Shown here: piece after piece, positions 1-64,000 of the stretch | Position numbering within the stretch: position 1 is the stretch's first letter | How the letters are laid out: the number at the start of each line of letters is the position of its first letter | Assembly: GCA_964537115.1 (NCBI GenBank) | Contig: CAZHYW010000003.1 | Coordinates: 26,087 to 90,086 of the forward strand | Length of the DNA stretch: 64,000 nucleotides | Direction: 5' to 3' | Source: an uncultured Candidatus Saccharibacteria bacterium | Lineage (GTDB): Bacteria; Patescibacteriota; Saccharimonadia; Saccharimonadales; UBA4665 | Made by a program: the position numbers and the translations under genes | Notes under the pieces: model-generated | Told to the model about the DNA's origin: nothing | Database searches by the model: none | Seen by the model: the letters and a program-made list of their open reading frames with translations, nothing else

Positions 1-5
1 CCGCA

Positions 6-413
6 ATGGTTGATGTGTGTGCGTCGAGCACTATGAGCATGGCCCTTGGCACGACTGATAACACTGCCGGCACTCAGTACCAACACTTGGTCGTCACCAA
101 CACTGGCACTGCCAGTTGCAAACTGGCCGGTTACCCGGCTGTCTTCTTGCTTGATAGCGCCAGCGCTGTTTTGGGTGACGGGGCTCAGCCTGTGACTACC
201 ATCACACCCACCACTATCACCTTGGCCGCCGGCGCCAAGGCACACACCGTTGTGGGGTTCCCAGATGCGGGCAACTTCACCGATGGCCAGTGCACGGCTG
301 CCTCGAAGACACTGCGACTGTACCTGCCAGGTACCACGTCTTACCTGGACGCTAGCCTAGCAAAGGCTAACTGCCCCGGCTTTTCCGTCGAAGCCTTCAG
401 TACTGGCTCCTAA
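6..413 (+). CDS. DUF4232-like secreted protein, probably 5'-truncated by the window edge
   Basis: 135-aa ORF. The motif VVTNTGTASCKLAGYPAV and conserved Cys pattern are typical of DUF4232. The frame stays open to position 1. Confidence 0.5.
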   Translation: MVDVCASSTMSMALGTTDNTAGTQYQHLVVTNTGTASCKLAGYPAVFLLDSASAVLGDGAQPVTTITPTTITLAAGAKAHTVVGFPDAGNFTDGQCTAASKTLRLYLPGTTSYLDASLAKANCPGFSVEAFSTGS

Positions 414-564
414 TACGCACTGCGTAAGCCGCATGCCTCTGGTTCAGCGCTAGATCGCCGCACAATCTCCATTGTTCTGAGTGCAAAACGGCGTTTTGTC
501 TCAAGCCAACACCGCTTTGATACGGCGGATGCCTGAGCTACTGGATTCTTCTTTGCGGCTTCGC

Positions 565-640
565 CTTATGAGACACCTGCAAGCAGGTTTCTCATCGCGC
601 GGGGCGGCGAAATGAATTCGCCGTCTCCGGCTGCTCTTCC
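565..640 (-). repeat. Modular intergenic repeat, short form (copy 1), 8 nt downstream of the alaS stop
   Basis: 593-638 is 46/46 identical to 30467-30512. It holds hairpin CGGCGAA-ATGAA-TTCGCCG and a second hairpin ATGAGA..ACCTGC/GCAGGT..TCTCAT at 568-595. Confidence 0.85.
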
Positions 641-645
641 CAACC

Positions 646-2625
646 CTACAACAGAGCGGCCTTAATTCTCCGAATGCCAGCGCTGGACGATTCCTCTTTG
701 GTAATCTTGAAGCGTTTGCCGTCTTCGGCCAGCCGCATGGTGTGGTCCACGTGCGGGCCACCACAAATCTCAAAGCTAAATGGCTTGGTCGCGCCGTCGG
801 CAATCATTTTGTACACCTTCACGGTGTCGCCGTAACGGTCGCCAAAGGCACCCAGGGCACCCATTTCTTCGCGGGCCACTTTGGTGGGGTACTCTTGAAA
901 ACTCACCTTGAGGTCTTTTTGAATCTGCTCGTTCACAATGTCTTCCACCCGCTTAATCTGCTCAGGCGTCAGCTTATCTGGATGGCTAAAGTCGAACCGC
1001 AACCGCTCCTCGGTGATGTTCGACCCATGCTGAACCACGTGGTCGCCCAACACCTCGCGCAGCGCCTGGTACATCAGGTGTGTAGCCGTGTGGTACTTTT
1101 TGTGCTGCAAAGTCTGGCCACCCAAACCACCCTTAAACGTACCCTTCGCCGCCGTCTGGCTCCGTGCCCGCTGCTCAGCCATTTTGGCATCGAACTGTGC
1201 TTGCCAATCGGCGCTTAGCTCAATGCCACGCCTGAAAGCCTCTTCCACGCTCAGTTCCACCGGGAACCCATAGGTGTCGTACAGCGTAAACAAGTCCTCA
1301 CCGTGAGTCGTCATCTTGAGCGGAGCGCTAGCGGAGTCGAAAGATCCCGCCATGTTCACTTCGGGCTGACGAGATTCCTCGGCTTCACTCGGAATGACAC
1401 TACTGCCAAAAAGTCTGTCAAACTCTTTCAAGCCCTTACGAAGTGTCTGACGGAAGACCTTTTCTTCCTTCACGAGTACTTCCACGACCTTGTCACGGTT
1501 AGCTTTCACTTCAGGATAGTCGGCTTCATACATGTCAGCAATCACGGGTACCACCTGCTCCACAAAGTTCTGCTCCACACCCAGGTCAAAGGCAAACCGA
1601 ATCGCCCGGCGCATCAGCCGGCGCATGACATACCCCTGCTCTTTGTTACTCGGCACCACACCGTCCACCGCCAAAAAGGCTGCGCTGCGCAGGTGGTCGG
1701 CAATCACGCGCATAGAGTTGGTGTTAGCGTCGTAGCGTTTACCAGAGATTTGCTCCAGCTTCTCCACGATAGGCCACATGATGCTAATTTTGAACAGATC
1801 GGGCGTGTCGATAGCCGCCATAGCGATCCGCTCCAGCCCACCTCCAAAGTCGATGTTATTCTTTGGCAGCGGCTCAAAACCTGCTTCCCGCCGTACGTAT
1901 TGCATGAGCACATTGTTACCAATTTCTACAAACTGGCCGCAATCGCAGTTAGGGTGACACTTTGGCCCGTAAGCCGTATCGTGTGGTACACCATCAAACT
2001 TATAAAACAACTCAGTCGAGGGCCCGCCCGGCTCGCCAACGGGCATGTCTTCAATCTTGCCGTTCCGGCACCACCAGTTTGGCTTGCCGGTGTAGAAAAA
2101 TATGCGCTCACCCGGCTGCATGCCGCGTTCTGTCGCCTGTTTTTCACTGCCCAGATCAGCGCGCTTGGTCTCTATGCCTTTACCGGCAAACAGCTTGGCC
2201 CAAATGTCAGCGCTCTCGTTGTCCTTGGGGATGTGCCTATCGTCGTCACCCATAAAACAAGTTATATACAACTTGCTGGGGTCGAGCCCCACCACATCAG
2301 TGTAAAACTCGAAAATCCACGGCAGCTGCTCGGCTTTAAAGTAGTCACCCAGGCTCCAGTTACCCAGCATCTCAAAGAACGTGTCGTGACGGTTGTCGCC
2401 GACCTCCTCGATGTCTTGCGCACGCAGACATGTTTGGCTATCCACCAGCCGCACACCGTCTTGGTGTGGCTCACCCAGCAGATACGGAATGAGCGGCTGC
2501 ATGCCACTGCCCGTAAACAACGTAGTGGGGTCGTTTTGCGGCACCAGCAGCGCCCGCGGGATGCGCTTGTGGCCCCGCTCTTCAAAAAACTTTAGGTAAG
2601 CATTACGAATGTCTTGTGCATTCAT
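646..2625 (-). CDS. alaS: Alanine--tRNA ligase, short form lacking the C-terminal C-Ala/DHHA1 domain
   Basis: Class II AlaRS N-terminus (MNAQDIRNAYLKFFEERGHKRIP) and editing-domain motifs, ending shortly after ICGGPHV...GIRRIKA. I chose the ATG at 2625 rather than the upstream TTG at 2700. Confidence 0.95.
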   Translation of the reverse strand: MNAQDIRNAYLKFFEERGHKRIPRALLVPQNDPTTLFTGSGMQPLIPYLLGEPHQDGVRLVDSQTCLRAQDIEEVGDNRHDTFFEMLGNWSLGDYFKAEQLPWIFEFYTDVVGLDPSKLYITCFMGDDDRHIPKDNESADIWAKLFAGKGIETKRADLGSEKQATERGMQPGERIFFYTGKPNWWCRNGKIEDMPVGEPGGPSTELFYKFDGVPHDTAYGPKCHPNCDCGQFVEIGNNVLMQYVRREAGFEPLPKNNIDFGGGLERIAMAAIDTPDLFKISIMWPIVEKLEQISGKRYDANTNSMRVIADHLRSAAFLAVDGVVPSNKEQGYVMRRLMRRAIRFAFDLGVEQNFVEQVVPVIADMYEADYPEVKANRDKVVEVLVKEEKVFRQTLRKGLKEFDRLFGSSVIPSEAEESRQPEVNMAGSFDSASAPLKMTTHGEDLFTLYDTYGFPVELSVEEAFRRGIELSADWQAQFDAKMAEQRARSQTAAKGTFKGGLGGQTLQHKKYHTATHLMYQALREVLGDHVVQHGSNITEERLRFDFSHPDKLTPEQIKRVEDIVNEQIQKDLKVSFQEYPTKVAREEMGALGAFGDRYGDTVKVYKMIADGATKPFSFEICGGPHVDHTMRLAEDGKRFKITKEESSSAGIRRIKAALL

Positions 2626-2655
2626 GGTTTGCTTCTTGCCCTTTCCGTTGGTACT

Positions 2656-2800
2656 AAAAAACTCGTTCGTACCAAACACTTTAAAATTAGTGTTTAGCAA
2701 GAACGAGGCTTTCTCGTGTTACCATCTTGCTTTCGTCGCCATATCGCTATGGCCGACCTCGGCGACTGGCTCTTCTACCAGTCTCTCCATTTTACGGTCG
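2656..2800 (-). promoter_or_regulatory. T-box-like riboswitch leader of alaS (antiterminator/terminator switch)
   Basis: RNA-sense AGCAAGA-[UGGUAAC bulge]-ACGAG-AAAGC-CUCGU-UCUUGCU (2731-2696) has canonical T-box antiterminator geometry. The competing helix CUCGUUC (2707-2701)/GAACGAG (2668-2662) is followed by U6 (2661-2656). The upstream helix pair CGACC/GGUCG and GACUGG/CCAGUC leaves GCC (2763-2761) in an internal loop. Confidence 0.65.
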
Positions 2801-2870
2801 AGATTTCCGTCACTGCTTGGTCGCAGGCAGCTCCAGGGTGGCTTAGGCCCCTTCAATGCTTTATAGGTGT

Positions 2871-2899
2871 ATGTTACAACTTCTGTCGGCCGCTGTAAA
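2871..2899 (-). promoter_or_regulatory. Candidate sigma70-type promoter for the alaS leader
   Basis: TTTACA-17 nt-TAACAT on the minus strand. This would give a leader of about 240 nt, a typical T-box length. Confidence 0.3.
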
Positions 2900-2997
2900 G
2901 TAACGGCCACTTTCCAGCCACGCATTTTATGTGCCGCAGCTCACTGCTATGGCACATGCCAAGCCCTATACTTTAGATCAGTAAAGGAGGAAGCAGC

Positions 2998-3069
2998 ATG
3001 CTAGGACCATCTAGACGAGTTGCTCGTCGCACCGCTCGCAGGACTACCCGACGTCGCACGGCACTATAA
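2998..3069 (+). CDS. Candidate 23-aa arginine-rich micro-protein (MLGPSRRVARRTARRTTRRRTAL)
   Basis: SD AAAGGAGG lies 7 nt before the ATG. An intrinsic terminator follows about 25 nt after the stop. The ORF is below the track's length cutoff. Confidence 0.4.
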   Translation: MLGPSRRVARRTARRTTRRRTAL

Positions 3070-3094
3070 AGCAGTCAGCCAGTCAGCGAGTATT

Positions 3095-3124
3095 ACGGAC
3101 GCCATAATCGGCGTCCGTTTTGTG
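3095..3124 (+). terminator. Rho-independent terminator
   Basis: ACGGACGCC-ATAATC-GGCGTCCGT followed by TTTTGTG. Confidence 0.6.
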
Positions 3125-3221
3125 TGGCAAGGCGCTACAAAAACACCATGTAATTGCCTTTACAAGCTCCGGGAACGTATTGCGGTACTATGTGAAGGCT
3201 CCGTAACAAGGAGGGCCTGCC

Positions 3222-3662
3222 ATGAGAAAGCCAGCGAGCGTTTTGGTGGTGCATATAGCCCTGGCCATAACCGGAGTGATCCAGACTGCAACCGGCATGA
3301 TTTTAGTTTTTGGCCACAACAGCCCTCATTTTCTGACTACACAAATGTTCACTCCACTGCAAATTCTAGCCGTTGGCGTCGCCAGCTTATTACTGGCGAT
3401 TGGCTGTTTTGGTTTAATGCGCGCCATCAATGAGCGCACGGCATTCACACGCTTGCACGCTGGCTGCTTTGCGTTCGTAAGTTTTGTTTGTGGCATGGCA
3501 GGGCTGCTTTTTCTGAGCAGCGGTGAGCGCCCGGCCGCCATCGCCGCCATTGTAGTCAGCGTGTTCATACCGTTCATGCTACGCAACCAACAAGCCACCG
3601 AGTATTTTCGGGGGGTTCCTATCCCTCTTAGTCCCCCGCCAACCTTTAGGACGGACCTATAG
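3222..3662 (+). CDS. Hypothetical integral membrane protein (about 4 TM segments)
   Basis: 146-aa ORF with SD AAGGAGG 7 nt upstream and hydrophobic segments. Confidence 0.6.
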   Translation: MRKPASVLVVHIALAITGVIQTATGMILVFGHNSPHFLTTQMFTPLQILAVGVASLLLAIGCFGLMRAINERTAFTRLHAGCFAFVSFVCGMAGLLFLSSGERPAAIAAIVVSVFIPFMLRNQQATEYFRGVPIPLSPPPTFRTDL

Positions 3663-3671
3663 GTCCTGCTG

Positions 3672-4160
3672 CTACCGCACACTTTCTGCTAGTTTGTCGA
3701 GTGACTGGTTCCAGCCAGTTTCCATGTTGCTCATCTGCTCTCCAGCCGGAGCGCCATCATGGGTTAGCGTCAGCTTGGTTTTGCCGTCTGGTAGCGGCTC
3801 AAAATCAACCTGCACACGCATAACATCCGGTAGGTCTGTCATGCCGTAGGTGCTAGCCGGCACCATGTTGCCATCGGCGTCAGCAAAACTATCTAAACAC
3901 ACCAGTCGCTTCAGGGGCACAATTTCGTCGTAGGTACCGCCGCTCCAAAAATCCATGGCGGGCATGCCTGGACCAGGTTGGCCATGCATGCAAAACAAAT
4001 ATTTTCCCCCTACTTGCAGATCCACCCTTATAGTCGGCGCGGTAAAATCTTTGGGCCCCCACCATTTTTTAATCTGTTCTGGTTCGGTCCAAGCGGCCCA
4101 CACCTTCTCAACCGGCGCGTCGAGCACGCGAGTAATAACTAGTGGTTTTGTTTCGCTCAT
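3672..4160 (-). CDS. SRPBCC/AHSA1-family protein
   Basis: MSETKPLVITRVLDAPVEKVWAAWTEPEQIKKWWGP is typical of the Aha1/SRPBCC family. Its start overlaps the ArsR stop as ATGA. Confidence 0.8.
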   Translation of the reverse strand: MSETKPLVITRVLDAPVEKVWAAWTEPEQIKKWWGPKDFTAPTIRVDLQVGGKYLFCMHGQPGPGMPAMDFWSGGTYDEIVPLKRLVCLDSFADADGNMVPASTYGMTDLPDVMRVQVDFEPLPDGKTKLTLTHDGAPAGEQMSNMETGWNQSLDKLAESVR

Positions 4161-4483
4161 GATTCCTCCTTCAAAATTATTTCTAGACGGTCTAGGCGCT
4201 CGCTCCACATGCGCTCATATTGCTGGATGTATTTGGCTGCTTGCTCCATGGCCTCCGGCCGCAGTGTAACCAGGCGCTCCTTGCCGGCCTTACGTTTACG
4301 AATTAGCCGAGCCTGTTCCAGTATTTTCAAATGTTTGGAAATGGCTGCCAGCGACATGTTGTATGGTGCCGCTACCTCGCCGACATTTAGCTCCACACCT
4401 TGCAGGCGTGCCAATATATCCCGCCGTGTAGTGTCTGCCAGCGACCCGAACACCACATCAAGTTGTACTGCACGTTCAACCAT
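4157..4483 (-). CDS. ArsR/SmtB-family transcriptional regulator
   Basis: wHTH signature LADTTRRDILARL...VGEVAAPYNMSLAAISKHLKILEQARLI. The ArsR + SRPBCC pairing is common. Confidence 0.85.
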   Translation of the reverse strand: MVERAVQLDVVFGSLADTTRRDILARLQGVELNVGEVAAPYNMSLAAISKHLKILEQARLIRKRKAGKERLVTLRPEAMEQAAKYIQQYERMWSERLDRLEIILKEES

Positions 4484-4547
4484 GTAGTTGAATGTTATTA
4501 TAACCGAAACTAGTTGTCAAGCGCCTATTCTACCGCGCTCGCAAAAC

Positions 4548-5321
4548 CTAGCCTTCTGCCAGTTGCCAGTAATGCTCAAACACCTGACGCTGCAAGTTCG
4601 CAAAGCTTTTGTCGATTATCTCTACCCCTACCTTCTGGTTTGCGCGCCAGTGATATAGCGCGACAGTATCGTTATAAATAACCACTCCATGAGAAAGCGC
4701 TAATAGCTTGGGTGAGATAAGCCGCTTGGCAAATGATTGCTCTAAAAACGCAGTGTTTTCGGTAAAGTGCTCAGGCTTGCCACCCGGGTTAAGCAGTTCC
4801 CGCACTCGGTAGCCTGCTTGCACCGTTTTGGCTCGATGTTTCTCAGCCCAGCGGCGATCGCCCACTAAGTCTTCTATGGTCCCGCTACCCAGGACCAATG
4901 CCTCACCCTCGGTTTTGAGCTCATGCCATAGCATCTGTTTAAACCCTTCCGTACCATCATAAGTCTGGACTATGAATGAGCTGCGGTCACCCTGCCGCAT
5001 AGAATCGAGCACCGGCAGTAAGCCATCCAACGCTAGCCGCTGACCCTTCAAGTTTTCTTCTTGTGTTACCAGAGCTACCTCGAGCGTAGCCGGATCGGCC
5101 GCCACCAAAAAAGCGCCGCGGTCGTCTACTCGTTTGGTAATTAGACTGCGCTTCTCCAGTTCGCCCGCCAAACGGTAGACTTTGGTCCGATTAATACCCG
5201 TGGCCTGCGCTAGCTTTAGATGAGTACTCGGACCACGCAATAATTCCAGGTAAAGTTTAGCCTCATCACGCCGAAGCCCCAAAACTTGCAATTGTTCAAA
5301 CAAGGTGTCGCGTTTGTTCAT
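4548..5321 (-). CDS. TrmB-family transcriptional regulator (paralog 1)
   Basis: N-terminal wHTH LGLRRDEAKLYLELLRGPSTHLKLAQATGINRTKVYRLAGELEKRSLI plus a TrmB-like C-terminal domain. Confidence 0.8.
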   Translation of the reverse strand: MNKRDTLFEQLQVLGLRRDEAKLYLELLRGPSTHLKLAQATGINRTKVYRLAGELEKRSLITKRVDDRGAFLVAADPATLEVALVTQEENLKGQRLALDGLLPVLDSMRQGDRSSFIVQTYDGTEGFKQMLWHELKTEGEALVLGSGTIEDLVGDRRWAEKHRAKTVQAGYRVRELLNPGGKPEHFTENTAFLEQSFAKRLISPKLLALSHGVVIYNDTVALYHWRANQKVGVEIIDKSFANLQRQVFEHYWQLAEG

Positions 5322-5405
5322 ATTGGTGAACAGCTTATCACATCCGGAATACTATGCAATGGTTAGTGAGTAGCTGCAAGACACGGCTCGGAAAGGACAC
5401 GCTAA

Positions 5406-6089
5406 ATGGCTCACGAAATAGCAGCCTACCGACACCCCGATCTTGGAGAAACGGTCATCTCAGACTACTTTACGGTGGCTCGCTTCGACCCAGCCCTGTT
5501 TGATCCGATTAGATTTCATAATCCCGGTCGGCCTTGGGGAATATGCGATGCGTTTTCGACTGATCCCGCAAGCGGATGGGTACCCAACCAAGAAGTATTG
5601 GAGTACAAGCAGCGGCAAAGATGGGACATGCTGCCCGCCGACCGGGCCTTTCTGGCGAGCTATGCGCCAATTCGCGCTGCCATCGTAGCTGATGCTATGA
5701 CCAGGCTAGGCAGCGAACGCTTGCGGCTAATGATAGAAATTAAAAACACCGGTTTATACCCACCGGCACTGACCCAGTTTGACCGAGATGCACACGTAGA
5801 TTTCGTGGGCCAGCTAGGCCCCCGGCACCGCGTGCTCGTGTACCATGCTAGTAACGATGCCACGACGGTACTATTTAGGGGTCGCTACCCGTACGCGGGC
5901 TTTTTGGATAACTACGCTACTATGCCCGAGTTCGGGCAACTAGAATGGTGCCAGCCGGACAACGGGGAGCTCATCTGCACCGAGGGGATTACCGCTATTC
6001 ATGCACCAGCCGAGGAACAACCCCCGTATCGCATCCACATCCGCGGGTTCGCCGAAGCGCTCGACCGAGATCCGGGCAAATTTAGCTAA
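5406..6089 (+). CDS. Hypothetical protein
   Basis: 227-aa ORF with no family I can recognise. It lies between the TrmB paralogs. Confidence 0.5.
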   Translation: MAHEIAAYRHPDLGETVISDYFTVARFDPALFDPIRFHNPGRPWGICDAFSTDPASGWVPNQEVLEYKQRQRWDMLPADRAFLASYAPIRAAIVADAMTRLGSERLRLMIEIKNTGLYPPALTQFDRDAHVDFVGQLGPRHRVLVYHASNDATTVLFRGRYPYAGFLDNYATMPEFGQLEWCQPDNGELICTEGITAIHAPAEEQPPYRIHIRGFAEALDRDPGKFS

Positions 6090-7063
6090 ACCGTAGGCGT
6101 CACGCCGTTAACCACGAACTGGTCGGAACCGGTCGTTAGCACATTTATGACGCTCTGCACCGCCATGTCGCTCGTTGACTCCAGCATAGTACGGGTGTTG
6201 AAGCCAGCGTTAGTGTTGGTGGAGTACCAGCTGGCAAGCGGCAACTGCTCAAACCGTTTCTCATGCATCCCGCCGCCTACGTCATAAGCCGCACGGGCCT
6301 GTTGGTTCGCAATACGCTCGTACAACGCATCCAGGTCAAAACCGTCCCGGCCGCCCGTGTTTATGCAAAGTACACTGTTTTTAGTGACATTTAGCAGCTC
6401 CCGCGTGATGACGGTACCGGCTTGAGTGGAGGTATGGTTGGAGATAATATCGCAGGTTTTGCAGAGCTCTTCTAGACTCACATATGCAATACCGAGCTCG
6501 GTTTCCAGCTGTGGTTTACGGGTACGGTTCCAGTAGACTACCTCGCCCACACCGAGCCCCAGCAGTAGCCGCGTAACGCGCTCACCGATTCGCCCTATGC
6601 CCACTATGCCTACACGTACATCGGCCAAACTCGGTACGGTCATAAACTTGGCGTGGCCTAGGCCGCCCAGTTCAAAGATATGGCGCTGCATAATGAGGAT
6701 GAGCGTAAGCGTGAATTCGGCAACTGCAAAAGTGGTTGTACCCGGTGTATTGGTAATGGCAATGCCCCGCTGCGTAATAGCCGTATGGCCGGGTATAAAA
6801 TGCGCCCAGTCGGCGCCCGTAAAAGCGATGGCCTTCATAGCTGGGTCAAGGCTATTTGCCACGGTGGTAGTAACGGCTTCTTCGCCACCAATAATATACC
6901 CCGCTTTCCCTTTAAGAGCCGCTATGAGCTCGGCTTCCGAGGGATGGGCTTTGGTAAGTCGTTCCACCTTGAAGCCAGCCGCACGTAATGCAGCTTCGTG
7001 CTCGGGGAAAATAAATAGCGTATCGGTTACCAAGATCGTGCCCTTGGCTGTCTGTCTACTCAT
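6086..7063 (-). CDS. D-isomer-specific 2-hydroxyacid dehydrogenase family, NAD-binding
   Basis: Rossmann motif GIVGIGRIGERV and a family-typical layout. Confidence 0.85.
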   Translation of the reverse strand: MSRQTAKGTILVTDTLFIFPEHEAALRAAGFKVERLTKAHPSEAELIAALKGKAGYIIGGEEAVTTTVANSLDPAMKAIAFTGADWAHFIPGHTAITQRGIAITNTPGTTTFAVAEFTLTLILIMQRHIFELGGLGHAKFMTVPSLADVRVGIVGIGRIGERVTRLLLGLGVGEVVYWNRTRKPQLETELGIAYVSLEELCKTCDIISNHTSTQAGTVITRELLNVTKNSVLCINTGGRDGFDLDALYERIANQQARAAYDVGGGMHEKRFEQLPLASWYSTNTNAGFNTRTMLESTSDMAVQSVINVLTTGSDQFVVNGVTPTV

Positions 7064-7101
7064 GCTTGCAGACTGTATACTTACGTGTTAAAGTTGTAAA
7101 A

Positions 7102-7908
7102 ATGTCCTCCAATTCGGAAAACAATCGCATACAAGTACTGCTTGGGCAGCTGGGCTTAACCGACGAGGAAGCGCTAGTTTTTATGGCGCTCCAAGATGGT
7201 CCTAAGACTCATTTGACCGTGCACCGTTTGACGGGTATTAGCAGGACCAGCACTTACCGCGTTATAGAAGACCTGCGGGCCAAGGGCTTGGTGCATATTT
7301 CGGTAGATGATCGAGGCGGCAAGCGTATTGCGGCCGCGGCACCCGAGCTATTGGAGTCACTCCTGGTCGACCAAGAGATGGCGCTGGAACGCAAAAGACA
7401 AGCTTACGACGAAACTATGTTATTACTAAGTGCTCTGCGCAAATCAGACCCCAAGAACAGCTTTAAGGTTATGACATTCGAAGGCACGGCCGGGTTAAAA
7501 CAAATGCTGTGGAATGAACTGAAGACCAAGGGCGAGATTTGCATGTTCTGCGCCGACGATACACTGGCTTCCGCGGCCGGCGTGCGCTGGGCCGAGAAAT
7601 ATCGTTCGTTTATAGCAGAGCGCCGCATTCATCAAAGGGCGCTCGAAAACGCCACTGCGCGCCATGTCCTGGAAGAGACCAAAGTAAGCGACTACAAAGA
7701 CTACTATACGGTACGCTATTTGCCCAAAACCATTATGGATATTCAGCAAGAACTCACTATCCACGATGACGTAGTATCAATCTACAACTGGAATATCGAC
7801 AACGAAGAAATAAAGATTGGCATAGAGATCCATAGCCCCACTTACGCGGCCTTCATGAAGTCAATTTTTGAGAGTTATTGGAAAGCTGCCAGTTCACCAA
7901 ATTTATAA
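7102..7908 (+). CDS. TrmB-family transcriptional regulator (paralog 2)
   Basis: LGLTDEEALVFMALQDGPKTHLTVHRLTGISRTSTYRVIEDLRAKGLV. I preferred the ATG at 7102 over the ORF start at 7066. Confidence 0.8.
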   Translation: MSSNSENNRIQVLLGQLGLTDEEALVFMALQDGPKTHLTVHRLTGISRTSTYRVIEDLRAKGLVHISVDDRGGKRIAAAAPELLESLLVDQEMALERKRQAYDETMLLLSALRKSDPKNSFKVMTFEGTAGLKQMLWNELKTKGEICMFCADDTLASAAGVRWAEKYRSFIAERRIHQRALENATARHVLEETKVSDYKDYYTVRYLPKTIMDIQQELTIHDDVVSIYNWNIDNEEIKIGIEIHSPTYAAFMKSIFESYWKAASSPNL

Positions 7909-8000
7909 AGCTAGAAATGCTACAATCGATGGTTGCATACGAATAACCGCATAGTGGGTCACTCAGACCAAGCTGCATAAGCATATACGCGCCCACAACA

Positions 8001-8029
8001 AAGAGCCCCTCATAAAACGAGGGGCTCTT
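8001..8029. terminator. Hairpin terminator, mainly for the minus-strand transcript
   Basis: AAGAGCCCCTC-ATAAAAC-GAGGGGCTCTT. On the minus strand it is followed by TTGTTGT. Confidence 0.6.
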
Positions 8030-8049
8030 ACTTTCGCCAGCTAGAGCAG

Positions 8050-8193
8050 CTAGAACCGAGAGATCCGACCACTGTCGCCTTGTAAGCGACGGGCCTTGTT
8101 CTGCCATTTCAGCTCAAAACCGGTAAGCACACTATGAAGTTCTTCGTCAGAGCGTGGAGCTAAGTTGAGTTTGCTGGTAGTGATTCGATCCAT
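8050..8193 (-). CDS. Candidate 47-aa protein (MDRITTSKLNLAPRSDEELHSVLTGFELKWQNKARRLQGDSGRISRF)
   Basis: SD AGGAG lies 7 nt before the ATG, and the terminator at 8001-8029 follows. The ORF is below the track cutoff. Confidence 0.35.
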   Translation of the reverse strand: MDRITTSKLNLAPRSDEELHSVLTGFELKWQNKARRLQGDSGRISRF

Positions 8194-8286
8194 GTGCATT
8201 CTCCTACTTACTCTGTAAGTTTACCGGCATGTCCTGGGAAGCTCCGTAAGATTCATTACAAAAGGCGGAGTTTCTTGGCGGCTTAA

Positions 8287-8481
8287 TTAGCGTTCGTCGG
8301 CCGGGATGTCGGTGCTTAAACGATCGCCGTCGTTGTCACCGTTATCCAACCGTAAGTCGTTCAGCAAATCACGGGCTTCGTCCGGGCTAAGCTCGCCCGG
8401 ACGATAACCGTGCCGAAGTAACAGCTCTTTGTCTTCGTTACTTAAAGGGTTGTAGGTGTAGTGGGGATCATCCTGCGACAT
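8287..8481 (-). CDS. Hypothetical small acidic protein
   Basis: 64-aa ORF sitting in a run of small stress-type genes. Confidence 0.45.
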   Translation of the reverse strand: MSQDDPHYTYNPLSNEDKELLLRHGYRPGELSPDEARDLLNDLRLDNGDNDGDRLSTDIPADER

Positions 8482-8497
8482 TATTTATTGGTCCTGT

Positions 8498-8773
8498 TTA
8501 CACGTTGTGGTGAGCACCTCGCCCGCTAAATAGTTTAACTATGAGGAGCAGAATAACGGCACCTAGTATGGCCACAAGCAGGCTGCCAATGTTAAAACCG
8601 GTAATACCACTGCCACCAAGCGCCCCCATAATCCACCCGCCAATAACTGCGCCGACTATACCAACCACAATATTTCCAATAGCCCCTTGATTGGCGTTAG
8701 TGCCTACCAGCATAGACGCAATCCACCCAGCCAAGCCTCCAAAGAGTATCCAGAGTACGATGTTTAAGAGCAT
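8498..8773 (-). CDS. GlsB/YeaQ/YmgE-family (transglycosylase-associated) small membrane stress protein
   Basis: Gly-rich TM pattern LWILFGGLAGWIA...IVGAVIGGWI, characteristic of the family. Confidence 0.85.
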   Translation of the reverse strand: MLLNIVLWILFGGLAGWIASMLVGTNANQGAIGNIVVGIVGAVIGGWIMGALGGSGITGFNIGSLLVAILGAVILLLIVKLFSGRGAHHNV

Positions 8774-8797
8774 TGCTAGCTCCTTCCCAGGCGGTAG

Positions 8798-9010
8798 TTA
8801 CCTGCTACCCCCTTTACGACCGGCGGCACGGGCCCGCTCTGGGTCGTTTTTAAAATTACCAGGGCTCATGCGCCCACCAATTCTGCCAGCTGCTGCCGCT
8901 CGTTTGGGGTCATTACGAAAATTACCAGAACTCATCATGCCGCCCTTACGACCGGCGCGTGCATGTCCGCCAGGGTCGCCGTGCCAGCCTTTGCCACTGT
9001 GTTGTGTCAT
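8798..9010 (-). CDS. KGG-repeat general stress protein (YciG/GsiB-like)
   Basis: Repeated G(R)KGG...SGNF(R/K)NDP(K/E)RA units. Confidence 0.75.
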   Translation of the reverse strand: MTQHSGKGWHGDPGGHARAGRKGGMMSSGNFRNDPKRAAAAGRIGGRMSPGNFKNDPERARAAGRKGGSR

Positions 9011-9121
9011 ACGCGTGTCTCCTTATGTTACTAAAGCCCTTTCATGGTACGACGAGTCGAAGCGAAGCATCTATAAGATATTTCACTGAGGCCGAACGGG
9101 CGTATTGACCTGAGCTCCATT

Positions 9122-9148
9122 AGTATCTATACTGTTTAGTAGCTAAAC
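9122..9148 (+). promoter_or_regulatory. Candidate MarR operator (two adjacent short palindromes)
   Basis: AGTAT-CT-ATACT (9122-9133) and GTTTAG-TAG-CTAAAC (9134-9148) lie just upstream of TATATAA and the MarR ATG. There is no SD, so the transcript may be leaderless. Confidence 0.3.
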
Positions 9149-9163
9149 TAATCTATATAAAGC

Positions 9164-9631
9164 ATGGGCGACCGCGACCACATTATTCAAAGTTTGTTTG
9201 AAAGCATGACCGCCGTTAAACGGGGCATGGCTGGCCAGCTGCATCTATCAGCACATGACTGCCCCCTGTCGCCAGCGCAACTAGAGCTGCTCTTTGCAAT
9301 TCGTCACGCCCAGCCAGTCAGCTTTAAACAACTGGCCCAACTGCTGTACTTAACACCTGGCGCAATTTCACAGCTGGCCGAAGGGCTAGAACAGCACGGC
9401 TTTATAAGCCGCCGCGCCGACCCGCAGGACCGTCGAGTACAGTGGCTACAAGTCAACAAAAAAGGCCACAAACTGCTCGATGCCGTTGAAAAACGACGTC
9501 GCAGCCTGCTTGAGCTCATAATTGCAGACCTGACAGACGAGGAACTGGCTGTGTGGCTGCGCGTACAGCAAAAGCTCCTCCGGCGCCTTCAGACGGAGAC
9601 AGATACAACAAATAAACAGGAGCAGACATGA
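9164..9631 (+). CDS. MarR-family transcriptional regulator
   Basis: wHTH LSPAQLELLFAIRHAQPVSFKQLAQLLYLTPGAISQLAEGLEQHGFISRRADPQDRR. It overlaps the transporter start as ATGA. Confidence 0.85.
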   Translation: MGDRDHIIQSLFESMTAVKRGMAGQLHLSAHDCPLSPAQLELLFAIRHAQPVSFKQLAQLLYLTPGAISQLAEGLEQHGFISRRADPQDRRVQWLQVNKKGHKLLDAVEKRRRSLLELIIADLTDEELAVWLRVQQKLLRRLQTETDTTNKQEQT

Positions 9632-11256
9632 TATTCTCAAAACTACGCCGCCAGACCAACGAAGCAAGAGCACTAGCCGCCGATGCTGCGCCCGCCGTTA
9701 CCTTGGGCGAAGCGGACCACTTCGAAGAACGTAGCCACACTGAAATCATGGTTATAATTGTGGCCCTCATGCTAGCCATGCTGCTGGCTGCACTCGACCA
9801 GACCATTGTGTCCACTGCTCTGCCCAAGATTGCTAGCGATCTACATGGGCTTAGCAAATACTCGTGGGTGGCCACTTCTTACTTGCTGACCAGTGCTGTA
9901 GCCACACCGCTCTATGGCAAGATTAGCGACATGTTTGGTCGCAAAAAGATTTTTCAGTCGGCTATTATTATTTTTCTAGTAGGATCAGCGCTGTGTGGTG
10001 CTGCCCAGAGCATGAACCAACTGATTATTTTCCGCGGGCTGCAAGGTATTGGTGCGGGCGGACTTATGACGCTAGTTTTTGCCATTATTGGCGACGTGGT
10101 ATCGCCTCGGCAACGAGGACGCTACCAGGGTTACTTTGGTGCGGTGTTCGCGGTATCGAGCGTTATTGGCCCGTTGCTGGGCGGCCTGTTTACCGACCAC
10201 CTAAGCTGGCGGTGGGTATTTTACATAAATCTGCCCATTGGCCTACTAGCACTGAGCGCCATCGCGGCCCGGCTACATCTGCCAGTCCACCGCTCTCCTC
10301 ACAAAATAGACTATGCTGGCGCCGTGCTACTCGCCGTAAGTGTCGTAACGCTGCTACTTGGCACAGTATGGGGCGGAGTAAATTACCCTTGGGCTTCACT
10401 GGAGATTATTGGTTTATTCGCCGGTAGCCTAGCAAGTGCGTTGTTGTTTGTGTGGCGAGAGCGCTACGCAAAAGAACCAATCATATCTCTTACACTGTTC
10501 CGTAACAACGTATTTAGTGTTGCCAGCCTGCTCAGCTTCATTATTGGCGTCGCCATGTTTGGGGCGCTCATATTTCTGCCCGAGTACCAGCAAATCATTC
10601 GTGGTGATTCGGCCACTAAATCGGGCTTAATGCTACTACCGCTCGTAGCCGGCATGATGAGTGCTTCGGTAACCTCCGGCCGACTAATTTCAAAAACCGG
10701 TCGCTACCGCAAATTCCCCATCATGGGGACTGCGGCAGTAACTTTGGCCTTTTGGCTATTCAGTCATATTGCCGTAGGTACCAATCGACTCTGGCTCGCC
10801 GTATGGATGGTCATCCTGGGCCTGGGTATAGGTATGGTCATGCCCGTACTCACCCTGGCCGTGCAGAACGCCGTGGAGCGTAAACACTTAGGAACCGCCA
10901 CTTCTTCGGTTACCTTTTTCCGTAGCATTGGCAGCTCCCTGGGTGCAGCCGTGTTTGGTGCCATACTCATTAACCGGTTAACAGCACATCTGGGCCAAGC
11001 TCTACCGGGGAGTGCTGCCGCCAAAGCCGCCAAGAGTCTCAGTAGTAGTGCTGCTAGCCTGCACCAGTTCCCACCGAGCGTAGTAGAAAAAATTCTGACG
11101 GCCTTCGCCAATTCGTTCCATGACGTATTTCTAATAGGCGTACCTTTTGCGCTGCTGGCGTTCGTGGTAGCTCTGTTCCTAAAGGAGTCACCCCTACGCA
11201 GCTCCGCCAAAGGAGAGGCCGAAGGCGAAGGCCTAGAGGTCTCTCACGCCGGCTAG
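9628..11256 (+). CDS. MFS transporter, DHA2 (EmrB/QacA-like, 14-TMS) drug:H+ antiporter family
   Basis: 542 aa with the motif LDQTIVSTALPKIASDL and GKISDMFGRKK. Confidence 0.9.
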   Translation: MIFSKLRRQTNEARALAADAAPAVTLGEADHFEERSHTEIMVIIVALMLAMLLAALDQTIVSTALPKIASDLHGLSKYSWVATSYLLTSAVATPLYGKISDMFGRKKIFQSAIIIFLVGSALCGAAQSMNQLIIFRGLQGIGAGGLMTLVFAIIGDVVSPRQRGRYQGYFGAVFAVSSVIGPLLGGLFTDHLSWRWVFYINLPIGLLALSAIAARLHLPVHRSPHKIDYAGAVLLAVSVVTLLLGTVWGGVNYPWASLEIIGLFAGSLASALLFVWRERYAKEPIISLTLFRNNVFSVASLLSFIIGVAMFGALIFLPEYQQIIRGDSATKSGLMLLPLVAGMMSASVTSGRLISKTGRYRKFPIMGTAAVTLAFWLFSHIAVGTNRLWLAVWMVILGLGIGMVMPVLTLAVQNAVERKHLGTATSSVTFFRSIGSSLGAAVFGAILINRLTAHLGQALPGSAAAKAAKSLSSSAASLHQFPPSVVEKILTAFANSFHDVFLIGVPFALLAFVVALFLKESPLRSSAKGEAEGEGLEVSHAG

Positions 11257-11570
11257 AGCTTAGGCCAGACTACTTTGGCGATGATAGATTTGGCCTGCAC
11301 CCAGCCAAAGCTTCGACTGTCCGTACTAGCCGAAGCGTTATCACCCAGCAGGTAAATAAGGTCACCCTGCTGCTTTTCAATCCGTTTAATCTTTTCGAGT
11401 CCGTGGTGACTTACAATTACCACATCACCGGGCCGTAACTGGCGAGTTTGGCGTCCAATAACCAGCTGGCCGGCACGCAAACTAGGCGCCATGCTGTCAC
11501 CTTCCACCTGGCGAATCAGGAAGTGTTTATTAGGCTTTCTTTGTCGCCCAAAATATTTCGGCGATTTCAT
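11253..11570 (-). CDS. sodX: S26-family peptidase, NiSOD maturation protease-like
   Basis: Catalytic boxes GDSMAPSL and GDNASASTDSRSFG. It sits immediately downstream of sodN and overlaps it. Confidence 0.7.
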   Translation of the reverse strand: MKSPKYFGRQRKPNKHFLIRQVEGDSMAPSLRAGQLVIGRQTRQLRPGDVVIVSHHGLEKIKRIEKQQGDLIYLLGDNASASTDSRSFGWVQAKSIIAKVVWPKL

Positions 11571-11913
11571 CTATCATATCCAGCAGTTTTTGGCCTTCAG
11601 CCGGGTTGGCGTGGTGCTTGCATTCGCCGGCTTGCTTGGTGGCCTTCCAAAATTTGTCGTGCAAATCAGGATGTTTTTCTAGGTGCTCTGGTTTGAAATA
11701 GTCAGTCCACAACACCCACAGGTGGTGTTTTACTAGCTCCACCCGCTCTTCTTTGAGCATAAGTGCTCGAAGCCGGTCATCGCCTTCCATGCCTTCCATT
11801 TTGGCCATAATGGCAGCCACGCTTTGGGCTTCAATGCGCGCCTGCGCCGGGTCATACACACCGCACGGCAAATCGCAGTGCGCATACACGGGTTTTATAA
11901 ACGATAATTTCAT
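11530..11913 (-). CDS. sodN: Nickel superoxide dismutase precursor
   Basis: Pro-peptide MKLSFIKPVYA followed by the Ni-hook HCDLPCGVYDP. SD AGGAGGAGG lies 7 nt before the ATG at 11913. Confidence 0.9.
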   Translation of the reverse strand: MKLSFIKPVYAHCDLPCGVYDPAQARIEAQSVAAIMAKMEGMEGDDRLRALMLKEERVELVKHHLWVLWTDYFKPEHLEKHPDLHDKFWKATKQAGECKHHANPAEGQKLLDMIDEIAEIFWATKKA

Positions 11914-12039
11914 AGTTACGCCTCCTCCTAGCGTTGTAGTATAGCCCATAAGTCCTCGCTCGGTCGTGCAGATTTTATACAATTGCATCGCCGGGTAGTC
12001 TGCTTATAATTAGACGGATACATTTAGGAGATACCTAAC

Positions 12040-12660
12040 TTGGCACACTCTGCCGAAGACTTACAAGAGCTAGATAGCGTGATCGCAGCGTGCGGGCAAG
12101 ATACCCATAGAGCCCTGGAGCTTGCATTCGCTCTGGGCAACTATGGCATTGGAACGGCTATATCGGCTCCTGTCCATACGCCAACTGATCAGCGTTCCTC
12201 TTTCGCCGACGGCCACCTTTCTAGTTGGCGCGTAGTCAATCTGGACACCGAAGGCGGCACGGAGCCAACGGTAAAGATTGCCAATACAGCCCGCACAGTC
12301 ATATGGTGCGCGCTCGGAGATGCCAATGTGCCTCAGCAGCGCCGCATAAACAGGATTGGTCTAGCCCCTGGGCCCCACCGGCGGGGCACACACGGGTATG
12401 TCTGGCGGGGAGATGGCTATGAATTACTTGGGCAGAGAGATGTGGTAGCCGCCGTGAGAAGACGCTGCGAAGCTAATCCCGATGAAATTATAGGGTGGGC
12501 GGATATAGTAAGACCCCATAACAAGAAAGATCTTGTGCCAGTCCCCGATGAGCCCCACCACTTTTACGTGCCCTACGCCTTGGACACTCTACGCTCTCTG
12601 CCCATTACAGCGGGCGCTCTTTCGTTACTCGGATTCAGTGCCATAACCCTATTCGATTAG
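12040..12660 (+). CDS. Hypothetical protein (TTG start)
   Basis: 206-aa ORF with SD TAGGAG upstream. I recognise no family. Confidence 0.45.
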   Translation: MAHSAEDLQELDSVIAACGQDTHRALELAFALGNYGIGTAISAPVHTPTDQRSSFADGHLSSWRVVNLDTEGGTEPTVKIANTARTVIWCALGDANVPQQRRINRIGLAPGPHRRGTHGYVWRGDGYELLGQRDVVAAVRRRCEANPDEIIGWADIVRPHNKKDLVPVPDEPHHFYVPYALDTLRSLPITAGALSLLGFSAITLFD

Positions 12661-12687
12661 GCTGGGCAAAAACTTAGCTGAACGCAT

Positions 12688-13338
12688 TTAGGCTTTGTGG
12701 CCGTGCGATTTTCGCCATTTGGCGATTTCGGCGTGGTGGCCGGTGAGGAGCACCTCCGGCACACGCTGGCCGCGGAAATCTTCGGGGCGGGTGTATTGGG
12801 GGAACTCAACCGTTTCATCGTCGGTTTGGAACGATTCAATCTCCACGCTGGTCTCACCGCCGAGTACACCGGGAAGCAGCCGTACTACGCTATCTATGAT
12901 GACCATAGCCGGTAGCTCACCCCCGGTTAGCACGTAGTTACCGATGGAATACTGCTGGTCCACGTAAGCCGTAATCCGTTCGTCGTAGCCCTCATACCTC
13001 GGACAAATTAGGATGATCCCCCGGCCACTGGCCGCTGTGGCCTTCGCATGAGACTGCAGAAAGGTTTTACCCCTGGGGGTAGGCAGAATGACTGCTGCCG
13101 TTGGATCGTTGGCTTTAGCGGCTTCTACAGCGGCCGCTAAGGTGTCGACCCGGAGTAGCATGCCGTCGCCGCCGCCGTAAGGTGTATCATCGACCTGTTT
13201 GCGTGGGCCCAGCCCATAGTCGCGCAGATTTATAAAGCTATATTCTACAATACCGCGGTCGCTCGCCTTCCACAGCATGCTACTGCCCAGCACCCCGGTA
13301 AACATTTCCGGGAACAAAGTAATGACTTGGATTTTCAT
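12688..13338 (-). CDS. trmD: tRNA (guanine37-N1)-methyltransferase
   Basis: MKIQVITLFPEMF..., YEGYDERI and GGELPAM motifs. Confidence 0.93.
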   Translation of the reverse strand: MKIQVITLFPEMFTGVLGSSMLWKASDRGIVEYSFINLRDYGLGPRKQVDDTPYGGGDGMLLRVDTLAAAVEAAKANDPTAAVILPTPRGKTFLQSHAKATAASGRGIILICPRYEGYDERITAYVDQQYSIGNYVLTGGELPAMVIIDSVVRLLPGVLGGETSVEIESFQTDDETVEFPQYTRPEDFRGQRVPEVLLTGHHAEIAKWRKSHGHKA

Positions 13339-13412
13339 TACTAGCAATTATACGGCAAACACCGTCGAAACGGAGGCGAGCTATTACAGCACTATATTAC
13401 AACAGCACGGTA

Positions 13413-13441
13413 TTGACATAAGCGCCTTAGTCGTATATAAT
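13413..13441 (+). promoter_or_regulatory. Consensus sigma70-type promoter
   Basis: Exact TTGACA-17 nt-TATAAT, about 30 nt upstream of the LPXTG protein gene. Confidence 0.6.
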
Positions 13442-13473
13442 TAGCACAAGAATTACCGTAAGGAGGCATGGAG

Positions 13474-14061
13474 ATGCGTATTAGCAAACCCCTTATTTTA
13501 GCAACTGCTGGTGTTTTGGCCGGTATAACTGCTGGCGCCCTATCTTTGACGGCTCAGGCCGACAGCACCACGGCTTGTACAGTTATGTCGACTGGCAAAA
13601 AGAACACTGCCGGCAATGCTGACAGCCGCTTTGTACTAAACAACGACGGCACTGTGAGCGCAACTTTTACCGTAACAGGCACCGACTGCAATGAAGCCGT
13701 AACGATTGCTTCCTGGCAGGCCCCCGACAACATGAAAGGCCAGCCCTATAGCGAGCAAAAGCTATTCGCCCACACCACCGATACTTTCACCACTGGCACA
13801 CATACTATTAGCGTTGCCCTGCCCGGCTGTTTCTACCAAGTAGACCTTATTCGCGGCAGCAACACAACTGGCCCTGACGGCAGCGCCGTTTACACCAAAG
13901 GCAGCCTGATGGGCTCCCTGCATGGTGGAACCCAAACCTGCACACCGCCTACCCCTCCCGTGCTGCCCAAGACTGGTAGCGGACTGGGCATTTTCATAGC
14001 CAGCAGCGTGGCGGCAATGATTGGCTACGGCGTAAGCTTGTTTCGCAAAACCCGCGCATAG
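13474..14061 (+). CDS. Secreted LPXTG-anchored surface protein
   Basis: N-terminal signal peptide. C-terminal LPKTG plus a hydrophobic stretch plus RKTRA. SD AAGGAGG sits 7 nt before the ATG at 13474 (the ORF opens at 13468). Confidence 0.75.
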   Translation: MRISKPLILATAGVLAGITAGALSLTAQADSTTACTVMSTGKKNTAGNADSRFVLNNDGTVSATFTVTGTDCNEAVTIASWQAPDNMKGQPYSEQKLFAHTTDTFTTGTHTISVALPGCFYQVDLIRGSNTTGPDGSAVYTKGSLMGSLHGGTQTCTPPTPPVLPKTGSGLGIFIASSVAAMIGYGVSLFRKTRA

Positions 14062-14086
14062 CACTAGTACATTTGTAGCGCCACAC

Positions 14087-14118
14087 AAAAAGACCCCTAT
14101 ATAATTAGGGGTCTTTTT
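14087..14118. terminator. Bidirectional hairpin terminator
   Basis: AAAAAGACCCCTA-TATAAT-TAGGGGTCTTTTT. Confidence 0.7.
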
Positions 14119-14277
14119 GCCACATATAAAGCTCCCACGTTAGTTCTTGCGTGGCTCGCAGTTGAGCTTGTTTACGGTGTTTGTATTTGAAAGATCACTT
14201 CCAGAGGAAGCTTATAGAGTACTATAGCGTAAGCTGTTTAGTTTGGCAAGTACGAAGCTTAGAAGCCCGCCTGGAGA

Positions 14278-14724
14278 CTAGATGTCAAGGTCGTCCAAAT
14301 CGGCCAGCTCTTTGCGGGTACGGCTTACCGTGTCGCTCTCGCGCGTAGCCGTCTTAGTTTGTTCTTCGTCATCGTCGTCGCTGGTAGCGGGAGCAACGCT
14401 ATCGTCAGCGTCATCAGTAGTATCGTCTTGGCTGCTCAGGGCAGCAGCGCTTACGCCCCGCTCACTCTCCGGGCGGTCTACATCTACAATCTTAAGGTTA
14501 TAGCGAGCCTCATTTTTAGTGCCAAGGGCTCGCAGTAAGGTACGCAAACTCTGCGCCGTAGCGCCACGTTTGCCAATAACGCGGCCTAGATCTTCAGCGT
14601 CCACGGTAAGCTCTAGTAGTACACCCTTTTCGTCAATACGGCGTTCTATGCTTACGGCTTCGGGGTTATTGACAAGAGATTTAACGATAAATTCTACAAA
14701 CTGCTGATCAATGCTGGTAGCCAT
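14278..14724 (-). CDS. KH-domain RNA-binding protein (KhpA/YlqC-like) with a long acidic C-terminal tail
   Basis: GRVIGKRGATAQSLRTLL is a KH GXXG motif. The position after rpsP is conserved. Confidence 0.8.
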   Translation of the reverse strand: MATSIDQQFVEFIVKSLVNNPEAVSIERRIDEKGVLLELTVDAEDLGRVIGKRGATAQSLRTLLRALGTKNEARYNLKIVDVDRPESERGVSAAALSSQDDTTDDADDSVAPATSDDDDEEQTKTATRESDTVSRTRKELADLDDLDI

Positions 14725-14832
14725 AACAGTAGGTGCTCCTTTTTCAGGTTGCTAAGAGTGCATTATAGCAGAGAGCTATAAGCACTTTAGCCTGAAATAT
14801 TACATTTATTATAAACGGGTAGGCGCCTTGTC

Positions 14833-15261
14833 TTACGCTTCTTGTGCAGGTTCCTCTGCAGGGGCTATAGCCTCGGCCGCCTCTACCTCTGGCTCGCTCG
14901 CTGGGGTTTCAGCCTCAGCCGGAGCCGCTTCCACCGTTACCTCTTCCTTTGGACGGTTACGGCGGAGTTTCTCGGGCTTGCGAACAGTACCCGACTTCTT
15001 GTCGAGCGGCGCTACCCAAGCTGGTAGCTGCACACCTTCGCTTTTTAGAAGAGTAACAGCGCGCGGGCTAGGTTGCGCGCCATTAGTGAGGTAAAAACTA
15101 GCTTTTTCGTTATCCAGCGTAACAGCCTTGCTGTGCGGATCGTAAGTGCCCAGCTGAGCAACTATCTTACCGCTGGTGGGCGTACGACGACTGTCTTGAA
15201 CCACCACTCGGAACATGGCGTGACCCTTGCGGCCGGTACGTTGCAGACGAATAGCTAACAT
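14833..15261 (-). CDS. rpsP: 30S ribosomal protein S16 with a C-terminal Ala/Glu/Pro-rich extension
   Basis: MLAIRLQRTGRKGHAMFRVVV... is a canonical bS16 N-terminus. Confidence 0.93.
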   Translation of the reverse strand: MLAIRLQRTGRKGHAMFRVVVQDSRRTPTSGKIVAQLGTYDPHSKAVTLDNEKASFYLTNGAQPSPRAVTLLKSEGVQLPAWVAPLDKKSGTVRKPEKLRRNRPKEEVTVEAAPAEAETPASEPEVEAAEAIAPAEEPAQEA

Positions 15262-15390
15262 ATTGTCCTAAAACTCTCTTCTTGTCTTCTGCCCATAAAC
15301 GGCAGCATTTAATAATATGGTACTGATCTACATTTTACAGATACCGACCTCTATTGTCAAACCCTCCGCATATCATGACAGGCTTGCGTT

Positions 15391-15918
15391 ATGCACATAT
15401 GCATTGTATGGTATGAGCTGATGCAAGTCTACCGTTCGATTGAAAGCTTATTTACGACCGATACGCCAGACGTCTTGTGGCGAGACCCTAGACGCTACGC
15501 CGCGGTTGCCTTAGACGTCCACCCGGCAACACACCACCACCTTTTGGTCGTCATTCGTACCCCGGACGCTGCTCGCAGCCAGGTGCGAATGCCGTGGCAC
15601 CACTTGCCCGCAGCTATTCGCCAAGCCGGTCATCTCTTGGTCGATTTGGCGCAAGAACGCCTGTACGAAATGGTCGCCCCACCAGACGTAGTAACCACCG
15701 TTATGTCTGGGCGCAGTGTTATCGAGCCGCATGTACATCTCATGTCGGGCGGCGACCCCACCGAGCTGTGGAGGGCTGAACGCTACCACGACACCAACAA
15801 GCTAGAGCCAGACCTGTGCGGAGCACTGGCAGGTGAGATCGACTTTTGGGCAGTTGCCGAGCGCGCGGACACAATATTTGAAGGAGTGGACTTCTCGCCA
15901 CTTGGCCGGCCAGATTAG
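15391..15918 (+). CDS. Hypothetical protein, possibly HIT-like (degenerate histidine triad)
   Basis: The HPATHHHLLVV and EPHVHLM segments resemble a HIT fold. The start is uncertain (alternative ATG at 15421). Confidence 0.35.
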   Translation: MHICIVWYELMQVYRSIESLFTTDTPDVLWRDPRRYAAVALDVHPATHHHLLVVIRTPDAARSQVRMPWHHLPAAIRQAGHLLVDLAQERLYEMVAPPDVVTTVMSGRSVIEPHVHLMSGGDPTELWRAERYHDTNKLEPDLCGALAGEIDFWAVAERADTIFEGVDFSPLGRPD

Positions 15919-15935
15919 CTTGACTGCATGCAAGC

Positions 15936-16628
15936 TTACCGGTACTTCTGGAGCGCCGCAGTAGCGGCAGCGACTTGAGCCGCCTGCTTGCTGGGACCTG
16001 TACCTTGACCCTTTAGTTCACCGTCTACATATATGCCGACCGTAAAGGTTTTGTCGTGGTCGGGGCCTTCTTCGCTGAGCACTTTGTACTGCGGCGTACT
16101 GCCGCCCTGAGCCTGTACTACCTCTTGTAAATGACTTTTTGGGTCCATCCAGGAACCGCTTTTGAGTATGTCGTCGAAAGTGCTTAAAATGTTGGCCGTA
16201 ATAAACTGTTTGGCCGCTTCGTAGCCCTTGTCGAGGTACAGTGCGCCCACCACAGCCTCAAAGCTGTTGGCCAAAATCTGCGCCCGGGCACGTTCAGTAC
16301 CGCGCTTTTCGCCGCGGCTCAGGCGCAAAAGTGACTCAAAGCCCAGTCGGGACGCTGCCGCGCCAATCGATTCGGTGCGCACTAAGCTACTGCGCCAGTT
16401 GGTAAGTATGCCCTCCGGCTCCGTGTAGTTAGCGTACAAAAATTCGGTTACTACCAGCTCCAGCACGGCATCACCTAGGAATTCCAGGCGTTCATTGTGC
16501 TCGCTGACCGTACTGCGATGTTCGTTTAGGTAGCTACGGTGGGTTAGGGCCGTAATAAGCAGGTCCAGGTTGGCAAATGCCCCACCTAGTTTGTCTTTGG
16601 CAAGTTGTTGATAGGCTGTTGTGTCCAT
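15936..16628 (-). CDS. rnc: Ribonuclease III
   Basis: Signature ERLEFLGDAVLELVV plus a C-terminal dsRBD. Confidence 0.93.
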   Translation of the reverse strand: MDTTAYQQLAKDKLGGAFANLDLLITALTHRSYLNEHRSTVSEHNERLEFLGDAVLELVVTEFLYANYTEPEGILTNWRSSLVRTESIGAAASRLGFESLLRLSRGEKRGTERARAQILANSFEAVVGALYLDKGYEAAKQFITANILSTFDDILKSGSWMDPKSHLQEVVQAQGGSTPQYKVLSEEGPDHDKTFTVGIYVDGELKGQGTGPSKQAAQVAAATAALQKYR

Positions 16629-16657
16629 AATGTTCGTTTATGCCATTTACCGTTTTT

Positions 16658-16707
16658 CGTTTATCGTAAGAGCTTTTCCCCAAACGACAAACGATGCACG
16701 ATAAACG
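16658..16707 (-). promoter_or_regulatory. Inverted repeat in the rnc 5' leader
   Basis: CGTTTATCGT (16658-16667) pairs with ACGATAAACG (16698-16707). The 103-nt spacer holds about 9 CGTTT/AAACG pentamers. Confidence 0.25.
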
Positions 16708-16731
16708 TTTACTGTAACGTTTGAAGCCTCC

Positions 16732-17298
16732 TTATAGCTTCTGGTCCCTTATTTTCTTCATACCGGCCAGCATGAGCTTACCGATGTCTTCATAGGCAAT
16801 GCTGTCTACCGCGGTAGTTGCCGGTAGCCACTGAATGTCGCTCAGCCAATCTTCAGGGTGCAACCGCTCGGTATTCCCCAAAGCTTGGACCAGGTAAATG
16901 TGCATGGTCATGAGTACTAGCGTATGGTTGCGGCGGTAGCGGAAGTTTACCTTGCCTAACCAATCGCGTACTTGCATGCTTTGTAGGCCGGTCTCTTCGG
17001 TAATTTCGCGAGCGGCCGTGTCTTTGGGCTCTTCCCCTTCCTCGACATGCCCCTTTGGAATGGTCCAGCGGTTTTTAGCATCCTTTATGAGCAGAATCTC
17101 GAGCTCATTGTTTTTAGGGCTGCGACGAAAGACAATGCCACCAGATGTGGTTTCGTGCACCACTTCCTCTATGGCCGGCCGGCGGGTTACAAATTTGCGG
17201 ATACCCTCAATGGGCTTCCGAATGTTGCTCAAATGGTTTTTAGGGGTGCCCTCGTTCGGAACATTGCTTGGTCGTGGCCGGCGTTTCATAGCTGCCAT
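16732..17298 (-). CDS. NUDIX hydrolase
   Basis: Nudix box GHVEEGEEPKDTAAREITEETGL. Confidence 0.85.
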   Translation of the reverse strand: MAAMKRRPRPSNVPNEGTPKNHLSNIRKPIEGIRKFVTRRPAIEEVVHETTSGGIVFRRSPKNNELEILLIKDAKNRWTIPKGHVEEGEEPKDTAAREITEETGLQSMQVRDWLGKVNFRYRRNHTLVLMTMHIYLVQALGNTERLHPEDWLSDIQWLPATTAVDSIAYEDIGKLMLAGMKKIRDQKL

Positions 17299-17304
17299 AG
17301 CCCC

Positions 17305-17778
17305 TTACGCCGCTCCTGCACTTTCTGCACTGGCCGCTTCGGCGGATTCAGTGCCGTTCAGTTTTTTGAGCGCCGTGCCCAATACGCCGTTTACAAACTT
17401 GCTGGAGTTGTCGCCGCCAAAAGCTTTGGCCAGCTCTACCGCTTCGTTTATAACCACCTTTGGCGGAACGTCCTTGGTAAATTTAAGCTCATACAAGCCC
17501 ATACGCAGCACCACGCGGTCCATACGGGCAATTTGTTCTATGGGCCATTCGGGTGCCAGGGGCCGAAGCTCGTCATCGAGCTCTTTCTCGTGCTTGGCAA
17601 CGCCCTTGACCAACTCTTCTATAAAGAAAACGTCGTCAACAGTCGATTCGTAGCGCGCTATATTGCGCTTGAGCACGGTGCCGAGGTCAAACGAATCATC
17701 GCCGGCTTCGCGGCGAAAATCCTGCTCGTACAGCGTCTGCAGGGCGACTATACGACCGAGGTGGCGGTTGCTTGCCAT
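17305..17778 (-). CDS. nusB: Transcription antitermination factor NusB
   Basis: [13 protein letters not shown]... and the NusB fold pattern. Confidence 0.9.
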
Positions 17779-17798
17779 AGACTTACCCTAAGTAAGGC

Positions 17799-17954
17799 TT
17801 ACTTGGTAGCAGCCAGCTTTTTACCGCTCTCACGCCGAGTGGTGAAAGCTTTGACCGGTGATTTTTTGTTAACCGCGCGGGCCAGTTTAACTATCAAGTG
17901 ACTGCGGCGGGCGCCGGTTGCGCGTGGGCTGGTTCGCTTTTTTGGTTTACCCAT
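17799..17954 (-). CDS. rpmF: 50S ribosomal protein L32 (51 aa, below the ORF-track cutoff)
   Basis: MGKPKKRTSPRATGARRSH matches the bL32 signature PK(K/R)(K/R)TS...RRSH. AAGGAG lies upstream. Confidence 0.8.
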   Translation of the reverse strand: MGKPKKRTSPRATGARRSHLIVKLARAVNKKSPVKAFTTRRESGKKLAATK

Positions 17955-18009
17955 TGTGGTGTGCTAACTCCTTACTTTGAGTTCGGTGTTTAGTTTGTAA
18001 TTACTCTCT

Positions 18010-18038
18010 ATTATACCTTAGGAACGAGGGGAAATCAA
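18010..18038 (-). promoter_or_regulatory. Candidate promoter of the rpmF-nusB-nudix-rnc operon
   Basis: TTGATT-17 nt-TATAAT on the minus strand. Confidence 0.5.
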
Positions 18039-18250
18039 AGCCTGCTTTGAGCTATCCGTGTAGTTCCATATGCCTCAAGTCGTGGCCTTCGTAGGTTCCG
18101 GCCTTAATCGAAATCATTTCCCATTTACTAGCGGCGAGCTAATTGAGAGGAAGCAGACTTGCGTTCACCTATATATGGTGGTATTAATGATGTCATGATA
18201 ATTGCTGCAACCGCTGCGATGTACGGCGCTCAGCATGGCCATTGGGGGGC

Positions 18251-18517
18251 ATGTCGCCAGAGGAACCTCCGAAGGTACGGGACCGTGACCCTAGACCCAT
18301 GAACCCTCGATTGCGAGTCGTCCTCGCCGGGTTTAGTTTAGTGTTTGCCGGACTCAGTCTAGAGGGGTCAACCGCGCCGGTGCAGCCAGAGGGGATTCAT
18401 GCTGAGGCGATTGCAGGGGCTAGAGGTCCAGCTCATCCGGTCAGCGAGCTGCTGGCAACCGCTGCCCTCGTGGAAGCCCACCCTCTGAACAACACACCCA
18501 GTTCCCAGGCCGTATAA
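18251..18517 (+). CDS. Doubtful small membrane protein
   Basis: ORF with one hydrophobic segment (VVLAGFSLVFAGLSL), no clear SD and a GC-rich sequence. Weak call. Confidence 0.2.
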   Translation: MSPEEPPKVRDRDPRPMNPRLRVVLAGFSLVFAGLSLEGSTAPVQPEGIHAEAIAGARGPAHPVSELLATAALVEAHPLNNTPSSQAV

Positions 18518-18549
18518 GAAGCCGGGAATTCAGTTACTTACGGGACCCT

Positions 18550-21051
18550 CTACACAATTACAAAATTGAGCAGCCTGCCGGGGACGTAGATGGTCTTTTT
18601 AACTTCTTTGTCAGCCAGATAGGTCGCGACACGCTCACTGTGCTTGGCGGCCCGCTCCACATGCTCCTGAGTAGCATCGGCCGGCACCTGCACCTCGGCA
18701 CGAAGCTTGCCGTTTACCTGCACGGCGATGTTTATGGTGTCGGTGGCCAGGTATTGCTGGTCGTAGGTGGGCCAACTGTCGCGGTGAACGGAAGTGGAGT
18801 GGCCCAGCTGGTGCCAAAGCTCTTCAGCAATGTAGGGCGCGAACGGCGCAATACAAGCCACTAGGCCAGCTAACGCTTCGTGCCAGACTTCGTGCTGGCC
18901 AAACGCGCTGGTTTTGAGCTTATACAGTTCGTTCACACACGTCATGCTGGCAGCAATGGCGGTGTTGTAGCGATTAGCCTCTATGTCTTCCGTCATTTTA
19001 CGGATCATGGCATGTACCGAGCGGCGGATGGCCCTCTGTTGCTCGTCTGTCAGCTCAATGGCTCCAGCCTCATTGTACTCACCCACCAGTGTCCACATAC
19101 GGCTTAAGAACCGGTGCGTGCCTGGCACACCCTGCGGGTCCCATTTTGTCCAAAGTTCAAGCGGCGCAGCAAACATCAGGTAGGTACGCAGCGCATCAGC
19201 ACCATAGCCCTGGTTGATGATATCCAGCGGATCAATAACTACTCCTTTGGATTTTGAGAACATGGAGCCATCGGTGTTCACAACCTTGCCGTTAAAGACA
19301 AATTGCTTGAACGGCTCAGCTTCATTCACCAGTCCCAGCTTCTTGAAGAAGTGACCTATGAAGCGGGCGTACAACAGGTGCGCCGTGGCGTGGTCAGCAC
19401 CGTTGTAGAAGTCCACGGGTTCCCAGTGCTTAGCCATTTCCGGGTCGAAGGCCCGCTGCTGGTTGTGTGGGTCCATGTAGCGGTACATATACCAGCTGCT
19501 GCAGATGTAGGTGTCCAGCGTGTCGGTTTCGCGCTCAGCCGGGCCGCCACATTGCGGACAGTCTACACTCAGCCAGTCTTTGGCGCGGGCCAGGGCGCTG
19601 CGGCCATCGCCGCTGGGTTGGAAATCGTCTAGCTCCGGCAATACAACCGGCAGTTGCTCATCTGTTACGAGCACGTTGCCACACTTCTCACAGTGGATAA
19701 TCGGAATGGGCGCGCCCCAGTACCGCTGCCGGCTGACGCTCCAGTCCCGCATGCGGTAGTTCACCACCCGCTTGCCCATACCATGCGCTTCCATGTGATC
19801 CATCATCTTTTCGGTAGCTTCGTGAATATCCAAGCCATTCAGGAATTCCGAATTAACCATCTTGCCGTCTTCCTCTTGCACCTGTGATGCGTCGGTGATG
19901 GGGGAGGTATCACCGTCAGCACTGACCACTACCCGTTCAACCGGTAGATCAAATGCCTTGGCAAACTCAAAGTCACGAATGTCATGCCCAGGAACACCGA
20001 CCACCGCGCCAGTCCCAAAACCGGCTAGTACAAAGTCGGCGACCCAGATAGGTAAGCGTCTATTATTTAAGGTATTGACGGCGTATAGGCCCGTAAATGC
20101 TCCCGTTTTCTTGCGGCCCTCTTGCTGGCGCTCAACCTCAGTTTTTGCAGCTGTAGCTTTAGCGTACGTCGCGGCTTCCTGAGAGCGATCCACATTGTCC
20201 TTGGCCTTAAGCGACCCATTAGCGATCGCCACCGCTAACTCGTGCTCGGGGGAAATAACTATGAACGTAGCACCAAAGTTGGTGTCGGGCCGGGTAGTAA
20301 ATACCGTGACGTCATGAGGCTCGGCGACATTGTCGATCTGGTAGGTGATCTCTACGCCAGTCTTACGCCCTATCCAGTTTTTCTGGGCCAGCTTTACGCT
20401 TTCGGTCCAATCCAGGGCGTCGGTGGCCTCTAGCAGCTCGTCGGCGTAGTCGGTGATTTTGAAGAACCACTGCTTAATTTCCTTTTTCTCGACCAGGGGG
20501 TCATCGGGCCCATCGTGGCGCCAGCATTTACCGTCAATTACCTGTTCGTTGGCCAGCACCGTAGCATCCTTTTCGCACCACCATTGCATGCGGCTGTCTT
20601 GGTAGGCCAGGCCGTTCCTAAACATCTCGCTAAAAATCCACTGTGTCCATTTGTAGTATTCAGGCAAGTGTGTGGCGATTTCTTTTTCCCAGTCGTTGCT
20701 CCAGCCCATAGCCTTGTACTGTTTGTGGTAGCCGGGGATGATGGTAGCCATGGACTCCTGCGGGCTCACGCCGGCTTTAATGGCGTAGTTTTCGGCCGGC
20801 AAGCCAAAAGCGTCCCAGCCCACTGGGTGGTAGCTTTCGAAGCCCTGTTGCCGCTTAAAACGAGCTTTTACATCGCTAATGGTGTAGTTCATGGCATGGC
20901 CAATGTGGATCCCAGCGCCACTGGGGTAGTTGAACATGCTCATTGCCAAGTACTTGGGCTTTTTGGTTTGCAGGTCGGTGGTATACACCCCTGTCTCGTC
21001 CCAAATTGCCTGCCACTTAGGCTCTATTTCCTTCGGATTGTATCGTTGCAT
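18550..21051 (-). CDS. leuS: Leucine--tRNA ligase
   Basis: 833 aa with HIGH-type motif (PSGAGIHIGHAMNY), KMSKS-type motif (SMFSKSKG) and a CP1 editing domain. Confidence 0.97.
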   Translation of the reverse strand: MQRYNPKEIEPKWQAIWDETGVYTTDLQTKKPKYLAMSMFNYPSGAGIHIGHAMNYTISDVKARFKRQQGFESYHPVGWDAFGLPAENYAIKAGVSPQESMATIIPGYHKQYKAMGWSNDWEKEIATHLPEYYKWTQWIFSEMFRNGLAYQDSRMQWWCEKDATVLANEQVIDGKCWRHDGPDDPLVEKKEIKQWFFKITDYADELLEATDALDWTESVKLAQKNWIGRKTGVEITYQIDNVAEPHDVTVFTTRPDTNFGATFIVISPEHELAVAIANGSLKAKDNVDRSQEAATYAKATAAKTEVERQQEGRKKTGAFTGLYAVNTLNNRRLPIWVADFVLAGFGTGAVVGVPGHDIRDFEFAKAFDLPVERVVVSADGDTSPITDASQVQEEDGKMVNSEFLNGLDIHEATEKMMDHMEAHGMGKRVVNYRMRDWSVSRQRYWGAPIPIIHCEKCGNVLVTDEQLPVVLPELDDFQPSGDGRSALARAKDWLSVDCPQCGGPAERETDTLDTYICSSWYMYRYMDPHNQQRAFDPEMAKHWEPVDFYNGADHATAHLLYARFIGHFFKKLGLVNEAEPFKQFVFNGKVVNTDGSMFSKSKGVVIDPLDIINQGYGADALRTYLMFAAPLELWTKWDPQGVPGTHRFLSRMWTLVGEYNEAGAIELTDEQQRAIRRSVHAMIRKMTEDIEANRYNTAIAASMTCVNELYKLKTSAFGQHEVWHEALAGLVACIAPFAPYIAEELWHQLGHSTSVHRDSWPTYDQQYLATDTINIAVQVNGKLRAEVQVPADATQEHVERAAKHSERVATYLADKEVKKTIYVPGRLLNFVIV

Positions 21052-21070
21052 AGTCTCTATCTTACCAGTC

Positions 21071-21502
21071 CTACCCCTTAAGCAGCGAGAATTTCTTGGT
21101 TAGCGCGTTTAGCTTGTCTATTTCGCCAAACATCACTACCGCCCAATATTCCAATTCGATCTCAGGAGTAGCGGCAGTACGTTCCTGCTGCTCGGCATAG
21201 GTTCCCACTGTCATAGTGCTCGTAAAATCGGTGAAATATACACTCTGCTCCACCAAATTGTTCCGCAGTGTGCGCAGCTGGTTGCTGTTATCTGCCTGCA
21301 AGATTATAAATGGATTATCAGAGATGTTGGCATGTGCATTGCCATCTTTGTCGGTGTAGTCATCTAAACGCATTTCTGCCGGCACGGGGTAGGACCCAGC
21401 CAGTCCCGCTGTGGCATGCGCCAGGGCGTTCATAACTTGCCCGGCCGGAATCTTCTTGTTTAATACAGCTACGAATTTGTGCGTAACAGGGATGTAGGCC
21501 AT
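21071..21502 (-). CDS. DUF2000-like protein (PTH2-fold superfamily)
   Basis: 143 aa. The pattern KFVAVLNKKIPAGQVMNALAHATAGL...YWAVVMFGE resembles DUF2000. Its start overlaps the AlaX stop as TAATG. Confidence 0.6.
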   Translation of the reverse strand: MAYIPVTHKFVAVLNKKIPAGQVMNALAHATAGLAGSYPVPAEMRLDDYTDKDGNAHANISDNPFIILQADNSNQLRTLRNNLVEQSVYFTDFTSTMTVGTYAEQQERTAATPEIELEYWAVVMFGEIDKLNALTKKFSLLKG

Positions 21503-22239
21503 TAGTTAATTCCCTCCACTCGGTAGCTTACTTTGGTAACACCCTTCTTAGATTTTACTTTTGCAATCTCCACCTTGCCGATCTCTGTTACCGCCTGGAC
21601 GTGCGTACCGCCACACGGGACGCCAAAGTTATCGGCGTAGAGGACTATGCGCGACGGCTTGTTGGTGGGCAGATTGGCAGGAACATGGCGGCAGTACTTG
21701 CCCATTTCGCCAGCCGGCATAAACATAACCTGATTTTGGTAGTCACTAGTACTTAGTTCGTCTACCTTGGCCTGGATGGCCTGCTGTGTGGCATCGTCGG
21801 CCTCAAAATCGCCCGTGTCATACTCCACAAACGCCATGTGTGGGTAGTGTGCACCCTTGCCCGGCACCCACGGTAAGCCAAGAGCATCTACCGCCATGTC
21901 TACAAGATGGCCTGCCGAGTGCAAACGCGTGTTGGCTTGTCGGCGGTCTTCGTCCACAGCGCAGTGCACGTCTTGACCTATCGTAAACGCACCGTTAGTG
22001 AATGTCCCATAATGCTGCACCACTCCGTTCTCATCCAACCGCACCGTGGCTACGGTAAACTGTGCATCGTCAGAACTAATGGCGCCCGTGTCCCAGTCCT
22101 GGCCGCCGCCACGCGGGTAAAAACAGGTTTGGTCTAGTTCCACCACCATTTGGTCGTCTTCGGCCGCGTACACATTCACCACCTGAGCATCGGCTGTGGT
22201 AATGCCGAACCCCTCCAAATATAGTAATTTCGTTGCCAT
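21502..22239 (-). CDS. alaX: AlaX-M-type free-standing alanyl-tRNA editing protein
   Basis: Zn/editing motifs HSAGHLV (HxxxH) and CGGTHV (CxxxH). 245 aa. Confidence 0.85.
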   Translation of the reverse strand: MATKLLYLEGFGITTADAQVVNVYAAEDDQMVVELDQTCFYPRGGGQDWDTGAISSDDAQFTVATVRLDENGVVQHYGTFTNGAFTIGQDVHCAVDEDRRQANTRLHSAGHLVDMAVDALGLPWVPGKGAHYPHMAFVEYDTGDFEADDATQQAIQAKVDELSTSDYQNQVMFMPAGEMGKYCRHVPANLPTNKPSRIVLYADNFGVPCGGTHVQAVTEIGKVEIAKVKSKKGVTKVSYRVEGIN

Positions 22240-22384
22240 AGGTTTCCTTCCGCCTGTCGGTAAAAGTTGGTTGAAGTAAGATTGGTATGTAAAGAATAAT
22301 TCACCCTAACGGGCGAGAAAGAGGTTGAGCCAGAGGAATTGTTTGCTCATAGTGTCCATACCATACCACATATAGCGCATACCG

Positions 22385-24004
22385 TCACCCAGGAAATTGG
22401 CGGGCTTTTACCTTTAGCCAGCCAGGGCTTTGGCGAACCAACATAGCAGCATCTTCAGGATTGGCTAGCAGCATTTTGAGCGCCTCCTCCGTAAAGACAC
22501 CGTTTTGCGAGCCTTTGGCCAGCACCACACCACCCTTTTGCAGCTTACCAGACACATATGCTCCCGCATCGTAGGGGCTTGTAAAACAGTGCACCAGACA
22601 GCCGCGTTCACGGGCCATCGGAGCCAACCATTTTTTAGCCATGGCGCCTACCGTAACTACAACCGCTAGCTTTTTGGGGTCGCAATACTCACCAACTTCT
22701 TCGTGAGCTTGCTGACTATAATCGCCCAGTTCGTTCATGCTACCCAAAATGGCTATACGCTGTTTGGTACGAGCCGCGTAGAGCACATCCAGCGCCGCTT
22801 TTACCGACGTAGGACTGGCGTTGTATGTGTCATCTAACAGCCGGCTGTCCTTTACGCCATTGAGTAGTTGCAGGCGACCGGCAAATGGCTTGAGCTGCGG
22901 CAAACCCTTAGCGATAGCCGTTTTTTGGACACCCAGCATATCGGCCACAGCGGCAGCGGCTAGCGCAATCTTAGCGCCTTGGTGGCCCATGTACTGTACT
23001 TTAGCCACCGCCTGGCCTTTCGGTAGTCGCAGTTCCAGTGTTTGGCCTTCCAAGCCACTACGCGTTATCCGAGCTCCGTACTGTGCTTGACTGCTCGCAA
23101 GGCTGTATTCGGTAAACTCACAGCCCGCCAGATATTCGCCGGCTATATCGTCCCCGTTTACTAGCACATGCTTGCTGTAGCTAAACACCTGCAGTTCTTC
23201 TAGTGCCACCTGGTCGACGGTACCAAACTCACCTAAGTGCTCTGCCGCTACGGCTGTCACGACCGTAATGTCTGGCTTTAGGTAGGCAAACTGCTCCATC
23301 TGGCCCGGTGCATCGGTGCCCAATTCCACCACTACTACGTCGTAAGGATACGGCAGGGCAATCTCTGACTGACTAACTCCAAAAGCTTTTAGCCAAGCAA
23401 ACACATTGAACAGGCTCGGCTCTTCTAGGCCAAAAAACACCAGTGGCACCGTAACTCGGTCGTTATAGTTACCGGTCTGGTAGCGTACCCGCAAAGTTTG
23501 CCCTAGCAGATTGGCTATGGCCAGTTTAGTGCTGGTTTTGCCCACCGAACCCACCACGGCCACCACCTTAAAACGGTGTCGAGCGCGGAGTTGCCGGACC
23601 TGCCATTCCAGTACCGTGCACACCAGGCTGCGGCCAGCTTTCTTAGGATGTGCAGCCAGCCACAGCAGGTTCCACCCCCAAGCAAGCATTACAACCACAT
23701 GCGCCCACACGAGCGGATAGGAAAGAATGAGCGCCATACCGAACTCCCAGGCGCCGGTCGTACCAAAGCGCGCCCATTCCACCAAAAAACCTATGCCGAC
23801 GCCTAATTGGGTCAGCATGGCCGCGCCCAAAAAGACCGCTAGCGGCCGCTGCAGGTCAGACAGTTCCGCCTGAGTGCGAAACGTTTTGGTAGTCCAGATC
23901 CACCTGAATAGTCGCCAGCCGGAGTAGCGCCGTTTACGCAGCTCGGCTAGCACTGCGACTGCAAACACCGGGCTAAACAGATGGCCGAGGTTACGAGGGC
24001 TCAT
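22385..24004 (-). CDS. murF: UDP-MurNAc-tripeptide--D-Ala-D-Ala ligase (MurF-type Mur ligase) with a hydrophobic N-terminal extension
   Basis: P-loop VVGSVGKTSTK plus DDTYNASP...ILGSMNELG. The first 130 aa or so contain predicted TM helices in place of a standard N-domain. Confidence 0.85.
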   Translation of the reverse strand: MSPRNLGHLFSPVFAVAVLAELRKRRYSGWRLFRWIWTTKTFRTQAELSDLQRPLAVFLGAAMLTQLGVGIGFLVEWARFGTTGAWEFGMALILSYPLVWAHVVVMLAWGWNLLWLAAHPKKAGRSLVCTVLEWQVRQLRARHRFKVVAVVGSVGKTSTKLAIANLLGQTLRVRYQTGNYNDRVTVPLVFFGLEEPSLFNVFAWLKAFGVSQSEIALPYPYDVVVVELGTDAPGQMEQFAYLKPDITVVTAVAAEHLGEFGTVDQVALEELQVFSYSKHVLVNGDDIAGEYLAGCEFTEYSLASSQAQYGARITRSGLEGQTLELRLPKGQAVAKVQYMGHQGAKIALAAAAVADMLGVQKTAIAKGLPQLKPFAGRLQLLNGVKDSRLLDDTYNASPTSVKAALDVLYAARTKQRIAILGSMNELGDYSQQAHEEVGEYCDPKKLAVVVTVGAMAKKWLAPMARERGCLVHCFTSPYDAGAYVSGKLQKGGVVLAKGSQNGVFTEEALKMLLANPEDAAMLVRQSPGWLKVKARQFPG

Positions 24005-24115
24005 ATGCCTAGTATTGTTTCATTTTTGAGGCACGGCTGCAATTCGCTTATGCCAAAATCCTTATGTCGTAACAAGGATTGGCGCCTATGGCGCTCGCCT
24101 TACGCTTATGGTTAA

Positions 24116-24748
24116 ATGTGCTCTAAGATGTCTCGTCTGTCGTCGCGGCTTTGGTCTTTTGTGCCTACTTCGTTCGAAACGTGGTGCGTACTGTTTGTGT
24201 CGCTCGCCATCGTGGCACTGGGGAACGCCCAGATTATATTGGCACGCTTTGGGTTAGTACAGTCTTCCGAACTGGTGCAAGCCAGATTAGGACATGGTGT
24301 TACGAGCGGCCTGACTAAGCTCGACTCGTTCACCATTACCCAAACGGCCGCAACGTTTCTAGTGTGGGCCGGTATTGGGCTAGTAGCCTTTAGCTTTGTG
24401 TACGCTGTGCTGCGTACGTCGGAGCGCATAGAGTACCGCAAAGCTCTCAGCTCTAACGAATACATTCATCCCGCCGCTTTTAACCGTGCCAGCTTTATGC
24501 GAACGGCTATTACCGGCGCACTGTTGTCGTTTACCACTCTGGTGCTCTTTTTGGCCGGCACAGCCCTGTATCTGCATTATGTTATGCCAAGTAGTTTTGT
24601 GCATATTCGACGGTTCTTACTACTAGACCCTAGCCTAAGCCATTTTGGCTCGCTTTGCCTAGGCGCTATGGCCCTGTTTGCCGGCACATACGTACTATAT
24701 GCACTAGGCAGGCTAACAGTGTGGTCCCACCGCACCCACCGCATTTAA
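24116..24748 (+). CDS. Hypothetical integral membrane protein
   Basis: 210-aa ORF with 4-5 hydrophobic segments. Confidence 0.55.
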   Translation: MCSKMSRLSSRLWSFVPTSFETWCVLFVSLAIVALGNAQIILARFGLVQSSELVQARLGHGVTSGLTKLDSFTITQTAATFLVWAGIGLVAFSFVYAVLRTSERIEYRKALSSNEYIHPAAFNRASFMRTAITGALLSFTTLVLFLAGTALYLHYVMPSSFVHIRRFLLLDPSLSHFGSLCLGAMALFAGTYVLYALGRLTVWSHRTHRI

Positions 24749-24841
24749 CCCCCTGGAAATTGCTGTACTCATCTGTTATACTCGTCCTGTTCGCATTTAA
24801 TTTGGGGCTCCCAGCCGCAAAGCGACTTGAAGCCCTGGGAA

Positions 24842-24973
24842 AAGAGCAGCCGGACAAAATCTATTCGATTTTGCCCGCGCGATGATAGATGAACCGAAGG
24901 TAAATCTATATGCAGAGCCGGAGTATTTGTCTGTGCGAAGCTATATAAAAACCGTAGGTTTGTCTCATTACCC
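24842..24973 (+). repeat. Modular intergenic repeat, long form (copy A), directly upstream of tRNA-Ala
   Basis: AAGAGCAGCCGGA-[CAAAATC-TATTC-GATTTTG]-CCCGCGCGATG, followed by a 67-nt module that is near-identical to 31545-31611. Confidence 0.85.
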
Positions 24974-24978
24974 GACGC

Positions 24979-25055
24979 GGGGACGTAGCTCAGTTGATTA
25001 GAGCGCCTGCATGGCATGCAGGAGGTCGTGGGTTTGAATCCCGTCGTCTCCACCA
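24979..25055 (+). tRNA. tRNA-Ala(GGC), CCA encoded
   Basis: Cloverleaf folded by hand. Acceptor GGGGACG/CGTCTCC has G3:U70, the anticodon loop is AUGGCAU, the T-loop is TTTGAAT and the discriminator is A. Confidence 0.92.
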
Positions 25056-25095
25056 AAGAAAATACCGGTCACACTATGCGACCGGTATTTTCTTT
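25056..25095. terminator. Strong bidirectional terminator
   Basis: Perfect 16-bp stem AAAGAAAATACCGGTC/GACCGGTATTTTCTTT with a 9-nt loop and A/T runs on both sides. Confidence 0.85.
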
Positions 25096-25120
25096 GGTGT
25101 TTGGATAAAAGATCAGTGGG

Positions 25121-25458
25121 GTGGGTAAGTAGCGGGCGTCGGTGGTGGATGAGGTGGGTGGGGTTCGAGGTGGGACGCGCGGTGGACGCGGCTGCATGTT
25201 GCATATCGCTGCCGCGCCCACCAATCGTGCGTCCGGTTCTTGGCACTCGTCACCGAGCGACCAACTCCCCGGTAAACTGGTCGTCCCCCTCGCTGTAGGC
25301 GAGACGGTCGTTCCTCCGACTTCCAAAGAGGAAGCAGAGAGCACTGACGATAATGTACATGGGCCTCTCCCACTCGCCTAACGTGCGCCGAAACGCACGA
25401 GGTGTAACACGGAACGCTGGAGGCGTCCGCGGTGGTACGTGTGTAGCTACTTACCCGT
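25121..25458. ncRNA. Candidate structured RNA of unknown class (strand unresolved)
   Basis: About 335 nt, GC-rich, with only overlapping low-quality ORFs. An 11-bp perfect long-range helix pairs GGGTAAGTAGC (25123-25133) with GCTACTTACCC (25446-25456). There are several nested internal helices. Confidence 0.4.
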
Positions 25459-25562
25459 GCTTAAGACCAAGGCCTTAAACATATGTATTGTCCCACAAAA
25501 CCCTTAGATATGCAAACAATAAACGCTACCGCTTTGCCTGCGCGTCTCGTGTGCCCAAACGC

Positions 25563-25733
25563 TTACTCAGCTCGCTTCTCTTTGTGTTTCGTGCTTTCAA
25601 ACCCGTGGTGACGCTCGAAATGGTTGTGGTTGACCACGGCGGCTAGTTTGCGCGCCTCGTATTTGTGCGCCAGGCTGTGCGCCTTGCTCTCCCCTTTACG
25701 GTTCAAGTGTCGATTTTTCTCTGCCATTGACAT
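25563..25733 (-). CDS. Candidate 56-aa basic His/Lys-rich protein
   Basis: AAGGAGGG lies 11 nt before the ATG. Sequence: MSMAEKNRHLNRKGESKAHSLAHKYEARKLAAVVNHNHFERHHGFESTKHKEKRAE. Below the track cutoff. Confidence 0.45.
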   Translation of the reverse strand: MSMAEKNRHLNRKGESKAHSLAHKYEARKLAAVVNHNHFERHHGFESTKHKEKRAE

Positions 25734-25763
25734 AGTTGTGTGAACCCTCCTTATGCTTTTATT

Positions 25764-26126
25764 TTACTCCAGGGCCGCAACCATGTGGCGTGGTAACTCG
25801 GCGGTTATGTCGTCTACTTCCCGGCTGTCAAAAATGTCGCACAGGGCTTGCCAGGCTGCGCGTATGCGGGCTCGGGCGCTGGTTTCATCGACATCTTCTA
25901 GATCCATGAGCTGCTCTATGATGTCCTCGTCTATATGGTTCGCGGTGGGGACCATTTGAGCGGCGCTCTGCAGCTCATCTGGCAGGGCGGCAGCAAACTC
26001 CCGCCGAGTGTGGTCGGTAAGGTGTGCTGCTACGTTTTCCACTACCAGCTCCAGAGCGTCCTGCGACGCATCGTCATCGGCATTGGCGGCCGTCTTTATA
26101 CGGCGGATAAGTTCATGATAGTTCAT
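25764..26126 (-). CDS. DUF2267-domain protein
   Basis: 120-aa acidic helical protein with a DUF2267-like pattern (…AALPDEL…). Confidence 0.7.
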   Translation of the reverse strand: MNYHELIRRIKTAANADDDASQDALELVVENVAAHLTDHTRREFAAALPDELQSAAQMVPTANHIDEDIIEQLMDLEDVDETSARARIRAAWQALCDIFDSREVDDITAELPRHMVAALE

Positions 26127-26189
26127 GGCAAGGTCCTCCTTACAGCTACCACTATGCCGAACAAGCCTTAAGATTTGCTATAAGCTTTT

Positions 26190-26759
26190 TTACATAAATA
26201 GGCGCTGGTTGGGCCAAATAAGCCGTTCCACCTGTGTATAAAACGTTTGAGAACCTAGGCGCGCTAAGTTGTCGTGGTAAAAGCGGTAAATGACTTCGGC
26301 GTCATCGTACGCTCGGTGGCGGCGGTCTACCCGGTAGCCAGCTCGACGAATGACGTCATCCAGTTTGTGGCCATGCTCGTGTGGGTATAAGGCTCGGCTG
26401 AGCCGTACGGTGCATAGTTTGTCCATGGCAAATGTATGGCCTGCCCGACGGTATTCTGCCGCAAAGAAACTGTAGTCGAAGCCTACGTTATGGGCCACAA
26501 AAATCGCATCTTTAAACATCTCGCCTAAGCGTGGCAGCAGTTCCACAAAGACCGGCTGACTGGTAGTCTCTGGCTGCTGTATGCCGGTTAGGTTGGTAAT
26601 CCACCCCGGCACTGGCTCTTCGGGGTCTAGCACTTGATCCAGGCTAGCTACAATTTGGCCATCTTCTACTCGAAGCGCCCCAATTTCGAGTATACGGCTG
26701 TTCCAAGCCATACCCCCGGTGGTCTCTACATCGACAAATACTAGCGGCCTCCCCTGCAT
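26190..26759 (-). CDS. DnaQ/epsilon-like 3'-5' exonuclease
   Basis: Exo motifs FVDVETTG, HNVGFDYSF and HRAYDDAE. Confidence 0.85.
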   Translation of the reverse strand: MQGRPLVFVDVETTGGMAWNSRILEIGALRVEDGQIVASLDQVLDPEEPVPGWITNLTGIQQPETTSQPVFVELLPRLGEMFKDAIFVAHNVGFDYSFFAAEYRRAGHTFAMDKLCTVRLSRALYPHEHGHKLDDVIRRAGYRVDRRHRAYDDAEVIYRFYHDNLARLGSQTFYTQVERLIWPNQRLFM

Positions 26760-26886
26760 ATGCCTGGTAGTATACGCTGCGGGGGCCTATGCCGTCATGC
26801 TCGCCAAGCATCCTGGCTGCAGCTCCGACCCTAAAGCTATGGACAATCTAAGACGGGAAATCGGCCTCATCTGAACTAGGCTACTC

Positions 26887-27762
26887 CTAAGGAGCGGTCA
26901 GGTCGTTGAAGGCAGCTGTGGCAACAGCGTGTATGAGTGCTACCTGCTGGTCGTACAAGCCAGCGGTACCGGCTGGATTGTTGGTGTACACCACAAGCAC
27001 AAAGTTCCGCCCTCGGTACTCCACAATCGAAGCGTCGTGCAGCACACCGTCAATTTGGCCATATTTGTGGTACACCACAGTCTCGGCTGGCAGTACCGCC
27101 TGAACCAGGTTGGTGACTGTTGTGTGCGACATATAACCGTAAATCATGGCCTGATGTTCGGCGTTCATAAGTTTACCGTCATACAGCAGTTGCAACATTT
27201 TGGCCATGGCTGGCGTAGAAAATTGAATGTTATTTGGCACCATGCGGCCGTCTACACCAATGCTGTCTAGATACGCTTGCTCGCCACTCGGGTAGTGCAA
27301 GTAGGTGTTCAGCTTGGCCCAAGCGTCGTTATCGCTGTAGACAATCATACGCATAATTATGTCCTGCGCGTTTTGGCCCTGGATGCTTTGGCTAAGGCTA
27401 GCCTTGCCCTGCTCTACCTGGTGTATATAGTCAAACACCGCCACTAGTTTGCTCGTGCTGGCCGCTTCGTAAGTGCTTGTGTAGTTACCAGCGTCGTACT
27501 CTTTGCCGGTGGCCAAGTTGATAACACTGGCCGAGGCAGACAGCCCGGATTGGCTGGTCATGGCAGCAGTCATGTCAGACGCTAAGCTAGCCAAGGGGTC
27601 GGGAGCAGGTACTGTTGGCTCAGAGATCACCGGCTGCTTGGGTGGGGCCTGAGCTGTGGCGGTCGCAGCAGCGTGCCGCGTTGGTGTATTGCCCAGCCTG
27701 TACCCGGCCACTACCACAACCACCAAGATCAAAAACAAAGCAACACTCGGCAGCACCTTCAT
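26887..27762 (-). CDS. Class A beta-lactamase-like serine hydrolase / PBP-like, membrane-anchored
   Basis: STSK (SxxK), SDN and K(Y)G motifs. I preferred the ATG at 27762 (MKVLPSVALF...), although the ORF is open to 27858. Confidence 0.75.
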   Translation of the reverse strand: MKVLPSVALFLILVVVVVAGYRLGNTPTRHAAATATAQAPPKQPVISEPTVPAPDPLASLASDMTAAMTSQSGLSASASVINLATGKEYDAGNYTSTYEAASTSKLVAVFDYIHQVEQGKASLSQSIQGQNAQDIIMRMIVYSDNDAWAKLNTYLHYPSGEQAYLDSIGVDGRMVPNNIQFSTPAMAKMLQLLYDGKLMNAEHQAMIYGYMSHTTVTNLVQAVLPAETVVYHKYGQIDGVLHDASIVEYRGRNFVLVVYTNNPAGTAGLYDQQVALIHAVATAAFNDLTAP

Positions 27763-27911
27763 TTCGAAGGTGTAGCTCGCCGGCTTCTCAGCTTTATTTT
27801 CAACACTCACTACTGACTGCCGGTGTCCTGTACCAGGATGGTGTTGCCTCCTCAGCATATCTGTCTTGTAGTATAGCGCTTACGCTCAGGTATGGAAAGT
27901 TGCTTAACCCC

Positions 27912-28085
27912 TTACTGCTTCGGCACTTTGACACCAGCTTTACGCGCTTTACTTAGTCCGATTGCGACTGCCTGCCTGGGATTGGTAACTTTTTGGCCAC
28001 TTTGGCCACTTTTTAGCTTGCTTTCTTTCAATTTGTGCATCACCTTCTCTACCTTCTTTTGCGCCTGCGGGCCATACTTTGCCAT
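27912..28085 (-). CDS. DUF6496-like small basic protein (57 aa)
   Basis: MAKYGPQAQKKVEKVMHKLKESKLKSG...AVAIGLSKARKAGVKVP matches that family's pattern. AGGAGG lies upstream. Below the track cutoff. Confidence 0.65.
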   Translation of the reverse strand: MAKYGPQAQKKVEKVMHKLKESKLKSGQSGQKVTNPRQAVAIGLSKARKAGVKVPKQ

Positions 28086-28222
28086 ACCATACCTCCTATC
28101 TATCCATCGTCCAGATTACTGCAAGGCCGACGTGGCGGCTGTAAGCTCGGTCACGAAGGGGGTTAATTTAAAAGTGGCTATTTCTATTGATGATATATCG
28201 CGCAACGTAATACTATATATAC

Positions 28223-28570
28223 ATGAGCAGACCAGCCTCAGGCCTTCTACCGCAAGTAACATTTAGCATTTTGTTCGCTTTAAGTCTTAAGCCACGTCAC
28301 GGCTACGAACTCATGCAACAGATTGAACACGACAGCGTTGGCAAATTAAAACTCGGCCCTGGTGCTTTGTACGGCGCTATTAAACGTTTGGTGGATGATA
28401 ACCTGATAGAAGAAATACCGTTTGAAGACGAACGTGAACGTCGTCGCTACTACCGTTTAACTCGCAAGGGCTGGAATCGCCTAGGTGCCGACTTAGAATA
28501 TTACGAAAATACTGTGCGCTTGGCCAAAGAACGTCGGGCTTTTGGCGACACCAGCGGGATGACCATATGA
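28223..28570 (+). CDS. PadR-family transcriptional regulator
   Basis: ILFALSLKPRHGYELMQQIE...GPGALYGAIKRLVDDNLI...RRYYRLT. Confidence 0.88.
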   Translation: MSRPASGLLPQVTFSILFALSLKPRHGYELMQQIEHDSVGKLKLGPGALYGAIKRLVDDNLIEEIPFEDERERRRYYRLTRKGWNRLGADLEYYENTVRLAKERRAFGDTSGMTI

Positions 28571-29193
28571 GCCTAAACAATCGTTTCCCTCGTTATAGTC
28601 GACTCACCCGGCTCTATCCCAGTGCCTATCGCCGTCAATATGGCGAACAAATGCTACAAATGCTAGCTGACATGCTAGACGATCCCGAGCAAGCCAAGCC
28701 GGCCGTATGGGCCCGCATAGTCGTTGATTTTCCCTTAAGCCTGGCTAGACAACAACTAATGTACGCCGGAGGCACTATGAAGACCATGCCAACTTACATA
28801 AAGCATAATGCGCTTATTGGCGCCAGCTTTATTGCCCCTTTTTTTGTACTAGTAAGTTTGAATGCCCTACTCCATGAGCGACTTTATAACTCCGTAGCGT
28901 GGCACCCCAGCCTGTTATTTATATGGCTCATTGCACTACCCACTACAGCCATAGCACTAAACCTACTCTCGCTCCTGCACTACATACGACAAGGTGGCGC
29001 GTCAGGACGGAGCAGCGCATGGCGCGTACTGGTTGACCTTCGTCATAACTGGCCCGTGCTGGCCGTGGTCCTAGTGGGTCTGGGCATTTTAGGACTAGTG
29101 CTTGGGCACGACAGCGTACACTGCGTAGCAGGCAACCCACTTCGGGAACTAGCCAACTGGCACCAAACGTGGGCGTGCGTACAGAACAGCTAG
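28567..29193 (+). CDS. Membrane protein co-transcribed with PadR
   Basis: ATGA overlap with padR and several TM segments. Confidence 0.6.
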   Translation: MSLNNRFPRYSRLTRLYPSAYRRQYGEQMLQMLADMLDDPEQAKPAVWARIVVDFPLSLARQQLMYAGGTMKTMPTYIKHNALIGASFIAPFFVLVSLNALLHERLYNSVAWHPSLLFIWLIALPTTAIALNLLSLLHYIRQGGASGRSSAWRVLVDLRHNWPVLAVVLVGLGILGLVLGHDSVHCVAGNPLRELANWHQTWACVQNS

Positions 29194-29241
29194 GCTTGAC
29201 GCCATTTGGTGCATTATAGGCGCTCTGGACATACGAGGGCC

Positions 29242-29421
29242 TTACTTAAAGTCTTTGATGCGAGCGACTCCCACACCCATAATCATAGCTCCAAATATCA
29301 CCACCAAGTCTGACCGGTCGTTATAAGCGAGCAGCACAATTACTAGACCCAGGAGCACCATAAGCTTGTGGCTATGCTTTAGGTATGCCGGACTATTCTT
29401 ATCGATTTTTGCTTTGGCCAT
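29242..29421 (-). CDS. Candidate 59-aa two-TM membrane protein
   Basis: ORF MAKAKIDKNSPAYLKHSHKLMVLLGLVIVLL... with a weak SD GAGGA. Below the track cutoff. Confidence 0.35.
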   Translation of the reverse strand: MAKAKIDKNSPAYLKHSHKLMVLLGLVIVLLAYNDRSDLVVIFGAMIMGVGVARIKDFK

Positions 29422-29629
29422 AGTGTCCTCAGTTATTTACTCTGTATACATCGTACAGCTAGTGCTTTCATGCAGCAATAAAAGGCCTGTCTTGGCCTAA
29501 TAAGCACCCAAACCATGTGTTCGGGTGCTTATTTTGGAGCAGCACCTCTAAAAAAGCTCTCTGCACATTATTGAAGAAATACATGGATGGAAAAGTTTAT
29601 TATGGAGGATTATATCGAGTAAGGATGTC

Positions 29630-30016
29630 TTGGTTGAGCGGTTAGGTCCTAGAATATACAATAGTGACATGCTGTTACACCTTATTGATTTCCTCGTAGA
29701 CTACTTCAGGAATTTAAACGTAAGGAAGATTACCGGAGGAATACTCGCACTCATTGGGCTGGCCATACTAGGGAAGATGACTACCTCTGGGGACACAAAT
29801 AGGGCTGTGTTGTACGCAATAGGCGGAATCTTAGTTAGTGGAGTTGGCTTTATCGTGGTTTATTACGATATAGCAAAAGACAAGACGCGTAGTAGGTACA
29901 GCGAGCTTGACACCCTCACAAAAGCACATACACAGAACGAACATGAAGACGGAAAAGCTTCCACCTGGCATATGAATCAGGGCCCAGACAATAAGAATAC
30001 TCCCAACAAGGATTAG
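29630..30016 (+). CDS. Hypothetical membrane protein in an AT-rich patch
   Basis: 128-aa ORF (TTG start; ATG alternative at 29669) with two hydrophobic segments. Local GC is lower than in the flanks. Confidence 0.4.
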   Translation: MVERLGPRIYNSDMLLHLIDFLVDYFRNLNVRKITGGILALIGLAILGKMTTSGDTNRAVLYAIGGILVSGVGFIVVYYDIAKDKTRSRYSELDTLTKAHTQNEHEDGKASTWHMNQGPDNKNTPNKD

Positions 30017-30022
30017 CAAAAC

Positions 30023-30051
30023 AAAAAAGCACTATCCGGAATGGATAATGC
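30023..30051 (-). terminator. tmRNA terminator
   Basis: Minus strand GCATTATCC-ATTCC-GGATAGTGC followed by TTTTTTGTTTTG. Confidence 0.7.
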
Positions 30052-30056
30052 TCATT

Positions 30057-30430
30057 TGGTGGAGCTGCCGGGTACTGCCCCCGGGTCCGTCGGCGTTTTC
30101 GCTAGTCGTCTACAGGCTTAGTCTGTTTTAAAAGTCTTAGCGCATGGGTATCGAAACATACAAACAGTCCATGCGAGCAATCCTGGTCTTAGCGGTCGGA
30201 TTGAATAGGTCCGTCCGAGCAATCAGAAATATAGAACGCTTATTCGCTATCTGATGTCGCAAAGGCGTTTCCGTGGCAACTAGGCTACGGAGAATGCGAG
30301 CTGAGGTGCCTTAAAGACACTAGCTACGCGGTTCCAAACTTTTGCAGTTATTGGATTTTGCCTATATCGCTGACAAGCGACCTGCTGATCTAGCGGTAAC
30401 GTACCAACGTCGAGCTTAAAATTCAGCCCC
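30057..30430 (-). ncRNA. ssrA: tmRNA (SsrA), 374 nt
   Basis: 5' GGGGCUGAAUUUUAAGCUCGACG... and 3' ...GGACCCGGGGGCAGUACCCGGCAGCUCCACCA. The acceptor carries G3:U70. Candidate tag frame: AKVWNRVASVFKAPQLAFSVA* (30345-30280). Confidence 0.85.
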
Positions 30431-30514
30431 TTGTCGTCGGTAATGGGACAAACCTACGGTTTTTCCCATCGCGCGGGGCGGCGAAATGAATTCGCCGTCT
30501 CCGGCTGCTCTTTT
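30431..30514 (-). repeat. Modular intergenic repeat, short form (copy 2), forming the tmRNA 5' leader
   Basis: 30467-30512 is identical to 593-638. Hairpin ATGGGA..AAACC-GTA-GGTTT..TCCCAT lies at 30443-30469. Confidence 0.85.
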
Positions 30515-30604
30515 CCCTTCGCCCGCGGCAAACCGCAAACCATTTGAAAATTAGAGCTACCTGGTACAGATGTGCATAAGGGTACAATACCCCTACAATC
30601 GCCT

Positions 30605-30634
30605 ATTATAGCATAACTACAAGCACTTTGTCTA
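30605..30634 (-). promoter_or_regulatory. Candidate ssrA promoter overlapping the ksgA stop codon
   Basis: TAGACA-18 nt-(TGC)TATAAT on the minus strand, with an extended -10. It implies a leader of about 165 nt. Confidence 0.5.
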
Positions 30635-31432
30635 GCTCTTGCCGGCAGCCCGATACAAAGCGTACCAGTCATCAAGTGAGAGGGCTTGGGCGCGGGTGGA
30701 TTCGGGTATGTTGGCGGTGGTGAGCAAAGTGCGGGCTTCATCCTTGGGGATGGCCAGGCCACCGCTGAGCGAATTGACGAGCGTTTTGCGTTTTTGGCTA
30801 AAGCCGGCCTTTACCAGGCGGAAGAACTGTTTGGTGTCGACACCCTCGAACAGCGGCTTGGCGCGGTACGTAAGAACCAGCACCTGGCTGTCGACTTTGG
30901 GCGGTGGTGTAAACAATTTGGCCGGTACCTCTAGGCCCAGTGACACCTCGCAGTAATACTGCGCGCTCACACTCAAAATGGACATGTCACCGGGGCGGGC
31001 CGCCACCCGCTGTGCCACTTCTTTCTGGATGAGGATGGCGGCTTGGCTAAACGGGTTGGAGCTTTCACAGAGTACGCGGATGAGGTTGCTCGTGAGGTAA
31101 TACGGGATGTTCGCCACCACTTTGTAACCGGTTGGCAATGCGGTAAGGTCGAACTGCAAGATGTCTTGCTGCACCACTGTTAGGTTGCCGCCTAAAGGAC
31201 TGTCCTTTAGGCTCAAGTTTGATAAGTCTTCGGCAAGACGTACATCGAACTCTACGGCCGTTACATGAGCACCGCGAGCTAGCAGTTGGCGTGTGAGTGT
31301 GCCTAGGCCTGGACCAATTTCGAGTACGTTGTCGCTAGCGCCAACTGCGACGCTGTCGCAAATAGCCTGCAGCGTCTTTTCATCGTGCAGCCAATGCTGC
31401 CCTAAGGCCTTCTTCGGAACAATATCACTCAT
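30632..31432 (-). CDS. rsmA: 16S rRNA (adenine1518/1519-N6)-dimethyltransferase
   Basis: KKALGQHWL..., SAM motif LEIGPGLGTLT and NIPYY. Confidence 0.93.
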   Translation of the reverse strand: MSDIVPKKALGQHWLHDEKTLQAICDSVAVGASDNVLEIGPGLGTLTRQLLARGAHVTAVEFDVRLAEDLSNLSLKDSPLGGNLTVVQQDILQFDLTALPTGYKVVANIPYYLTSNLIRVLCESSNPFSQAAILIQKEVAQRVAARPGDMSILSVSAQYYCEVSLGLEVPAKLFTPPPKVDSQVLVLTYRAKPLFEGVDTKQFFRLVKAGFSQKRKTLVNSLSGGLAIPKDEARTLLTTANIPESTRAQALSLDDWYALYRAAGKS

Positions 31433-31478
31433 TCCCCTGATACTACCAAGTCCGGCGCTACTTTACTACTGGCCTGGA

Positions 31479-31611
31479 AAGAGCAGCCCGAGTCGGCGGA
31501 TTCATTCCGTTGGCCCCGCGCGTTAGCTCGAGCGAAGCGAGAGATATATGCAGAGCCGGAGTATTTGTCCGCGCGAAGCTATATGAGAGAACCTAGGTTC
31601 TCTCATTACCC
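31479..31611 (+). repeat. Modular intergenic repeat, long form (copy B), antisense to the flanking genes
   Basis: AAGAGCAGCCCGA-[CGGCGGA-TTCAT-TCCGTTG, paired via G-U]-GCCCCGCGCG..., then a module matching 24907-24973. It includes the perfect hairpin ATGAGAGAACC-TA-GGTTCTCTCAT (31583-31606). Confidence 0.85.
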
Positions 31612-32895
31612 CTACCAGTTATGGTGTACCGTCCAGTAATTGTAGGCGCCCGCCCAGCTACCGTAGCGTGCATTTGCATAGCCCGTAGCCCAACGAATTT
31701 GTGTTACGGCGCTGGTCGCCCAGTCGCTACCTGCCGATGCCATTTTACTGCCTGGCGTTGCTTGGAAGATGCCGTAGCCACCGTGTGCCGGGACATCGCT
31801 CGGGCTCATATACCCTGGGCAGGCATGAGTCCCCTGGATCTTAGTGGGGCACCAGCCGCCTTCGTGGCTGGCAATGTAGTCAACGTACTTGTAATCACTC
31901 TCGGCGATACCGGCCTGACGCATTACCGCCTGTTTGTCGGCTGGTATGCTCACCGCCTGACCCCGTGCGACCACTTCCGCCACCGGCTGCACCGTAACCA
32001 CTGTTTGCAGCAAGGTACGGCTTGTCTCGACACCGTTTACCGTGTTCACTTGGTACGTCAGTACCTGTGCGCCGGCACTACCCTGCTGGCGGACGGCCGT
32101 GGTACCAAAGGTAAGCGACGTATCGAGCACGGCCTGGATGGGCGCGGGGATGGTTTGTGTGACGGTTTCTATGCGCGTACCTTTGCGGCTCACGAATACT
32201 TGCAGGCCTGGGGTAATGGGCGTGCTCAGTGCCGGCGTAACAGTATCGGCCGCAGTCAGTTTAATACGCTCGCTGCCCAGCAGGTCTTTGACAGTTGTAG
32301 CGTGGGTACGCAGGGACAGCAGTGTGCCGTAATCGTTCAAATTTACCGGTACCGACCGTTCGATGTTTATGTGCTCACCGACCGACTGCTCGGAGGCTAG
32401 GTTCTCGGCTGGCGCGGCCGTTACAAAGTCTTCGGCATACAGCGCTATACCCGCGTCGGTTACCATACTGCGCGGCGTGGCAGCCGCACTGTAGGCGGTG
32501 GTTGTAGTGGTGCCATCACTAATAGTAACTGGCACTGCTCGGTAAACGTTTACACGAAAATTGTCCTGCACAATAGCTGTAGTTAGGCTGGGTTCTACGC
32601 GGTCACGTACGCCGATGTGAATGTTTAGCTTGTGGAGCAGCGCGCCAACTGTGGGCTCATTGGTAGGCACCGTTTGAACGGCATGGTCATGCGAAATAAT
32701 AACAATATAGCTGGTATCGGGCCGAAAAGTAGCCGTATGGTGGGTCGCAAACAGCAAGTAAAGCAAGCCACCGCTTACCGCTAGCAGGCCCAGAAATGCG
32801 GCAATCGGCAAACCGAGGGGGTGCCGACGTAGGCGATGAAACCGCCGAACGTGCGCTTTGGCAGAGGGCTGTATTTTGCTATGGATTTTTTGCAT
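31612..32895 (-). CDS. RpfB/YabE-like cell-wall protein (N-terminal TM, DUF348 repeats, G5 domain, C-terminal transglycosylase-like domain)
   Basis: The domain order was recognised by eye. The C-terminus reads SHEGGW...GGYGIFQ. The position upstream of ksgA mirrors rpfB-ksgA and yabE-ksgA synteny. Confidence 0.7.
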   Translation of the reverse strand: MQKIHSKIQPSAKAHVRRFHRLRRHPLGLPIAAFLGLLAVSGGLLYLLFATHHTATFRPDTSYIVIISHDHAVQTVPTNEPTVGALLHKLNIHIGVRDRVEPSLTTAIVQDNFRVNVYRAVPVTISDGTTTTTAYSAAATPRSMVTDAGIALYAEDFVTAAPAENLASEQSVGEHINIERSVPVNLNDYGTLLSLRTHATTVKDLLGSERIKLTAADTVTPALSTPITPGLQVFVSRKGTRIETVTQTIPAPIQAVLDTSLTFGTTAVRQQGSAGAQVLTYQVNTVNGVETSRTLLQTVVTVQPVAEVVARGQAVSIPADKQAVMRQAGIAESDYKYVDYIASHEGGWCPTKIQGTHACPGYMSPSDVPAHGGYGIFQATPGSKMASAGSDWATSAVTQIRWATGYANARYGSWAGAYNYWTVHHNW

Positions 32896-32969
32896 AGGCG
32901 GAAGCCCGGACGATACGCTGTGCAGTGGTTAAGCGCACCTATAGGACAATGGTGCGTATTATAGCAAAA

Positions 32970-33428
32970 TCACCGGGCAGCGGACAGCTCAAGGGCTCGT
33001 CTCACCTCCGGTTTGCAGGCTATGTGTTGGAGCTCGTTTACTGAGAACCAATGCGCCTCTAGGATCTCTATGCGTTGTTTGTGTGGCTCCATAGCCATCG
33101 GCAGCCAAGCGATAAAGAAATGACAGGAAAATGTTAGACCGCTGTTACTACAGATTTCGCTAGACAGTTGCTTACATTGTTCTGGCAGGAGTGGTACGCC
33201 TGTTTCTTCGCGCGTTTCGCGTACCGCGCCCACAACCGGCAGCTCTCGGCTATGCAAGCCGCCGCCGGGAAGGCCCCAGCGACCATTACCCATCCATGTT
33301 TGGACGAGCAATACGCGGTCTTCTGCCCGGACAAGCACGCGCGTACGATAACCAACGCGCATATACACCCACAAAACCGGCCAAGCCAGCCAGAATAAAG
33401 CACGACCAGTAAGCGCCCACGGATTCAT
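32970..33428 (-). CDS. NUDIX hydrolase with an N-terminal hydrophobic segment
   Basis: Nudix box GGGLHSRELPVVGAVRETREETGV. Confidence 0.8.
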   Translation of the reverse strand: MNPWALTGRALFWLAWPVLWVYMRVGYRTRVLVRAEDRVLLVQTWMGNGRWGLPGGGLHSRELPVVGAVRETREETGVPLLPEQCKQLSSEICSNSGLTFSCHFFIAWLPMAMEPHKQRIEILEAHWFSVNELQHIACKPEVRRALELSAAR

Positions 33429-35605
33429 AGTTTCTCCAGGGGAGCGAATGCAATGTTCAGCTTTTTGGGGCCTTTACCTTGGAAATAGATGGTGGCGGTT
33501 TCGCCGTCTAGCTCCACAATCGTGCCTTGGCCGAACAGCTGGTGTTTCACACCGTCGCCAATTTCGAAATCGGGTACATAGCGCAGCTCGCCGTCATCTT
33601 TAGGAGGGGCCGGCGCTACATATTGGCCGTCATCATACCGTGCGCCATACGACGGCTGGCGAGCGGCAAAGCTCATGCCACTGCTCGTTTCCTGCGAATA
33701 GGCGGCGTCAATTTCGGCTAGGAACCGGCTGGGTATATTGTGCTGCACGCCGCCGTAAAGCATGCGGGCGGTAGCATAGATCATGTAGAGTTCTTCGCGG
33801 GCGCGAGTCATACCCACATAGCACAGCCGGCGCTCCTCCTCCATTTCGCTCTGGTCGTACAGCGCCCGGGTGTGCGGGAAAATGGTTTCTTCCATGCCAG
33901 TCATAAACACCACCGGGAACTCCAGACCCTTAGCCGCGTGCAGCGTCATGAGCGTGACGGCATTTCCGTTTAGATCGGCCGTGTCTAGATCGGTTATGAG
34001 CGCAATTTCTTCCAGGAAGCCGGCCAACCCCAGATCTTGATAGCTCTGCGCCACGCCCATCAGTTCACGCACGTTCTCCTGGCGGCTCTCGGCTTGCGGT
34101 GTATCATCGTCCAGATAGCTTAGGTAACCTACGCGGCGTACCAACGAATCAATCAGCGCCGCTGGCGGCACATCGTCGGCCAGTCCGCGCAGCACCGTGA
34201 ACATTTCGCCAAGCTCACTCAAACCTTTTTTAGCTTTACCGGTCACGCTGCCACAGTTGGCGGCTTGCTGTAGCCCTTCACTTAAGGCAAGCCCCAGGCC
34301 TTCGTACCACTCATAAAAGTTTTGCAAGCTCTTAGGACCAATACCGCGAGCCGGCACATTTACAATTCGCTCAAAGCTTATGCGATCTTCGGGCTGGTAG
34401 ATGAGTCGTAAGTACGCTACCAGGTCTTTAATTTCCTTGCGGTCATAAAAGCGCACGCCGCCGACTATCCGGTACGGTATGCCGTACTGTATAAACGTTT
34501 CTTCCACGCTACGGCTTTGGGCGTTGGTGCGGTACAACACGGCGTAGTCATGAAACTGGCGTGAGGTATCGACGCCCAATTTTATACGGCGAACAATCGC
34601 TTCAGCTTCGGCCCGCTCACTACCCACCTGCAGAATTTGCACCGGCAGGCCTTCGCCAGCAGCGGTCCATAGTTTTTTGTCACTACGCTGTTGATTGCGT
34701 GTAACCACGCCGTGCGCCGCGTTCAGAATATGCGAGGTGCTACGGTAGTTTTGCTCCAGTTTTATAACCGTACAGTCCGGGTAGTCACGTTCAAAGTTTA
34801 AAATGTTGCGGAAATCTGCCCCACGCCAGCTGTAAATGGACTGCCAGTCATCGCCCACTACTGCAATGTTGTTGGATGAGTTGGTGAGCAGTTTTACAAG
34901 CTTATACTGTGCTGCGTTGGTGTCTTGGTATTCATCAATCATGATGTACACAAATTGCTGTTGCCATTTGGCTCGTACGTCTGGCACGGTTTGCAGCAGA
35001 TGCACCGTACGAGCAATCAGGTCGTCGAAGTCTAGCGCGCCACTATCCTTGAGAATCCTTTGGTACAGCGGGTAGACTTCAGCAGCCGCGCGGGTAGCCG
35101 GACTGCCGCCTGCCCTGTCATAATCTTCCGGCGTAAGCAACTCGTTTTTCGCGCTGCTAATTAGTCCTGCAATAACCCGTGGCGGAAAGGCTTTGTCATC
35201 CAGCATGAGCTGCTTGCTAGCTTGTTTAACGGCGCTCAGACGATCGGCTTCATCAAAAATGACGTAGGAACGCGGTATACCAATGTGCTCGCCATCCATA
35301 CGCAGTATGCGTACGCAAATACTGTGGAACGTACCCATGTAGGGCATGAACCCCCGGTTGTCAGCGCTCTGGCCCAGCAGATGCGCCACTCGCTCGCGCA
35401 TTTCACGAGCCGCCTTGTTGGTGAAGGTTACGGCCAAAATGTTGTAAGCCGTGGCACGATGAGTGGCGATTAGGTAGGCAATGCGATGTGTGAGCGTCTT
35501 GGTTTTGCCACTGCCGGCGCCAGCCTGAATGAGCAACGGACCGTCAGTGGTTTCGACGGCCCGCTGCTGCTCCGGATTGAGACCTGTAAGTAGATCGAGT
35601 TGCAC
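33425..35605 (-). CDS. pcrA: ATP-dependent DNA helicase PcrA/UvrD
   Basis: AGAGSGKTKTLTHRIAYL, DEYQDTN and other SF1 motifs. 726 aa. Confidence 0.95.
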   Translation of the reverse strand: MQLDLLTGLNPEQQRAVETTDGPLLIQAGAGSGKTKTLTHRIAYLIATHRATAYNILAVTFTNKAAREMRERVAHLLGQSADNRGFMPYMGTFHSICVRILRMDGEHIGIPRSYVIFDEADRLSAVKQASKQLMLDDKAFPPRVIAGLISSAKNELLTPEDYDRAGGSPATRAAAEVYPLYQRILKDSGALDFDDLIARTVHLLQTVPDVRAKWQQQFVYIMIDEYQDTNAAQYKLVKLLTNSSNNIAVVGDDWQSIYSWRGADFRNILNFERDYPDCTVIKLEQNYRSTSHILNAAHGVVTRNQQRSDKKLWTAAGEGLPVQILQVGSERAEAEAIVRRIKLGVDTSRQFHDYAVLYRTNAQSRSVEETFIQYGIPYRIVGGVRFYDRKEIKDLVAYLRLIYQPEDRISFERIVNVPARGIGPKSLQNFYEWYEGLGLALSEGLQQAANCGSVTGKAKKGLSELGEMFTVLRGLADDVPPAALIDSLVRRVGYLSYLDDDTPQAESRQENVRELMGVAQSYQDLGLAGFLEEIALITDLDTADLNGNAVTLMTLHAAKGLEFPVVFMTGMEETIFPHTRALYDQSEMEEERRLCYVGMTRAREELYMIYATARMLYGGVQHNIPSRFLAEIDAAYSQETSSGMSFAARQPSYGARYDDGQYVAPAPPKDDGELRYVPDFEIGDGVKHQLFGQGTIVELDGETATIYFQGKGPKKLNIAFAPLEKL

Positions 35606-35675
35606 CCTGTTATCTTAACAAATTACGCCCGCAAAGGTTGTGGTAATTTGTGCTTCGCTAGCGTTCTTACCGCAC

Positions 35676-38600
35676 CTAGTAGAAGTAGCCGAGCAGGTTA
35701 AGCGTGACGTCCGTCGTGCCAGCGCTGTTGTAAACGTCAAACTGCTTGGCGCTACTCAGACCCTCAGTAAGTTCGTTAAAGGTAATCACTCCAGACGCGG
35801 TAGACAACGAGGTAGCAGTGGGCCTCGTAATGCCATCGGGGTAAGCAGTAAGTAGTGAGGCAGCCGTGCTAGATGGAGCGTTCAGCCCGCCAACAATTGC
35901 CTGAACCCCAGTGGGGAGCTGTGACAGACTAGCAAGTGGTACCGCCAATGTGCCAGCTGCGACAATGTGCTTACCGGCGTCAATGAGCCCGGAGTTAGCC
36001 CGTGTATCTACTACCATTTGGGGTGTAAGCGGCACATAGGCGAAGCCCGTGGCACTGGAGGAGTAATAGCCCACCACATCAACCACAAAGTCTATGGTGC
36101 TACTGCTATTGTTGTAGAGCGTAATCGCGCCGGCCGGGTTTGTGCCCAACTGAACTGTAGCTTCGCGAGTAGTGGCTGCCGTCGCGTGATTCATCACCGT
36201 AAACAATGGCTTGGTAGAGCCCGCAGCGTAGGCATTCACGGAGCCAGTAGCTTTAATGTTGACAGCGCTAATTTGTACGACCGCAGCCGTAGCTGTGGTG
36301 GGTACGCCACCTACACCGGTCACCTGAACATTTAGGCTGCCTTTGGCGGCCACAGTTTTGCCTGCGTTCGGTTTGCCAGAGTTAGCTCGTGTATCGGTAA
36401 TGCGAGCAGGGGTGAGTGGGGTGTATGTATTGCCCGTGCTAGAGTAGTAGCCCACTACGTCAAGTGCAACGTTCGTACTACCGGCCGAGTTGTAGACCGT
36501 TACTTGACCATTTGTGCCTAAGGCGACAGTCGTTTGGCTGTTGGCAGCCTTACCTGCCAGCGTGTTTACCGTAGAGCCAGCCGGACGTGCTTGACCGGTG
36601 GGATAGATGGTCTCAAAGCCCTTTACAGTGGCCGTTAGCTCGGTCAGGTTCACCACCACCGCCCCAACGCCGCTGCTAGGTACGCCGCCCACACCGGCGA
36701 CCTGGATCTTTAGAGTACCGCCGGCGGCAAGCGTTTTACCAGCATATGGCTGGCCCGATCCGGCAGTCGTGTCGGCCAACCGAGCTGGAGCTACCGGTGT
36801 AAAGGCATACGCCCTGGTAACTGTGCCGGTAGCAGTAGCGGTATTGCCGGCAAAGTCGGAGACATTCACGCTAATGGCATTTTGACCATAACCGAGCGAT
36901 CCAACTGGCACGGTAATTGAGAAATCTTGGGAGTTCGATGAGCCAGAAACAGTCTTTACTAAGCTACCGTTGTCGTACACAGCCACTCGAGCGACGCTGA
37001 AGTCATCTGTGGCATGTAGCGTTACAACTAGGTCAGATTTCGCAGCGCCCTGTTGCGCCCAGTTGAGCGTTAGGCCACTAACCGTTGGAGCTTTGGTGTC
37101 GGCGGGCATAAGTGGTACGGGCTGTGCTAGCAGCCATTCACCCCCGGTGTTGGGGTCGCCGGTCAGGTCGTTAAACAACGTAGTCCTTTTGCTAGCCACA
37201 TCTACACTGTTGATCTGGTAATGGCCGGCCACGTTAAAGGTGTAGAGCAGGCTGAGCCCATCGGCCGACCAAACAACTTTGGTGTTATATGAGCTGCTGT
37301 AGCCATAGGCAGAAACTTGGATTGGGGCGCTACCGTCGCTGTTGGCCACAAACACCGATCCTTTATATGCGTAGGCAACGCGTCCATCGTCGGGCGACCA
37401 GACAACCTGCGACATATCGGCCGAGCTGCTGCTGGTTACCACCGGTCCAAGCGTAATCTGATTGCTGCTGCAGGTCGTCGCTTTGGAGCTAATAGTATAG
37501 GTACACAGCGTGAGCGTGGGTGCTTTGTTGGAGCCGGCAGCACCGTCGTATACGGCATAGTAAGCCGCACTGTTATCTTGTGACCAATCCACACCAACCA
37601 CCTGAGCAGACTGGCTGTACAACGATGGGTTGGTCAGCCCCGTGGCATTAGAAACCGTATATAGAGTGCTGGCGCCAGTGGTGACATTTAGAGAACCTAG
37701 CTGGGAGGTGCTGACGTTATAGCTACTGCCACTATCCACAAACAGAACCTTTTGGCCCGACCCATCGGCTGCCGGTGTACGTGACCATGCCGTATGGGCA
37801 ATGTAAGTCGTGCCAGCCAGTGTGTATTGGTGAGGTTGCGTACCGGGATCACTGAGCCCGCCCACGGCAATCCCACCAGTAGCGAAGTTGGCCAGGTTAA
37901 CATACTGCTTCCCCGTCCAAGACAGCGAGTCCAGAGGCTCTATATTGCTATAGCCAGTTCCCACACCATCACTAGTAAGAACGTAGTTTCCATAATAGAT
38001 ATTGCCGTTAAAGTAAGCGCTTGGGCGAGCATCGGTGGGCTGCTTCGCCTGCCAGCCAATGGCAAAGCCTTGAGCGGCATCGATACGATGCTGACTGGTA
38101 CCGTCTGCCGCCATGATATACAGTCCAGCTACAGTTGGCGCGTTCACACCAATACCGTAGGCAATCAGCGAACCATCGGGCGACCAAGTGGCATCTGAGG
38201 CTTGTTCAATATTTGTAGCAGTAGCGGCATTTGGCACATTGGTTAGGTTTTTCAGCTGGCTACCGTCTACGTTCACCTCATAGACATCCAAAGCCTGACC
38301 GCCGCTGGCAGACTGACTGCTAATGCCCGTCAGCAACACTTTACTGCCATCGGGAGAAACCTGCGGATCTCTAAAGAAATAACCGTTCACCGGCTCTGTA
38401 AGCGCCACACAATTGTTCGTGTCTCCGGCCAAACTAACGATACATAAGCCTGCCTGGTCGGTGTAAACCAGATGCTGCGAGTCCGACAGCCACGACACGC
38501 CACCAAAACCATCGTACACCGACAACGACACGTTAGGAATCTGGTGGTAATTCGAACCATCTGGGTGCACCACGGCTATGGCTGTAGGGTAACCTGGATT

Positions 38601-39158
38601 GGTACTGTTCGGATCGGTAGCCACACCAAAGGCCAACCACTGACCATCCGGTGACCAAGCGATTCGGCTGCCGTTATCAAATGTTGCCACGCTGGATAGG
38701 ATAGTTTTCTGGTTGGAACCGTCGCTATCGGCCACTACCACATTGTGGCTGGTAATCAGACCGTTTGACACTACAGCCTGGAGCGCAGCGACCTGGCTGC
38801 CGCTTCGGGAGAACGCCCAGTCGTCACCGACTAACGGCTGCAGCGCGCTGCTGATAGGCCCTTTGCCTGTCCCATCAGCATTGATACTGAGACTGCCCTG
38901 ATAAAAAATCTTACCGTTGGTCGGCAATGTATCGGCCTGGCTAACGAACAGCAAGTAGGTGCCAATGCCACCAAACACCACGACCGCCAATGAGGCCAGC
39001 CATTTATTTAGGACAATCCTTGGACCACGGGAATGCAGGCCATCGCCCACTACCACGCGCGCTGGGTCCTGAGCCGTATGGTGCGCAGTAGGCACAGAGC
39101 GTGGGGCAGGCGAAGTGACGCTCGAATTGTCTATTCCGGGCTCGTTGGGTGTTTCCAT
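35676..39158 (-). CDS. Very large membrane-anchored surface protein with PD40/TolB-like beta-propeller repeats and three C-terminal repeat modules
   Basis: 1160 aa with an N-terminal TM. Recurring WSPDG-type blades (WSPDGQWLAFG, VSPDGSKVLL, WSPDGSLIAYG, WSADGLSLLY). Confidence 0.8.
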   Translation of the reverse strand: METPNEPGIDNSSVTSPAPRSVPTAHHTAQDPARVVVGDGLHSRGPRIVLNKWLASLAVVVFGGIGTYLLFVSQADTLPTNGKIFYQGSLSINADGTGKGPISSALQPLVGDDWAFSRSGSQVAALQAVVSNGLITSHNVVVADSDGSNQKTILSSVATFDNGSRIAWSPDGQWLAFGVATDPNSTNPGYPTAIAVVHPDGSNYHQIPNVSLSVYDGFGGVSWLSDSQHLVYTDQAGLCIVSLAGDTNNCVALTEPVNGYFFRDPQVSPDGSKVLLTGISSQSASGGQALDVYEVNVDGSQLKNLTNVPNAATATNIEQASDATWSPDGSLIAYGIGVNAPTVAGLYIMAADGTSQHRIDAAQGFAIGWQAKQPTDARPSAYFNGNIYYGNYVLTSDGVGTGYSNIEPLDSLSWTGKQYVNLANFATGGIAVGGLSDPGTQPHQYTLAGTTYIAHTAWSRTPAADGSGQKVLFVDSGSSYNVSTSQLGSLNVTTGASTLYTVSNATGLTNPSLYSQSAQVVGVDWSQDNSAAYYAVYDGAAGSNKAPTLTLCTYTISSKATTCSSNQITLGPVVTSSSSADMSQVVWSPDDGRVAYAYKGSVFVANSDGSAPIQVSAYGYSSSYNTKVVWSADGLSLLYTFNVAGHYQINSVDVASKRTTLFNDLTGDPNTGGEWLLAQPVPLMPADTKAPTVSGLTLNWAQQGAAKSDLVVTLHATDDFSVARVAVYDNGSLVKTVSGSSNSQDFSITVPVGSLGYGQNAISVNVSDFAGNTATATGTVTRAYAFTPVAPARLADTTAGSGQPYAGKTLAAGGTLKIQVAGVGGVPSSGVGAVVVNLTELTATVKGFETIYPTGQARPAGSTVNTLAGKAANSQTTVALGTNGQVTVYNSAGSTNVALDVVGYYSSTGNTYTPLTPARITDTRANSGKPNAGKTVAAKGSLNVQVTGVGGVPTTATAAVVQISAVNIKATGSVNAYAAGSTKPLFTVMNHATAATTREATVQLGTNPAGAITLYNNSSSTIDFVVDVVGYYSSSATGFAYVPLTPQMVVDTRANSGLIDAGKHIVAAGTLAVPLASLSQLPTGVQAIVGGLNAPSSTAASLLTAYPDGITRPTATSLSTASGVITFNELTEGLSSAKQFDVYNSAGTTDVTLNLLGYFY
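35679..36791 (-). repeat. Three tandem diverged coding repeats of about 125 aa within the large surface protein
   Basis: Each unit begins (Y/F)(T/V)P(L/V).P.r..DTR.(G/N)SG...AGK and ends VVGYYSS or LLGYFY. Coordinates are approximate. Confidence 0.6.
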
Positions 39159-39323
39159 TTTTCCTCTCTCGTTTATAAGCTTAAGCGCAGTATACTCGGT
39201 TACCTTTATGGCCGCAACCCAGGGGCCAGCTCAAGCTCTTAGGACAAAACCGCGCTTTACGATGAGAGAGAATGCGAACGGCACGACCGACTGTAGCGGA
39301 CCATATTGCTAAGCCGGGGTGCT

Positions 39324-40199
39324 CTAATTGGTAGCAGGAGTAGACAGGAAATGGGTGTGTGGGACACTGACCGGCAAGCTGACCAAACCAGCGTCGAGCG
39401 CCGCGTCTAGTAGTACAGCCGCCAGGGCTAGCGCCAGTAAACACAGGAGCAGAACGTGAAGGCGTGAGCGCTTGCGCTGCCGAGCGTTAATAGGCGCGTT
39501 GTACTTACGGCTAGCAACCAGCGCCTCCAGCTCCTGGTTGCGCGCTGTTTCGGCTTCGGCAGCAGCAATTTGCTCAGCAGTTAGCTCGGCTTCTTGGTCA
39601 CGTTTGACTTGGTCACTAGATTCTATTGCTGCACTCGGCGCGGTGGTGGCAGGCAGTGGCGTAGTCTCCGAGGGGTCGGTCGTCTCGGCGTTTTGTGCAG
39701 TAGTAGGCTCAGGCGGGGTTGCATCAGGGTTAGGCTTAGCTTTTGGCTCTTCTATTATCGCCACCGGCTCGGCTGCCGGTTTGGCAGTCAGCTCTGGAGT
39801 CTCGGGCGGCGCAGTCTCGGCAACTGCAGCTGAAGTATCTACTAAAGGCTGATCTGTCCCGGAGTTATCGATGATTTTAATAGCTGTTGATGTGTCACCG
39901 GCTGATTTGTCATTGGCAGACGCTAGGTCAGATGGCGTCAGTGGTTGCTCCGCAGCCTTTCTGGCAGCCGCAGCCGTAAGAGCGGTATCGAGGGGCTGAA
40001 TCGTTTTGGCGGTGCGTGTCATTGGCTGCAAAGCAGACTCCTTAGATCCCGTCGCGTCGGTTGCTACCATCATAGGGTCGCTAGCCAACACAGGACGGTT
40101 ACTAACTACTATGGGCCGACTGCTGGCAGAGGGTGTCGCTTTGCCAGGGCGCTTTACATCATCGATTTTACTGGCAGCTGATTTTTCTTTTTGGGGCAT
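39324..40199 (-). CDS. Low-complexity Ala/Pro/Thr-rich protein with a C-terminal TM anchor
   Basis: 291-aa ORF immediately downstream of tpiA. Confidence 0.5.
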   Translation of the reverse strand: MPQKEKSAASKIDDVKRPGKATPSASSRPIVVSNRPVLASDPMMVATDATGSKESALQPMTRTAKTIQPLDTALTAAAARKAAEQPLTPSDLASANDKSAGDTSTAIKIIDNSGTDQPLVDTSAAVAETAPPETPELTAKPAAEPVAIIEEPKAKPNPDATPPEPTTAQNAETTDPSETTPLPATTAPSAAIESSDQVKRDQEAELTAEQIAAAEAETARNQELEALVASRKYNAPINARQRKRSRLHVLLLCLLALALAAVLLDAALDAGLVSLPVSVPHTHFLSTPATN

Positions 40200-40202
40200 A
40201 TG

Positions 40203-40991
40203 CTATCCAACCTTCAAATGCACTTGGTATGCCGCATCAACTATAGCGGCAAACTGGTGGTAATTTAGACTCGCAGCGCCCACCAACGCCCCATCTACGC
40301 CCGGTACCTCTAGGTAGCTACGCACATCATGTTCATTGACACTACCTCCATACAGAATACGTACGTTTTCGGCCGCTCGTTCACCGTACAACTCGCGAAT
40401 TTGCATGCGCATATGGGTTATTTCTTTCTCTACAGCGTCGGGCCTAGCTATAATGCCATCGAATGTACTTATGGCCCAGACTGGCTCATACACTAACACA
40501 ACATTGTCGAGGTCGCGGCTGGTTATATTCATAAGTGCTGTAGTGAGCTGGTCATGCACTACTCGCCGGCCCTCGCCAGCATCGCGTTCCTGCTTGGTTT
40601 CGCCAATACACACAATAGGCACTATGTCGTTGCGCACAGCCGCTTCCACTTTGTCGCGTACCATGTCGTAGGTTTCGCCAAAATAAATTCGCCGGGCTGA
40701 ATGCCCCACAATGGCATACTGCACAACATGCCCCAGCATAGCGAAGCTAACTTCACCAGTGTAAGCGCCTTCATCCTTGGGGTATGCGTTTTGCGCGCAG
40801 AGTTTAAATTTGCGGTGGTCCAGCTCGAGCGCCAAGGGCTGCAGGCTGAGCATGCTGGGCGCTAGCACCACCTCAATTTCGCGGTGAACCTTTATGCGTT
40901 CGTTCAAACGGTGCGCGAGTAGGCTCGACTGGTGTACGTTAAGGTGCATTTTCCAGTTGCCAACGATAAGAGTTTTTTTATCTAAATGCAT
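40203..40991 (-). CDS. tpiA: Triose-phosphate isomerase
   Basis: VGNWKMH, VGHSARR (HSERR-type), IVCIGE and GGSV motifs. Confidence 0.93.
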   Translation of the reverse strand: MHLDKKTLIVGNWKMHLNVHQSSLLAHRLNERIKVHREIEVVLAPSMLSLQPLALELDHRKFKLCAQNAYPKDEGAYTGEVSFAMLGHVVQYAIVGHSARRIYFGETYDMVRDKVEAAVRNDIVPIVCIGETKQERDAGEGRRVVHDQLTTALMNITSRDLDNVVLVYEPVWAISTFDGIIARPDAVEKEITHMRMQIRELYGERAAENVRILYGGSVNEHDVRSYLEVPGVDGALVGAASLNYHQFAAIVDAAYQVHLKVG

Positions 40992-41013
40992 AGTGCTTAT
41001 AGTTTATTGTACA

Positions 41014-42306
41014 TCATTTATCTTCGAGTGCTTCGACGCCTGGGAGCTTACGACCACTCATGAGCTCCAACGAAGCCCCGCCGCCAGTAGATACGTGGTT
41101 GAAGGCCTGCAACAAACCACGACTTTCTATGTACCCGACCGTGTCGCCCCCACCCACCAGACTAAAGGGTCGATTGCCAAATTGGCCGGTCATAGCCTCC
41201 ACTAGTAGCTCGGTACCATGCGCAAATGGTCCCACCGGCCCCTGCAGGCCAACTGTTTCGGTCACACCTAGAGCGCCGTTCCACACTACCGTACCCGCCA
41301 GCTGCAACGACCCGGCTATAAAAGCGCCACTAAAGGGCCCTATGTCGAGTATCATCTCATTTTCGTCTACCATGCCGCTAGCTTTGAGCGGTCGTTTTGG
41401 GTAGTTCTCTATGTCGGCAATGACGTGCGCGCTCCAGTCCACAATACGTGTCTTGGCCGCTTTGTCGACTTTGTGCGCTACTACGCCGTCTTGCGGCAAG
41501 TAGAACACAAATTTGCCGTTTTTGGCCTTGTCTTTGGCTAGCTCCAAAATTTGCTTGGCAAGTGGCACATCATCGGCCTCGGTCATGCTTTTGCCAATTT
41601 TGAGTCCCGTGGCCTGCAAAAATGTATTGGCCATGGCGCCGCCAATAGCTACCACGTCAGCTATATCTATAAAGCGCTTTATAACTTCAATCTTGTCGGC
41701 AATCTTGGCGCCACCGACTACTGCCACCAGCGGTTTAACCGGATGCTCCATGACCTTAGTAATCGTATCGACTTCTTTTTCCAGTAACAGACCGGCAGCG
41801 CTAGGCATGTACTTCGGAAGCTCCGAAACGGAGACAGCACCGTGGTGTACCACGCCAAAAGCATCCTGGACAAATATGTCCGCCAACGAGGCTAGCTCAC
41901 GTGCAAAGCCTTCATCGTTGTCTTCTTCTTCCGGGTGAAAACGCACGTTTTCTAGTAGCAGCACCTGGCCCGGTTGTAATTGTTCCGCCGCCTTTTTTAC
42001 ACGGTCACCCACACAGTCAGGTACAAATTGCACGTCCTGACCGAGTAGCTCCTGCAGCCGCTTTGCTACTGGGAATAAGCTAAATTTGGGGTCAACCTTA
42101 CCCTCGGGCCGACCCAAGTGAGAGCAAACGATGACAGAGGCCCCATGCCCAAGCAAATACCGCACGGTAGGCAGACTTTGCTCAATACGGTAGTCGTCGG
42201 CAACCTCGCCCTTGTCGTTAATAGGTACGTTGTAATCAGCTCTAAGAAGCACGCGCCTGCCGTTCAGGTCAATATCGCGAATTGTTTTTTTGGTAAAGCT
42301 CATCAA
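41014..42306 (-). CDS. pgk: Phosphoglycerate kinase
   Basis: RADYNVP, SHLGRP and GGGDT-type motifs. 430 aa. Confidence 0.95.
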   Translation of the reverse strand: MMSFTKKTIRDIDLNGRRVLLRADYNVPINDKGEVADDYRIEQSLPTVRYLLGHGASVIVCSHLGRPEGKVDPKFSLFPVAKRLQELLGQDVQFVPDCVGDRVKKAAEQLQPGQVLLLENVRFHPEEEDNDEGFARELASLADIFVQDAFGVVHHGAVSVSELPKYMPSAAGLLLEKEVDTITKVMEHPVKPLVAVVGGAKIADKIEVIKRFIDIADVVAIGGAMANTFLQATGLKIGKSMTEADDVPLAKQILELAKDKAKNGKFVFYLPQDGVVAHKVDKAAKTRIVDWSAHVIADIENYPKRPLKASGMVDENEMILDIGPFSGAFIAGSLQLAGTVVWNGALGVTETVGLQGPVGPFAHGTELLVEAMTGQFGNRPFSLVGGGDTVGYIESRGLLQAFNHVSTGGGASLELMSGRKLPGVEALEDK

Positions 42307-42389
42307 CTCCCACCCGCTTATGTTTAACCATACAGTAGCACATCTAGTGGAGCGAAGCTACACTGGCTGCGACTTGGTATAATGGCGAC

Positions 42390-43268
42390 ATGAATTGCAA
42401 GCCGTTCTTGGTCGCCCACGCCCGCAAACTTGACCTCCGTCTGTATGAGCATTTGTTCGAGAAAGCCAGTGCGCAACCAGTCTTAGACGAGTTAGTTACA
42501 TACCAAAATGCCGACGGTGGCTTTGGGCATAGCCTGGAGCTGGACTTGGGGCTGCCCGATTCGTCAGTTCTGGCGACGACCATCGCCTTTCAGTACATAT
42601 TGCAGATTGGCGTAGACACCAAAGAGACGACTAGCAAGGCGATTGCATATTTACTGCAGGCGTACGATAAAAGTCGTCATGGATGGGTAAACATACCGCC
42701 AGCTGCCAACGATTATCCCCGCGCACCATGGTGGAACTATCCGGAAGTATTATCGTGGGCGGATTGGGGCAATCCTTCCGCTGAGATACTAGGCTACCTG
42801 CTGCGCTACGCCGATGAGGCCAGCAATCATGACTTACTGGCAGAGATTACCGAGCAGGCCATAAACCGATTGCACGCCATCGATGAGCCCGAGCCGCACG
42901 AAATCAAATGTTATGCACGGCTATACAAACAAGCAAACCCACCCTTACAGGCTCGGCTATATGACCAGTTAGCGAGGTGTATTCGCCAAGCGGCCAAGAC
43001 AAGCCCAAAGGACTGGCAAGGCTACATCGCCACACCCTTAACCTTTATTGATGCGCCGGATGACCCCTTTGCAGATCTATTTAGCAAAGACTTACTACTA
43101 GAAAACGCCCATTACATACGTGGCCAGCTGTTGGACGGTGACCACTGGGAACCAAATTGGGAGTGGGGACAGTTTGAGGCCGACTGGGCCAAGGCTAAGT
43201 GGGCATGGAGCGGCAAGCTGACGGTCGACAACCTAAAGCTGTTGCATTCATTTGGTGTTACCAGCTAA
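42390..43268 (+). CDS. Hypothetical protein, possibly alpha/alpha-toroid (prenyltransferase/terpene-cyclase-like repeat)
   Basis: QNADGGFGHS resembles the Q..DGG(W/F)G repeat. Otherwise unrecognised. Confidence 0.45.
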   Translation: MNCKPFLVAHARKLDLRLYEHLFEKASAQPVLDELVTYQNADGGFGHSLELDLGLPDSSVLATTIAFQYILQIGVDTKETTSKAIAYLLQAYDKSRHGWVNIPPAANDYPRAPWWNYPEVLSWADWGNPSAEILGYLLRYADEASNHDLLAEITEQAINRLHAIDEPEPHEIKCYARLYKQANPPLQARLYDQLARCIRQAAKTSPKDWQGYIATPLTFIDAPDDPFADLFSKDLLLENAHYIRGQLLDGDHWEPNWEWGQFEADWAKAKWAWSGKLTVDNLKLLHSFGVTS

Positions 43269-43275
43269 AGAGGCG

Positions 43276-44715
43276 TTAGTCTAGCTGACGAACTTTGATG
43301 GTATCGGTAGTGCCCACCACCCCAGGGTATTTACCGCTGGCCGTCACGACTATATCACCCTTTTTAAACACGCGAGTTTCGCGCAGAAAATCGGTGAGCT
43401 TTTCCGCCGCTTGGCGGCTGACCGGTCGTACGTAGCTTTTTACACCGTACACAATCGCCAGCTGTTGGGCCGTACGTGCATCATCGGTGACGGCCAGCAG
43501 CGGAATCTCGGGACGCTCAGCAGCAATAGTGAGTGCCGTGGCGCCAGATTTCGTTTCGGCCACTATTGCCGCCGCGCTAATGCTTTCACTCAAAGATATA
43601 ATGCCGCGACTAATGGCCAGCTGGCGCGAAACGGTGCGCTCTTCGTCACCTGGAAAGACGGCCTTTACCGGCGCGTGGCTTTGGGTGTACAGAATAACCC
43701 GTTTCATAATTTCTACGGCCTCCAGGGGGTATTGGCCGTTAGCGGTTTCGTCGCTTAACATTACACAGTCAGCACCTACCAGCACAGCAGTGGCCACATC
43801 ACTTACCTCGGCTCGCGTGGGCTCCGGCATCTCGGTCATACTGGCCAGCATTTGGGTGGCTACAATGGTCGGCCGACCATATTTTAGGCCCAGACCTATA
43901 ATTTGTCGCTGTACCATTGGTACGCTCTCTGCTGGAGTCTCCACGGCTAAGTCACCACGAGCTACCATGACCGCGTCGGCAGACTGCACAATGGCCTCAA
44001 TATTGTCTACTGCAAGTTTAGTCTCTACCTTGGCTATGAGCCGCCTGGGGCTGCCCAAATTTTTTATAAGGCGACGCATATGCTCAATATCGTGCGCCGA
44101 CTGTACAAAGCTCATACCCACATAGTCGATGTCCTGTTGGCTACCAAAAGCCAGATCAACCCGATCCTTCTCGGTAATTACGTCGCCTGAAAAGTCGGTG
44201 TCTGGCAAATTAATGCCTTTGCGTGCAATCAATATGCCATCGTTCTCAGCCTCAACATACACCACCCCATCCTTTACACTCGTAACCCGAGTGCGCACCT
44301 TGCCATCGTACAAATACAAGCGTTCACCGCGCTGTACTTTAGTGCTCAAATCGTACTGGGTGGGTATGATGCCAGTGGTCGTCCAGTCAGTTTTATAGCC
44401 AAAGCGTAGGCCGTAGCCCTTGTGCACTTGTATAATGTCGTCAAAATCTCCGAGGCGAATCTTAGGACCTTGCAAGTCTTGTATGATCGCTACTGGTTTA
44501 TGTAGCTCTTTGCTGGCTTTGCGTATCCAGACAATCTCCTCCAGCTTCTCGTCATGTGTACCGTGGCTGAAGTTAAGGCGCAGCCCATTGGCGCCCATGG
44601 CAATGAGCTTATGAATGGTCTCATAGCTGTGCGTTGCCGGACCAATCGTGACGATAATCTTCGTCCGTTTATAGTCATGCAAAGCCACTGGTTGTTTTGG
44701 GGAGAGCTCACCCAT
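43276..44715 (-). CDS. pyk: Pyruvate kinase
   Basis: RTKIIVTIGPA, MVARGDLAVE and other family motifs. Confidence 0.95.
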   Translation of the reverse strand: MGELSPKQPVALHDYKRTKIIVTIGPATHSYETIHKLIAMGANGLRLNFSHGTHDEKLEEIVWIRKASKELHKPVAIIQDLQGPKIRLGDFDDIIQVHKGYGLRFGYKTDWTTTGIIPTQYDLSTKVQRGERLYLYDGKVRTRVTSVKDGVVYVEAENDGILIARKGINLPDTDFSGDVITEKDRVDLAFGSQQDIDYVGMSFVQSAHDIEHMRRLIKNLGSPRRLIAKVETKLAVDNIEAIVQSADAVMVARGDLAVETPAESVPMVQRQIIGLGLKYGRPTIVATQMLASMTEMPEPTRAEVSDVATAVLVGADCVMLSDETANGQYPLEAVEIMKRVILYTQSHAPVKAVFPGDEERTVSRQLAISRGIISLSESISAAAIVAETKSGATALTIAAERPEIPLLAVTDDARTAQQLAIVYGVKSYVRPVSRQAAEKLTDFLRETRVFKKGDIVVTASGKYPGVVGTTDTIKVRQLD

Positions 44716-44765
44716 AGTTAGGCTTAGTGTAACCGCTAATGCTTAGCCGTTCAAGCGCTACAACC

Positions 44766-46679
44766 CTAGTTAAGGCTGGATTTCTCGTAAGTAGTGCCGT
44801 CCGACAGCAGTGCTGAGACAGTAAAACTTTGGCAGCCATCCGCACCTGAACAGCCAGCAGGCACATAGGCGTACTGGGTAGCCGTGGGCGTGGAGCCAAG
44901 CTGACTTTTAGTACCATCAGGGTCTTTGAGCGCTTCCGGGTCAAGACCTTTCATATTGGTTGCCAGCCAGCTGGCGTCGTTCATTTGCGCCAGCGTAGGG
45001 TAAAAACCGTTACTGGCAAAGTAGGCTTCTATGTGGGCATCGAGACTGTTGATGTCGGCCTCACGCTCACTATCCTTAGCCTTCGCCTGCTCGCCGCCTA
45101 GCAGTGTAGTGCTAGAGTCAACACTACCGCCCAAGCCAAAGGTATTTAGTACCTGTTGGATGGGTATGGCGCCAGTAGGCACAGTGATCTCTACTGGTTT
45201 GTTGGAAACTGCGGCATTCAGGGTAGCAGTTACGCTATATGGATCGCCCGAGTCGGTACTTTTTACCGAGAAGGTAGCTTTGGTACTGTTGGTCTTAAGA
45301 TCTACATCGGCGGTCATTTTGGTGTCCACCTTGCCAGATGCGTCGTGGCCGTTTACAAACAATGACAATTTGTCGCCACCTTGGTACGTTTGGCCCAGCT
45401 CGGTGTAACTGCCGGGGTCGGCTTTGTCGCTCACGCGAATTTTGTGAATCAGTTTGTAGTGGCCATCAATCCACATGTCAAAAGTGTTAGTAGATTTTAG
45501 GCTGTCGTCGGTTTGGCAATTGTGCTTGGCGGAGTCCCGAGCACTGGCTATCTCACTTGCTGTGTCGCCAGACAGATGCTTGTAGGCGTCGGTGGCAAAA
45601 AAGGCATCAGCCAGAGCGCTACAGTAAGCTCGCAGATGTGGAGTGTTTACACCAACTTTGTAGTGGTACGCCAAGACGCCATCTACTGTTTCTTTGCCTA
45701 CATAGCTCTGACGGACAAAGACAGCCTTATCTGGTGTCGTGCTAAATACATATTGTTGCGTTACGCCCATGGTCGCACGAGCCAACCCAGCAATATCTTG
45801 AGCCGACAGCTGAGTGGATGTGTGGCTACCACCACTCAGGTAGAGATCGTTGATGGATTGCAGATAGTCGCCACTTACCTCAATCCACTTGCCGTCATAG
45901 GACGAAATACCAGGCACAAACTCGTCGAGCCCCAAATCTTTAAAGCCGCTCAGCTGGAAGTAGATGTTTGGGTAAACGCTGCCAGCCGGAATCTGGCTAA
46001 GCACTTTGGCACTCAGGGTTTTGCTGCCGCTATCGCCCTTGAGTGTTACGTCGAGCCCACCATTCAGGCTAGTTTTGTCGAACGTGGTGTTAAACGAGCC
46101 TTTGTATGATGCACCTGCCAGTTCGGCATCGAGTGTGCCCGTAATGGCTGAGGTTTTATACGTTTCTAGCTTGTCGGCTGTAGTGGCAGACTGAACCAGA
46201 CTGTTCAGTGCTTTGCCCGACCGATTGATGCCGGTGTTCCAAACATGGCTCGGAGTATTTGGCAGGTACCAGGCAAAGACAGCGCCGCCCCCTATAAGTA
46301 GCGCTATCAGCGCTACGCCAGCCGCCAACCAGATCTTCTTGCTTCCCCGGCTGCGCCTAACGGCCGAACCACCGACGCTGCCTACTACCACGGGTGTACC
46401 CGTCAGACTTTCCTCCGGCGCCACCGGCATGCTCGATGATGGACCCCACGAAGGCGTGAGGGGCTGCGGTGGTGTGGTGGAGGCTTGTTCCGGGGGCGCG
46501 GCCGCAGAGCCAGAATGCATAGCAGCCGCTACAGGATCGACTGCGGGCTTAATGTCTGGCGATATTTGAACTGGTCCAGGCGTAGCCACGCGCTGCGGCT
46601 CAAAGGATGCTCCCTGAGGCATGCTCAGTGGTTTGTCTGAATCAGACGTGTTGGTAGATTGATGATTGGTAGGCTCCAT
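44766..46679 (-). CDS. Large membrane-anchored orphan protein with a C-terminal pilin-headgroup-like segment
   Basis: Pro-rich N-terminus and one TM. The last 110 aa or so (…KDSEREADINSLDAHIEAYFASNGFYP…C…C…) resemble the region after the N-terminal helix of type IV pilin-like proteins. Confidence 0.55.
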   Translation of the reverse strand: MEPTNHQSTNTSDSDKPLSMPQGASFEPQRVATPGPVQISPDIKPAVDPVAAAMHSGSAAAPPEQASTTPPQPLTPSWGPSSSMPVAPEESLTGTPVVVGSVGGSAVRRSRGSKKIWLAAGVALIALLIGGGAVFAWYLPNTPSHVWNTGINRSGKALNSLVQSATTADKLETYKTSAITGTLDAELAGASYKGSFNTTFDKTSLNGGLDVTLKGDSGSKTLSAKVLSQIPAGSVYPNIYFQLSGFKDLGLDEFVPGISSYDGKWIEVSGDYLQSINDLYLSGGSHTSTQLSAQDIAGLARATMGVTQQYVFSTTPDKAVFVRQSYVGKETVDGVLAYHYKVGVNTPHLRAYCSALADAFFATDAYKHLSGDTASEIASARDSAKHNCQTDDSLKSTNTFDMWIDGHYKLIHKIRVSDKADPGSYTELGQTYQGGDKLSLFVNGHDASGKVDTKMTADVDLKTNSTKATFSVKSTDSGDPYSVTATLNAAVSNKPVEITVPTGAIPIQQVLNTFGLGGSVDSSTTLLGGEQAKAKDSEREADINSLDAHIEAYFASNGFYPTLAQMNDASWLATNMKGLDPEALKDPDGTKSQLGSTPTATQYAYVPAGCSGADGCQSFTVSALLSDGTTYEKSSLN

Positions 46680-46794
46680 AGTTCCCCGCTTTAACTTTTT
46701 GTCGTGCTTATCCTTAAGCAGCAGTATAGCATGTCATCAACATGGTATAGCCAGCAATTATTCAGCTCTTTCTGTGTATGCGCACCGGGTGTAG

Positions 46795-48531
46795 TTATAC
46801 TGCAGCACGCGGCGACTGACCCGCAGTCTTGGGTAGAACAGTTTCTAGAGCCTTGACGAGTGTTGCCGGGTACAAACGCTCACTGCACAGGTGGTTGCTA
46901 ATGGCATTAATGGCCGCCAGCTGATCGCCAGCCTGAGAGTATGCCTCAATGATCCTATACATTATATTGTGCACCTCCACATGTGACACAGACACCGTTT
47001 GAGTCATAGTAAGCAGTTGGGCTGCTCGCTGCTCAGCATCTGGCAATCGGTGGTAGTAACTGAATGTGTCTAATGCGCCCCGCAAGGCAGCACGCAGCCC
47101 GTACTCAGACAGCCCCGCTTCGACAGTGCTCAGTTGAGCCGCGGCCGTAGCAGCGCGGCCCTCATCTCCTTGTTGGGTGGCGGCAGCTACACCGGCCACT
47201 GCTCGACGGTATTCCAGTTCGAGATCGCTGGTGAGGTCTTTCTGCATAGCCCGTTGCCAGGCAGCTTCATCGCCAGTGGCAGCGTAGATAGCCAGAAGCG
47301 CCTCGGCGGCCGTAGCCTCAAAGGGCGGATAGGCTTCTCCGGCGAGGGCGTCAGCGACATCGCACGCCAGAGTAACCTCCCCCAGCCCAACCAGACGCTG
47401 CAGCACAAAGCCATATGGATCAGACGGGCGCAGCAGTATAGGATTACTGTGTGCTGTGGCGAGCAGTTCAGCGTCTGAAAGATACGTGCCCAACAGTGTG
47501 GTTGCCTCCTCTGGCTGTGAGCCAAACTTTCGAGCACGAAGAAGGCTTAGCAGTTCGGTCAGCTGATCTGCACTCGGTGCCTTTTCGCCAATCTCCATCA
47601 TGAGTCTGTCAGTGGGTGATTTTGGCCAATCGTCCGGCAGGTCGTATTTTCCCCGTAGCAGGCCATAGATTGTGTCTTGAGCCCGGGGGTACTGCTCCGC
47701 TACGCCGGCTAGGGCGTCGGGGGCATGTTTTGCGATTTCTTGCATAAGGGACTCCAGCTTGCTGACGTCCACCCCTGCCAGAAAAGCGTCGTAAACCGCA
47801 TCGGCTGCCACTTCGTAGTATGCGCCTGCTTCGGTAGGATCGTTGAGTGTGGCCAGCCTGGCTCGGCCACCTTCCAAAACGGCGATTGCTTCCTGGTTGC
47901 CGTATTCCTCCATGAGAGGGCTATCGAGATACGCTTCAACCACACTGATGTCACCCGCATAGCTGGCTACATCCCGGGCAATGGCCAGTGCTAGCTTACG
48001 CGTATCCCGCACAAAACGTTCAGCTTGCCTTTCGCGCTCCAGGTGCATGGGTGCCAGCCTGAAGTCCTCGGGGTTAAACTTTTCGCTAACAGTCTTGAGC
48101 AGTTGATCTACGAATTTGGTTAGAGCGTCTGGAGAACCGTGGCGGCTTGCCGCCACCAGCCAGTTAGCCAGCGTTTCGTGGGTTTTCTCATGAGATTCTT
48201 GTATATGTGACTCATCTCCGACATCGAAGTATATATCCAAGGTGTCGTCACCACCCCTTTCGTGCCTGTCAAGCGCCATTGGGGTTCCATGCTCTAGGTC
48301 GGAGCCCAGAAACTGCCCAATTTCCTCAATATAGACCTGACCTATTGCTTCAAGATTATCGGCCAGAGCCCCTTCCGCCGCTATTCGGACGTCTGCGTCG
48401 GCATAGCGTAGCTGCAAATCAACCAACAAACCACCATCCGTTGTGGCCCGAGAGATGTCAAGCTGGTTGATGACCTGACGCAATTCGGGCAGTATTTGCT
48501 CCGGCTGACCGCTAAGTTCTGGGGTACCCAT
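46795..48531 (-). CDS. Hypothetical cytoplasmic alpha-helical protein
   Basis: 578-aa ORF. I recognise no family. Confidence 0.55.
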   Translation of the reverse strand: MGTPELSGQPEQILPELRQVINQLDISRATTDGGLLVDLQLRYADADVRIAAEGALADNLEAIGQVYIEEIGQFLGSDLEHGTPMALDRHERGGDDTLDIYFDVGDESHIQESHEKTHETLANWLVAASRHGSPDALTKFVDQLLKTVSEKFNPEDFRLAPMHLERERQAERFVRDTRKLALAIARDVASYAGDISVVEAYLDSPLMEEYGNQEAIAVLEGGRARLATLNDPTEAGAYYEVAADAVYDAFLAGVDVSKLESLMQEIAKHAPDALAGVAEQYPRAQDTIYGLLRGKYDLPDDWPKSPTDRLMMEIGEKAPSADQLTELLSLLRARKFGSQPEEATTLLGTYLSDAELLATAHSNPILLRPSDPYGFVLQRLVGLGEVTLACDVADALAGEAYPPFEATAAEALLAIYAATGDEAAWQRAMQKDLTSDLELEYRRAVAGVAAATQQGDEGRAATAAAQLSTVEAGLSEYGLRAALRGALDTFSYYHRLPDAEQRAAQLLTMTQTVSVSHVEVHNIMYRIIEAYSQAGDQLAAINAISNHLCSERLYPATLVKALETVLPKTAGQSPRAAV

Positions 48532-48640
48532 ATAGTTAGGGATTGTACCAAGTTTGATGCAGGAAATTCTAGGCTGGCCAAGGTAAGGTTAGGGCTGGCC
48601 ATCAGACGGTTATGGTTTTAAGACCTAACGAACGCGCCGG

Positions 48641-49894
48641 TTAATAGCTCTGACACCACATTGAGGAGTAGGCAGGCAGCTCAGCGCCGTAATAGCCTTG
48701 GCCGCTGTTGGAGTCGCTGACAAAGTCGGGGAACATTAGGTTCACGCCCATGGTAATAGCTTTGGAGCCGCTGGGGTTAGCGAAGGCCCAGGTGTCATAT
48801 CCTAAGGTTTCGCCTTCGTGGCCATAGATGGTTTGGTTGCAGCTATCGGCCACTGGCGTCACTTGGCTCAAGTCCCAGCTCCAAATTCCCAAACCGGCAC
48901 CGAATCCGGGAGGGAACAGACCTTCGGGTAGCGTGATCGGTACTGTGGTTTTCATTTGCGTGGTCAGGTTCGCCGGTAGCAGGTGTCCGCCCACTAGCGC
49001 TTTCATGAACGTGTTTAGGTCGGCCGGGTTGCTCACTACCGCACCGGTGGCCCACAAGAAGCTGGGGTTGTAGTTGGTCCAGTCATCGGTGAATTGGCTA
49101 AACGGCATGCCTACAATAATGGTGCCATCGGCTTCTACGCGGTATGAATAGCCGTGAGCAAAGGGCGCCGTTAGGCTGGGGTCGGTTACCGGAAAACTGG
49201 TGTTGGCAAGGTGCAGCGGCGTAATGAGACGCGTCTGAATCTGGTGCTGAATACTGTCATGCGTTACCGCCTCCACCACCATGCCAACCAGTATAAAGTT
49301 AGTGTCGGAGTACTCGGCTTGGTTCGGAGGTAGCTGATGGCGCGGCTGGTTAGCTATCATGGCCACAAGCTGATTGGGTGTCCAGGTTTTGAAACGACTG
49401 ACCTGGCCACGGGCAATCTGGTAAATGAGCGAATTACTGTCCGCTTCCAAATAGTCAGGAACCCCGGAGGTATGATTGAGGAGCTGCTTGACCGTAACGT
49501 GGTTGGCGTACGGCAGTATGCCGGGCACCCAATGTCCAAGCGTGTCACTCAGGCTAAGTTTGTGCTCGGCCACCAACTGCAGCGCTACCGCACCGGTAAA
49601 CGACTTCGTAACACTGGCCGCTCGCAGTTTCATGTTCGCCTGAGTATGCTGCCCGGTTTGTAGGTTCGCCACACCAGCTGCCCCGGTATTGCCGAACGAG
49701 TCCGTGGCCCACGCACCCGGAAAGCCGCCGTTTACTACCCGCTGCACACCACTTTGTAAGTATGACGTACCGTTGGCTGCCGCGTGGCCAGACCAAATAC
49801 TTAAGGCCGGCGCCAATCCAACTGTCAGTACACTAAGACTCAAGAACCCCGCCTGGCGAAAACGCACTAGCTTACCAATTAGTTTTTGCGCCAT
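48641..49894 (-). CDS. Secreted serine hydrolase, beta-lactamase class C/PBP4*-like family
   Basis: Signal peptide plus SVTK (SxxK) and YSDTN (YxN) motifs. Confidence 0.85.
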   Translation of the reverse strand: MAQKLIGKLVRFRQAGFLSLSVLTVGLAPALSIWSGHAAANGTSYLQSGVQRVVNGGFPGAWATDSFGNTGAAGVANLQTGQHTQANMKLRAASVTKSFTGAVALQLVAEHKLSLSDTLGHWVPGILPYANHVTVKQLLNHTSGVPDYLEADSNSLIYQIARGQVSRFKTWTPNQLVAMIANQPRHQLPPNQAEYSDTNFILVGMVVEAVTHDSIQHQIQTRLITPLHLANTSFPVTDPSLTAPFAHGYSYRVEADGTIIVGMPFSQFTDDWTNYNPSFLWATGAVVSNPADLNTFMKALVGGHLLPANLTTQMKTTVPITLPEGLFPPGFGAGLGIWSWDLSQVTPVADSCNQTIYGHEGETLGYDTWAFANPSGSKAITMGVNLMFPDFVSDSNSGQGYYGAELPAYSSMWCQSY

Positions 49895-50039
49895 GTTACC
49901 TGCCTCCGTTTACAATCTACGGCCAGCATACAGGTTGGCTGCGCCCGCTGGCTGTACGAAGACTTACTAAACGTGAAGCATAAAAAGTCGGCCGATATAG
50001 ATACGATCCGCGAAAGAAAATGAGTATACTAGGGCTACT

Positions 50040-50843
50040 ATGAGCGCAGCGCGCAGCCTAACCATTTCCAATATATTTGTCTACCCTGTTAAATCGTGTG
50101 GCGGACTGGCTTTAGACGAAGCCAGCATTGTTGACACCGGTTTTGACCACGACCGCGAGTGGATGGTAGTGAACGAAGACGGATGGTTTATTACCCAGCG
50201 CCAGTACCCATTTATGGCGACCATTCGACCTACCGTCGGTGGCAATATACTCCGGCTGGAAGCACCGGGAGTCAAGGCTCTAGAAGTGCCGATTACATCG
50301 GCGTATAAGCGCCCGGTAACCGTTTGGACTAGTGACCTCGAAGCTTACGACCAAGGTGATACCGCTGCCGAATGGTTTAGCAAGCTGCTCGGTCGGGAGT
50401 GCCGGCTGGTTCGGAAAACACCATCCATGCGCAAGATCGGTCAAAAATACCAGGTTACGGGCAGTGAACTAGTGGGGTTCGCCGATAGCTACCCCTTTTT
50501 GCTTGCCTCGCTGGCCTCACTGGATGACCTAAATGCGCACATGGATGCATCCGTGCCCATCACCCGTTTTCGGCCAAACATTGTGGTGGCAGGCGGCGAG
50601 GCGTTTCAGGAGGACTCTTGGCGCAGAATTAAAATTGGCCAGGTTACCTTCCGAGTCGTTAAACCATGTAGCCGGTGCGAAATGATAAACGTCGACCAGC
50701 AAACCGGCGAACGCGACGTGCAGCCACTCGACGCACTGGGCGGCTACCGCCGGCACGCCAAGGGCATATGGTTTGGACAGAACCTCGTGCAAGAAACGAC
50801 GGGCGTCATCCGCGTAGGCGATGCGCTCGAGGTGTTGGAGTAG
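50040..50843 (+). CDS. MOSC-domain protein (MOSC_N + MOSC, YcbX-like)
   Basis: IFVYPVKSCGG... N-terminal barrel and the conserved Cys in VKPCSRCEMINVDQ. Confidence 0.88.
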   Translation: MSAARSLTISNIFVYPVKSCGGLALDEASIVDTGFDHDREWMVVNEDGWFITQRQYPFMATIRPTVGGNILRLEAPGVKALEVPITSAYKRPVTVWTSDLEAYDQGDTAAEWFSKLLGRECRLVRKTPSMRKIGQKYQVTGSELVGFADSYPFLLASLASLDDLNAHMDASVPITRFRPNIVVAGGEAFQEDSWRRIKIGQVTFRVVKPCSRCEMINVDQQTGERDVQPLDALGGYRRHAKGIWFGQNLVQETTGVIRVGDALEVLE

Positions 50844-50850
50844 CAGTCTC

Positions 50851-51516
50851 ATGAAAAACCAGTGGCAAAAAGCTGTCATTACAGACGTCACCCAAGCATC
50901 AGAGGACATGCTGTCGCTAACAGTGCAGCCAGAACAATGGGTGCCCTACAAAGCGGGACAATGTTATGAGACTCGCATCCCGGGTCTCAGGCTCATGCGT
51001 AAATACTCCGTGGTGTCGTCTCCCCATCATAAAAACAAGTTGGAATTTGGCGTACAGCTATTGCCGTATGGCGCCGTGTCTCCCCAGATGTGGAAATTGA
51101 AAGCCGGCGACTCGCTCGATATCCGCGGACCTTTTGGCACCTTTACGTGGGACACGTCCATGGACGGCCCAGTTATTCTGATTGGCGGCGGCTCAGGCAT
51201 CACCCCGCTTATTAGCATGTACCACTACATCCGCTCGGTGCGCCCCAGTGGCGAGATAGTTTTTATAGTCAGCGCCAAACACGCCGGCCGCGTCATGCAT
51301 TATGAGCAGTTAAAACAGCACATCAGCACACGTTTTACGGCTACTGAGGGTCGAGTCGACAAAGACTTTTTAACCAGCCTAATCGGCCAGTACGTAACCA
51401 ACTCGAAAACACATTGTTATGTCTGCGGCCCCAATAGTTTTGCTGCCGATACGGTAGACATTTTGCTGGAAATGGGTTTCCCCGATACAGTCATCATGTC
51501 GGAGGGCTTCAGCTAG
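50851..51516 (+). CDS. Ferredoxin-NADP reductase-like FAD/NAD(P)-binding oxidoreductase
   Basis: RKYSVVS (RxYS) and GGGSGITP motifs. The ATG lies 8 nt after the MOSC stop. Confidence 0.85.
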   Translation: MKNQWQKAVITDVTQASEDMLSLTVQPEQWVPYKAGQCYETRIPGLRLMRKYSVVSSPHHKNKLEFGVQLLPYGAVSPQMWKLKAGDSLDIRGPFGTFTWDTSMDGPVILIGGGSGITPLISMYHYIRSVRPSGEIVFIVSAKHAGRVMHYEQLKQHISTRFTATEGRVDKDFLTSLIGQYVTNSKTHCYVCGPNSFAADTVDILLEMGFPDTVIMSEGFS

Positions 51517-51682
51517 AACGCTCTAACTTGCGCCAGGTTATTGAACACTCTATACTTGCGGGCAGTTATGTCTAATTACTATGTTAGCAATTACTCTTGT
51601 TGTCCGTGTCAACCATGCTAATTGGTTGCAGCCTTTACATTTTTCTCTGAATTCAAACTAAATCTCCAGCTTGCAAACCAAT

Positions 51683-51744
51683 GGCGGTGAAAGCCTAGCG
51701 GTTAGGCATTGGTTTAAAAGCTGGTTCGACTCCAGTCGCCGCCT
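51683..51744 (+). pseudogene. tRNA-Cys-like module lacking a contiguous anticodon arm
   Basis: Acceptor GGCGGTG/CGCCGCC (7 bp, one G-U), D-arm GCC-TAGCGGTTA-GGC, T-arm GCTGG-TTCGACT-CCAGT and discriminator T. Only TTGGTTTAAAA sits where the anticodon arm should be. A Cys-type loop TTGCAAA+CCAAT sits immediately 5' (51671-51682). Confidence 0.45.
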
Positions 51745-51770
51745 CTAAACAATACTAGGAGGAAAATGGT

Positions 51771-52010
51771 ATGAAACAGGCAAAAACAATTCAGGCGTTT
51801 ATGGTTGGCGCCGCTCATTATGTGGTAAGTGGCACGAACGGCGACGAGGCAGTACTGCGCATAGACTACCAACACAATACTTACTCACTCGAGAGTCAGC
51901 GCACACCTTTGAATCCCGCATTTCAACAAGAAGTATCCGAGATCGCAGAAGACCTGTTACGACGTAAACACGGCATAAACTTTGCGAATAAACTAACCCA
52001 TCCGGAGTAG
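51771..52010 (+). CDS. Hypothetical protein
   Basis: 79-aa ORF with a strong SD TAGGAGG. Confidence 0.5.
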   Translation: MKQAKTIQAFMVGAAHYVVSGTNGDEAVLRIDYQHNTYSLESQRTPLNPAFQQEVSEIAEDLLRRKHGINFANKLTHPE

Positions 52011-52043
52011 GGCTGTCCGGCATTGCACCCAATGAGCAGAACT

Positions 52044-52658
52044 TCAAGCCGTAGTTTTTCTGTTGGAGCGAAAGCGATACCACTTATCCCAGGTGTCCGT
52101 ACAGACTTCAAGTTTATCACCGGTTATCTGTGGGTTTTGCAGGGCTTTTAGAAGTGGCTCATACAGTAGTTCACGGTTTGCTTCAGACACGCCGGCTAAA
52201 TGGATGAACACCGTTTTGCCAGAGGTATCCGTAAGCCGTAGAGAGCAGATATTATCATACGTATACGCCACCAGCATAACTTCTTTAACCTTAGCCAAGG
52301 CCGATAACTGAATACCACGCCGGCCCTGTATGCCGTACGTCGTGAGTGTATCGCCGTCTAGGACCGTTTTAAACGGGAAACGGTTGGGACGAATTGCCAA
52401 GCCAATAATTATGAGACTAAAGATGGCGACGAACCACAGGTCCGATAATGCCCGATGATTAATAGCATATACAGCTACCCCGATTGTAATGACCACCATA
52501 AACAAAAGTGTTAAAACGGCTAAGACATACATGGCTATCCAAGAGGCCGAGGCTTTGGCCACGATTACCCCTACGGGTTGACCAGCCACAGGTTCCACTG
52601 GAGTTTGTTGCGTAGCAGGTTGTTGACCAGGTTGATTTTGGGTGTCCACTGCTTTCAA
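52044..52658 (-). CDS. Hypothetical membrane protein (TTG start)
   Basis: 204-aa ORF with a Gln/Pro-rich N-terminus and 2-3 TM segments. Confidence 0.5.
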   Translation of the reverse strand: MKAVDTQNQPGQQPATQQTPVEPVAGQPVGVIVAKASASWIAMYVLAVLTLLFMVVITIGVAVYAINHRALSDLWFVAIFSLIIIGLAIRPNRFPFKTVLDGDTLTTYGIQGRRGIQLSALAKVKEVMLVAYTYDNICSLRLTDTSGKTVFIHLAGVSEANRELLYEPLLKALQNPQITGDKLEVCTDTWDKWYRFRSNRKTTA

Positions 52659-52687
52659 TCATACCCTAGCAATGCTAGAAATGGTAG

Positions 52688-52916
52688 CTCGTTGAGGACG
52701 GAGTGGATTTGATGTCTTTGCCAAGCTTATTGGTGAGCCCGCGGAGAGTACTTTGTATACCGTCGTCGCATGCTCGGCGCGAGCTCCGGTAAACGTCGTC
52801 CGCGGTTCACAGCCAGCTACGCTGGCTGGCCGCTTCAACCCATGCTCGGAATCAATTCCTGCGCGTGGGTCCTCGCGAACGAACTCCTCCGGAGTTCGGA
52901 TTTTCTGCGAAAATCC
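52688..52916. other. Hairpin-dense region without convincing coding potential (candidate structured RNA or oriT-like DNA)
   Basis: Perfect hairpins AGCCAGC-TAC-GCTGGCT (52811-52827), GAACTCC-TCC-GGAGTTC (52881-52897) and GGATTTTC-TGC-GAAAATCC (52898-52916). There is also a long-range GAGGAC/GTCCTC pairing. Confidence 0.3.
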
Positions 52917-52920
52917 TACC

Positions 52921-61539: not shown

Positions 61540-62568
61540 TTAGCCCTGTACTACTCGAATCTTCGAGAAGTTTTTGCCCATCAGGCCAGCCATCTTAACA
61601 TCTTGCCAATCGAACTTAGCGGCCTCTACCTGTTTTGGCGAGAGAACCAGCATATCGTAGCCGTCACTAGACTGCTCTAGTACGCCGACACTTGCCCAGA
61701 ATTTAGCGATGGATCGTTTGTTGGCACCGATGGCCAGATAGCCAGGGAAAGGCGCAGCCGAGCAGGCTATGCTTTGTCGATTTGCTAAGTAAGGCACTAG
61801 GCTTTTGGTGGCGAATATGGCTCCGTGCTGTAGCTCTACTTTTTCGCGCCAATCGGGGTCTTTATCCTGACCTGGAAGGAGTCGCACATTTAACTCCGTA
61901 GTTTTCTTTTCTGCGTCGCCCATTACCGGCAAACTACCCCCACTGGCCGCCAGTGCGGCTTCCTTGGCCGCATCAAGCTCGGCCTCGTAGGCTGCGCCGT
62001 CAACTACTTCGGAATGCCGTTTGTAGGTAAAACGTAGGTTTTGCGGGAGAAGGCTGTTGACGAGCTGGATCGCGCTTTTAAAGGATTCAGCGTACCGATC
62101 GGTCTCGGAGCGCTTGAGATTGTTCAAATACTCTACTGATACGTCCTGGCCATAAAACTCAAAATCAACACCCCTGGGGTATACACTAGTAATGGTCTTT
62201 GCCCATTTCGCCCGATAGATAAGCCCGAACAGTTCGGCCCAATCTGCCTCTGGCGCTTCGGCAAACCTCCACAGCTTATTGCCGCCGAATAGCTGGCCGA
62301 TTTGCAAGGGCTGGTCATTCTCCACGGCGTATTTAATCGCATCCCTGACCACCGAAATAGTCTGCTCATCCGCCTTCCATTTGCGGAATTTTTTAGACAT
62401 CACTTTGGCAAAAATGGCATCTTCAAGCGGAGTGGTACCGATGTCTTGCGGCTGTATCGGTTCGGCGAGCGATTTAAGTGTGGATTCAATGTATTCTTGT
62501 GCTGTCATAGTATTTTGGAGATGCGAGGTAGACATGAACCTACCGTGGATAGCTTTGCAAGCTAACAC
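61540..62568 (-). CDS. Hypothetical protein
   Basis: 342-aa ORF (alternative ATG at 62535), first gene of a three-gene minus-strand cluster. Confidence 0.5.
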   Translation of the reverse strand: MLACKAIHGRFMSTSHLQNTMTAQEYIESTLKSLAEPIQPQDIGTTPLEDAIFAKVMSKKFRKWKADEQTISVVRDAIKYAVENDQPLQIGQLFGGNKLWRFAEAPEADWAELFGLIYRAKWAKTITSVYPRGVDFEFYGQDVSVEYLNNLKRSETDRYAESFKSAIQLVNSLLPQNLRFTYKRHSEVVDGAAYEAELDAAKEAALAASGGSLPVMGDAEKKTTELNVRLLPGQDKDPDWREKVELQHGAIFATKSLVPYLANRQSIACSAAPFPGYLAIGANKRSIAKFWASVGVLEQSSDGYDMLVLSPKQVEAAKFDWQDVKMAGLMGKNFSKIRVVQG

Positions 62569-62647
62569 CTATTCTCGGTCATCGCATCACGGACTATTAT
62601 ACGGTAGGCTTATCTGCATCTGAAATATCTTTTGATATTATAGGTTC

Positions 62648-62992
62648 ATGAACATACAGACTGTAACCATCACCGTATCTGATCTAAAGAAATCAAAAGA
62701 GTTTTATGAAAACTTGCTTGGCTTCACGCTTGGAGATTATTGGGCACCCACAAACTGGCAGTCATACAAGTTTAACGATCAGCTTTTCGGAATTAGAGAG
62801 AAGCCTGGTTTCAAGCGAGCGGAGTCGTTTGACATCACTAACTTTGAGCTAGATGACGTAGACAGCTTGTGGGCTAAGGTAAAAGACAAGGTTAAGGTTG
62901 TTGAGAAGCTAGCACCTACACCCTGGGGCTCGTATAGATTCGTTATTTTAGACCCTGATGGCTATCAATTAGCTTTTGTCGCTAAGCAGTAA
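62648..62992 (+). CDS. VOC/glyoxalase-bleomycin resistance family protein
   Basis: TVSDLKKSKEFYENLLGF...DPDGYQLAF. Confidence 0.85.
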   Translation: MNIQTVTITVSDLKKSKEFYENLLGFTLGDYWAPTNWQSYKFNDQLFGIREKPGFKRAESFDITNFELDDVDSLWAKVKDKVKVVEKLAPTPWGSYRFVILDPDGYQLAFVAKQ

Positions 62993-63060
62993 AACAGCAG
63001 GCTCAAACCTATTCGCCTGCGGCAAATAGGGACTTCCCATTTGATTACAAATGAGAAGTT

Positions 63061-63852
63061 CTATAGTTGGCTCAATGAAAGCGACCCATCAGAGTCCGTC
63101 AAATCCTGCCACGTATCAAGCTTATCTTGAGTTGTGATGAAAGCCCGCAGCCCATCATCCGCATCCTCGAGAATTCGAGATGCTTTCTTCACTAAGCGCT
63201 TCTGCAAACTGGCATTGTCACAAACAAGTAATACCTTTGGAAAATCACTCTCGGTTCCAGCCTCCCACTCGCCGCTATCCGCGTAGTCCACGTACTGCTT
63301 TAATCTGCGCACAACCGTAAAGAATGGCTTACTGTTCTGTAGATACTCCAGAAAGAAGTCCTTTTCGCTGCCATCGATGTCGAGATGCATATAAACGCTC
63401 GGCACAAAATCCTCGAAGTAGTCGTATTTGGCTAACTGGCTCTTGGTGAGGAACTTTAGGCTGTCTCCGTATTGGGCCTTGAGCTTGCAATATAAACCGA
63501 ACATGTCTAGGCAGTATTGGATAAACTCCTCGGAGGTGGTCTTATCCTTGTAGATCGCTTTGATGTTCACCGCTTTATCCGGGCGGCTTTCTTGCAATAC
63601 ACGAGCACCGGCAGGTAGCAAATAATAAGCTGCTGGTTTGCCCTGTATACGATAGCTACTATCAAAGCGTTTGCCGATAAGCCCTTGGTCTTGCAGTATC
63701 GAAAGTCGTTTAAAGACGAACGACCGATCCTTCTTACCAAAATACTGCGCGATCAAATCATTACTACCAAACCTAAACTTATATAACAGCTCCAAGACTT
63801 CTAGCTGTTCCGTGTTTAATTTTTTTCTATGCTTCTGTTCTGACTTATCCAT
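63061..63852 (-). CDS. Replication-relaxation-family-like protein
   Basis: N-terminal wHTH pattern LNTEQLEVLELLYKFRFGSNDLIAQYF...RLSILQDQGLIGKR...YYLLPAGARVL, typical of plasmid/ICE Replic_Relax proteins. Confidence 0.5.
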   Translation of the reverse strand: MDKSEQKHRKKLNTEQLEVLELLYKFRFGSNDLIAQYFGKKDRSFVFKRLSILQDQGLIGKRFDSSYRIQGKPAAYYLLPAGARVLQESRPDKAVNIKAIYKDKTTSEEFIQYCLDMFGLYCKLKAQYGDSLKFLTKSQLAKYDYFEDFVPSVYMHLDIDGSEKDFFLEYLQNSKPFFTVVRRLKQYVDYADSGEWEAGTESDFPKVLLVCDNASLQKRLVKKASRILEDADDGLRAFITTQDKLDTWQDLTDSDGSLSLSQL

Positions 63853-64000
63853 ATCTATTCATTCACATATAAACTTTTTCAATCTTCTAAAAATTAAACA
63901 CTACACAATTATGAGTCTTATCTTCTATATATTTATATATTAGTAAGGGAGAAATATAAAGAGAGAGTAAGAGAGGTAGGAGGAGAGTAGAAAGTTCAAC

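Follow-up and report, generated by a model that had tools for sequence, protein, structure and literature searches.

A modular two-hairpin repeat of Saccharibacteria before stable RNA genes, after stop codons and inside structured RNAs

Four copies of an intergenic, hairpin-forming repeat lie in a 64,000-nucleotide stretch of DNA from an uncultured Candidatus Saccharibacteria bacterium (the window), and three of the four adjoin alaS, tRNA-Ala or tmRNA. Saccharibacteria share with the rest of the Candidate Phyla Radiation very small genomes in which hardly any DNA is to spare, yet dozens of copies of the repeat are kept. The locus raises the question of what kind of element this is, how widely it occurs and whether it acts in alanine charging, on RNA in general or as DNA.

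Copies, architecture and covariation

The window was searched with the pattern AAGAGCAGCCSGA-N10-35-CCCGCGCG, and 100 dinucleotide shuffles served as the control. Exactly four matches were obtained, at 596-638(-), 24842-24881(+), 30470-30512(-) and 31479-31522(+), which are the four copies that a preliminary description of this DNA had located. None of the 100 shuffles contained a match, so that 0 are expected by chance compared with 4 observed. A covariance-model scan with filters off yielded no fifth copy in the window; the next matches (14.7 and 13.7 bits at 35521-35579 and 15041-15114) were discarded because they fall within the pcrA and rpsP ORFs. The copies, named A to D, are listed with their parts and neighbors in Table 1.

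The element begins with a purine tail, GG-An-GAGCA, followed by an imperfect hairpin (P1), a single G and a second hairpin (P2). The stem of P1, GCCGG/CCG(C)GC, is conserved and contains a bulged C, the top varies, and an A·C mismatch is present in 127 of the 130 copies listed. P2 has the consensus AUGAGA…UCUCAU, and some copies carry an added GCGAAGC mini-hairpin. The length ranges from 70 to 145 nt, with ~80 bases being typical.

Table 1. Copies of the element and neighboring features in the 64-kb window
Feature	Position	Strand	Remarks
Copy A, short form	557..641	-	Tail class n=2; 75.0 bits (covariance model)
Copy A tail	641-632	-	GGGAAGAGCA
Copy A P1	631-597	-	Including variable top; A·C mismatch 626/603; bulged C 599
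Copy A linker G	596	-	
Copy A P2	595-568	-	
Copy A P3	565-557	-	Optional mini-hairpin GGCGAAGCC
AlaRS ORF	646-2700	-	Ends 7 nt before AAGAG core of copy A
RNase III gene	15936-16628		
Promoter	24754..24782	+	Sigma-70-like, extended -10, TGGAAA-17-TATACT with TG; upstream of copy B
Copy B, long form	24837..24968	+	n=4; 45.9 bits (covariance model)
Copy B tail	24837-24848	+	
Copy B P1	24849-24880	+	Top CAAAATC/GATTTTG
Copy B linker G	24881	+	
Copy B P2	24882-24968	+	5' arm split by nested insert
Copy B nested insert	24886-24946	+	Second, topless P1-like module and one GCGAAGC
tRNA-Ala(GGC)	24979-25055	+	Directly downstream of copy B
Terminator	30053-30027	-	Canonical, intrinsic; after tmRNA
tmRNA gene	30057-30430	-	Downstream of copy C
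Copy C, short form	30443..30517	-	n=4; 78.8 bits (covariance model)
Copy C tail	30517-30506	-	GGGAAAAGAGCA
Copy C P1	30505-30471	-	
Copy C linker G	30470	-	
Copy C P2	30469-30443	-	
Promoter	30605..30634	-	Near-consensus sigma-70, TAGACA-18-TGcTATAAT, 11/12 matches; ~85 nt upstream of copy C
KsgA/RrnaAD ORF	30632-31432	-	Flanks copy D
Copy D, long form	31476..31606	+	n=3; 33.8 bits (covariance model)
Copy D tail	31476-31485	+	GGAAAGAGCA
Copy D P1	31486-31521	+	
Copy D linker G	31522	+	
Copy D nested insert	31523-31582	+	Two GCGAAGC
Copy D P2	31583-31606	+	
G5/DUF348 RpfB-like ORF	31612-32895	-	Flanks copy D

The details of the four copies agreed with what had been described. The 46/46 identity of the cores of copies A and C lies within a longer stretch (588-638 and 30462-30512) that is identical in 50 of 51 positions, and the P1 top is the same in both. 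The stems given for the first hairpin, CGGCGAA/TTCGCCG, CAAAATC/GATTTTG and CGGCGGA/TCCGTTG (from the copy D top, where two of the pairs are G·U), and the variants of the second, ATGAGA/TCTCAT, ATGGGA/TCCCAT and ATGAGAGAACC/GGTTCTCTCAT, were all found in the sequence. P1 of copy D also has an uncompensated C·C at the S position. The internal module duplication common to both long copies was found as well, with a length of 61 nt and 82% identity (24886-24946 and 31524-31584). ORFs and RNA genes were located at each of the contexts named, i.e. the alaS stop, tRNA-Ala, tmRNA and the space between the rpfB-like gene and ksgA. Copy A is in sense orientation 7 nt after the AlaRS stop. The tRNA-Ala begins 10 nt past the P2 end of copy B, and the 5' end of tmRNA lies 12 nt past that of copy C. 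Copy D is antisense to both neighbors, and 5 nt separate its P2 end from the RpfB-like stop codon. Copies C and D are oppositely oriented at a distance of 1 kb, and a replication-strand bias was rejected.

Covariation was assessed on several alignments. With 42 sequences, 92% of the cells were paired and 145 cells were changed on both sides, compared with 49 in shuffles; none of 500 shuffles reached the observed covariation. A separately collected set of 81 sequences gave 96% paired cells and double changes at 18 of 22 pairs, and slid controls were 31-58% paired. Covariation was strong in both of these separately collected sets, and the claim of a modular family in which structure is kept over sequence is borne out by compensatory changes on the 42-, 58- and 81-sequence alignments. 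The flanks of the first hairpin are conserved as claimed, but they are not single-stranded: GCCGG pairs with CCG-C-GC and forms the base of this hairpin. Compensatory changes reach even these "invariant" flanks, and the P1 base pair tally for the 130 copies listed was 118 G-C, 8 C-G (eight exchanges from G-C), 1 A-T and 3 mismatches.

G·U pairs were scarce, at ~1% of the cells in the 81-sequence set. Within P2, 14 G·U pairs were counted in the sense reading versus 4 in the antisense reading. Of 58 copies, 51 folded better as the antisense strand, owing to the G·U pair that takes the place of the invariant A·C mismatch there. Strand assignment by folding energy was rejected as contradictory, since the whole element favors antisense and the variable G·U pairs of P2 favor sense. 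An overlooked peptide with the ATG of P2 as its start codon was also rejected, since covariation between the two opening and the two closing bases (TC/GA, CT/AG, TT/AA) shows the constraint to be structural. The hammerhead-like GAUGAG was discarded as it occurs without GAAA and without a third stem.

The tail and P2 are related in length. The length n of the A-run in the tail tracks the length m of the P2 arm, with m = n+1 in 101 of the 116 copies listed. The purine arm of P2 and the tail mirror each other, and in a rare n=1 subfamily they do so base for base (tail GGGGAGAG versus arm GAGAGGGG).

Distribution and genomic context

An inventory by flank pattern, as suggested in the preliminary description, was performed with exact-flank scans and returned at least ~50 Saccharibacteria loci in genome contigs and at least ~90 in metagenome contigs. 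The working collection comprises at least 130 distinct copies from 119 loci. The element was found in more than 100 genome and metagenome contigs of Saccharibacteria, at a low density (about one copy in 16-64 kb). No Rfam family was matched. A cmscan of the window against Rfam 15 at the gathering threshold detected tRNA and tmRNA only, and permissive scans (E<=10) of copies B and C detected a single 15-bit chance match to a snoRNA. Literature searches on the sequence, on Saccharibacteria repeats and on leader motifs gave nothing relevant but one survey of rRNA insertions, and the two-hairpin repeat is apparently undescribed so far. A phage origin was discarded, the one viral-contig match being a chance match without the hairpins.

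Positions are retained between species. At the alaS 3' end, an orthologous copy is present in the window and in locus L050, where the AlaRS proteins are 65-78% identical. A copy likewise lies in the tRNA-Ala leader of the window, L068 and L073, and in L068 the unit of element and tRNA is inverted as one block. Copy D is absent in L011. The family is an ancient one of modular structured repeats spread across Saccharibacteria.

The positional preference is sharp, at 3-15 nt upstream of the 5' ends of tRNA, tmRNA and 5S. A same-strand tRNA or tmRNA follows the P2 end at this distance in 23 of the 118 copies listed, and none follows at 16-400 nt; an opposite-strand tRNA was found only once among these 118. 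The element precedes at least 13 tRNA species besides tRNA-Ala, including those for Pro, Asn, Lys, Val, Met, Ser, Asp, Phe, Gly, Arg and Leu. In all seven 23S-5S spacers examined it lies just before 5S in sense orientation, and it was also found upstream of a GroEL-like ORF.

Sense copies are also present inside structured RNAs. Within 23S genes they occur at helix tips (446-527 and 1195-1275 in L170, 3646-3715 in L181), and one 23S-nested sense copy is closed by an extended G·U-rich helix. Both L170 sites are empty in L232, and site 1 is empty in L181. In L119, L025 and L021 a sense copy replaces the P6 variable region of a cobalamin riboswitch; the Rfam cobalamin matches there are true riboswitches with the element as an insert. 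The same riboswitch flanking sequences were seen in L005, judged by eye only.

Antisense copies directly after stop codons make up about a third by one tally, with ~18 at a distance of 0-9 nt, and a strong antisense copy lies within the 23S gene of L232 (4570-4651). With these two groups of antisense copies, a strictly strand-specific RNA signal cannot explain all copies. Between co-directional genes the element was sense in 22 pairs and antisense in 18.

Promoters and terminators were located relative to the element. The promoters upstream of copies B and C (Table 1) place these copies in the pre-tRNA-Ala and pre-tmRNA leaders, respectively. Among the copies listed, an extended -10 was present within 110 nt upstream in 10 of 22 tRNA-leader copies versus 16 of 90 others. 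A role of the element itself as promoter was rejected: its conserved blocks are GC-rich, their spacing varies by more than 8 nt instead of staying at the 16-18 bp of sigma-70 hexamers, and no motif is conserved at a fixed distance upstream. With canonical promoter motifs lying upstream, the element is probably leader RNA and not promoter. It was likewise rejected as an intrinsic terminator, the sense strand being without a U-tract; in a terminator scan only the antisense strand of copy B passed. Copies with an n=3 tail have a separate canonical terminator (A-tract, hairpin, T-tract) ~12 nt away. Resemblances to sigma-54 sites and boxA were confined to single copies or to the antisense strand and were discarded.

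RNA cassette, DNA repeat and other explanations

Our best explanation, put forward tentatively and at somewhat less than even chances, is that the element is a transcribed RNA processing or insulating cassette that is homogenized within genomes. It would be transcribed within the neighboring transcripts and act at the RNA level as a self-folding cassette, its main sense role being that of a 5' leader of tRNA, tmRNA, 5S and some mRNAs. Only a few bases would separate such a leader copy from the ribosome-binding site or the 5' end of the mature RNA. A conserved host protein, either one that binds RNA or an RNase that cuts double strands, may dock at or cleave the sequence-conserved P1 and tail. 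The cassette would thereby separate and insulate the downstream RNA from the upstream transcript, similar to IVS excision from 23S rRNA, and P2 would stay as a structural buffer beside the RNase P site or the ribosome-binding site. Likeness within a genome could be kept by gene conversion or occasional transposition, and any site that accommodates one more hairpin could take up a copy. RNase III, a candidate for the double-strand RNase, is encoded in the genome.

The sense position before tRNA, tmRNA and 5S, in 23S and in the riboswitch, the G·U bias of P2 and the retention at orthologous sites argue for an RNA cassette. The ratio of 22 sense to 18 antisense copies, the scarcity of G·U pairs and the better folding of the antisense strand count against it. 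RNase III needs no long conserved sequence such as that of the element, and stable folds with GCGAAGC or a purine mirror repeat are a feature of DNA more than of RNA; both points also weigh against the cassette. Near-identical P1 tops within a genome were found in copies A and C of the window and in the pairs L053/L086, L034/L091 and L008/L081. This identity, together with the presence/absence differences, is also compatible with a DNA repeat that moves.

A selfish or domesticated DNA repeat, like REP/RAYT, IS200/IS605 ends or MITEs, is the main rival, which we regard as somewhat unlikely. The functional form would be single-stranded DNA, and a vertically inherited hairpin-specific enzyme would recognize the imperfect hairpin with its conserved 5' flank. 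The positions at the RNA level would simply reflect tolerated insertion sites, with sense favored in leaders because the antisense strand looks terminator-like, as the score of antisense copy B suggests. The near-equal use of both orientations relative to genes, the near-identical P1 tops per genome and the sites filled in some relatives and empty in others are consistent with such a repeat. So is the recurrence of the same few P1-top types across species, where they shuffle freely against the tail and P2 classes. Tail-to-tail inverted pairs in L012 and L016, inverted tail remnants upstream of some copies, modules nested within P2, the invariant bulge and mismatch of P1 and the scarce wobble pairs point the same way, and GCGAAGC occurs 4 times in ~430 nt of element versus 11 times in the remaining 63.5 kb. 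However, the sequence is constant across the whole phylum, and REP sequences are usually genus-specific. The retention of orthologous sites over deep divergence, the presence in 7/7 of the 23S-5S spacers examined, the very sharp 3-15 nt spacing from tRNA 5' ends and the low density also argue against a DNA repeat. No transposase or HUH domain was detected among the ~50 window ORFs scanned. A tblastn search with an approximate IS608 TnpA query, a weak test, found no IS200/IS605 TnpA-like match in 1.2 Mb.

An improbable alternative, drawn by analogy, is a transcription-elongation device. In sense orientation the two hairpins would affect RNA polymerase like phage HK022 put RNA and give processive antitermination for untranslated, heavily transcribed stable-RNA genes; behind ORFs, antisense copies would terminate weakly through P1 and the UGCUCUUUU that follows it. 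Two hairpins with a one-nucleotide joint in leaders downstream of promoters, and the enrichment before tRNA, tmRNA, 5S and the GroEL-like ORF, would suit such a device, as would the close adjacency of antisense copies to stop codons, the boxA-like GCTCTTT of the antisense strand and its one terminator-like score. Against it, NusB (encoded in the window) and canonical terminators are present in the genome, and the separate terminator beside n=3-tail copies indicates that the element itself is not one. Copy D lies antisense 46 nt before ksgA, which leaves little space for a new promoter, and copies in 23S rRNA and in a riboswitch aptamer do not fit an elongation device.

Very improbable is a small self-cleaving ribozyme or mini-intron that would remove itself harmlessly from 23S, riboswitch and leaders. 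Conserved unpaired or irregular nucleotides (tail, A·C, bulged C and linker G) amid covarying helices would fit it, and sense copies do sit inside essential RNAs. However, no Rfam ribozyme or intron was matched by copies B and C even at E<=10, the core of one irregular hairpin plus tail is simpler than known self-cleavers, an antisense copy is tolerated in 23S rRNA, and no conserved cleavage-site context is evident. The alanine-specific regulation (AlaRS, tRNA-Ala, tmRNA) considered at the outset has virtually no probability: the alaS and tRNA-Ala positions are kept in other species, but the many other tRNAs, 5S, the GroEL-like ORF, 23S rRNA, the B12 riboswitch and many unrelated 3' ends refute this reading, and the alanine link is a coincidence.

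The mirror repeat with its covarying lengths makes a triplex possible. Formation of an intramolecular triple helix by the purine tail and P2 is considered quite unlikely. If it did form, the element would be a compact terminal "cap." The leader RNA released when RNase P cuts at the tRNA, 3-15 nt past a leader copy, would then have this fold at its end and resist nucleases, an arrangement parallel, in bacteria, to that of MALAT1, whose triple helix adjoins a tRNA-like structure. Alternatively, the non-template strand of highly transcribed genes could, as single-stranded DNA, adopt a purine-motif triplex, which would then be a new kind of non-B-DNA genomic signal.

As an RNA signal, the element would represent lineage-specific punctuation and maturation of stable RNAs and would imply a binding protein or RNase of its own. 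As a DNA repeat, it would be remarkably old and well behaved for a mobile element. In practice, Saccharibacteria contigs can be recognized by this compact marker, its strong covariation makes it a candidate for a new Rfam family, and the possibility of a natural triple helix can be put to the test.

Comparison with known systems

The REP/BIME sequences of enterobacteria and pseudomonads resemble the element in being extragenic imperfect palindromes with a conserved flank, in either orientation and often just past stop codons, with inverted doublets, homogeneity within a genome and a likely secondary effect on RNA stability. In contrast, a REP is one palindrome of 20-40 nt with a GTAG-type head; the element has two or three hairpins in 70-145 nt, and its P1 and P2 follow the tail GG-An-GAGCA and no GTAG-like tetranucleotide. 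Also unlike REP are the phylum-wide sequence, the precise distance before stable-RNA genes and the low density, and no RAYT-type Y1/HUH gene, which REP sequences typically flank, was found among the ~50 window ORFs scanned. The hairpin with its bulge, mismatch and conserved 5' flank is reminiscent of IS200/IS605 ends, which have subterminal imperfect hairpins, guide bases 5' of the hairpin foot and a TnpA gene in the same genome. TTAC follows P2 in a minority of the copies listed.

Pneumococcal BOX and Neisseria Correia elements are analogous in their duplicable or nested modules, intergenic location, co-transcription, stable folds and possible effects on how adjacent transcripts are processed or how stable they are. 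They differ in being limited to a genus, in their terminal inverted repeats or target duplications (Correia) and in having no fixed relation to tRNA 5' ends. HK022 put RNA is likewise a leader of two hairpins with a one-base joint, an analogy of architecture only. The same limit applies to MALAT1/ENE, where mirror homopurine/homopyrimidine tracts lie by a helix and RNase P cuts a few bases further on; the strand of a classical U·A-U triplex would here be the antisense strand, while tRNA-linked copies are sense.

The 23S intervening sequence (IVS), known from Salmonella, Leptospira, Campylobacter and others, corresponds exactly to some copies: extended stem-loops at helix tips, sporadic among relatives, in a genome with RNase III. 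Inserts of this kind, missing in relatives, are the copies of L170, L181 and L232 and not the four of the window. Unlike IVS, the element lies mostly outside rRNA (tRNA, tmRNA and 5S leaders, untranslated regions, riboswitch) and has a conserved sequence core. Of 66 Saccharibacteria rRNA insertions, 64 are described as short, without intron or ORF, and presumed to be RNase III-type IVS (PMC11270868); the part of that survey available to us does not connect them with a genome-wide repeat. If the element is an RNA signal, it would account for the "short rRNA insertions" reported in the phylum.

Window copies and architecture of the element

A search of the window with the pattern AAGAGCAGCCSGA-N10-35-CCCGCGCG returned four matches, designated copies A to D of a two-hairpin repeat of about 80 bases. 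No match was found in any of 100 dinucleotide-shuffled windows. An unfiltered search of the entire window with covariance model R1 recovered only the four copies, at 78.8 (C), 75.0 (A), 45.9 (B), and 33.8 bits (D); the next matches lay inside the pcrA and rpsP ORFs and are not further copies. The preliminary description had reported 46/46 identity between copies A and C, three differing hairpin-1 stems, three hairpin-2 variants, and a 61-nt internal module common to the long copies B and D. All were confirmed against the sequence, the identity and the module also with a repeat finder. The contexts it named (alaS, tRNA-Ala, tmRNA, and rpfB-like/ksgA) were correct. Copy D is flanked by two minus-strand ORFs, one G5/DUF348 RpfB-like and the other KsgA, and is therefore antisense to both.

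The flanks described as conserved are indeed conserved, but alignment and consensus folding showed that they pair with each other as the base of the first hairpin, P1. In this base GCCGG pairs with CCG-C-GC, one C being bulged, and an A·C mismatch separates it from the variable top, P1b. A single G joins P1 to the second hairpin, P2, which from its base consists of AUGAGA/UCUCAU, an internal A·G mismatch or G-C pair, and a variable upper stem. P1 is preceded by a purine tail, GG(G)-An-GAGCA. In roughly one-fifth of copies P2 is followed by a mini-hairpin, (G)GCGAAGC(C), located at 565-557 in copy A. Long forms (among them copies B and D as well as L011, L039, L091, L142, L147, and L241; L-numbers denote other genome or metagenome loci with copies) carry extra hairpins in the P2 5' arm at the mismatch position. 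The insert of copies B and D holds a second, topless P1-like module. Two kinds of arrangement recurred at L012:3152-3346 and L016:1645-1817, in L008 (upstream of 2230), and in the upstream flanks of L021, L005, and L163. The first comprises tail-to-tail inverted element pairs and inverted tail remnants, CTCTTT...AAAGAG, with a predicted ability to pair with the tail; the second is the tandem degenerate tail/P1 modules of L008.

Among other window genes, the AlaRS ORF is short (684 amino acids, catalytic core plus SAD domain). The AlaRS catalytic-domain profile matches, with its C-terminal end only, a separate 245-amino acid ORF that adjoins a DUF2000 ORF. An RNA-metabolism cluster encodes TrmD, a KhpA/B KH-domain protein, ribosomal protein S16, RNase III, a NUDIX protein, and NusB, and an RNase T-like exonuclease is encoded elsewhere. 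The Replic_Relax (replication-relaxation) ORF at the window edge and the 31-nt inverted repeat beside it may be a mobile-element remnant.

Coordinates of element copies and associated features (positions without an L-number are those of the window)
Feature	Position	Strand or orientation	Remark
Copy A, pattern match	596-638	(-)	pattern search
Copy B, pattern match	24842-24881	(+)	pattern search
Copy C, pattern match	30470-30512	(-)	pattern search
Copy D, pattern match	31479-31522	(+)	pattern search
AlaRS ORF	646-2700	(-)	adjoins copy A
tRNA-Ala(GGC)	24979-25055	(+)	adjoins copy B
tmRNA	30057-30430	(-)	adjoins copy C
Promoter upstream of copy C	30605-30634	(-)	near-consensus
Terminator 3' of tmRNA	30027-30053	(-)	canonical
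Hairpin 3' of tRNA-Ala	25051-25099		23-nt perfect arms
RNA-metabolism cluster	12688-17778
RNase III	15936-16628
DUF2000 ORF	21071-21502
ORF with partial AlaRS profile match	21502-22239	(-)	245 amino acids
RNase T-like exonuclease	26190-26759
Replic_Relax ORF	63061-63852	(-)
Inverted repeat	63794-63919		31 nt
23S copies	L170:446-527; 1195-1275	sense	66.9 and 61.2 bits
23S copy	L181:3646-3715	sense	weaker, second L170 site
23S copy	L232:4570-4651	antisense	55.5 bits, strong; third site
Cobalamin riboswitch with element	L119:2309-2512		31.7 bits, sole one reaching Rfam gathering score
Cobalamin riboswitch with element	L025:7177-7387		28.6 bits
Cobalamin riboswitch with element	L021:1987-2126		26.7 bits
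Cobalamin riboswitch candidate	L005 near 6231-6400		same flanking sequences, read by eye
c-di-GMP-II riboswitch	L198:8978-9060		63.8 bits

Distribution, covariation, and evolution

When one genome per species was scanned with the window pattern, at least 120 loci matched. About 50 of the matches listed were full elements in assembled genomes of Candidatus Saccharibacteria/Saccharimonadales; the remaining genome matches listed were due to chance, inside ORFs of GC-rich genomes and without hairpins. With a slightly different pattern, at least about 90 further true copies were obtained from metagenome contigs. Pooled, the two sets comprise at least 130 distinct copies at 119 loci. The element is thus present across Saccharibacteria and not local to the window, and the window can accordingly be assigned to a Saccharibacterium. 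No family in Rfam 15 matched it, and the literature search found neither its sequence nor a description of such a repeat.

The compensatory changes noted within the window were upheld on larger alignments. In an alignment of 42 sequences, 92% of cells were paired, compared with 37-54% in slid controls, and 145 cells were changed on both sides versus 49 in column shuffles (0/500 shuffles reached 145). A separately collected set of metagenome copies (81 distinct sequences, model-aligned) was 96% paired, with double changes in 18 of 22 pairs and 347 doubly changed cells versus 94 in shuffles (0/500). Even the near-invariant P1 base covaried: the S position was G-C in 118 copies, C-G in 8, A-T in 1, and mismatched in only 3, two of which are copy D and L017. 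The A·C junction was kept in 127/130 copies. The element is a real, structured, and conserved repeat family of Saccharibacteria, apparently undescribed. Typical elements also occurred on contigs L039, L073, and L079. Their labels (Limnocylindrales, Pristimantibacillus, and Nomurabacteria, respectively) probably reflect errors in binning or labeling, in which case the element could mark Saccharibacteria contigs.

From n, the number of A residues in the tail, one can predict m, the extent of the purine run in the 5' arm of P2. The relation m = n+1 held in 101 of 116 short copies, with (n,m) counts of 33 for (2,3), 9 for (3,4), 42 for (4,5), and 17 for (5,6); in 10,000 permutations it was obeyed by 33 copies on average and by at most 51. 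Several exceptions conform when m is taken from the U-run of the 3' arm. The rule holds across P2 arms of at least seven types, and P1b types shuffle freely among n classes. Read outward from P1, tail GACGAGAAAAGG and P2 arm GAUGAGAAAAACC are mirror images, and in a rare n=1 subfamily (L185, L210, L143, L221, and L211) tail GGGGAGAG mirrors arm GAGAGGGG base for base. No DNA rearrangement is known to produce a mirror repeat. In physical terms, the simplest interpretation would have the tail run along P2, as a triplex or groove-bound strand. The GAG part of P2 showed a few A-to-G changes with no mirror change in the tail, and in some copies the tail GGGAA was paired with upstream UUCCC instead.

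A copy after alaS was also present in L050 (AlaRS 65-78% identical), differing from the window's in P1b, P2 top, and n class. The tRNA-Ala leader copy recurred in L068 and L073, the element-tRNA unit of L068 being inverted as a block between conserved neighbors. L011 lacked a copy at the site of copy D and had one between pcrA and the rpfB-like gene. Copies in the same genome share P1b (for example, A/C, L053/L086, L034/L091, and L008/L081). The retained sites, shared P1b, and site differences indicate concerted evolution, with copies occasionally gained or lost.

Position relative to genes and stable RNAs

A same-strand tRNA or tmRNA began 3-15 nt after P2 (mode 6-7) in 23/118 short copies according to tRNA/tmRNA calls, and none began 16-400 nt after it (0/118). 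Only 1/118 faced an opposite-strand tRNA. All seven 23S-5S spacers examined carried a sense element directly before 5S. Other sense copies end just upstream of a ribosome-binding site, as in L086, where the N terminus of the downstream ORF resembles GroEL. The alanine-charging theme proposed from the window copies did not hold: in other genomes the element precedes many kinds of tRNA as well as 5S and also lies inside 23S and the cobalamin riboswitch, and the link to alanine is coincidental.

Neither promoter-like nor canonical terminator-like sequence was seen inside the element. About 85 nt upstream of copy C lies TAGACA-18-TGcTATAAT with an extended -10, and TGGAAA-17-TATACT lies upstream of copy B. 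An extended -10 motif was found upstream of 10/22 tRNA-leader copies versus 16/90 others. Given these promoters, the tRNA/tmRNA-linked copies are predicted to be leader sequence. The hairpin after tRNA-Ala, with flanking A and T runs, looks like a bidirectional terminator. From the tmRNA promoter and the terminators, the window organism uses ordinary promoter and terminator signals.

Overall orientation was unbiased; between co-directional genes, called with a home-made gene caller, 22 copies were sense and 18 antisense. In about 18 copies, including D, P2 ends 0-9 nt from the stop codon of an opposite-strand ORF, and this was always so for copies with an n=3 tail and a perfect GAGAGAACC arm. 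The n=3 copies have a separate canonical A-tract/hairpin/T-tract terminator about 12 nt (10-15) upstream of the tail. It was seen at L047, L082, L091, L117, L051, L034, and L031, and its loop, GGATTCATTCC, equals a common P1b top, as if a cap sequence were reused.

The copies inside the 23S genes of L170, L181, and L232 sit at helix tips; in L170, a 10-bp extension that includes G·U pairs closes the first. The tips occupied in L170 are short in L232 at both sites and in L181 at site 1. In the cobalamin riboswitch aptamers of L119, L025, and L021, a sense element between ACUGUAA and the B12 box replaces the variable P6 extension. The scores of L025 and L021 below the Rfam gathering score are probably due to the insert. 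The metagenome contig with the c-di-GMP-II riboswitch, L198, also has an element copy.

Acting molecule and possible function

Tests of strand and molecule disagreed. As single strands, all four window copies folded more stably than shuffles on both strands (z -1.9 to -4.3). In 51/58 copies the whole element folded better as antisense RNA, since on that strand G·U takes the place of the invariant A·C mismatch. Wobble pairs were rare overall (about 1% of cells). Variable G·U pairs in P2 numbered 14 in the sense versus 4 in the antisense strand, favoring the sense strand, and G·U was seen five times in the sense strand at the G54 position. GCGAAGC, an unusually stable mini-hairpin as DNA and not as RNA, was enriched in elements, always sense (4/15 window occurrences), and purine-motif triplexes are favored in DNA.

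We tentatively favor an RNA-level processing or insulating cassette, on account of the sharp tRNA spacing, the sense elements in all seven pre-5S spacers, and the sense copies inside riboswitch and 23S. The element would be co-transcribed in leaders, with processing and termination likewise presumed. P1 and tail might be recognized by a conserved protein or a double-strand RNase, and RNase III is encoded in the window. P2 would act as a buffer beside the RNase P or ribosome-binding site. The main rival, which we consider less probable, is a REP-like single-stranded DNA repeat kept by a hairpin-specific enzyme. Its orientation pattern would then reflect selection against terminator-like antisense insertions in leaders. 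Neither the roughly 50 window ORFs nor 1.2 Mb of incomplete genomes, the latter searched by a weak tblastn, yielded a transposase. Control of elongation and a ribozyme are less likely readings.

The proposed RNA cassette would be akin to intervening sequences. The passages on rRNA insertions in a survey of Saccharibacteria (PMC11270868) describe 64 of 66 as short, free of introns and endonuclease genes, and located where intervening sequences are known to occur; the survey presumed them to be intervening sequences of the RNase III type, and these passages do not tie them to a genome-wide repeat. The element copies in 23S helix tips connect the reported short rRNA insertion sequences with such a repeat.

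Follow-up and report, generated by a model that had tools for sequence, protein, structure and literature searches.

The window analysed here, a 64-kb stretch of a Saccharibacteria genome, carries a tRNA-Ala(GGC) gene and a tmRNA gene (ssrA) on opposite strands, and nearly the same 26-nt sequence precedes both. An earlier note on this DNA read the block as a leader shared by alanine-accepting RNAs, and its description of the sequences is accurate. The copy AAAAACCGTAGGTTTGTCTCATTACC at 24947-24972 (+) is separated by a 6-nt gap from tRNA-Ala(GGC), the copy AAAAACCGTAGGTTTGTCCCATTACC at 30464-30439 (-) lies 8 nt from the 5' end of tmRNA, and the two agree at 25 of 26 positions. Both acceptor stems possess the G3:U70 pair (tRNA-Ala GGGGACG/CGUCUCC; tmRNA GGGGCUG/CAGCUCC). 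The small hairpin AAACC-GTA-GGTTT is present as described, as is the enclosing ATGGGA/TCCCAT helix of the tmRNA copy, and both are reproduced by the MFE fold. A search of the window allowing up to three mismatches finds exactly these two sites; chance similarity is ruled out by the absence of any match in 100 dinucleotide-preserving shuffles. The tmRNA, which ARAGORN missed, scores 58.4 bits against the RF00023 gathering score of 47. Similarity between the two leaders extends upstream of the 26-mer, where GGGAAAAGAGCAGCCGGA, a hairpin and CCCGCGCGATG are also common to both; the leaders were aligned manually and with a covariance model (CM), and a MAFFT alignment was misled by a 61-nt inner module. 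The 26-mer is the 3' hairpin (P3) and tail of a longer element, here named M, of which the window contains four copies, scoring 90, 80, 46 and 31 bits with CM R1. Two of these, at 646-564 (-) and 31471-31610 (+), are additional to those first noticed. The features discussed below are as follows.

564-646, - strand: copy 1, canonical M; CM R1 80.1 bits
24754-24782, + strand: predicted sigma-70-like promoter candidate, TGGAAA-17-TATACT with TG; ends 51 nt 5' of copy 2 (24834)
24834-24972, + strand: copy 2, composite M in the tRNA-Ala leader; CM R1 45.6-46.6 bits
24947-24972, + strand: 26-mer, tRNA-Ala side; P3 of the second unit plus UUACC tail
24979-25055, + strand: tRNA-Ala(GGC), 3' of copy 2; ARAGORN; Rfam tRNA 62.8 bits
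25051-25099, + strand: intrinsic-terminator hairpin 3' of tRNA-Ala; inverted repeat I9, 23-nt arms, 96% complementary
30027-30053, - strand: intrinsic-terminator hairpin 3' of tmRNA
30430-30057, - strand: tmRNA (ssrA), 3' of copy 3; Rfam RF00023, 58.4 bits, E 2.6e-20
30439-30464, - strand: 26-mer, tmRNA side; distal P3 part plus UUACC tail
30439-30520, - strand: copy 3, canonical M in the tmRNA leader; CM R1 90 bits, E 9e-26
30605-30634, - strand: predicted sigma-70-like promoter candidate, TAGACA-18-TATAAT with TG; ~85 nt 5' of copy 3
31471-31610, + strand: copy 4, composite M; CM R1 30.8 bits, with a separate P3 match at 31583-31606

Copy 3 displays the complete element: the 5' strand GGGAAAAGAGCA, helix P1 (30505-30501 with 30476-30471), hairpin P2 (30497-30491 with 30485-30479), hairpin P3 (30469-30458 with 30454-30443) and the tail UUACC. 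Its MFE fold gives P1, P2 and P3, with a z-score of -3.3. Copy 1 begins at the stop codon of alaS (646-2700, -; Pfam assignment), has no RNA gene downstream, and is identical to copy 3 in P1 and P2 while differing in P3 (AACCUGC-UU-GCAGGU); it also holds repeat D2 (51 nt, 98% identity). Copy 2 is composite. Its first unit (24837-24911) comprises GGGAAAAGAGCA, P1/P2, CCCGCGCG and a P3-like hairpin of its own (24884-24911), and its second, degenerate unit (24912-24972) consists of GCAGAGCCGGAG...GUGCGAAGC followed by P3. The 61-nt inner module (D1) is common to copies 2 and 4. Copy 4, where repeats D1 and I1 are located and P3 is a perfect palindrome, is antisense to both of its neighbours, lying between the start of ksgA/rsmA (30632-31432, -) and the stop of an RpfB-like (Pfam) G5/DUF348 gene (31612-32895, -); its site and orientation recur in L036, L078, L092 and L096. 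A CM scan finds no M at the other tRNA gene of the window, at 54412.

Predicted promoters and terminators frame both RNA genes, and the candidate upstream of copy 3 matches 11 of 12 consensus positions. Across the family, extended -10 boxes occur upstream of M at variable distances in 25% of copies versus 7.7% of control positions, which argues that M is part of a transcribed leader and not a promoter. The proposed location in a leader is thereby supported by prediction, while the alanine-specific character of that leader is not. Copies 2 and 3 would be transcribed within the 5' leader from the promoter-like sites 50-85 nt upstream, and M would presumably be removed with the leader when RNase P, acting in its established role, matures tRNA-Ala and tmRNA.

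M is ~80 nt long and contains three helices. From 5' to 3', it consists of a single-stranded rGGAAAAGAGCA segment, P1 (GCCGG/CCG-c-GC) enclosing the hairpin P2, the segment CCCGCGCG, P3 (AUGAGA-A-AAACC...GGUUU-G-UCUCAU) and, often, the UUACC tail, the CC of which is paired with the GG at the 5' end. All three helices covary, with ~95-97% of alignment cells paired. Observed pairing reaches 95.4% versus 74.9% in shuffled alignments, and double-change cells number 406 versus 110; the observed values are not reached in any of 500 shuffles, and the signal breaks down once the partners are slid. In an independent set picked on P3 alone, P1 is 100% paired and exhibits compensatory changes from CG to UA or AU, CG to GC, and GC to AU. 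MFE folds of M yield z-scores of -2.5 to -3.3, and a weakly informative strand test counts 30 G-U/U-G against 18 A-C/C-A cells. The unpaired segments are near-invariant across species of 36-57% GC. A correlation between 5' A-run length and the A-U tract of P3 hints at a tertiary contact. P2 loops have the form UUYAY, and discrete P2 ‘alleles’ are common to many species at unrelated loci. A closing helix built from the flanks of M was considered as a general feature and rejected (mean z -0.4), since only the 5S copies and a handful of further loci pair significantly there. By-eye comparison of cores also gave no fit to hammerhead, twister, HDV-like, hairpin-ribozyme, k-turn or T-loop/minihelix patterns; for instance, AUGAGA and UCUCAU form a covarying helix, and the P2 loops do not read UUCRA.

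A scan of a genome collection matched at least 119 stretches, and about two thirds of those listed are Saccharibacteria or Saccharimonadales MAGs with the full element. The CM identifies 96 matches in the window and 80 loci among those listed, or 94 after the removal of two weak reverse-strand matches overlapping real copies, and a further 37 in metagenome contigs. Beyond the window, MAGs and metagenome contigs of Saccharibacteria (TM7) contain at least ~125 copies. The repeat is structured and interspersed, and many MAGs from different species of this group carry it; the alternative that the earlier note had kept in reserve, that the block is part of a repeat, is borne out by the four copies in the window and the many more in this group. 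The suggestion that it is not a standard annotated element also stands for Rfam 15 and the literature searched. At E<=10, Rfam 15 has no match in 30400-30750; in 24600-25200 the tRNA alone reaches its gathering score, and six other matches (25007-25099) fall far below theirs. At gathering thresholds, the whole window yields two tRNAs and the tmRNA, with no family for M. A literature search on Saccharibacteria RNA motifs and repeats returned no description of M, the sole relevant item being PMC11270868.

The contexts of M are diverse. Copies lie 2-14 nt 5' of tRNA genes of at least 12 specificities and are in the sense orientation in 33 of 33 such cases. The exact 26-mer precedes tRNA-Gly, Lys, Met, Arg, Asn, Pro and Val, and in 19 of 28 metagenome contigs it is followed by a tRNA; other copies of M precede tRNA-Ser, Leu and Asp as well as 5S rRNA and tmRNA. 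Only a minority of tRNA genes carry M. Among protein genes, M is found 5' of groEL, ssb, rplJ, rplK and rplL, and its neighbours include rpsF-ssb, groES-groEL, lepA, alaS and ksgA, with orthologous sites in many species. Overall, 60 copies are sense and 29 antisense to their neighbours (~2:1), and antisense copies also occur between co-directional genes. M is additionally located in loops at the helix tips of 23S rRNA, in either orientation, and in the 23S-5S spacer. In the 23S rRNA gene of L105, a 133-nt insert sits at LSU model position ~284 and another insert follows position ~583, in the helix-25 region, while L087 has two copies inside its LSU gene. A peripheral loop of a cobalamin riboswitch likewise accommodates M, the same loop holding either orientation. 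Tails of M subfamilies track context, with AAUAGCGAAGCGG found 5' of start codons. The leaders of groEL, ssb, rplL and rplK have an SD-like GAAAGGAG 5' of M and the AUG 3' of it, and the flanks can pair as UUCGC/GCGAA, which would join SD and AUG across M.

This distribution bears directly on the proposed link to alanine. Within the window, the 26-mer precedes exactly the two G3:U70 RNAs and a third copy of M adjoins the 3' end of alaS. Among relatives, M is retained 5' of tRNA-Ala(GGC) in L044 and L047 and 5' of ssrA in L112, so the expected conservation is found in part, but upstream of ssrA in L089 the CM finds no match. A recognition or processing signal of alanine-accepting RNAs, working through G3:U70, AlaRS or a special mode of RNase P, would explain these placements, yet it is refuted by the exact 26-mer at seven non-alanine tRNA types and by the copies at other tRNAs, 5S rRNA and many mRNAs; the target of AlaRS, moreover, is the mature acceptor stem and not the leader. 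This reading retains practically no credibility. Since M precedes many kinds of gene, it is unrelated to alanine; the block is common to tRNA-Ala and tmRNA because both leaders hold the same repeat family, and the alanine link is coincidental. The earlier note had made the choice between a leader and a plain dispersed repeat depend on what follows the copies. A stable-RNA gene follows ~20% of the 94 copies from reference genomes (among the loci listed), which by that measure favours a plain dispersed repeat. M is still strongly structured and non-randomly placed beside tRNA 5' ends.

A DNA regulatory site, such as a promoter, an UP element or a transcription-factor site of highly expressed genes, would account for the position of M or the 26-mer directly 5' of such genes. 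In the loop region of P3, TAGGTT is similar to a -10 hexamer, and TAGGTTTG recalls a -7 motif of the Bacteroidota type. That part of P3, however, is unconserved, covaries and varies in length among copies, the extended -10 boxes are found 5' of M, at distances that vary, and the compensatory changes point to selection on a single-stranded fold. Copies inside 23S rRNA, the 23S-5S spacer and a riboswitch, and antisense copies between co-directional genes, also conflict with a DNA site. Covariation of the segment, together with the copies of M inside rRNA and a riboswitch, leads us to reject a promoter reading of TAGGTT or TAnnTTTG, and a regulatory DNA site of any kind is very improbable.

Several features of M resemble those of mobile DNA. 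Direct duplications of 13-62 nt flank ~14 of 94 copies (~15%), compared with 2 of 470 controls (~0.4%) at 13 nt or longer. At lepA, different M subfamilies are enclosed by the same 43-nt duplicated flank in species with LepA proteins that are 86% identical. Head-to-head pairs of M occur in L010 and L012, and copies 2 and 4 of the window are tandem or degenerate composites. No transposase or mobilising enzyme was found beside any of the ~94 copies, whose neighbours are housekeeping genes. M has no clear terminal inverted repeats, only weak GGGAA/UUACC complementarity in some copies, and no short target duplication of fixed length, the duplications varying from 13 to 62 nt. An origin of the duplicated gene ends from the template and variable repeats of a DGR was rejected, as the duplicates do not differ specifically at adenines and the genes targeted have housekeeping roles. 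Carriage by phage was likewise dismissed, the single viral-contig match being a chance hit to high-GC coding sequence without P3.

We consider it most probable (roughly 0.6) that M is a structured interspersed insertion element, similar to REP, MITE or IVS elements, and that the leaders of tRNA-Ala and tmRNA each carry one. Such an element would spread or turn over as DNA; DNA-level turnover is suggested by the flank duplications, the subfamily swaps, the occurrence of either orientation in the riboswitch loop, the composites and the presence/absence differences. It would persist where a compact, self-closing fold is harmless, as in leaders, spacers and the apical loops of rRNA and riboswitch helices, and selection would retain only the sense orientation directly 5' of stable-RNA genes. 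Some copies have possibly been co-opted as a leader module, for example in processing or stability. Saccharibacteria have genomes of ~1 Mb and are quick to shed useless DNA. Together with the near-invariant unpaired segments and the shared orthologous sites, this genome size argues for purifying selection, that is, for function. The tRNA-adjacent copies, all sense and tight on the mature 5' end, and the context-linked tails run against an insertion reading.

The same observations invite a different, more doubtful reading, in which M is not selfish DNA but a dedicated cis-acting RNA domain, a three-way junction in transcripts of the translation apparatus and other highly expressed genes. Such a domain could admit or block a maturation nuclease (RNase III, J, Y or Z), stabilise the 5' end, counteract termination or Rho, bind a lineage-specific protein or cleave itself as a ribozyme, and a released leader containing M could act in trans. 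The near-invariant single strands and covarying helices are compatible with this reading, as are the consistent sense orientation 2-14 nt from mature tRNA 5' ends, the correlation of the A-run with P3 and the retention of M in ~1-Mb genomes. Enrichment at tRNA, tmRNA, 5S, rplJ/K/L, rpsF-ssb, groES-groEL, lepA, alaS and ksgA, at orthologous sites, and the context-specific tails and flanks, such as the SD-like GAAAGGAG with UUCGC/GCGAA pairing, point the same way. It is opposed by the third of copies that are antisense, the two orientations in one riboswitch loop and the many tRNA genes without M, including that at 54412, along with the tmRNA of L089. The long flank duplications and the subfamily replacement at one site resemble DNA-level insertion, the closing helix of the flanks is not general, and M lacks both an expression platform and a known partner. 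A bolder proposal, taken as a pair and about as tentative, is that M is either a lineage-specific three-way-junction domain punctuating or tagging transcripts of the translation apparatus or a new kind of mobile element homing to loops and gene ends. In its domain form, M would be recognised by a nuclease or RNA-binding protein dedicated to it, or would cleave itself, in the tRNA, tmRNA, 5S, 23S, r-protein, chaperone and ssb leaders. In its mobile form, M would home into hairpin loops and gene ends with 40-60 bp target duplications and without an adjacent transposase.

M shares features with several known systems and differs from each. Like the REP/BIME elements of Enterobacteria and Pseudomonas, M is a short, structured, extragenic and transcribed repeat in tens of copies or more, found at gene ends, in both orientations and in alternating, head-to-head pairs, with some copies at orthologous sites. 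REP/BIME elements can affect mRNA ends, and REPINs are mobilised by RAYT transposases. Unlike a REP, which is a 20-40 nt palindrome with a GTAG head and is species-specific, M is ~80 nt long, has two hairpin domains plus invariant single strands and no GTAG head, and is conserved across many species (36-57% GC). It also differs in lacking a RAYT-like gene among the neighbours of ~94 copies, in its flank duplications of 13-62 nt, and in its placement 5' of tRNA genes and inside rRNA and riboswitch loops. MITE-like elements, including the Correia elements of Neisseria, the Rickettsia palindromic elements and pneumococcal BOX/RUP, are likewise non-autonomous structured insertions co-transcribed with their neighbours, with nested or composite copies, presence/absence differences and tolerance inside functional RNAs. 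Rickettsia palindromic elements occur in genes, including ssrA. For M, filled and empty sites are represented by the ssrA of the window and L112 versus that of L089, alongside the lepA subfamilies, and nesting by copies 2 and 4. In contrast to MITEs, M is without clear terminal inverted repeats, a short fixed target duplication or a parent IS, is far more deeply conserved, and is strictly sense beside tRNA genes.

Classical intervening sequences (IVSs) of 23S rRNA occupy helices 9, 25 and 45 and are excised by RNase III. In its placement M resembles them, with copies in inserts at the apical loops of 23S helices, among them the helix-25 region; it differs by occurring also in leaders, spacers and a riboswitch and by not forming one long stem. 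Of 66 rRNA insertions reported in Saccharibacteria, 64 are short (<=250 bp), uncharacterised, without an intron or homing endonuclease, and at IVS-like sites (PMC11270868). M is probably behind at least some of these short insertions.

Leaders removed by RNase P offer a further parallel, as M lies between a predicted promoter and the mature 5' end and should leave as a leader fragment, comparable with leader- or spacer-derived RNAs such as the 3'ETS-leuZ sponge. Ordinary leaders, however, are short, unstructured and unconserved between genes, whereas M is a shared covarying fold of ~80 nt. At the sequence level, the placement of M between the SD-like GAAAGGAG and AUG in groEL, ssb, rplL and rplK, with paired flanks, recalls inserts of the phage T4 gene 38 type. 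Antitermination RNAs such as HK022 put and the rrn boxB-boxA are similar to M in belonging to rRNA and tRNA transcript leaders. The boxA-like UGCUCUUU, by contrast, is found only antisense to M, the opposite strand being the one transcribed in the tRNA, tmRNA and 5S leaders. The boxA reading is rejected, with the consensus UGCUCUUUAACAA absent from the transcribed strand and UGCUCUUU on the wrong one.

M, a covarying element of ~80 nt with three helices, has no counterpart in Rfam 15 or in the literature searched. It replaces the attractive but wrong idea of a leader specific to alanine-accepting RNAs with a concrete element, and it shows that tRNA leaders, rRNA helices and a riboswitch all tolerate one and the same fold. 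The unusually long flank duplications point to an undescribed mechanism of insertion or turnover in very small genomes. A covariance model of M would improve CPR annotation by helping to define leaders, to place rRNA boundaries and to recognise false ORFs with ends inside M, and M could be used to mark the lineage. Should M prove functional, it would provide a handle on RNA maturation in these epibionts.

The 26-nt block that the earlier note had placed ahead of both alanine-accepting RNAs lies at 24947-24972 (+) and 30464-30439 (-), and the two copies agree at 25 of 26 positions. These are the only sites in the window at ≤3 mismatches, and none occurred in 100 shuffles. The other structural details were also borne out: both acceptor stems carry G3:U70, as read off the sequence, and the small hairpin is there, as is the ATGGGA/TCCCAT helix. 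By eye, the two leaders also have in common GGGAAAAGAGCAGCCGGA, a hairpin of differing sequence and CCCGCGCGATG, and the 26-mer is thus the end of a longer element, here called M, a three-helix repeat of ~80 nt. A repeat finder located two further copies, and the covariance model R1 detects exactly four in the window (90, 80, 46 and 31 bits).

Copies of M and adjoining RNA genes in the window
646-564 (-): M copy 1, beginning at the alaS stop codon (alaS 646-2700, -)
24834-24972 (+): M copy 2, with a 61-nt module inserted ahead of the 26-mer
24979-25055 (+): tRNA-Ala(GGC), 5' end 6 nt past the 26-mer
30520-30439 (-): M copy 3
30430-30057 (-): tmRNA (ssrA), 5' end 8 nt past the 26-mer
31471-31610 (+): M copy 4, sharing the 61-nt inner module of copy 2

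No RNA gene follows copies 1 and 4. Copy 4 is flanked by ksgA and an RpfB-like G5/DUF348 gene (Pfam assignments) and is antisense to both. That copy 1 adjoins alaS, the alanyl-tRNA synthetase gene, is a coincidence; the alaS-adjacent site also carries M in L033, one of the compared loci from other genomes. The tmRNA was detected by Rfam RF00023 at 58.4 bits, only 11 bits over threshold, and was not called by ARAGORN at 30057-30430 (-); its T-arm analogue is CCGGGGGCAGUACCCGG, compared with the usual GGGUUCGAAUCCC-type loop. Immediately past the tRNA-Ala terminator, at 25100-25200 (+), is a G-rich stretch of repeated GGTGG/GGTGGG runs. A 91-nt tRNA at 54412-54502 (+), called Arg(UCU) by ARAGORN (Rfam tRNA, 46 bits), has the long variable arm of class II, as is typical for Ser, Leu and Tyr and unusual with an Arg anticodon; in a relative (L127), tRNA-Arg(UCU) is of ordinary class I.

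The pattern AAGAGCAGCCSGA-N17-27-CCCGCGCG, scanned against one genome per species (185,579 species), matched at least 119 stretches. About two thirds of the matches listed are Candidatus Saccharibacteria/Saccharimonadales MAGs with a full M including the 3' hairpin; the remainder of those listed are chance matches in high-GC coding sequence without it. The element, as distinct from any taxonomic marker, makes a Saccharibacterium (TM7, CPR) the almost certain source of the window. R1, built from an alignment of 66 copies (A2), gave 96 matches in the window and 80 loci from the matches listed, or 94 M copies once two weak reverse-strand hits overlapping real copies were dropped. The consensus runs from single-stranded rGGAAAAGAGCA through P1 (GCCGG/CCG-c-GC), which encloses the P2 hairpin, to P3 (AUGAGA-A-AAACC / GGUUU-G-UCUCAU), whose A.G mismatch is conserved.

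Pairing in M, observed and shuffled
Paired cells: observed 95.4%, shuffled 74.9%
Cells changed on both sides: observed 406, shuffled 110
Shuffles attaining the observed value: 0 of 500

This signal collapses when helix partners are slid. Since P1 is fixed by the search pattern, it was retested on an independent set picked by the 26-mer alone, where it is 100% paired, with exchanges of CG to UA/AU, CG to GC and GC to AU. In minimum free energy folds, the window copies form the same helices (z -2.5 to -3.3), with an additional short closing pairing between the 5' GG(G) and the CC(C) in the UUACC tail. A strand test is weak (G-U/U-G 30 versus A-C/C-A 18). The unpaired segments are near-invariant in genomes that range from 36 to 57% GC. 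A handful of distinct P2 sequences, such as CAAAATGTATTCCATTTTG, recur unaltered across many species and unrelated loci, and P2 identity is only slightly higher within genomes (0.70) than between them (0.60).

In the reference set (the window plus loci from the matches listed), 14 copies, all sense, precede tRNA genes for Ala, Ser, Asn, Pro, Leu, Val, Lys, Met and Asp, which begin 3-14 nt past P3. Two copies precede tmRNA (the window and L112), three sit in the 23S-5S spacer, 10 nt short of 5S rRNA, four lie within 23S rRNA genes and six within a cobalamin-riboswitch match; the others lie between protein genes. The downstream neighbour is on the same strand for 60 copies and on the opposite strand for 29. 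Neighbours of M are housekeeping genes, with sites recurring in several species at rpsF-ssb, groES-groEL, rplJ, rplL, rplK, lepA, pcrA, alaS and rpfB-like-ksgA. The exact 26-mer is present on 28 JGI metagenome contigs, 19 of which have a tRNA gene (Gly, Lys, Met, Arg, Asn, Pro or Val) next at +2 to +8. All 33 tRNA-adjacent copies are sense, with a chance of ~1e-6 if M were free to land in either orientation at the overall 2:1 ratio. The earlier note's idea of a leader module thus stands in part: the 26-mer is frequent ahead of tRNAs, but the range of specificities following it marks a frequent tRNA-leader module and not an alanine one, and the alanine-specific reading is rejected. The M family as a whole is for the most part without an RNA gene downstream, the outcome for which the earlier note foresaw a plain dispersed repeat. 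Relatives keep the block upstream of tRNA-Ala(GGC) in L044 and L047 and of ssrA in L112, but ssrA in L089 lacks it.

Candidate promoters lie upstream of both RNA-leader copies in the window (TAGACA-18-TATAAT for ssrA, TGGAAA-17-TATACT for tRNA-Ala). Upstream of M, at a variable distance of 12-110 nt, are extended -10 boxes (TGnTAnAAT); 25% of copies have one in the preceding 130 nt, versus 7.7% of control positions. The -10-like TAGGTT within M sits in the covarying, length-variable part of P3. Because the boxes are upstream, M occurs within 23S, spacer and riboswitch, and TAGGTT covaries, a promoter reading is rejected, and on these sequence grounds we take M to be a transcribed leader or spacer RNA. 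RNase P, by its established function, would remove M with the 5' leaders of tRNA-Ala and tmRNA.

Within 23S rRNA, M occupies apical-loop insertions at ~284 and, in the helix-25 region, at ~583 of the LSU model.

23S insertions that are largely M, at helix tips
L105 800-935 and 250-330 (-): LSU model positions ~284 and ~583
L087 1037-1116 and 1559-1638 (+)

Of the rRNA insertions reported in Saccharibacteria, 64 of 66 are short, without intron or homing endonuclease, and uncharacterised (PMC11270868); at least some are probably explained by M. The cobalamin riboswitch at L074 2309-2512 (RF00174, 31.7 bits versus a gathering score of 31.5) holds M in a variable peripheral hairpin flanked by GCAACGGUAA and the B12-box region. 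The same loop carries M in sense in six species (L074, L004, L015, L016, L097, L103) and in antisense in L012, L134 and L141. In the 23S-5S spacer, the upstream flank of M pairs with the linker and first 5S rRNA bases (-22 to -28 kcal/mol, z -3 to -4), which looks like a processing stem bridging M.

Spacer flank pairing
L065 600-860
L088 1600-1854
L090 210-466

Leaders of groEL, ssb, rplL, rplK and others (L027, L043, L045, L075, L094, L100, L109, L116, L118) carry an SD-like GAAAGGAG and UUCGC ~30 nt upstream of M, and AAUAGCGAAGCGGAAAUUAU-AUG follows M without an SD of its own; in the four named, the downstream side reads AAUA-GCGAAG-CGGAAAUUAU-AUG. The UUCGC/GCGAA flanks are able to pair, with a compensating UGCUU/GAAGCA in L094, and such pairing would put SD and AUG at normal spacing across M. 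A general flank-closing helix around M is unsupported.

Direct duplications of the upstream flank X, 13-62 nt long (X-M-X), enclose ~14 of 94 copies, none of them the four in the window; flank matches of at least 13 nt occur at 2 of 470 control positions (about 0.4%). X is typically the 3' end of lepA, pcrA/uvrD or rpsF and overlaps the next gene's start region.

X-M-X of 34-62 nt, upstream-gene 3' end (lepA, pcrA/uvrD, rpsF, XerC-like)
L082 ~6540-6710 (-)
L030 6680-6870
L089 1760-1990
L071 2500-2680
L046 4050-4210
L102 380-580

The duplicate reaches into the first ~12 nt of M in L046 and L071. At the lepA site, L030 and L082 (LepA 86% identical) hold different M subfamilies inside the same 43-nt duplicated flank, the duplicates being 43/43 identical within each genome. 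L019 1-330 reads X-M-X-M-X: lepA 3' end, M subfamily 1, lepA copy, M subfamily 2 and a partial third lepA end. Head-to-head pairs occur in L010 and L012, and tandem or degenerate composites in window copies 2 and 4, L096 and L132. Among the neighbours of the copies examined there is no transposase cluster, and searches for a mobilising enzyme, terminal inverted repeats or a phage carrier of M came back negative.

A REP/MITE/IVS-like structured insertion module fits M best: it would turn over at the DNA level and survive where its compact fold is harmless, with orientation-specific selection beside stable-RNA genes. Its signs are the flank duplications, the differing subfamilies at the lepA site, the two orientations in one riboswitch loop, the paired, arrayed and composite copies, and the P2 variants shared between species. 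A serious rival is that M may have a dedicated RNA function, as a processing/stability, protein-binding or even catalytic module, and it draws on the constraint on unpaired segments at 36-57% GC, the sense orientation of 33/33 tRNA-adjacent copies, the same housekeeping-gene sites in several species, and the putative SD/AUG-bridging pairing with its compensatory variant. The insertion-module and RNA-function readings are compatible, not exclusive. Rfam 15 holds no match to M, and full-text literature searches returned no description of it. As an interspersed structured repeat, M belongs to a known kind, of which it is an unusual variant, set apart by sequence conserved across many Saccharibacteria species, by its long duplications and by its occurrence in tRNA leaders and structured-RNA loops.

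Follow-up and report, generated by a model that had tools for sequence, protein, structure and literature searches.

The hok mRNA, known from plasmid R1 and the E. coli chromosome, is a structured RNA of a few hundred nucleotides that encodes a small hydrophobic peptide, and its 5′ end pairs with its 3′ end through tac and fbi. The aapA mRNAs of Helicobacter pylori are about 250 nt long. The hok/Sok and aapA/IsoA type I systems share a hallmark, an untranslatable primary transcript in which the Shine–Dalgarno (SD) sequence is held by a distant anti-SD. The 5′ and 3′ parts of these mRNAs engage in a long-distance interaction, and trimming of the 3′ end activates translation (PMC6733600). In aapA, a CU-rich 3′ anti-SD sequesters the SD, a stable hairpin stands at the 5′ terminus, and truncation at the 3′ end is the activating step; CU-rich elements within such mRNAs mask the SD during transcription (PMC6733600). 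Homology is a poor guide to type I toxin–antitoxin loci, because their peptides and RNAs are short and diverge fast, and in the literature that we searched, no paper links such loci to Patescibacteria.

Here, we analyse a stretch of 64,000 nucleotides, called the window, from a soil member of the Candidatus Saccharimonadales (Saccharibacteria, Patescibacteria), matched here to contig DATIHZ010000010.1 of assembly GCA_035480135.1. The window contains a GC-rich block beside a tRNA-Ala gene. We propose that the minus strand of this block encodes a type-I-toxin-like mRNA for a small peptide, with the SD locked by pairing to the mRNA’s own 3′ end. The block is read in this way because its predicted SD/anti-SD arrangement is that described for hok and aapA. 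We put the probability of this reading at about 0.45, a tentative figure, since only two copies are at hand and no antitoxin was found. The likeness to hok/Sok would comprise a structured mRNA of a few hundred nucleotides, a small hydrophobic peptide, pairing of the 5′ end with the 3′ end, a patchy and accessory distribution, and, by prediction, a distant anti-SD that keeps the RNA inert until it is trimmed. The block differs from hok/Sok in its host and in lacking similarity to hok in sequence or to Hok_Gef in Pfam. Its hydrophobic segment is also shorter, and no Sok-like antisense promoter was found. With aapA, the block would share the 5′–3′ interaction, the CU-rich 3′ anti-SD, the stable 5′ terminal hairpin and, as predicted here, activation by 3′ truncation. 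Its closed fold is longer, at about 335 nt, no IsoA-like antisense gene was found, and the peptides are unrelated, AapA1 being a basic peptide of 30 aa. If the proposal is true, these bacteria, which are ultrasmall and depend on a host, have membrane toxins under RNA control at a recombination hot spot, and a short hydrophobic ORF together with a closing helix and an SD/anti-SD helix would provide a fold-based signature for finding more loci.

The Block and Its Surroundings

The block extends from 25121 to 25458 and is richer in GC than its surroundings, as noted in the preliminary description: 62.4% GC, against 52.3% for the window and 50–53% for the flanks. On one side lies the tRNA-Ala(GGC) gene, at 24979–25055 on the plus strand, followed by an intrinsic terminator at 25051–25099 that is predicted to act on either strand and to be common to the block and the convergent tRNA gene. 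The 23-nt arms of the terminator are 96% complementary; the bidirectional terminator reported earlier at 25056–25095 is thus present, with slightly wider limits, and its outer stem is kept in the homologous locus described below (p < 0.002). The other flank is a row of minus-strand genes encoding an RNase_T-like exonuclease, a DUF2267 protein, and a 56-aa protein, the last ending at 25563. The neighbours as a whole are PadR, DUF6496, a beta-lactamase-like protein, RNase_T, DUF2267, the 56-aa protein, a membrane protein of 206 aa, and a Mur ligase.

The preliminary description took the block for a candidate large structured RNA of unknown class, closed by an 11-bp long-range helix, and left the strand open. 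The two halves of the helix are there, GGGTAAGTAGC at 25123–25133 and its perfect complement at 25446–25456, and each is the sole copy in the window. Taken alone, the pair is at chance level: the window has eight perfect 11-bp inverted repeats with loops of 100–500 nt, against 6.9 ± 2.7 in shuffled sequences. Every one of the listed hairpins was recovered at its coordinates, and also in the minimum free energy (MFE) structure, as was the extended helix GGACGC..GCGTCC at about 25173–25234. A plus-strand tract said to be free of C for 40 nt is in fact 25 nt long (25141–25165), and the window has longer runs elsewhere. A scan of 25100–25480 against Rfam 15, which the preliminary description had suggested, gave no family at the gathering score, and at E ≤ 10, there were only meaningless matches to miRNA hairpins. 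The covariance models of RNase P, SRP, 6S, T-box, ROOL, GOLLD, raiA, HEARO, and group II intron RNAs had no match.

A Diverged Homologue in Another Saccharimonadales Genome

The sole clear homologue of the block, L002, is found at 4171–4494 of contig DATIIC010000014.1, from another Saccharimonadales genome, on the strand corresponding to the window’s minus strand. It lies beside tRNA-Ala in the same place and orientation as in the window, and its GC content is 62.5%. The proteins encoded by the flanking genes of the two genomes are only 39–88% identical.

The closing helix is conserved. Its 5′ strand on the minus strand, GGGUAAGUAGC at 25446–25456, is identical at 11 of 11 positions to L002 4171–4181. 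The 3′ strand, GCUACUUACCC at 25123–25133 of the window, is GCUGCUUACUC in L002, which differs by two transitions. In RNA from the strand equivalent to the window’s minus strand, both transitions are accommodated as G·U pairs; in RNA from the opposite strand they would be A·C mismatches. With G·U pairs included, the closing helix of L002 has 13–17 bp, against 11 bp in the window, and the spacing between its strands is 302 nt, against 312 nt. Estimated from k-mer probabilities, the chance of this combination in L002 is roughly 4 × 10⁻⁴.

In 200 dinucleotide shuffles, the fold of the block has a z-score of −5.1 on the minus strand and −3.1 on the plus strand; the values for L002 are −6.4 on the equivalent strand and −3.6 on the opposite strand. 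For 158 windows of the same length taken across the 64 kb, the mean z is −0.36, with a standard deviation of 1.24 and a minimum of −4.6, so that the minus-strand block is beyond all 158. The most extreme of these background windows is the T-box leader that precedes an alaS-like gene, which indicates that the measure responds to genuine RNA structures of this genome. Judged by the z-scores of the two copies and by the G·U pairs of L002, the minus strand is the most likely one. The raw MFE of the window’s block counts against this choice: it is −149.8 on the minus strand and, at −156.5, a little lower on the plus strand.

The interior of the block is another matter. Between the strands of the closing helix, the two copies are barely conserved in sequence (z = 2.6 for the global alignment), and tblastx finds no shared reading frame. 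The predicted folds are similar even so: with a fixed closing helix, the two MFE structures are 204 apart in tree-edit distance, against 262 ± 24 for shuffled interiors, of which 1 in 200 was as low. Covariance models of the 5′ domain (R1) and the 3′ domain (R2), each built from the window sequence alone, recover only the long GC-rich hairpin of L002, through R2, and a weak, correctly placed match in locus L014. Apart from that hairpin, the correspondences between elements of the two copies given below come from matching by eye and carry less weight.

A Small ORF at Matching Positions

The sense strand of both copies was scanned for ORFs of at least 15 codons with a start codon preceded by an SD-like motif. 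Exactly one such ORF is present in each copy. In the window, GGGAGAGG-CCC-AUG begins an ORF that runs from 25360 to 25250 and encodes a peptide of 36 aa, MYIIVSALCFLFGSRRNDRLAYSEGDDQFTGELVAR; the earlier statement that the block has no convincing ORF is therefore wrong for the minus strand. The same ORF was called by an independent gene caller in the identical Logan contig L012. In L002, GGAGGA-UGCA-GUG begins an ORF for 26 aa, MKRLLAMLAGLAVLGGEFSPPVGCWD. In common numbering, the SD starts at 88 in the window and 87 in L002, and the start codon is at 99 and 97, respectively.

Both peptides have a hydrophobic stretch at residues about 3–14, with a 12-residue Kyte–Doolittle mean of about 2.5. 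They are thus hydrophobic and shorter than 60 aa, as type I toxins are, with hydrophobic runs of only 13–14 residues. Known type I toxins typically have longer runs, of 17–20 residues. None of 2000 shuffles of the window’s block, and 9 of 2000 shuffles of the L002 copy, contained an SD-preceded ORF that reached both 25 aa in length and 2.4 in its 12-residue Kyte–Doolittle mean. In 508 kb of Saccharibacteria sequence, the natural rate of such ORFs is 4 × 10⁻⁵ to 2 × 10⁻⁴ per nt, depending on the threshold, from which the chance of a match in L002 within ±3 nt is 3 × 10⁻⁴ to 1.4 × 10⁻³. These figures are optimistic, as the thresholds were set after the data had been seen, though the margin is large. 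Five other spacers at the tRNA-Ala locus have no such ORF. Taken together, the minus-strand fold, the homologue, and the small ORF are real signals and show that the block is more than a chance arrangement.

Neither peptide matches a known toxin family of Pfam or NCBIfam (Hok_Gef, Ldr, TisB, Fst, Ibs, and others), and Pfam gives no match of any kind at E ≤ 10. The only NCBIfam match is a weak one of the L002 peptide to Phr_nterm (E = 0.28). The 36-aa sequence clusters with no other protein, and apart from the shared hydrophobic register, the two peptides cannot be aligned.

Proposed SD Lock

In our reading, transcription of the minus strand would start near 25480 and proceed to the shared terminator near 25056, giving a transcript of about 425 nt, the mRNA for the 36-residue peptide with its hydrophobic N-terminus. 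The putative promoter consists of TTGCAT at 25515–25510, a 17-nt spacer ending in TGG, and GACAAT at 25492–25487. The preliminary description had identified this TTGCAT-17-GACAAT sequence with its TGn motif correctly, and its position is 25515–25487 rather than 25507–25479. A standard promoter scan passes over the site since its −35 element has only 3–4 matches of 6. The site is a weak candidate, and scanning L002 in the same way as the window gave no promoter; the upstream similarity of the two copies at this place is marginal (p about 0.05).

The order of the parts is as follows. The 5′ UTR would contain the 5′ strand of the closing helix (25446–25456), followed by two hairpins of the MFE structure, H2 (CGCGGA.../...UCCGUG) at 25408–25431 and H3 (CGUGCGU-UUCG-GCGCACG) at 25382–25399. 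L002 has a hairpin with a GCGGA base at the place that matches H2, which was found by eye and is not detected by R1, and three of the pairs in its version of H3 are G·U. The two copies agree in the position where H3 ends, index 77. A purine-rich strand then starts at index 86–87 in both; in the window, it spans 25364–25378, includes the SD GGGAGAGG at 25364–25371, and is predicted to form the 5′ strand of a long-range helix with 25145–25154 (p 0.5–0.9). The ORF follows, with its ATG at 25360 and its TGA at 25250, and the stop codon would be in the loop of a UUGG-[stem]-CCAA hairpin at 25240–25264 that is followed by GA(A)C. In the L002 counterpart of this hairpin, the outer stem is conserved and the inner stem is fully different yet paired.

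The 3′ UTR would contain the long GC-rich hairpin, GGACGC..GGUGGGCGCGGC / GCCGCGUCCACC..GCGUCC, at 25173–25234. The core of this hairpin, GCGGCAGC.../...GC(A/U)GCCGC, is the interior piece that R2 finds in L002. Downstream, at 25135–25172, is a CU-rich and G-poor tract, the candidate anti-SD, with CCUC at 25151–25154, UCCAC at 25145–25149, and CGCC at 25135–25138. The closing-helix 3′ strand at 25123–25133, the perfect complement of 25446–25456, completes the element. In both copies, the long GC-rich hairpin is followed by a CU-rich tract that adjoins the closing-helix 3′ strand.

In the full-length RNA, the 5′ UTR would pair with the 3′ end through the closing helix, 25446–25456 with 25123–25133, and directly inside this helix, the SD would pair with the CU-rich tract at 25145–25154. 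In the predicted ensemble, the GAGG of the window’s SD pairs with CCUC at 25151–25154 with a probability of about 0.9, and the SD of L002, GGAGGA, pairs with UCCUCC with a probability of 0.98–1.0. From the closing helix and the SD pairing together, the full-length mRNA is predicted to be stable but untranslatable. An SD sequestered in silico and a long-distance closing helix conserved in L002 are what would be expected of a type I toxin mRNA.

By analogy with hok and aapA, trimming of about 35–40 nt from the 3′ end would remove both 3′ strands, freeing the SD so that a membrane-active peptide could be made; normally, an antisense RNA would neutralise the active form. In silico removal of the last 36–38 nt raises the unpaired probability of the SD to about 0.4–0.9 in the window and 0.3–0.99 in L002, except that one or two of the 5′ G residues of the SD take other partners after the deletion. 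The window’s ORF starts with a CU-rich stretch, reminiscent of the internal SD-masking elements of aapA (PMC6733600), and it is tempting to suggest that this run could mask the SD during transcription. Against the proposal, the closing helix of L002 is about 250 nt from the terminator.

The Alternative of a Structured Non-Coding RNA

The first alternative is that the block encodes a lineage-restricted structured ncRNA of a new class that owes its action to its fold, for instance by serving as a scaffold for protein binding, the ORF and the SD-like tract being by-products of the composition of the helices. What the preliminary description proposed stands insofar as there is a stable fold with long-range closure and no Rfam family; as a new class of ncRNA, the case is weak, given the barely conserved interior, the syntenic relatives without the element, and the SD-preceded ORF at a matching position. 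The strong, strand-specific fold of both copies, the conserved closing helix, the several hairpins that have changed yet are still paired, and the missing frame in tblastx are all what an ncRNA would show. The block resembles ROOL, GOLLD, raiA, and RNase P RNAs in being GC-rich, with many hairpins and a terminal helix, and in its location, as ornate RNAs of the ROOL and GOLLD kind are often found beside tRNA genes. It differs from them in having no match to their models (E ≤ 10) and no conserved junction or loop nucleotides, and in containing an SD-preceded ORF.

The loops and junctions weigh against an ncRNA: with an interior z of 2.6 and a single hairpin recovered by R1 and R2, conservation is poorer than that of known large ncRNAs at the same divergence. 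About 20 syntenic relatives do without the element. Also, an ncRNA leaves unexplained why the two copies agree to within 2 nt in where they place an SD, a start codon, and a hydrophobic ORF. We therefore consider this alternative unlikely, and the locked small-peptide mRNA fits the block better than a ribozyme-like ncRNA does. Should the ORF prove spurious, the block would still be a rare, strongly folded RNA that belongs to no known family, of modest interest with two copies.

Distribution and the tRNA-Ala Site

The preliminary description recommended a search of homologous loci beside tRNA-Ala. The search was fruitful to the extent of the one diverged copy, L002, and showed the element to be absent from about 20 syntenic relatives. 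A genome scan by way of the Mur ligase gave 10 loci, and only L002 has the element. The genes for the exonuclease, DUF2267, and the 56-aa protein are syntenic with tRNA-Ala in many of these loci, and what separates the tRNA from the 56-aa gene differs greatly from locus to locus: only a terminator in L003, unrelated genes in L001, and a different, AT-rich palindrome in L004. Further contigs were reached through DUF2267 (that of the window plus eight homologues), a relative of the window’s 210-aa membrane protein, and a pair of SDR relatives; these contigs proved to be identical copies (L011 and L012) or loci lacking the element. A search with the membrane protein indicates that the database contains hardly any relatives of the window’s species.

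An extra tRNA 3′ fragment is present in L002 at 4622–4633, and L039 has a split tRNA-like copy. These fragments mark the 3′ flank of tRNA-Ala as a recombination hot spot. The block in the window has no tRNA fragments inside it. Patchy occurrence at such a site fits an accessory module. Loci L014 and L017 have short motifs in common with the block, with no significant similarity, weak fold z-scores, and no ORF, and are possibly decayed or partial copies.

These observations bear on a second alternative, in which the block is a decaying, foreign, GC-rich insert at the tRNA-Ala hot spot, such as a terminal piece of an integrative element or a MITE-like sequence with 11-bp terminal inverted repeats. 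The tRNA fragments of L002 and L039 and the different cargo of related genomes are in keeping with insertion, as are the GC content of the block, which exceeds that of the genome, the degenerate or partial look of L014 and L017, and the chance frequency of the 11-bp inverted repeat when taken alone. Against insertion, the block is present in a single copy in the 64 kb with no target-site duplication at its ends, and Pfam and tblastx reveal no protein remnants. Scans of viral and JGI metagenome collections with the pattern of the helix end pair gave chance matches only, and blastn against phage and plasmid collections found no relatives of the element. Neutral decay is further disfavoured because both genomes keep a GC content of 62% and, on the same strand, a fold z no higher than −5, though the proteins encoded by the flanking genes have diverged to 39–88% identity. 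We regard a decaying insert as improbable. The narrower identification as a MITE or insertion sequence was rejected on the single copy, the lack of an end duplication, and the chance-level pattern matches.

The Nature of the Peptide and the Antitoxin Question

A third alternative keeps the small gene and gives it another role: the ORF would encode a non-toxic small peptide, either secreted or placed in the membrane, the fold would serve stability or conditional translation, and there would be no antitoxin. The evidence from the ORF and the SD is the same as for the toxin. The L002 peptide, MKRLLAMLAGLAVLGG-EFSPPVGCWD, has an n-region and an h-region like those of a signal peptide, in line with its weak match to Phr_nterm, and the hydrophobic runs of both peptides are short for a transmembrane helix. 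That the search for an antitoxin came up empty also fits this alternative. The window’s peptide, in contrast, has no basic n-region, and the C-terminal parts of the two peptides share nothing. Moreover, to our knowledge, full occlusion of the SD by a 5′–3′ lock marks products that are not to be made co-transcriptionally (PMC6733600). A non-toxic peptide thus seems a rather remote prospect; it is a sub-variant that cannot be separated from the toxin reading.

If the peptide is a toxin, an antitoxin RNA would be expected, and none was seen in the places searched. On the antisense (plus) strand of the window and L002, relaxed scans found no sigma-70-like promoter over the mRNA, although the consensus used may not be that of the host, and no Rfam antitoxin RNA matches the block. 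A plus-strand GATAAT at 25349–25354 has no −35 element, and nothing of it is conserved with L002. The element and tRNA-Ala converge on the bidirectional terminator in every copy, so antisense read-through from the tRNA promoter is possible; that such read-through serves as the antisense partner is pure speculation. The broader claim, that the locus is the first type-I-toxin-like module in Patescibacteria/Saccharibacteria, convergent with tRNA-Ala and lacking a usual antitoxin gene, whose antisense could be supplied by read-through, is accordingly put forward as doubtful.

Identities Set Aside

Several other identities were considered and rejected. The plus strand has an ORF of 79 aa, which is not regarded as coding: it has no credible relative among 1.84 billion representatives and no Pfam match, and its single weak match (E = 1.9 × 10⁻⁴) is to a protein of 3926 aa. 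T-box, SRP, and 6S RNAs were dismissed as no Rfam match to them is present in the block, and a DGR was likewise considered and rejected. In retrons, the msr-msd RNA likewise has many hairpins, one of them long and close to the 3′ end, and is closed by terminal inverted repeats (a1/a2) of about 10 nt; a retron was set aside because the list of genes and Pfam domains has no reverse transcriptase gene on either side of the block and Rfam gives no retron match. As for RNase P RNA, the block does not have its signature. The archaeal RNase P RNA L023, one of the chance matches in the metagenome scan, has a P1 helix with the identical 11 bp, a coincidence that arises because the pattern of the end pair enriches for RNAs of about 330 nt closed by a helix.

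The tRNA-Ala Locus as an Integration Site

The interval between the gene for the 56-aa protein and tRNA-Ala carries a different gene cargo in nearly all related genomes. Additional fragments of the tRNA-Ala 3′ end are found downstream of the intact gene in two loci, at positions 4622–4633 of L002, the Saccharimonadales locus with the sole clear homologue of the GC-rich block, and at 4015–4100 of L039, another of the loci compared. Such fragments are the signature of past integration at tRNA-Ala.

In a third locus, L014 (3610–3926 and 4008–4285), RidA-like pseudogene fragments adjoin a region that is possibly a degenerate copy of the window element. The region has the form GCUAAGUAAGC ... GCUGCUUAACC, with a matching GC hairpin and a fold z (folding energy relative to dinucleotide shuffles) of about −2; it contains no ORF, and a second copy of the tRNA-Ala terminator lies after it. 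The same spacer in L004, from another Saccharibacteria genome, holds a long imperfect palindrome (~290 nt, ~1990–2310) that differs from the window block and is richer in AT; no SD-preceded ORF is found in it.

A pattern scan for the two strands of the closing helix matched L023, a metagenome sequence in which an archaeal RNase P RNA (3472–3800, 193 bits) directly follows a 23S rRNA gene. The 11-bp P1 helix of this RNA is exactly the closing helix of the window block, an identity that we judge to be a coincidence, the product of the search pattern.

Other RNA Features of the Window

An upstream element of ~80–130 nt, GGAAAGAGCAGCCGGAG...CCCGCGCGATGA...TATATGCAGAGCCGGAGTATTTGTC..GCGAAGCTATAT-hairpin-CATTACC, occurs in four copies sharing this pattern: 24837–24972 (+), 30439–30517 (−), 31478–31610 (+), and 588–650 (−). 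Its end directly abuts the 5′ ends of tRNA-Ala and of tmRNA (30057–30430, minus strand; Rfam, 58.4 bits), with two further copies elsewhere in the window, and it may be a common promoter or leader of stable-RNA genes. The tmRNA gene and the tRNA-Ala locus are only 5 kb apart.

A T-box leader (2696–2865, minus strand) lies upstream of an alaS-like ORF of 684 aa (646–2700, minus strand). The Rfam match scores 40.1 bits (E = 2e-7), below the gathering score of 93, and the fold-z scan gives this region the lowest value among the background windows (−4.6). The tRNA-Arg(TCT) at 54412–54502 (+) is called at 91 nt, ~15 nt above the usual length, possibly because it carries an insertion or because its extra arm is long.

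Follow-up and report, generated by a model that had tools for sequence, protein, structure and literature searches.

The tRNA-like module at positions 51683–51744 on the plus strand of the window, by which we mean the whole 64-kb stretch of DNA analysed here, is best explained as an inactivated, non-decoding remnant of a tRNA-Cys(GCA) gene that now forms the structured 5′ leader of a small protein gene, a reading to which we assign a probability of roughly 0.7. The truncated gene has kept its acceptor, D and T arms and U73, and its identity is given by positional orthology with intact genes. In the history that we envisage, the ancestral unit would have comprised a promoter, a structured leader of ~120 nt, tRNA-Cys and then the small protein gene. 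An internal deletion of ~10 nt in the lineage of the window, probably a spontaneous event in a palindromic stretch, would have removed the anticodon together with the 3′ strand of its stem, and a change of U8 to A with one extra A would have accompanied it. The remnant would still be transcribed as the leader of the ORF, since the small ORF apparently has no promoter of its own; co-transcription of the two we infer solely from the spacing of the genes and from a promoter-like motif that is conserved. Counted against the pseudogene reading is the second, working tRNA-Cys that it requires, which was inferred but not located in the genome.

Structure of the module and tRNA scores

The acceptor stem of the module has 7 bp with one U·G pair (GGCGGTG, 51683–51689, with CGCCGCC, 51737–51743) and is followed by a D arm (GCCT, 51693–51696, with AGGC, 51704–51707) around the GG-containing loop AGCGGTT. 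The T arm is made up of GCTGG (51720–51724), the loop TTCGACT and CCAGT (51732–51736), and the discriminator (position 73) is the T at 51744. Between the D and T arms there are 12 nt, A-TTGGT-TT-AAAA (51708–51719), in the place where a usual tRNA has an anticodon arm of 17 nt and a variable loop. This three-arm fold is the RNAfold output for 51683–51745 (−24.6 kcal/mol, z = −2.47), and sequence and folding agree with the initial annotation, in which an acceptor/D/T module with U73 and without an anticodon arm had been described at 51683–51744. Set against a canonical tRNA, the 7-bp acceptor stem, the D arm with GG and the T arm with TTCGA are all present, and the anticodon stem-loop with its 7-nt loop and anticodon is absent. 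The identity elements for CysRS are U73 and the GCA anticodon; the module has kept U73, and GCA is deleted. The module is not a decoding tRNA, since its anticodon is gone and the remnant RNA is thereby unable to decode.

With the Rfam tRNA model (RF00005) the module scored 26.8 bits (E = 0.0027 in 700 nt), the gathering score being 29, and its anticodon arm filled 6 positions instead of 15 in the alignment. A check for an intact canonical tRNA at this site agreed with the sub-threshold Rfam score, as ARAGORN made no call on the module in default or relaxed bacterial modes (thresholds down to 50–70%); its mitochondrial mode alone reported 51683–51745, with an 'anticodon' of 2 nt. When 51300–52000 was scanned with Rfam at E ≤ 10 the tRNA model was the sole match, and no tmRNA, Y RNA/YrlA or T-box was found in that interval. 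A permuted or split tRNA was also considered and rejected, as the upstream piece amounts to a loop and a stem strand only (12–13 nt) and the T arm and acceptor 3′ strand occupy their usual place. The Rfam register would have given an acceptor stem of 8 bp (G−1:C73), which was set aside as well; the register is fixed by the orthologs in the form first annotated.

Orthologous loci and the deletion

The 79-aa protein encoded downstream of the module had one direct homolog, and a profile search with the two sequences retrieved three more. On the contigs that carry them (L018, L076, L077 and L078, all four retrievable homologs) an intact tRNA-Cys(GCA) gene, called by ARAGORN, stands ~22–27 nt before the homolog of the ORF in 4/4 cases. 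The window and these four loci were aligned from the promoter-like motif through the ORF (alignment A6). A resemblance of the module to tRNA-Cys had been noted at the outset, and it is borne out by this positional orthology with tRNA-Cys(GCA) in all four relatives; judged by gene order and alignment, the module evidently descends from a tRNA-Cys(GCA) gene. Across A6 the pairing of the cloverleaf reaches 99%, and two acceptor pairs show compensatory changes, which argues that the tRNA family is genuine and under selection.

Columns 232–241 of A6 are absent in the window only, with the deletion junction at 51715/51716 (+). The deleted stretch, which reads GCAAAAC(C/T)(A/G)A in the orthologs, covers ~10 nt from G34 to about position 43, with end points that are uncertain by one or two bases, and what it held was the anticodon and the 3′ strand of its stem. 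Also specific to the window is AAA at 51690–51692 (+; A6 columns 206–208) where the orthologs have TA, that is, U8→A and one inserted A. The change of the encoded CCA to CTA (TCTA) was considered as part of the lesion and dismissed, the intact gene of L077 being likewise without an encoded CCA. The retained parts compare well with the relatives: the T arm shows no change and the D stem is intact, AGGCATTGGTTT agrees at 12/12 positions and every acceptor pair is preserved, including those affected by the three differences from L018. Such good retention despite saturated synonymous sites points either to a recent deletion or to continuing selection on the remnant. Template switching at a quasi-palindrome was tried as the source of the deletion and rejected, for it predicts that GC is retained, and GC is absent.

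The missing stretch lies within a near-perfect palindrome (TTGGTTTGCAAAACCAA in the orthologs) and contigs of two assemblies end nearby, both of which would suit an artefact in which the palindromic anticodon arm had collapsed in assembly and the real gene is intact. We find this scarcely credible. The truncated sequence of the window recurs in identical form in two MAG assemblies and in three Logan assemblies, the latter from separate runs and made with a different assembler, and such agreement among independent assemblies argues against an assembly error. A collapse would moreover not also yield U8→A and the insertion, or the two leader changes described below.

The conserved leader and its alternative pairings

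A candidate promoter is located at 51528–51556 (+), with TTGCGC (51528–51533) and TATACT (51551–51556) separated by a spacer of 17 nt. It scores below the threshold of the consensus scan; its hexamers are recognisable in the window and at three of the four orthologous loci, the remaining one, L076, having only the −10-like TATGCT. Across the loci the −10 variants are TATACT, TATGCT and TAATCT.

Two blocks were distinguished in the leader downstream of this motif. Block 1 (51610–51632, +) forms a local hairpin (CAACCA, 51610–51615, with TGGTTG, 51623–51628, and the loop TGCTAAT) and repeats the sequence of the anticodon arm's 5′ half (ATTGGTT-GCA). The stretch GCTAATTGGTTGC (within 51613–51632) is almost invariant across the five lineages, and the local hairpin is part of the minimum-energy structure in four of the five precursors. 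Block 2 (CTTGCAAACCAATG, 51670–51683, +) is the conserved leader element that had initially been taken for an anticodon loop moved upstream of the module. Nothing has been displaced, however, as the same leader precedes four intact tRNA-Cys(GCA) genes. In all five loci TTGCAAACCAATGG is invariant (14/14) and abuts tRNA position +1, and its presence beside intact genes implies that the leader element pre-dates the deletion. The likeness of block 2 to the 3′ half of the anticodon arm is due only to the near-palindromic sequence of that arm around TGCA.

In the intact orthologs block 2 is complementary to tRNA positions 25–37 (13 pairs, 98% paired). An alternative partner for block 1 is provided by block 2 together with the acceptor 5′ strand, in a helix of 17 pairs with 95% of cells paired, against at most 53% in slid controls. 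Six pairs of this helix show a one-sided change via G·U and none a double-sided one, a pattern which, over five sequences, would favour constraint at the level of RNA over constraint at the level of DNA. In the intact L018 precursor the helix between leader and tRNA body reaches −28.7 kcal/mol, against −26.0 kcal/mol for the cloverleaf, and since the energies are near-equal in an intact precursor too, the competition between the folds appears to be ancestral. With the 3′ strand of the anticodon stem gone, the leader–body helix of the window is left without a competitor.

The pairings available to the leader (51528–51683) and to its counterparts in the four relatives alternate as a:b, b:c, c:d and d:e in an attenuator-like manner, where a is CAACCA, b is UGGUUG (block 1), c is block 2, and d and e are the 5′ and 3′ strands of the anticodon stem. 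That the conserved leader acts as a natural RNA switch on the folding and processing of tRNA-Cys, the armless copy being fixed in the 'invaded' state and retained as a tRNA-like element for the processing and stability of the mRNA of the small protein, is in our view rather improbable and speculative at this stage. If such a switch did exist, a:b with c:d would represent an invaded tRNA body and b:c with d:e a free cloverleaf, and the maturation of tRNA-Cys would be coupled to translation of the attached small protein.

When the leader is included in folding, the minimum-energy structure in the window is a hairpin of 16 bp at 51666–51724 (+; 7 + 9 bp with a 2×2 internal loop), which is a rival to the T and acceptor stems. 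Its strands are CCAGCTT-GC-AAACCAATG (51666–51683) and CATTGGTTT-AA-AAGCTGG (51707–51724). The initial annotation had called a mutually exclusive hairpin of 9 bp here; the hairpin exists, and its length had been underestimated. The nearest-neighbour model gives it −28.1 kcal/mol against −24.6 kcal/mol for the tRNA-like fold, 3.5 kcal/mol in favour of the hairpin, and inverted repeats of this quality occur at three places in the 64-kb window. Two leader substitutions found only in the window (consensus CTAAC to CCAGC) lengthen the hairpin from 9 to 16 bp. Both improve the pairing with the T-stem strand, a hint that the hairpin may have been selected since the deletion occurred.

The small protein gene and the remnant as its probable leader

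The gene that follows the module occupies 51757–52010 (+), with the Shine-Dalgarno sequence AGGAGG at 51757–51762 and an ORF of 79 aa at 51771–52010, and is conserved as the partner of the tRNA. The distance of 26 nt between module and ORF had been given correctly. The four homologs of the protein are 55–59% identical to it, the proteins of the family measure 76–86 aa and 25 columns are invariant among the five. Compared with L018, the ORF has a pN of 0.24 and a pS of 0.93 (saturated), and third codon positions account for 49 of the 92 differences; to judge by these substitutions, this is clearly a real gene, and one under purifying selection. The protein had no hit in Pfam. Its AlphaFold model (mean pLDDT 68) consists of three strands and one helix, and a Foldseek comparison of this model with the PDB gave no match below E = 0.5.

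The flanking genes of the tRNA–ORF unit are different at every locus, and in L076 the neighbours of the unit are ordinary chromosomal genes (M20 peptidase, Dus/HAD and MarR). The gene had earlier been labelled the first accessory gene, a label that has to be abandoned because its four homologs all partner tRNA-Cys and, in L076, do so in an ordinary chromosomal setting. By its conserved gene order, the 79-aa gene can be regarded as the tRNA's partner and not as island cargo.

The remnant might go beyond passive survival and have been exapted as a tRNA-like leader, an option already raised in the initial annotation, with selection acting on its structure and not on decoding. Two forms of this explanation were considered: the acceptor/T minihelix would direct cleavage by RNase P and at the 3′ end and so free the mRNA of the small gene and its Shine-Dalgarno sequence, or the longer hairpin would stabilise or gate that mRNA. 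The 3′ end of the tRNA, GCCUC(C/U), is complementary to the Shine-Dalgarno sequence 10–12 nt downstream in 5/5 loci and can mask it until processed, and a promoter consensus scan found no promoter-like site between the module and the start of the ORF. All stems of the remnant are intact, the three acceptor differences from L018 having kept their pairing, and the T arm is that of L018 while pS in the adjoining ORF is 0.93. The growth of the hairpin from 9 to 16 bp by the two window-specific changes is also in keeping with exaptation, as is the precedent in B. cereus of a non-decoding pseudo-tRNA with a cellular role (PMC3399842). A recent deletion would, however, explain the conservation equally well. 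There is a single armless sequence, so that the remnant itself gives no covariation, and the chance of the post-deletion changes missing the stems is ~0.1 (an estimate), which is not significant. The core tertiary U8 is mutated and a base has been inserted, as under relaxed constraint, and the hairpin is preferred over the tRNA-like fold by its 3.5 kcal/mol. On balance we consider exaptation unlikely, if deserving of consideration, and retain the inactivated, non-decoding remnant as the preferred explanation.

The neighbouring element

An integrated mobile element of ~13.2 kb, identified by gene content, GC and a tRNA-Glu repeat, extends from 52750 to the window end at 64000 and ~1.9 kb past it. 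Its left junction is formed by 19 nt that repeat the 3′ end of tRNA-Glu (18/19), at 52731–52749 (−) and in the same orientation as the tRNA. The intact tRNA-Glu(TTC) is on the minus strand 1926–2000 nt past the window end, at the end of the MAG contig by which the window is continued (DATIIQ010000009.1; L003 67–141), and the 3′ end of an ORF for a 570-aa large serine recombinase reads 41 nt into it on the opposite strand. Among the genes of the element are those for an Mrr-like nuclease, an odd tRNA, two large serine recombinases, and HTH, TraG/FtsK-like and Replic_Relax proteins, and its GC is ~0.47–0.50 vs ~0.54 in the left flank. The module had been thought to mark the edge of this element; the left junction is ~1 kb further right, at the tRNA-Glu repeat. 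The deletion in the module has no connection with the neighbouring element.

These observations bear on the earlier proposal of an att scar, by which site-specific recombination within the anticodon loop would have split tRNA-Cys and left the loop and the 3′ strand upstream. The sequence can be written as two hybrid sites that share TT (GGCATTGG-TT-AAAAGCTGG and CTCCAGC-TT-GCAAACCAAT), two large serine recombinases are encoded within 15 kb, and two MAG assemblies break near the module with an overlap of 141 nt. On each of its defining points, however, the proposal is contradicted. The upstream piece TTGCAAACCAATGG is identical beside four intact tRNA-Cys genes, in relatives that have neither the accessory genes nor a junction, and the order of the 'sites' is opposite to that in the product of an insertion. 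By BLAST, no second copy of tRNA-Cys or of the module was found in the window plus 2 kb (66 kb), the sole tRNA repeat being the 19-nt one of the tRNA-Glu that bounds the nearby element. The downstream gene, finally, is conserved with the tRNA and is not cargo. An att scar is in our judgement very improbable, and the internal deletion in tRNA-Cys(GCA) is preferred.

Three further features of this region were recorded. The tRNA inside the element (54412–54502, +; 91 nt) is separated by ~150 nt from the 3′ terminus of a gene for a large serine recombinase and is a class II tRNA with a 7/5 acceptor/T arrangement and a long variable arm that has a stem of ~6 bp. It has G73, an encoded CCA, a D arm of the Ser type and the anticodon UCU (Arg AGA/AGG), and looks like a tRNA-Ser body one base from GCU, as far as its sequence features can tell; if it were charged by SerRS, Ser would enter at Arg codons. 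Just within the left border of the element, flanked by convergent ORFs, 52918–52960 holds a 20-bp inverted repeat (90% complementary, 3-nt loop), probably a bidirectional terminator. The contig of one MAG starts and that of another ends at 51648 and 51788, with an overlap of exactly 141 nt, which fits a branch of a k=141 assembly graph, and two Logan contigs end at 51826; these contig ends suggest that strains vary, or that a repeat is present, in the surroundings of the module and the start of the ORF. The 141-nt overlap was rejected as an element edge, as it coincides neither with the tRNA-Glu junction nor with the Logan ends at 51826.

Searches for similar loci

A pattern scan for 'armless' Cys-type tRNAs in a genome collection that did not include the species of the window returned eight loci. 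Four of these (L011, L012, L014 and L015) are tRNA-Gln or tRNA-Cys genes, in other respects normal, in which 'NN' replaces ~11–13 nt of the anticodon region, and masked or collapsed stretches in that collection can therefore imitate armless tRNAs in pattern scans. Three others are oddly structured tRNA-like sequences unrelated to the family of the module. The remaining locus, in a Woeseia MAG (L017, 313–347), is an armless tRNA-Gln-like gene with U1:A72 and G73. The corresponding viral scan gave a sole armless tRNA, on the IMG/VR UViG 2623620477 (L009, 3176–3239, −), which scored 46 bits with Rfam; it was rejected as an armless tRNA-Cys, as the Rfam alignment reveals it to be Gln-like (U1:A72, G73). 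The armless genes of L009 and L017 may be sporadic deletions, assembly artefacts or something more. Neither the genome nor the viral pattern scan lends support to an 'armless tRNA-Cys' family.

One metagenome scan and a viral scan for GGCATTGGTTT..GGTTCGA.TCC found only unrelated plastid or phage tRNAs. Leader block 2 had 42 hits in the viral scan, about the number expected by chance (an estimate), and 0/42 were followed by a tRNA-like T-loop motif; leader block 1 had none in the viral scan. For an empty-site comparison a reductase ortholog of 67% identity was available, with synteny over two genes only and 36 nt to the next gene, a gap that leaves no room for a tRNA. A literature search found no paper naming the runs or assemblies that carry the module. 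Elsewhere in the window, a one-piece tmRNA is located at 30057–30430 (−; Rfam 58 bits, no ARAGORN call), and a tRNA-Ala(GGC) at 24979–25055 (+) is followed by a strong terminator hairpin at 25049–25101.

Significance and comparison with known systems

The outcome is mainly corrective: the module is not an element edge, the 'accessory gene' is the partner of the tRNA, and the attachment site is in tRNA-Glu. There is nothing out of the ordinary in the module as such, in which a short internal deletion has disabled a tRNA gene. More noteworthy is the unit to which it belongs, in which tRNA-Cys and a small protein are linked across five lineages that have diverged deeply. If the leader controls the folding of the pre-tRNA or the access of RNase P, it would be a natural counterpart of engineered RNase P riboswitches, with the armless copy as its naturally occurring 'locked' mutant. 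The tRNA-Cys/small-ORF unit with its self-complementary leader, and the class II UCU tRNA in the element, are worth a further look.

The module shares with bacterial tRNA pseudogenes its derivation from a normal tRNA gene by a deletion and point changes, its inability to decode, scores below the thresholds of tRNA finders and a position near an element that targets a tRNA. At island borders, truncated copies of tRNAs are as a rule 3′-terminal fragments that integration has duplicated. The module differs from these in that it keeps both ends of the gene, only the anticodon region having been excised, and in that it seems to have stayed inside a live transcription unit. For integration into tRNA genes, the naturally palindromic anticodon stem-loop is a frequent crossover site, and an element integrated in a tRNA gene is indeed found close to the module. 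Unlike the situation at such att sites, the direct repeat here belongs to tRNA-Glu and not to tRNA-Cys, and the upstream Cys 'fragment' is a conserved leader that is found without any element. With the tRNA-like domain of tmRNA and the YrlA mimics the module has in common an acceptor, a T arm and a D region without an anticodon arm. In contrast to these RNAs it has no Rfam match to such families and no G3:U70, and it represents a recent loss from a true tRNA-Cys and not an ancient dedicated RNA.

Pairing of a leader with the acceptor strand or the tRNA body is a known block on pre-tRNA processing. Leader structure gates RNase P in engineered constructs, as in a synthetic RNase P riboswitch (PMC7897497), and pairing between the leader and the 3′RCCA affects RNase P cleavage of pre-tRNA (PMC9433436). 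The conserved leader described here resembles both in being able to pair with the acceptor 5′ strand and the tRNA body; those cases are engineered or involve a short leader–trailer pairing, unlike the leader of the window family. The literature searched contained no natural leader in which 13 nt are complementary to the anticodon arm of the same tRNA and a decoy copy lies upstream.

The pseudo-tRNA 'tRNA-Other' of B. cereus has a full cloverleaf and experimental phenotypes, and lies next to an island (PMC3399842). Like tRNA-Other, the module is derived from a tRNA, is non-translational and could still matter to the cell; unlike it, the module has no full cloverleaf, bears no sequence relationship to it and is known from sequence alone. 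Among such systems the module is a further tRNA pseudogene, unusual only in its internal deletion and in its place inside an apparently live operon.
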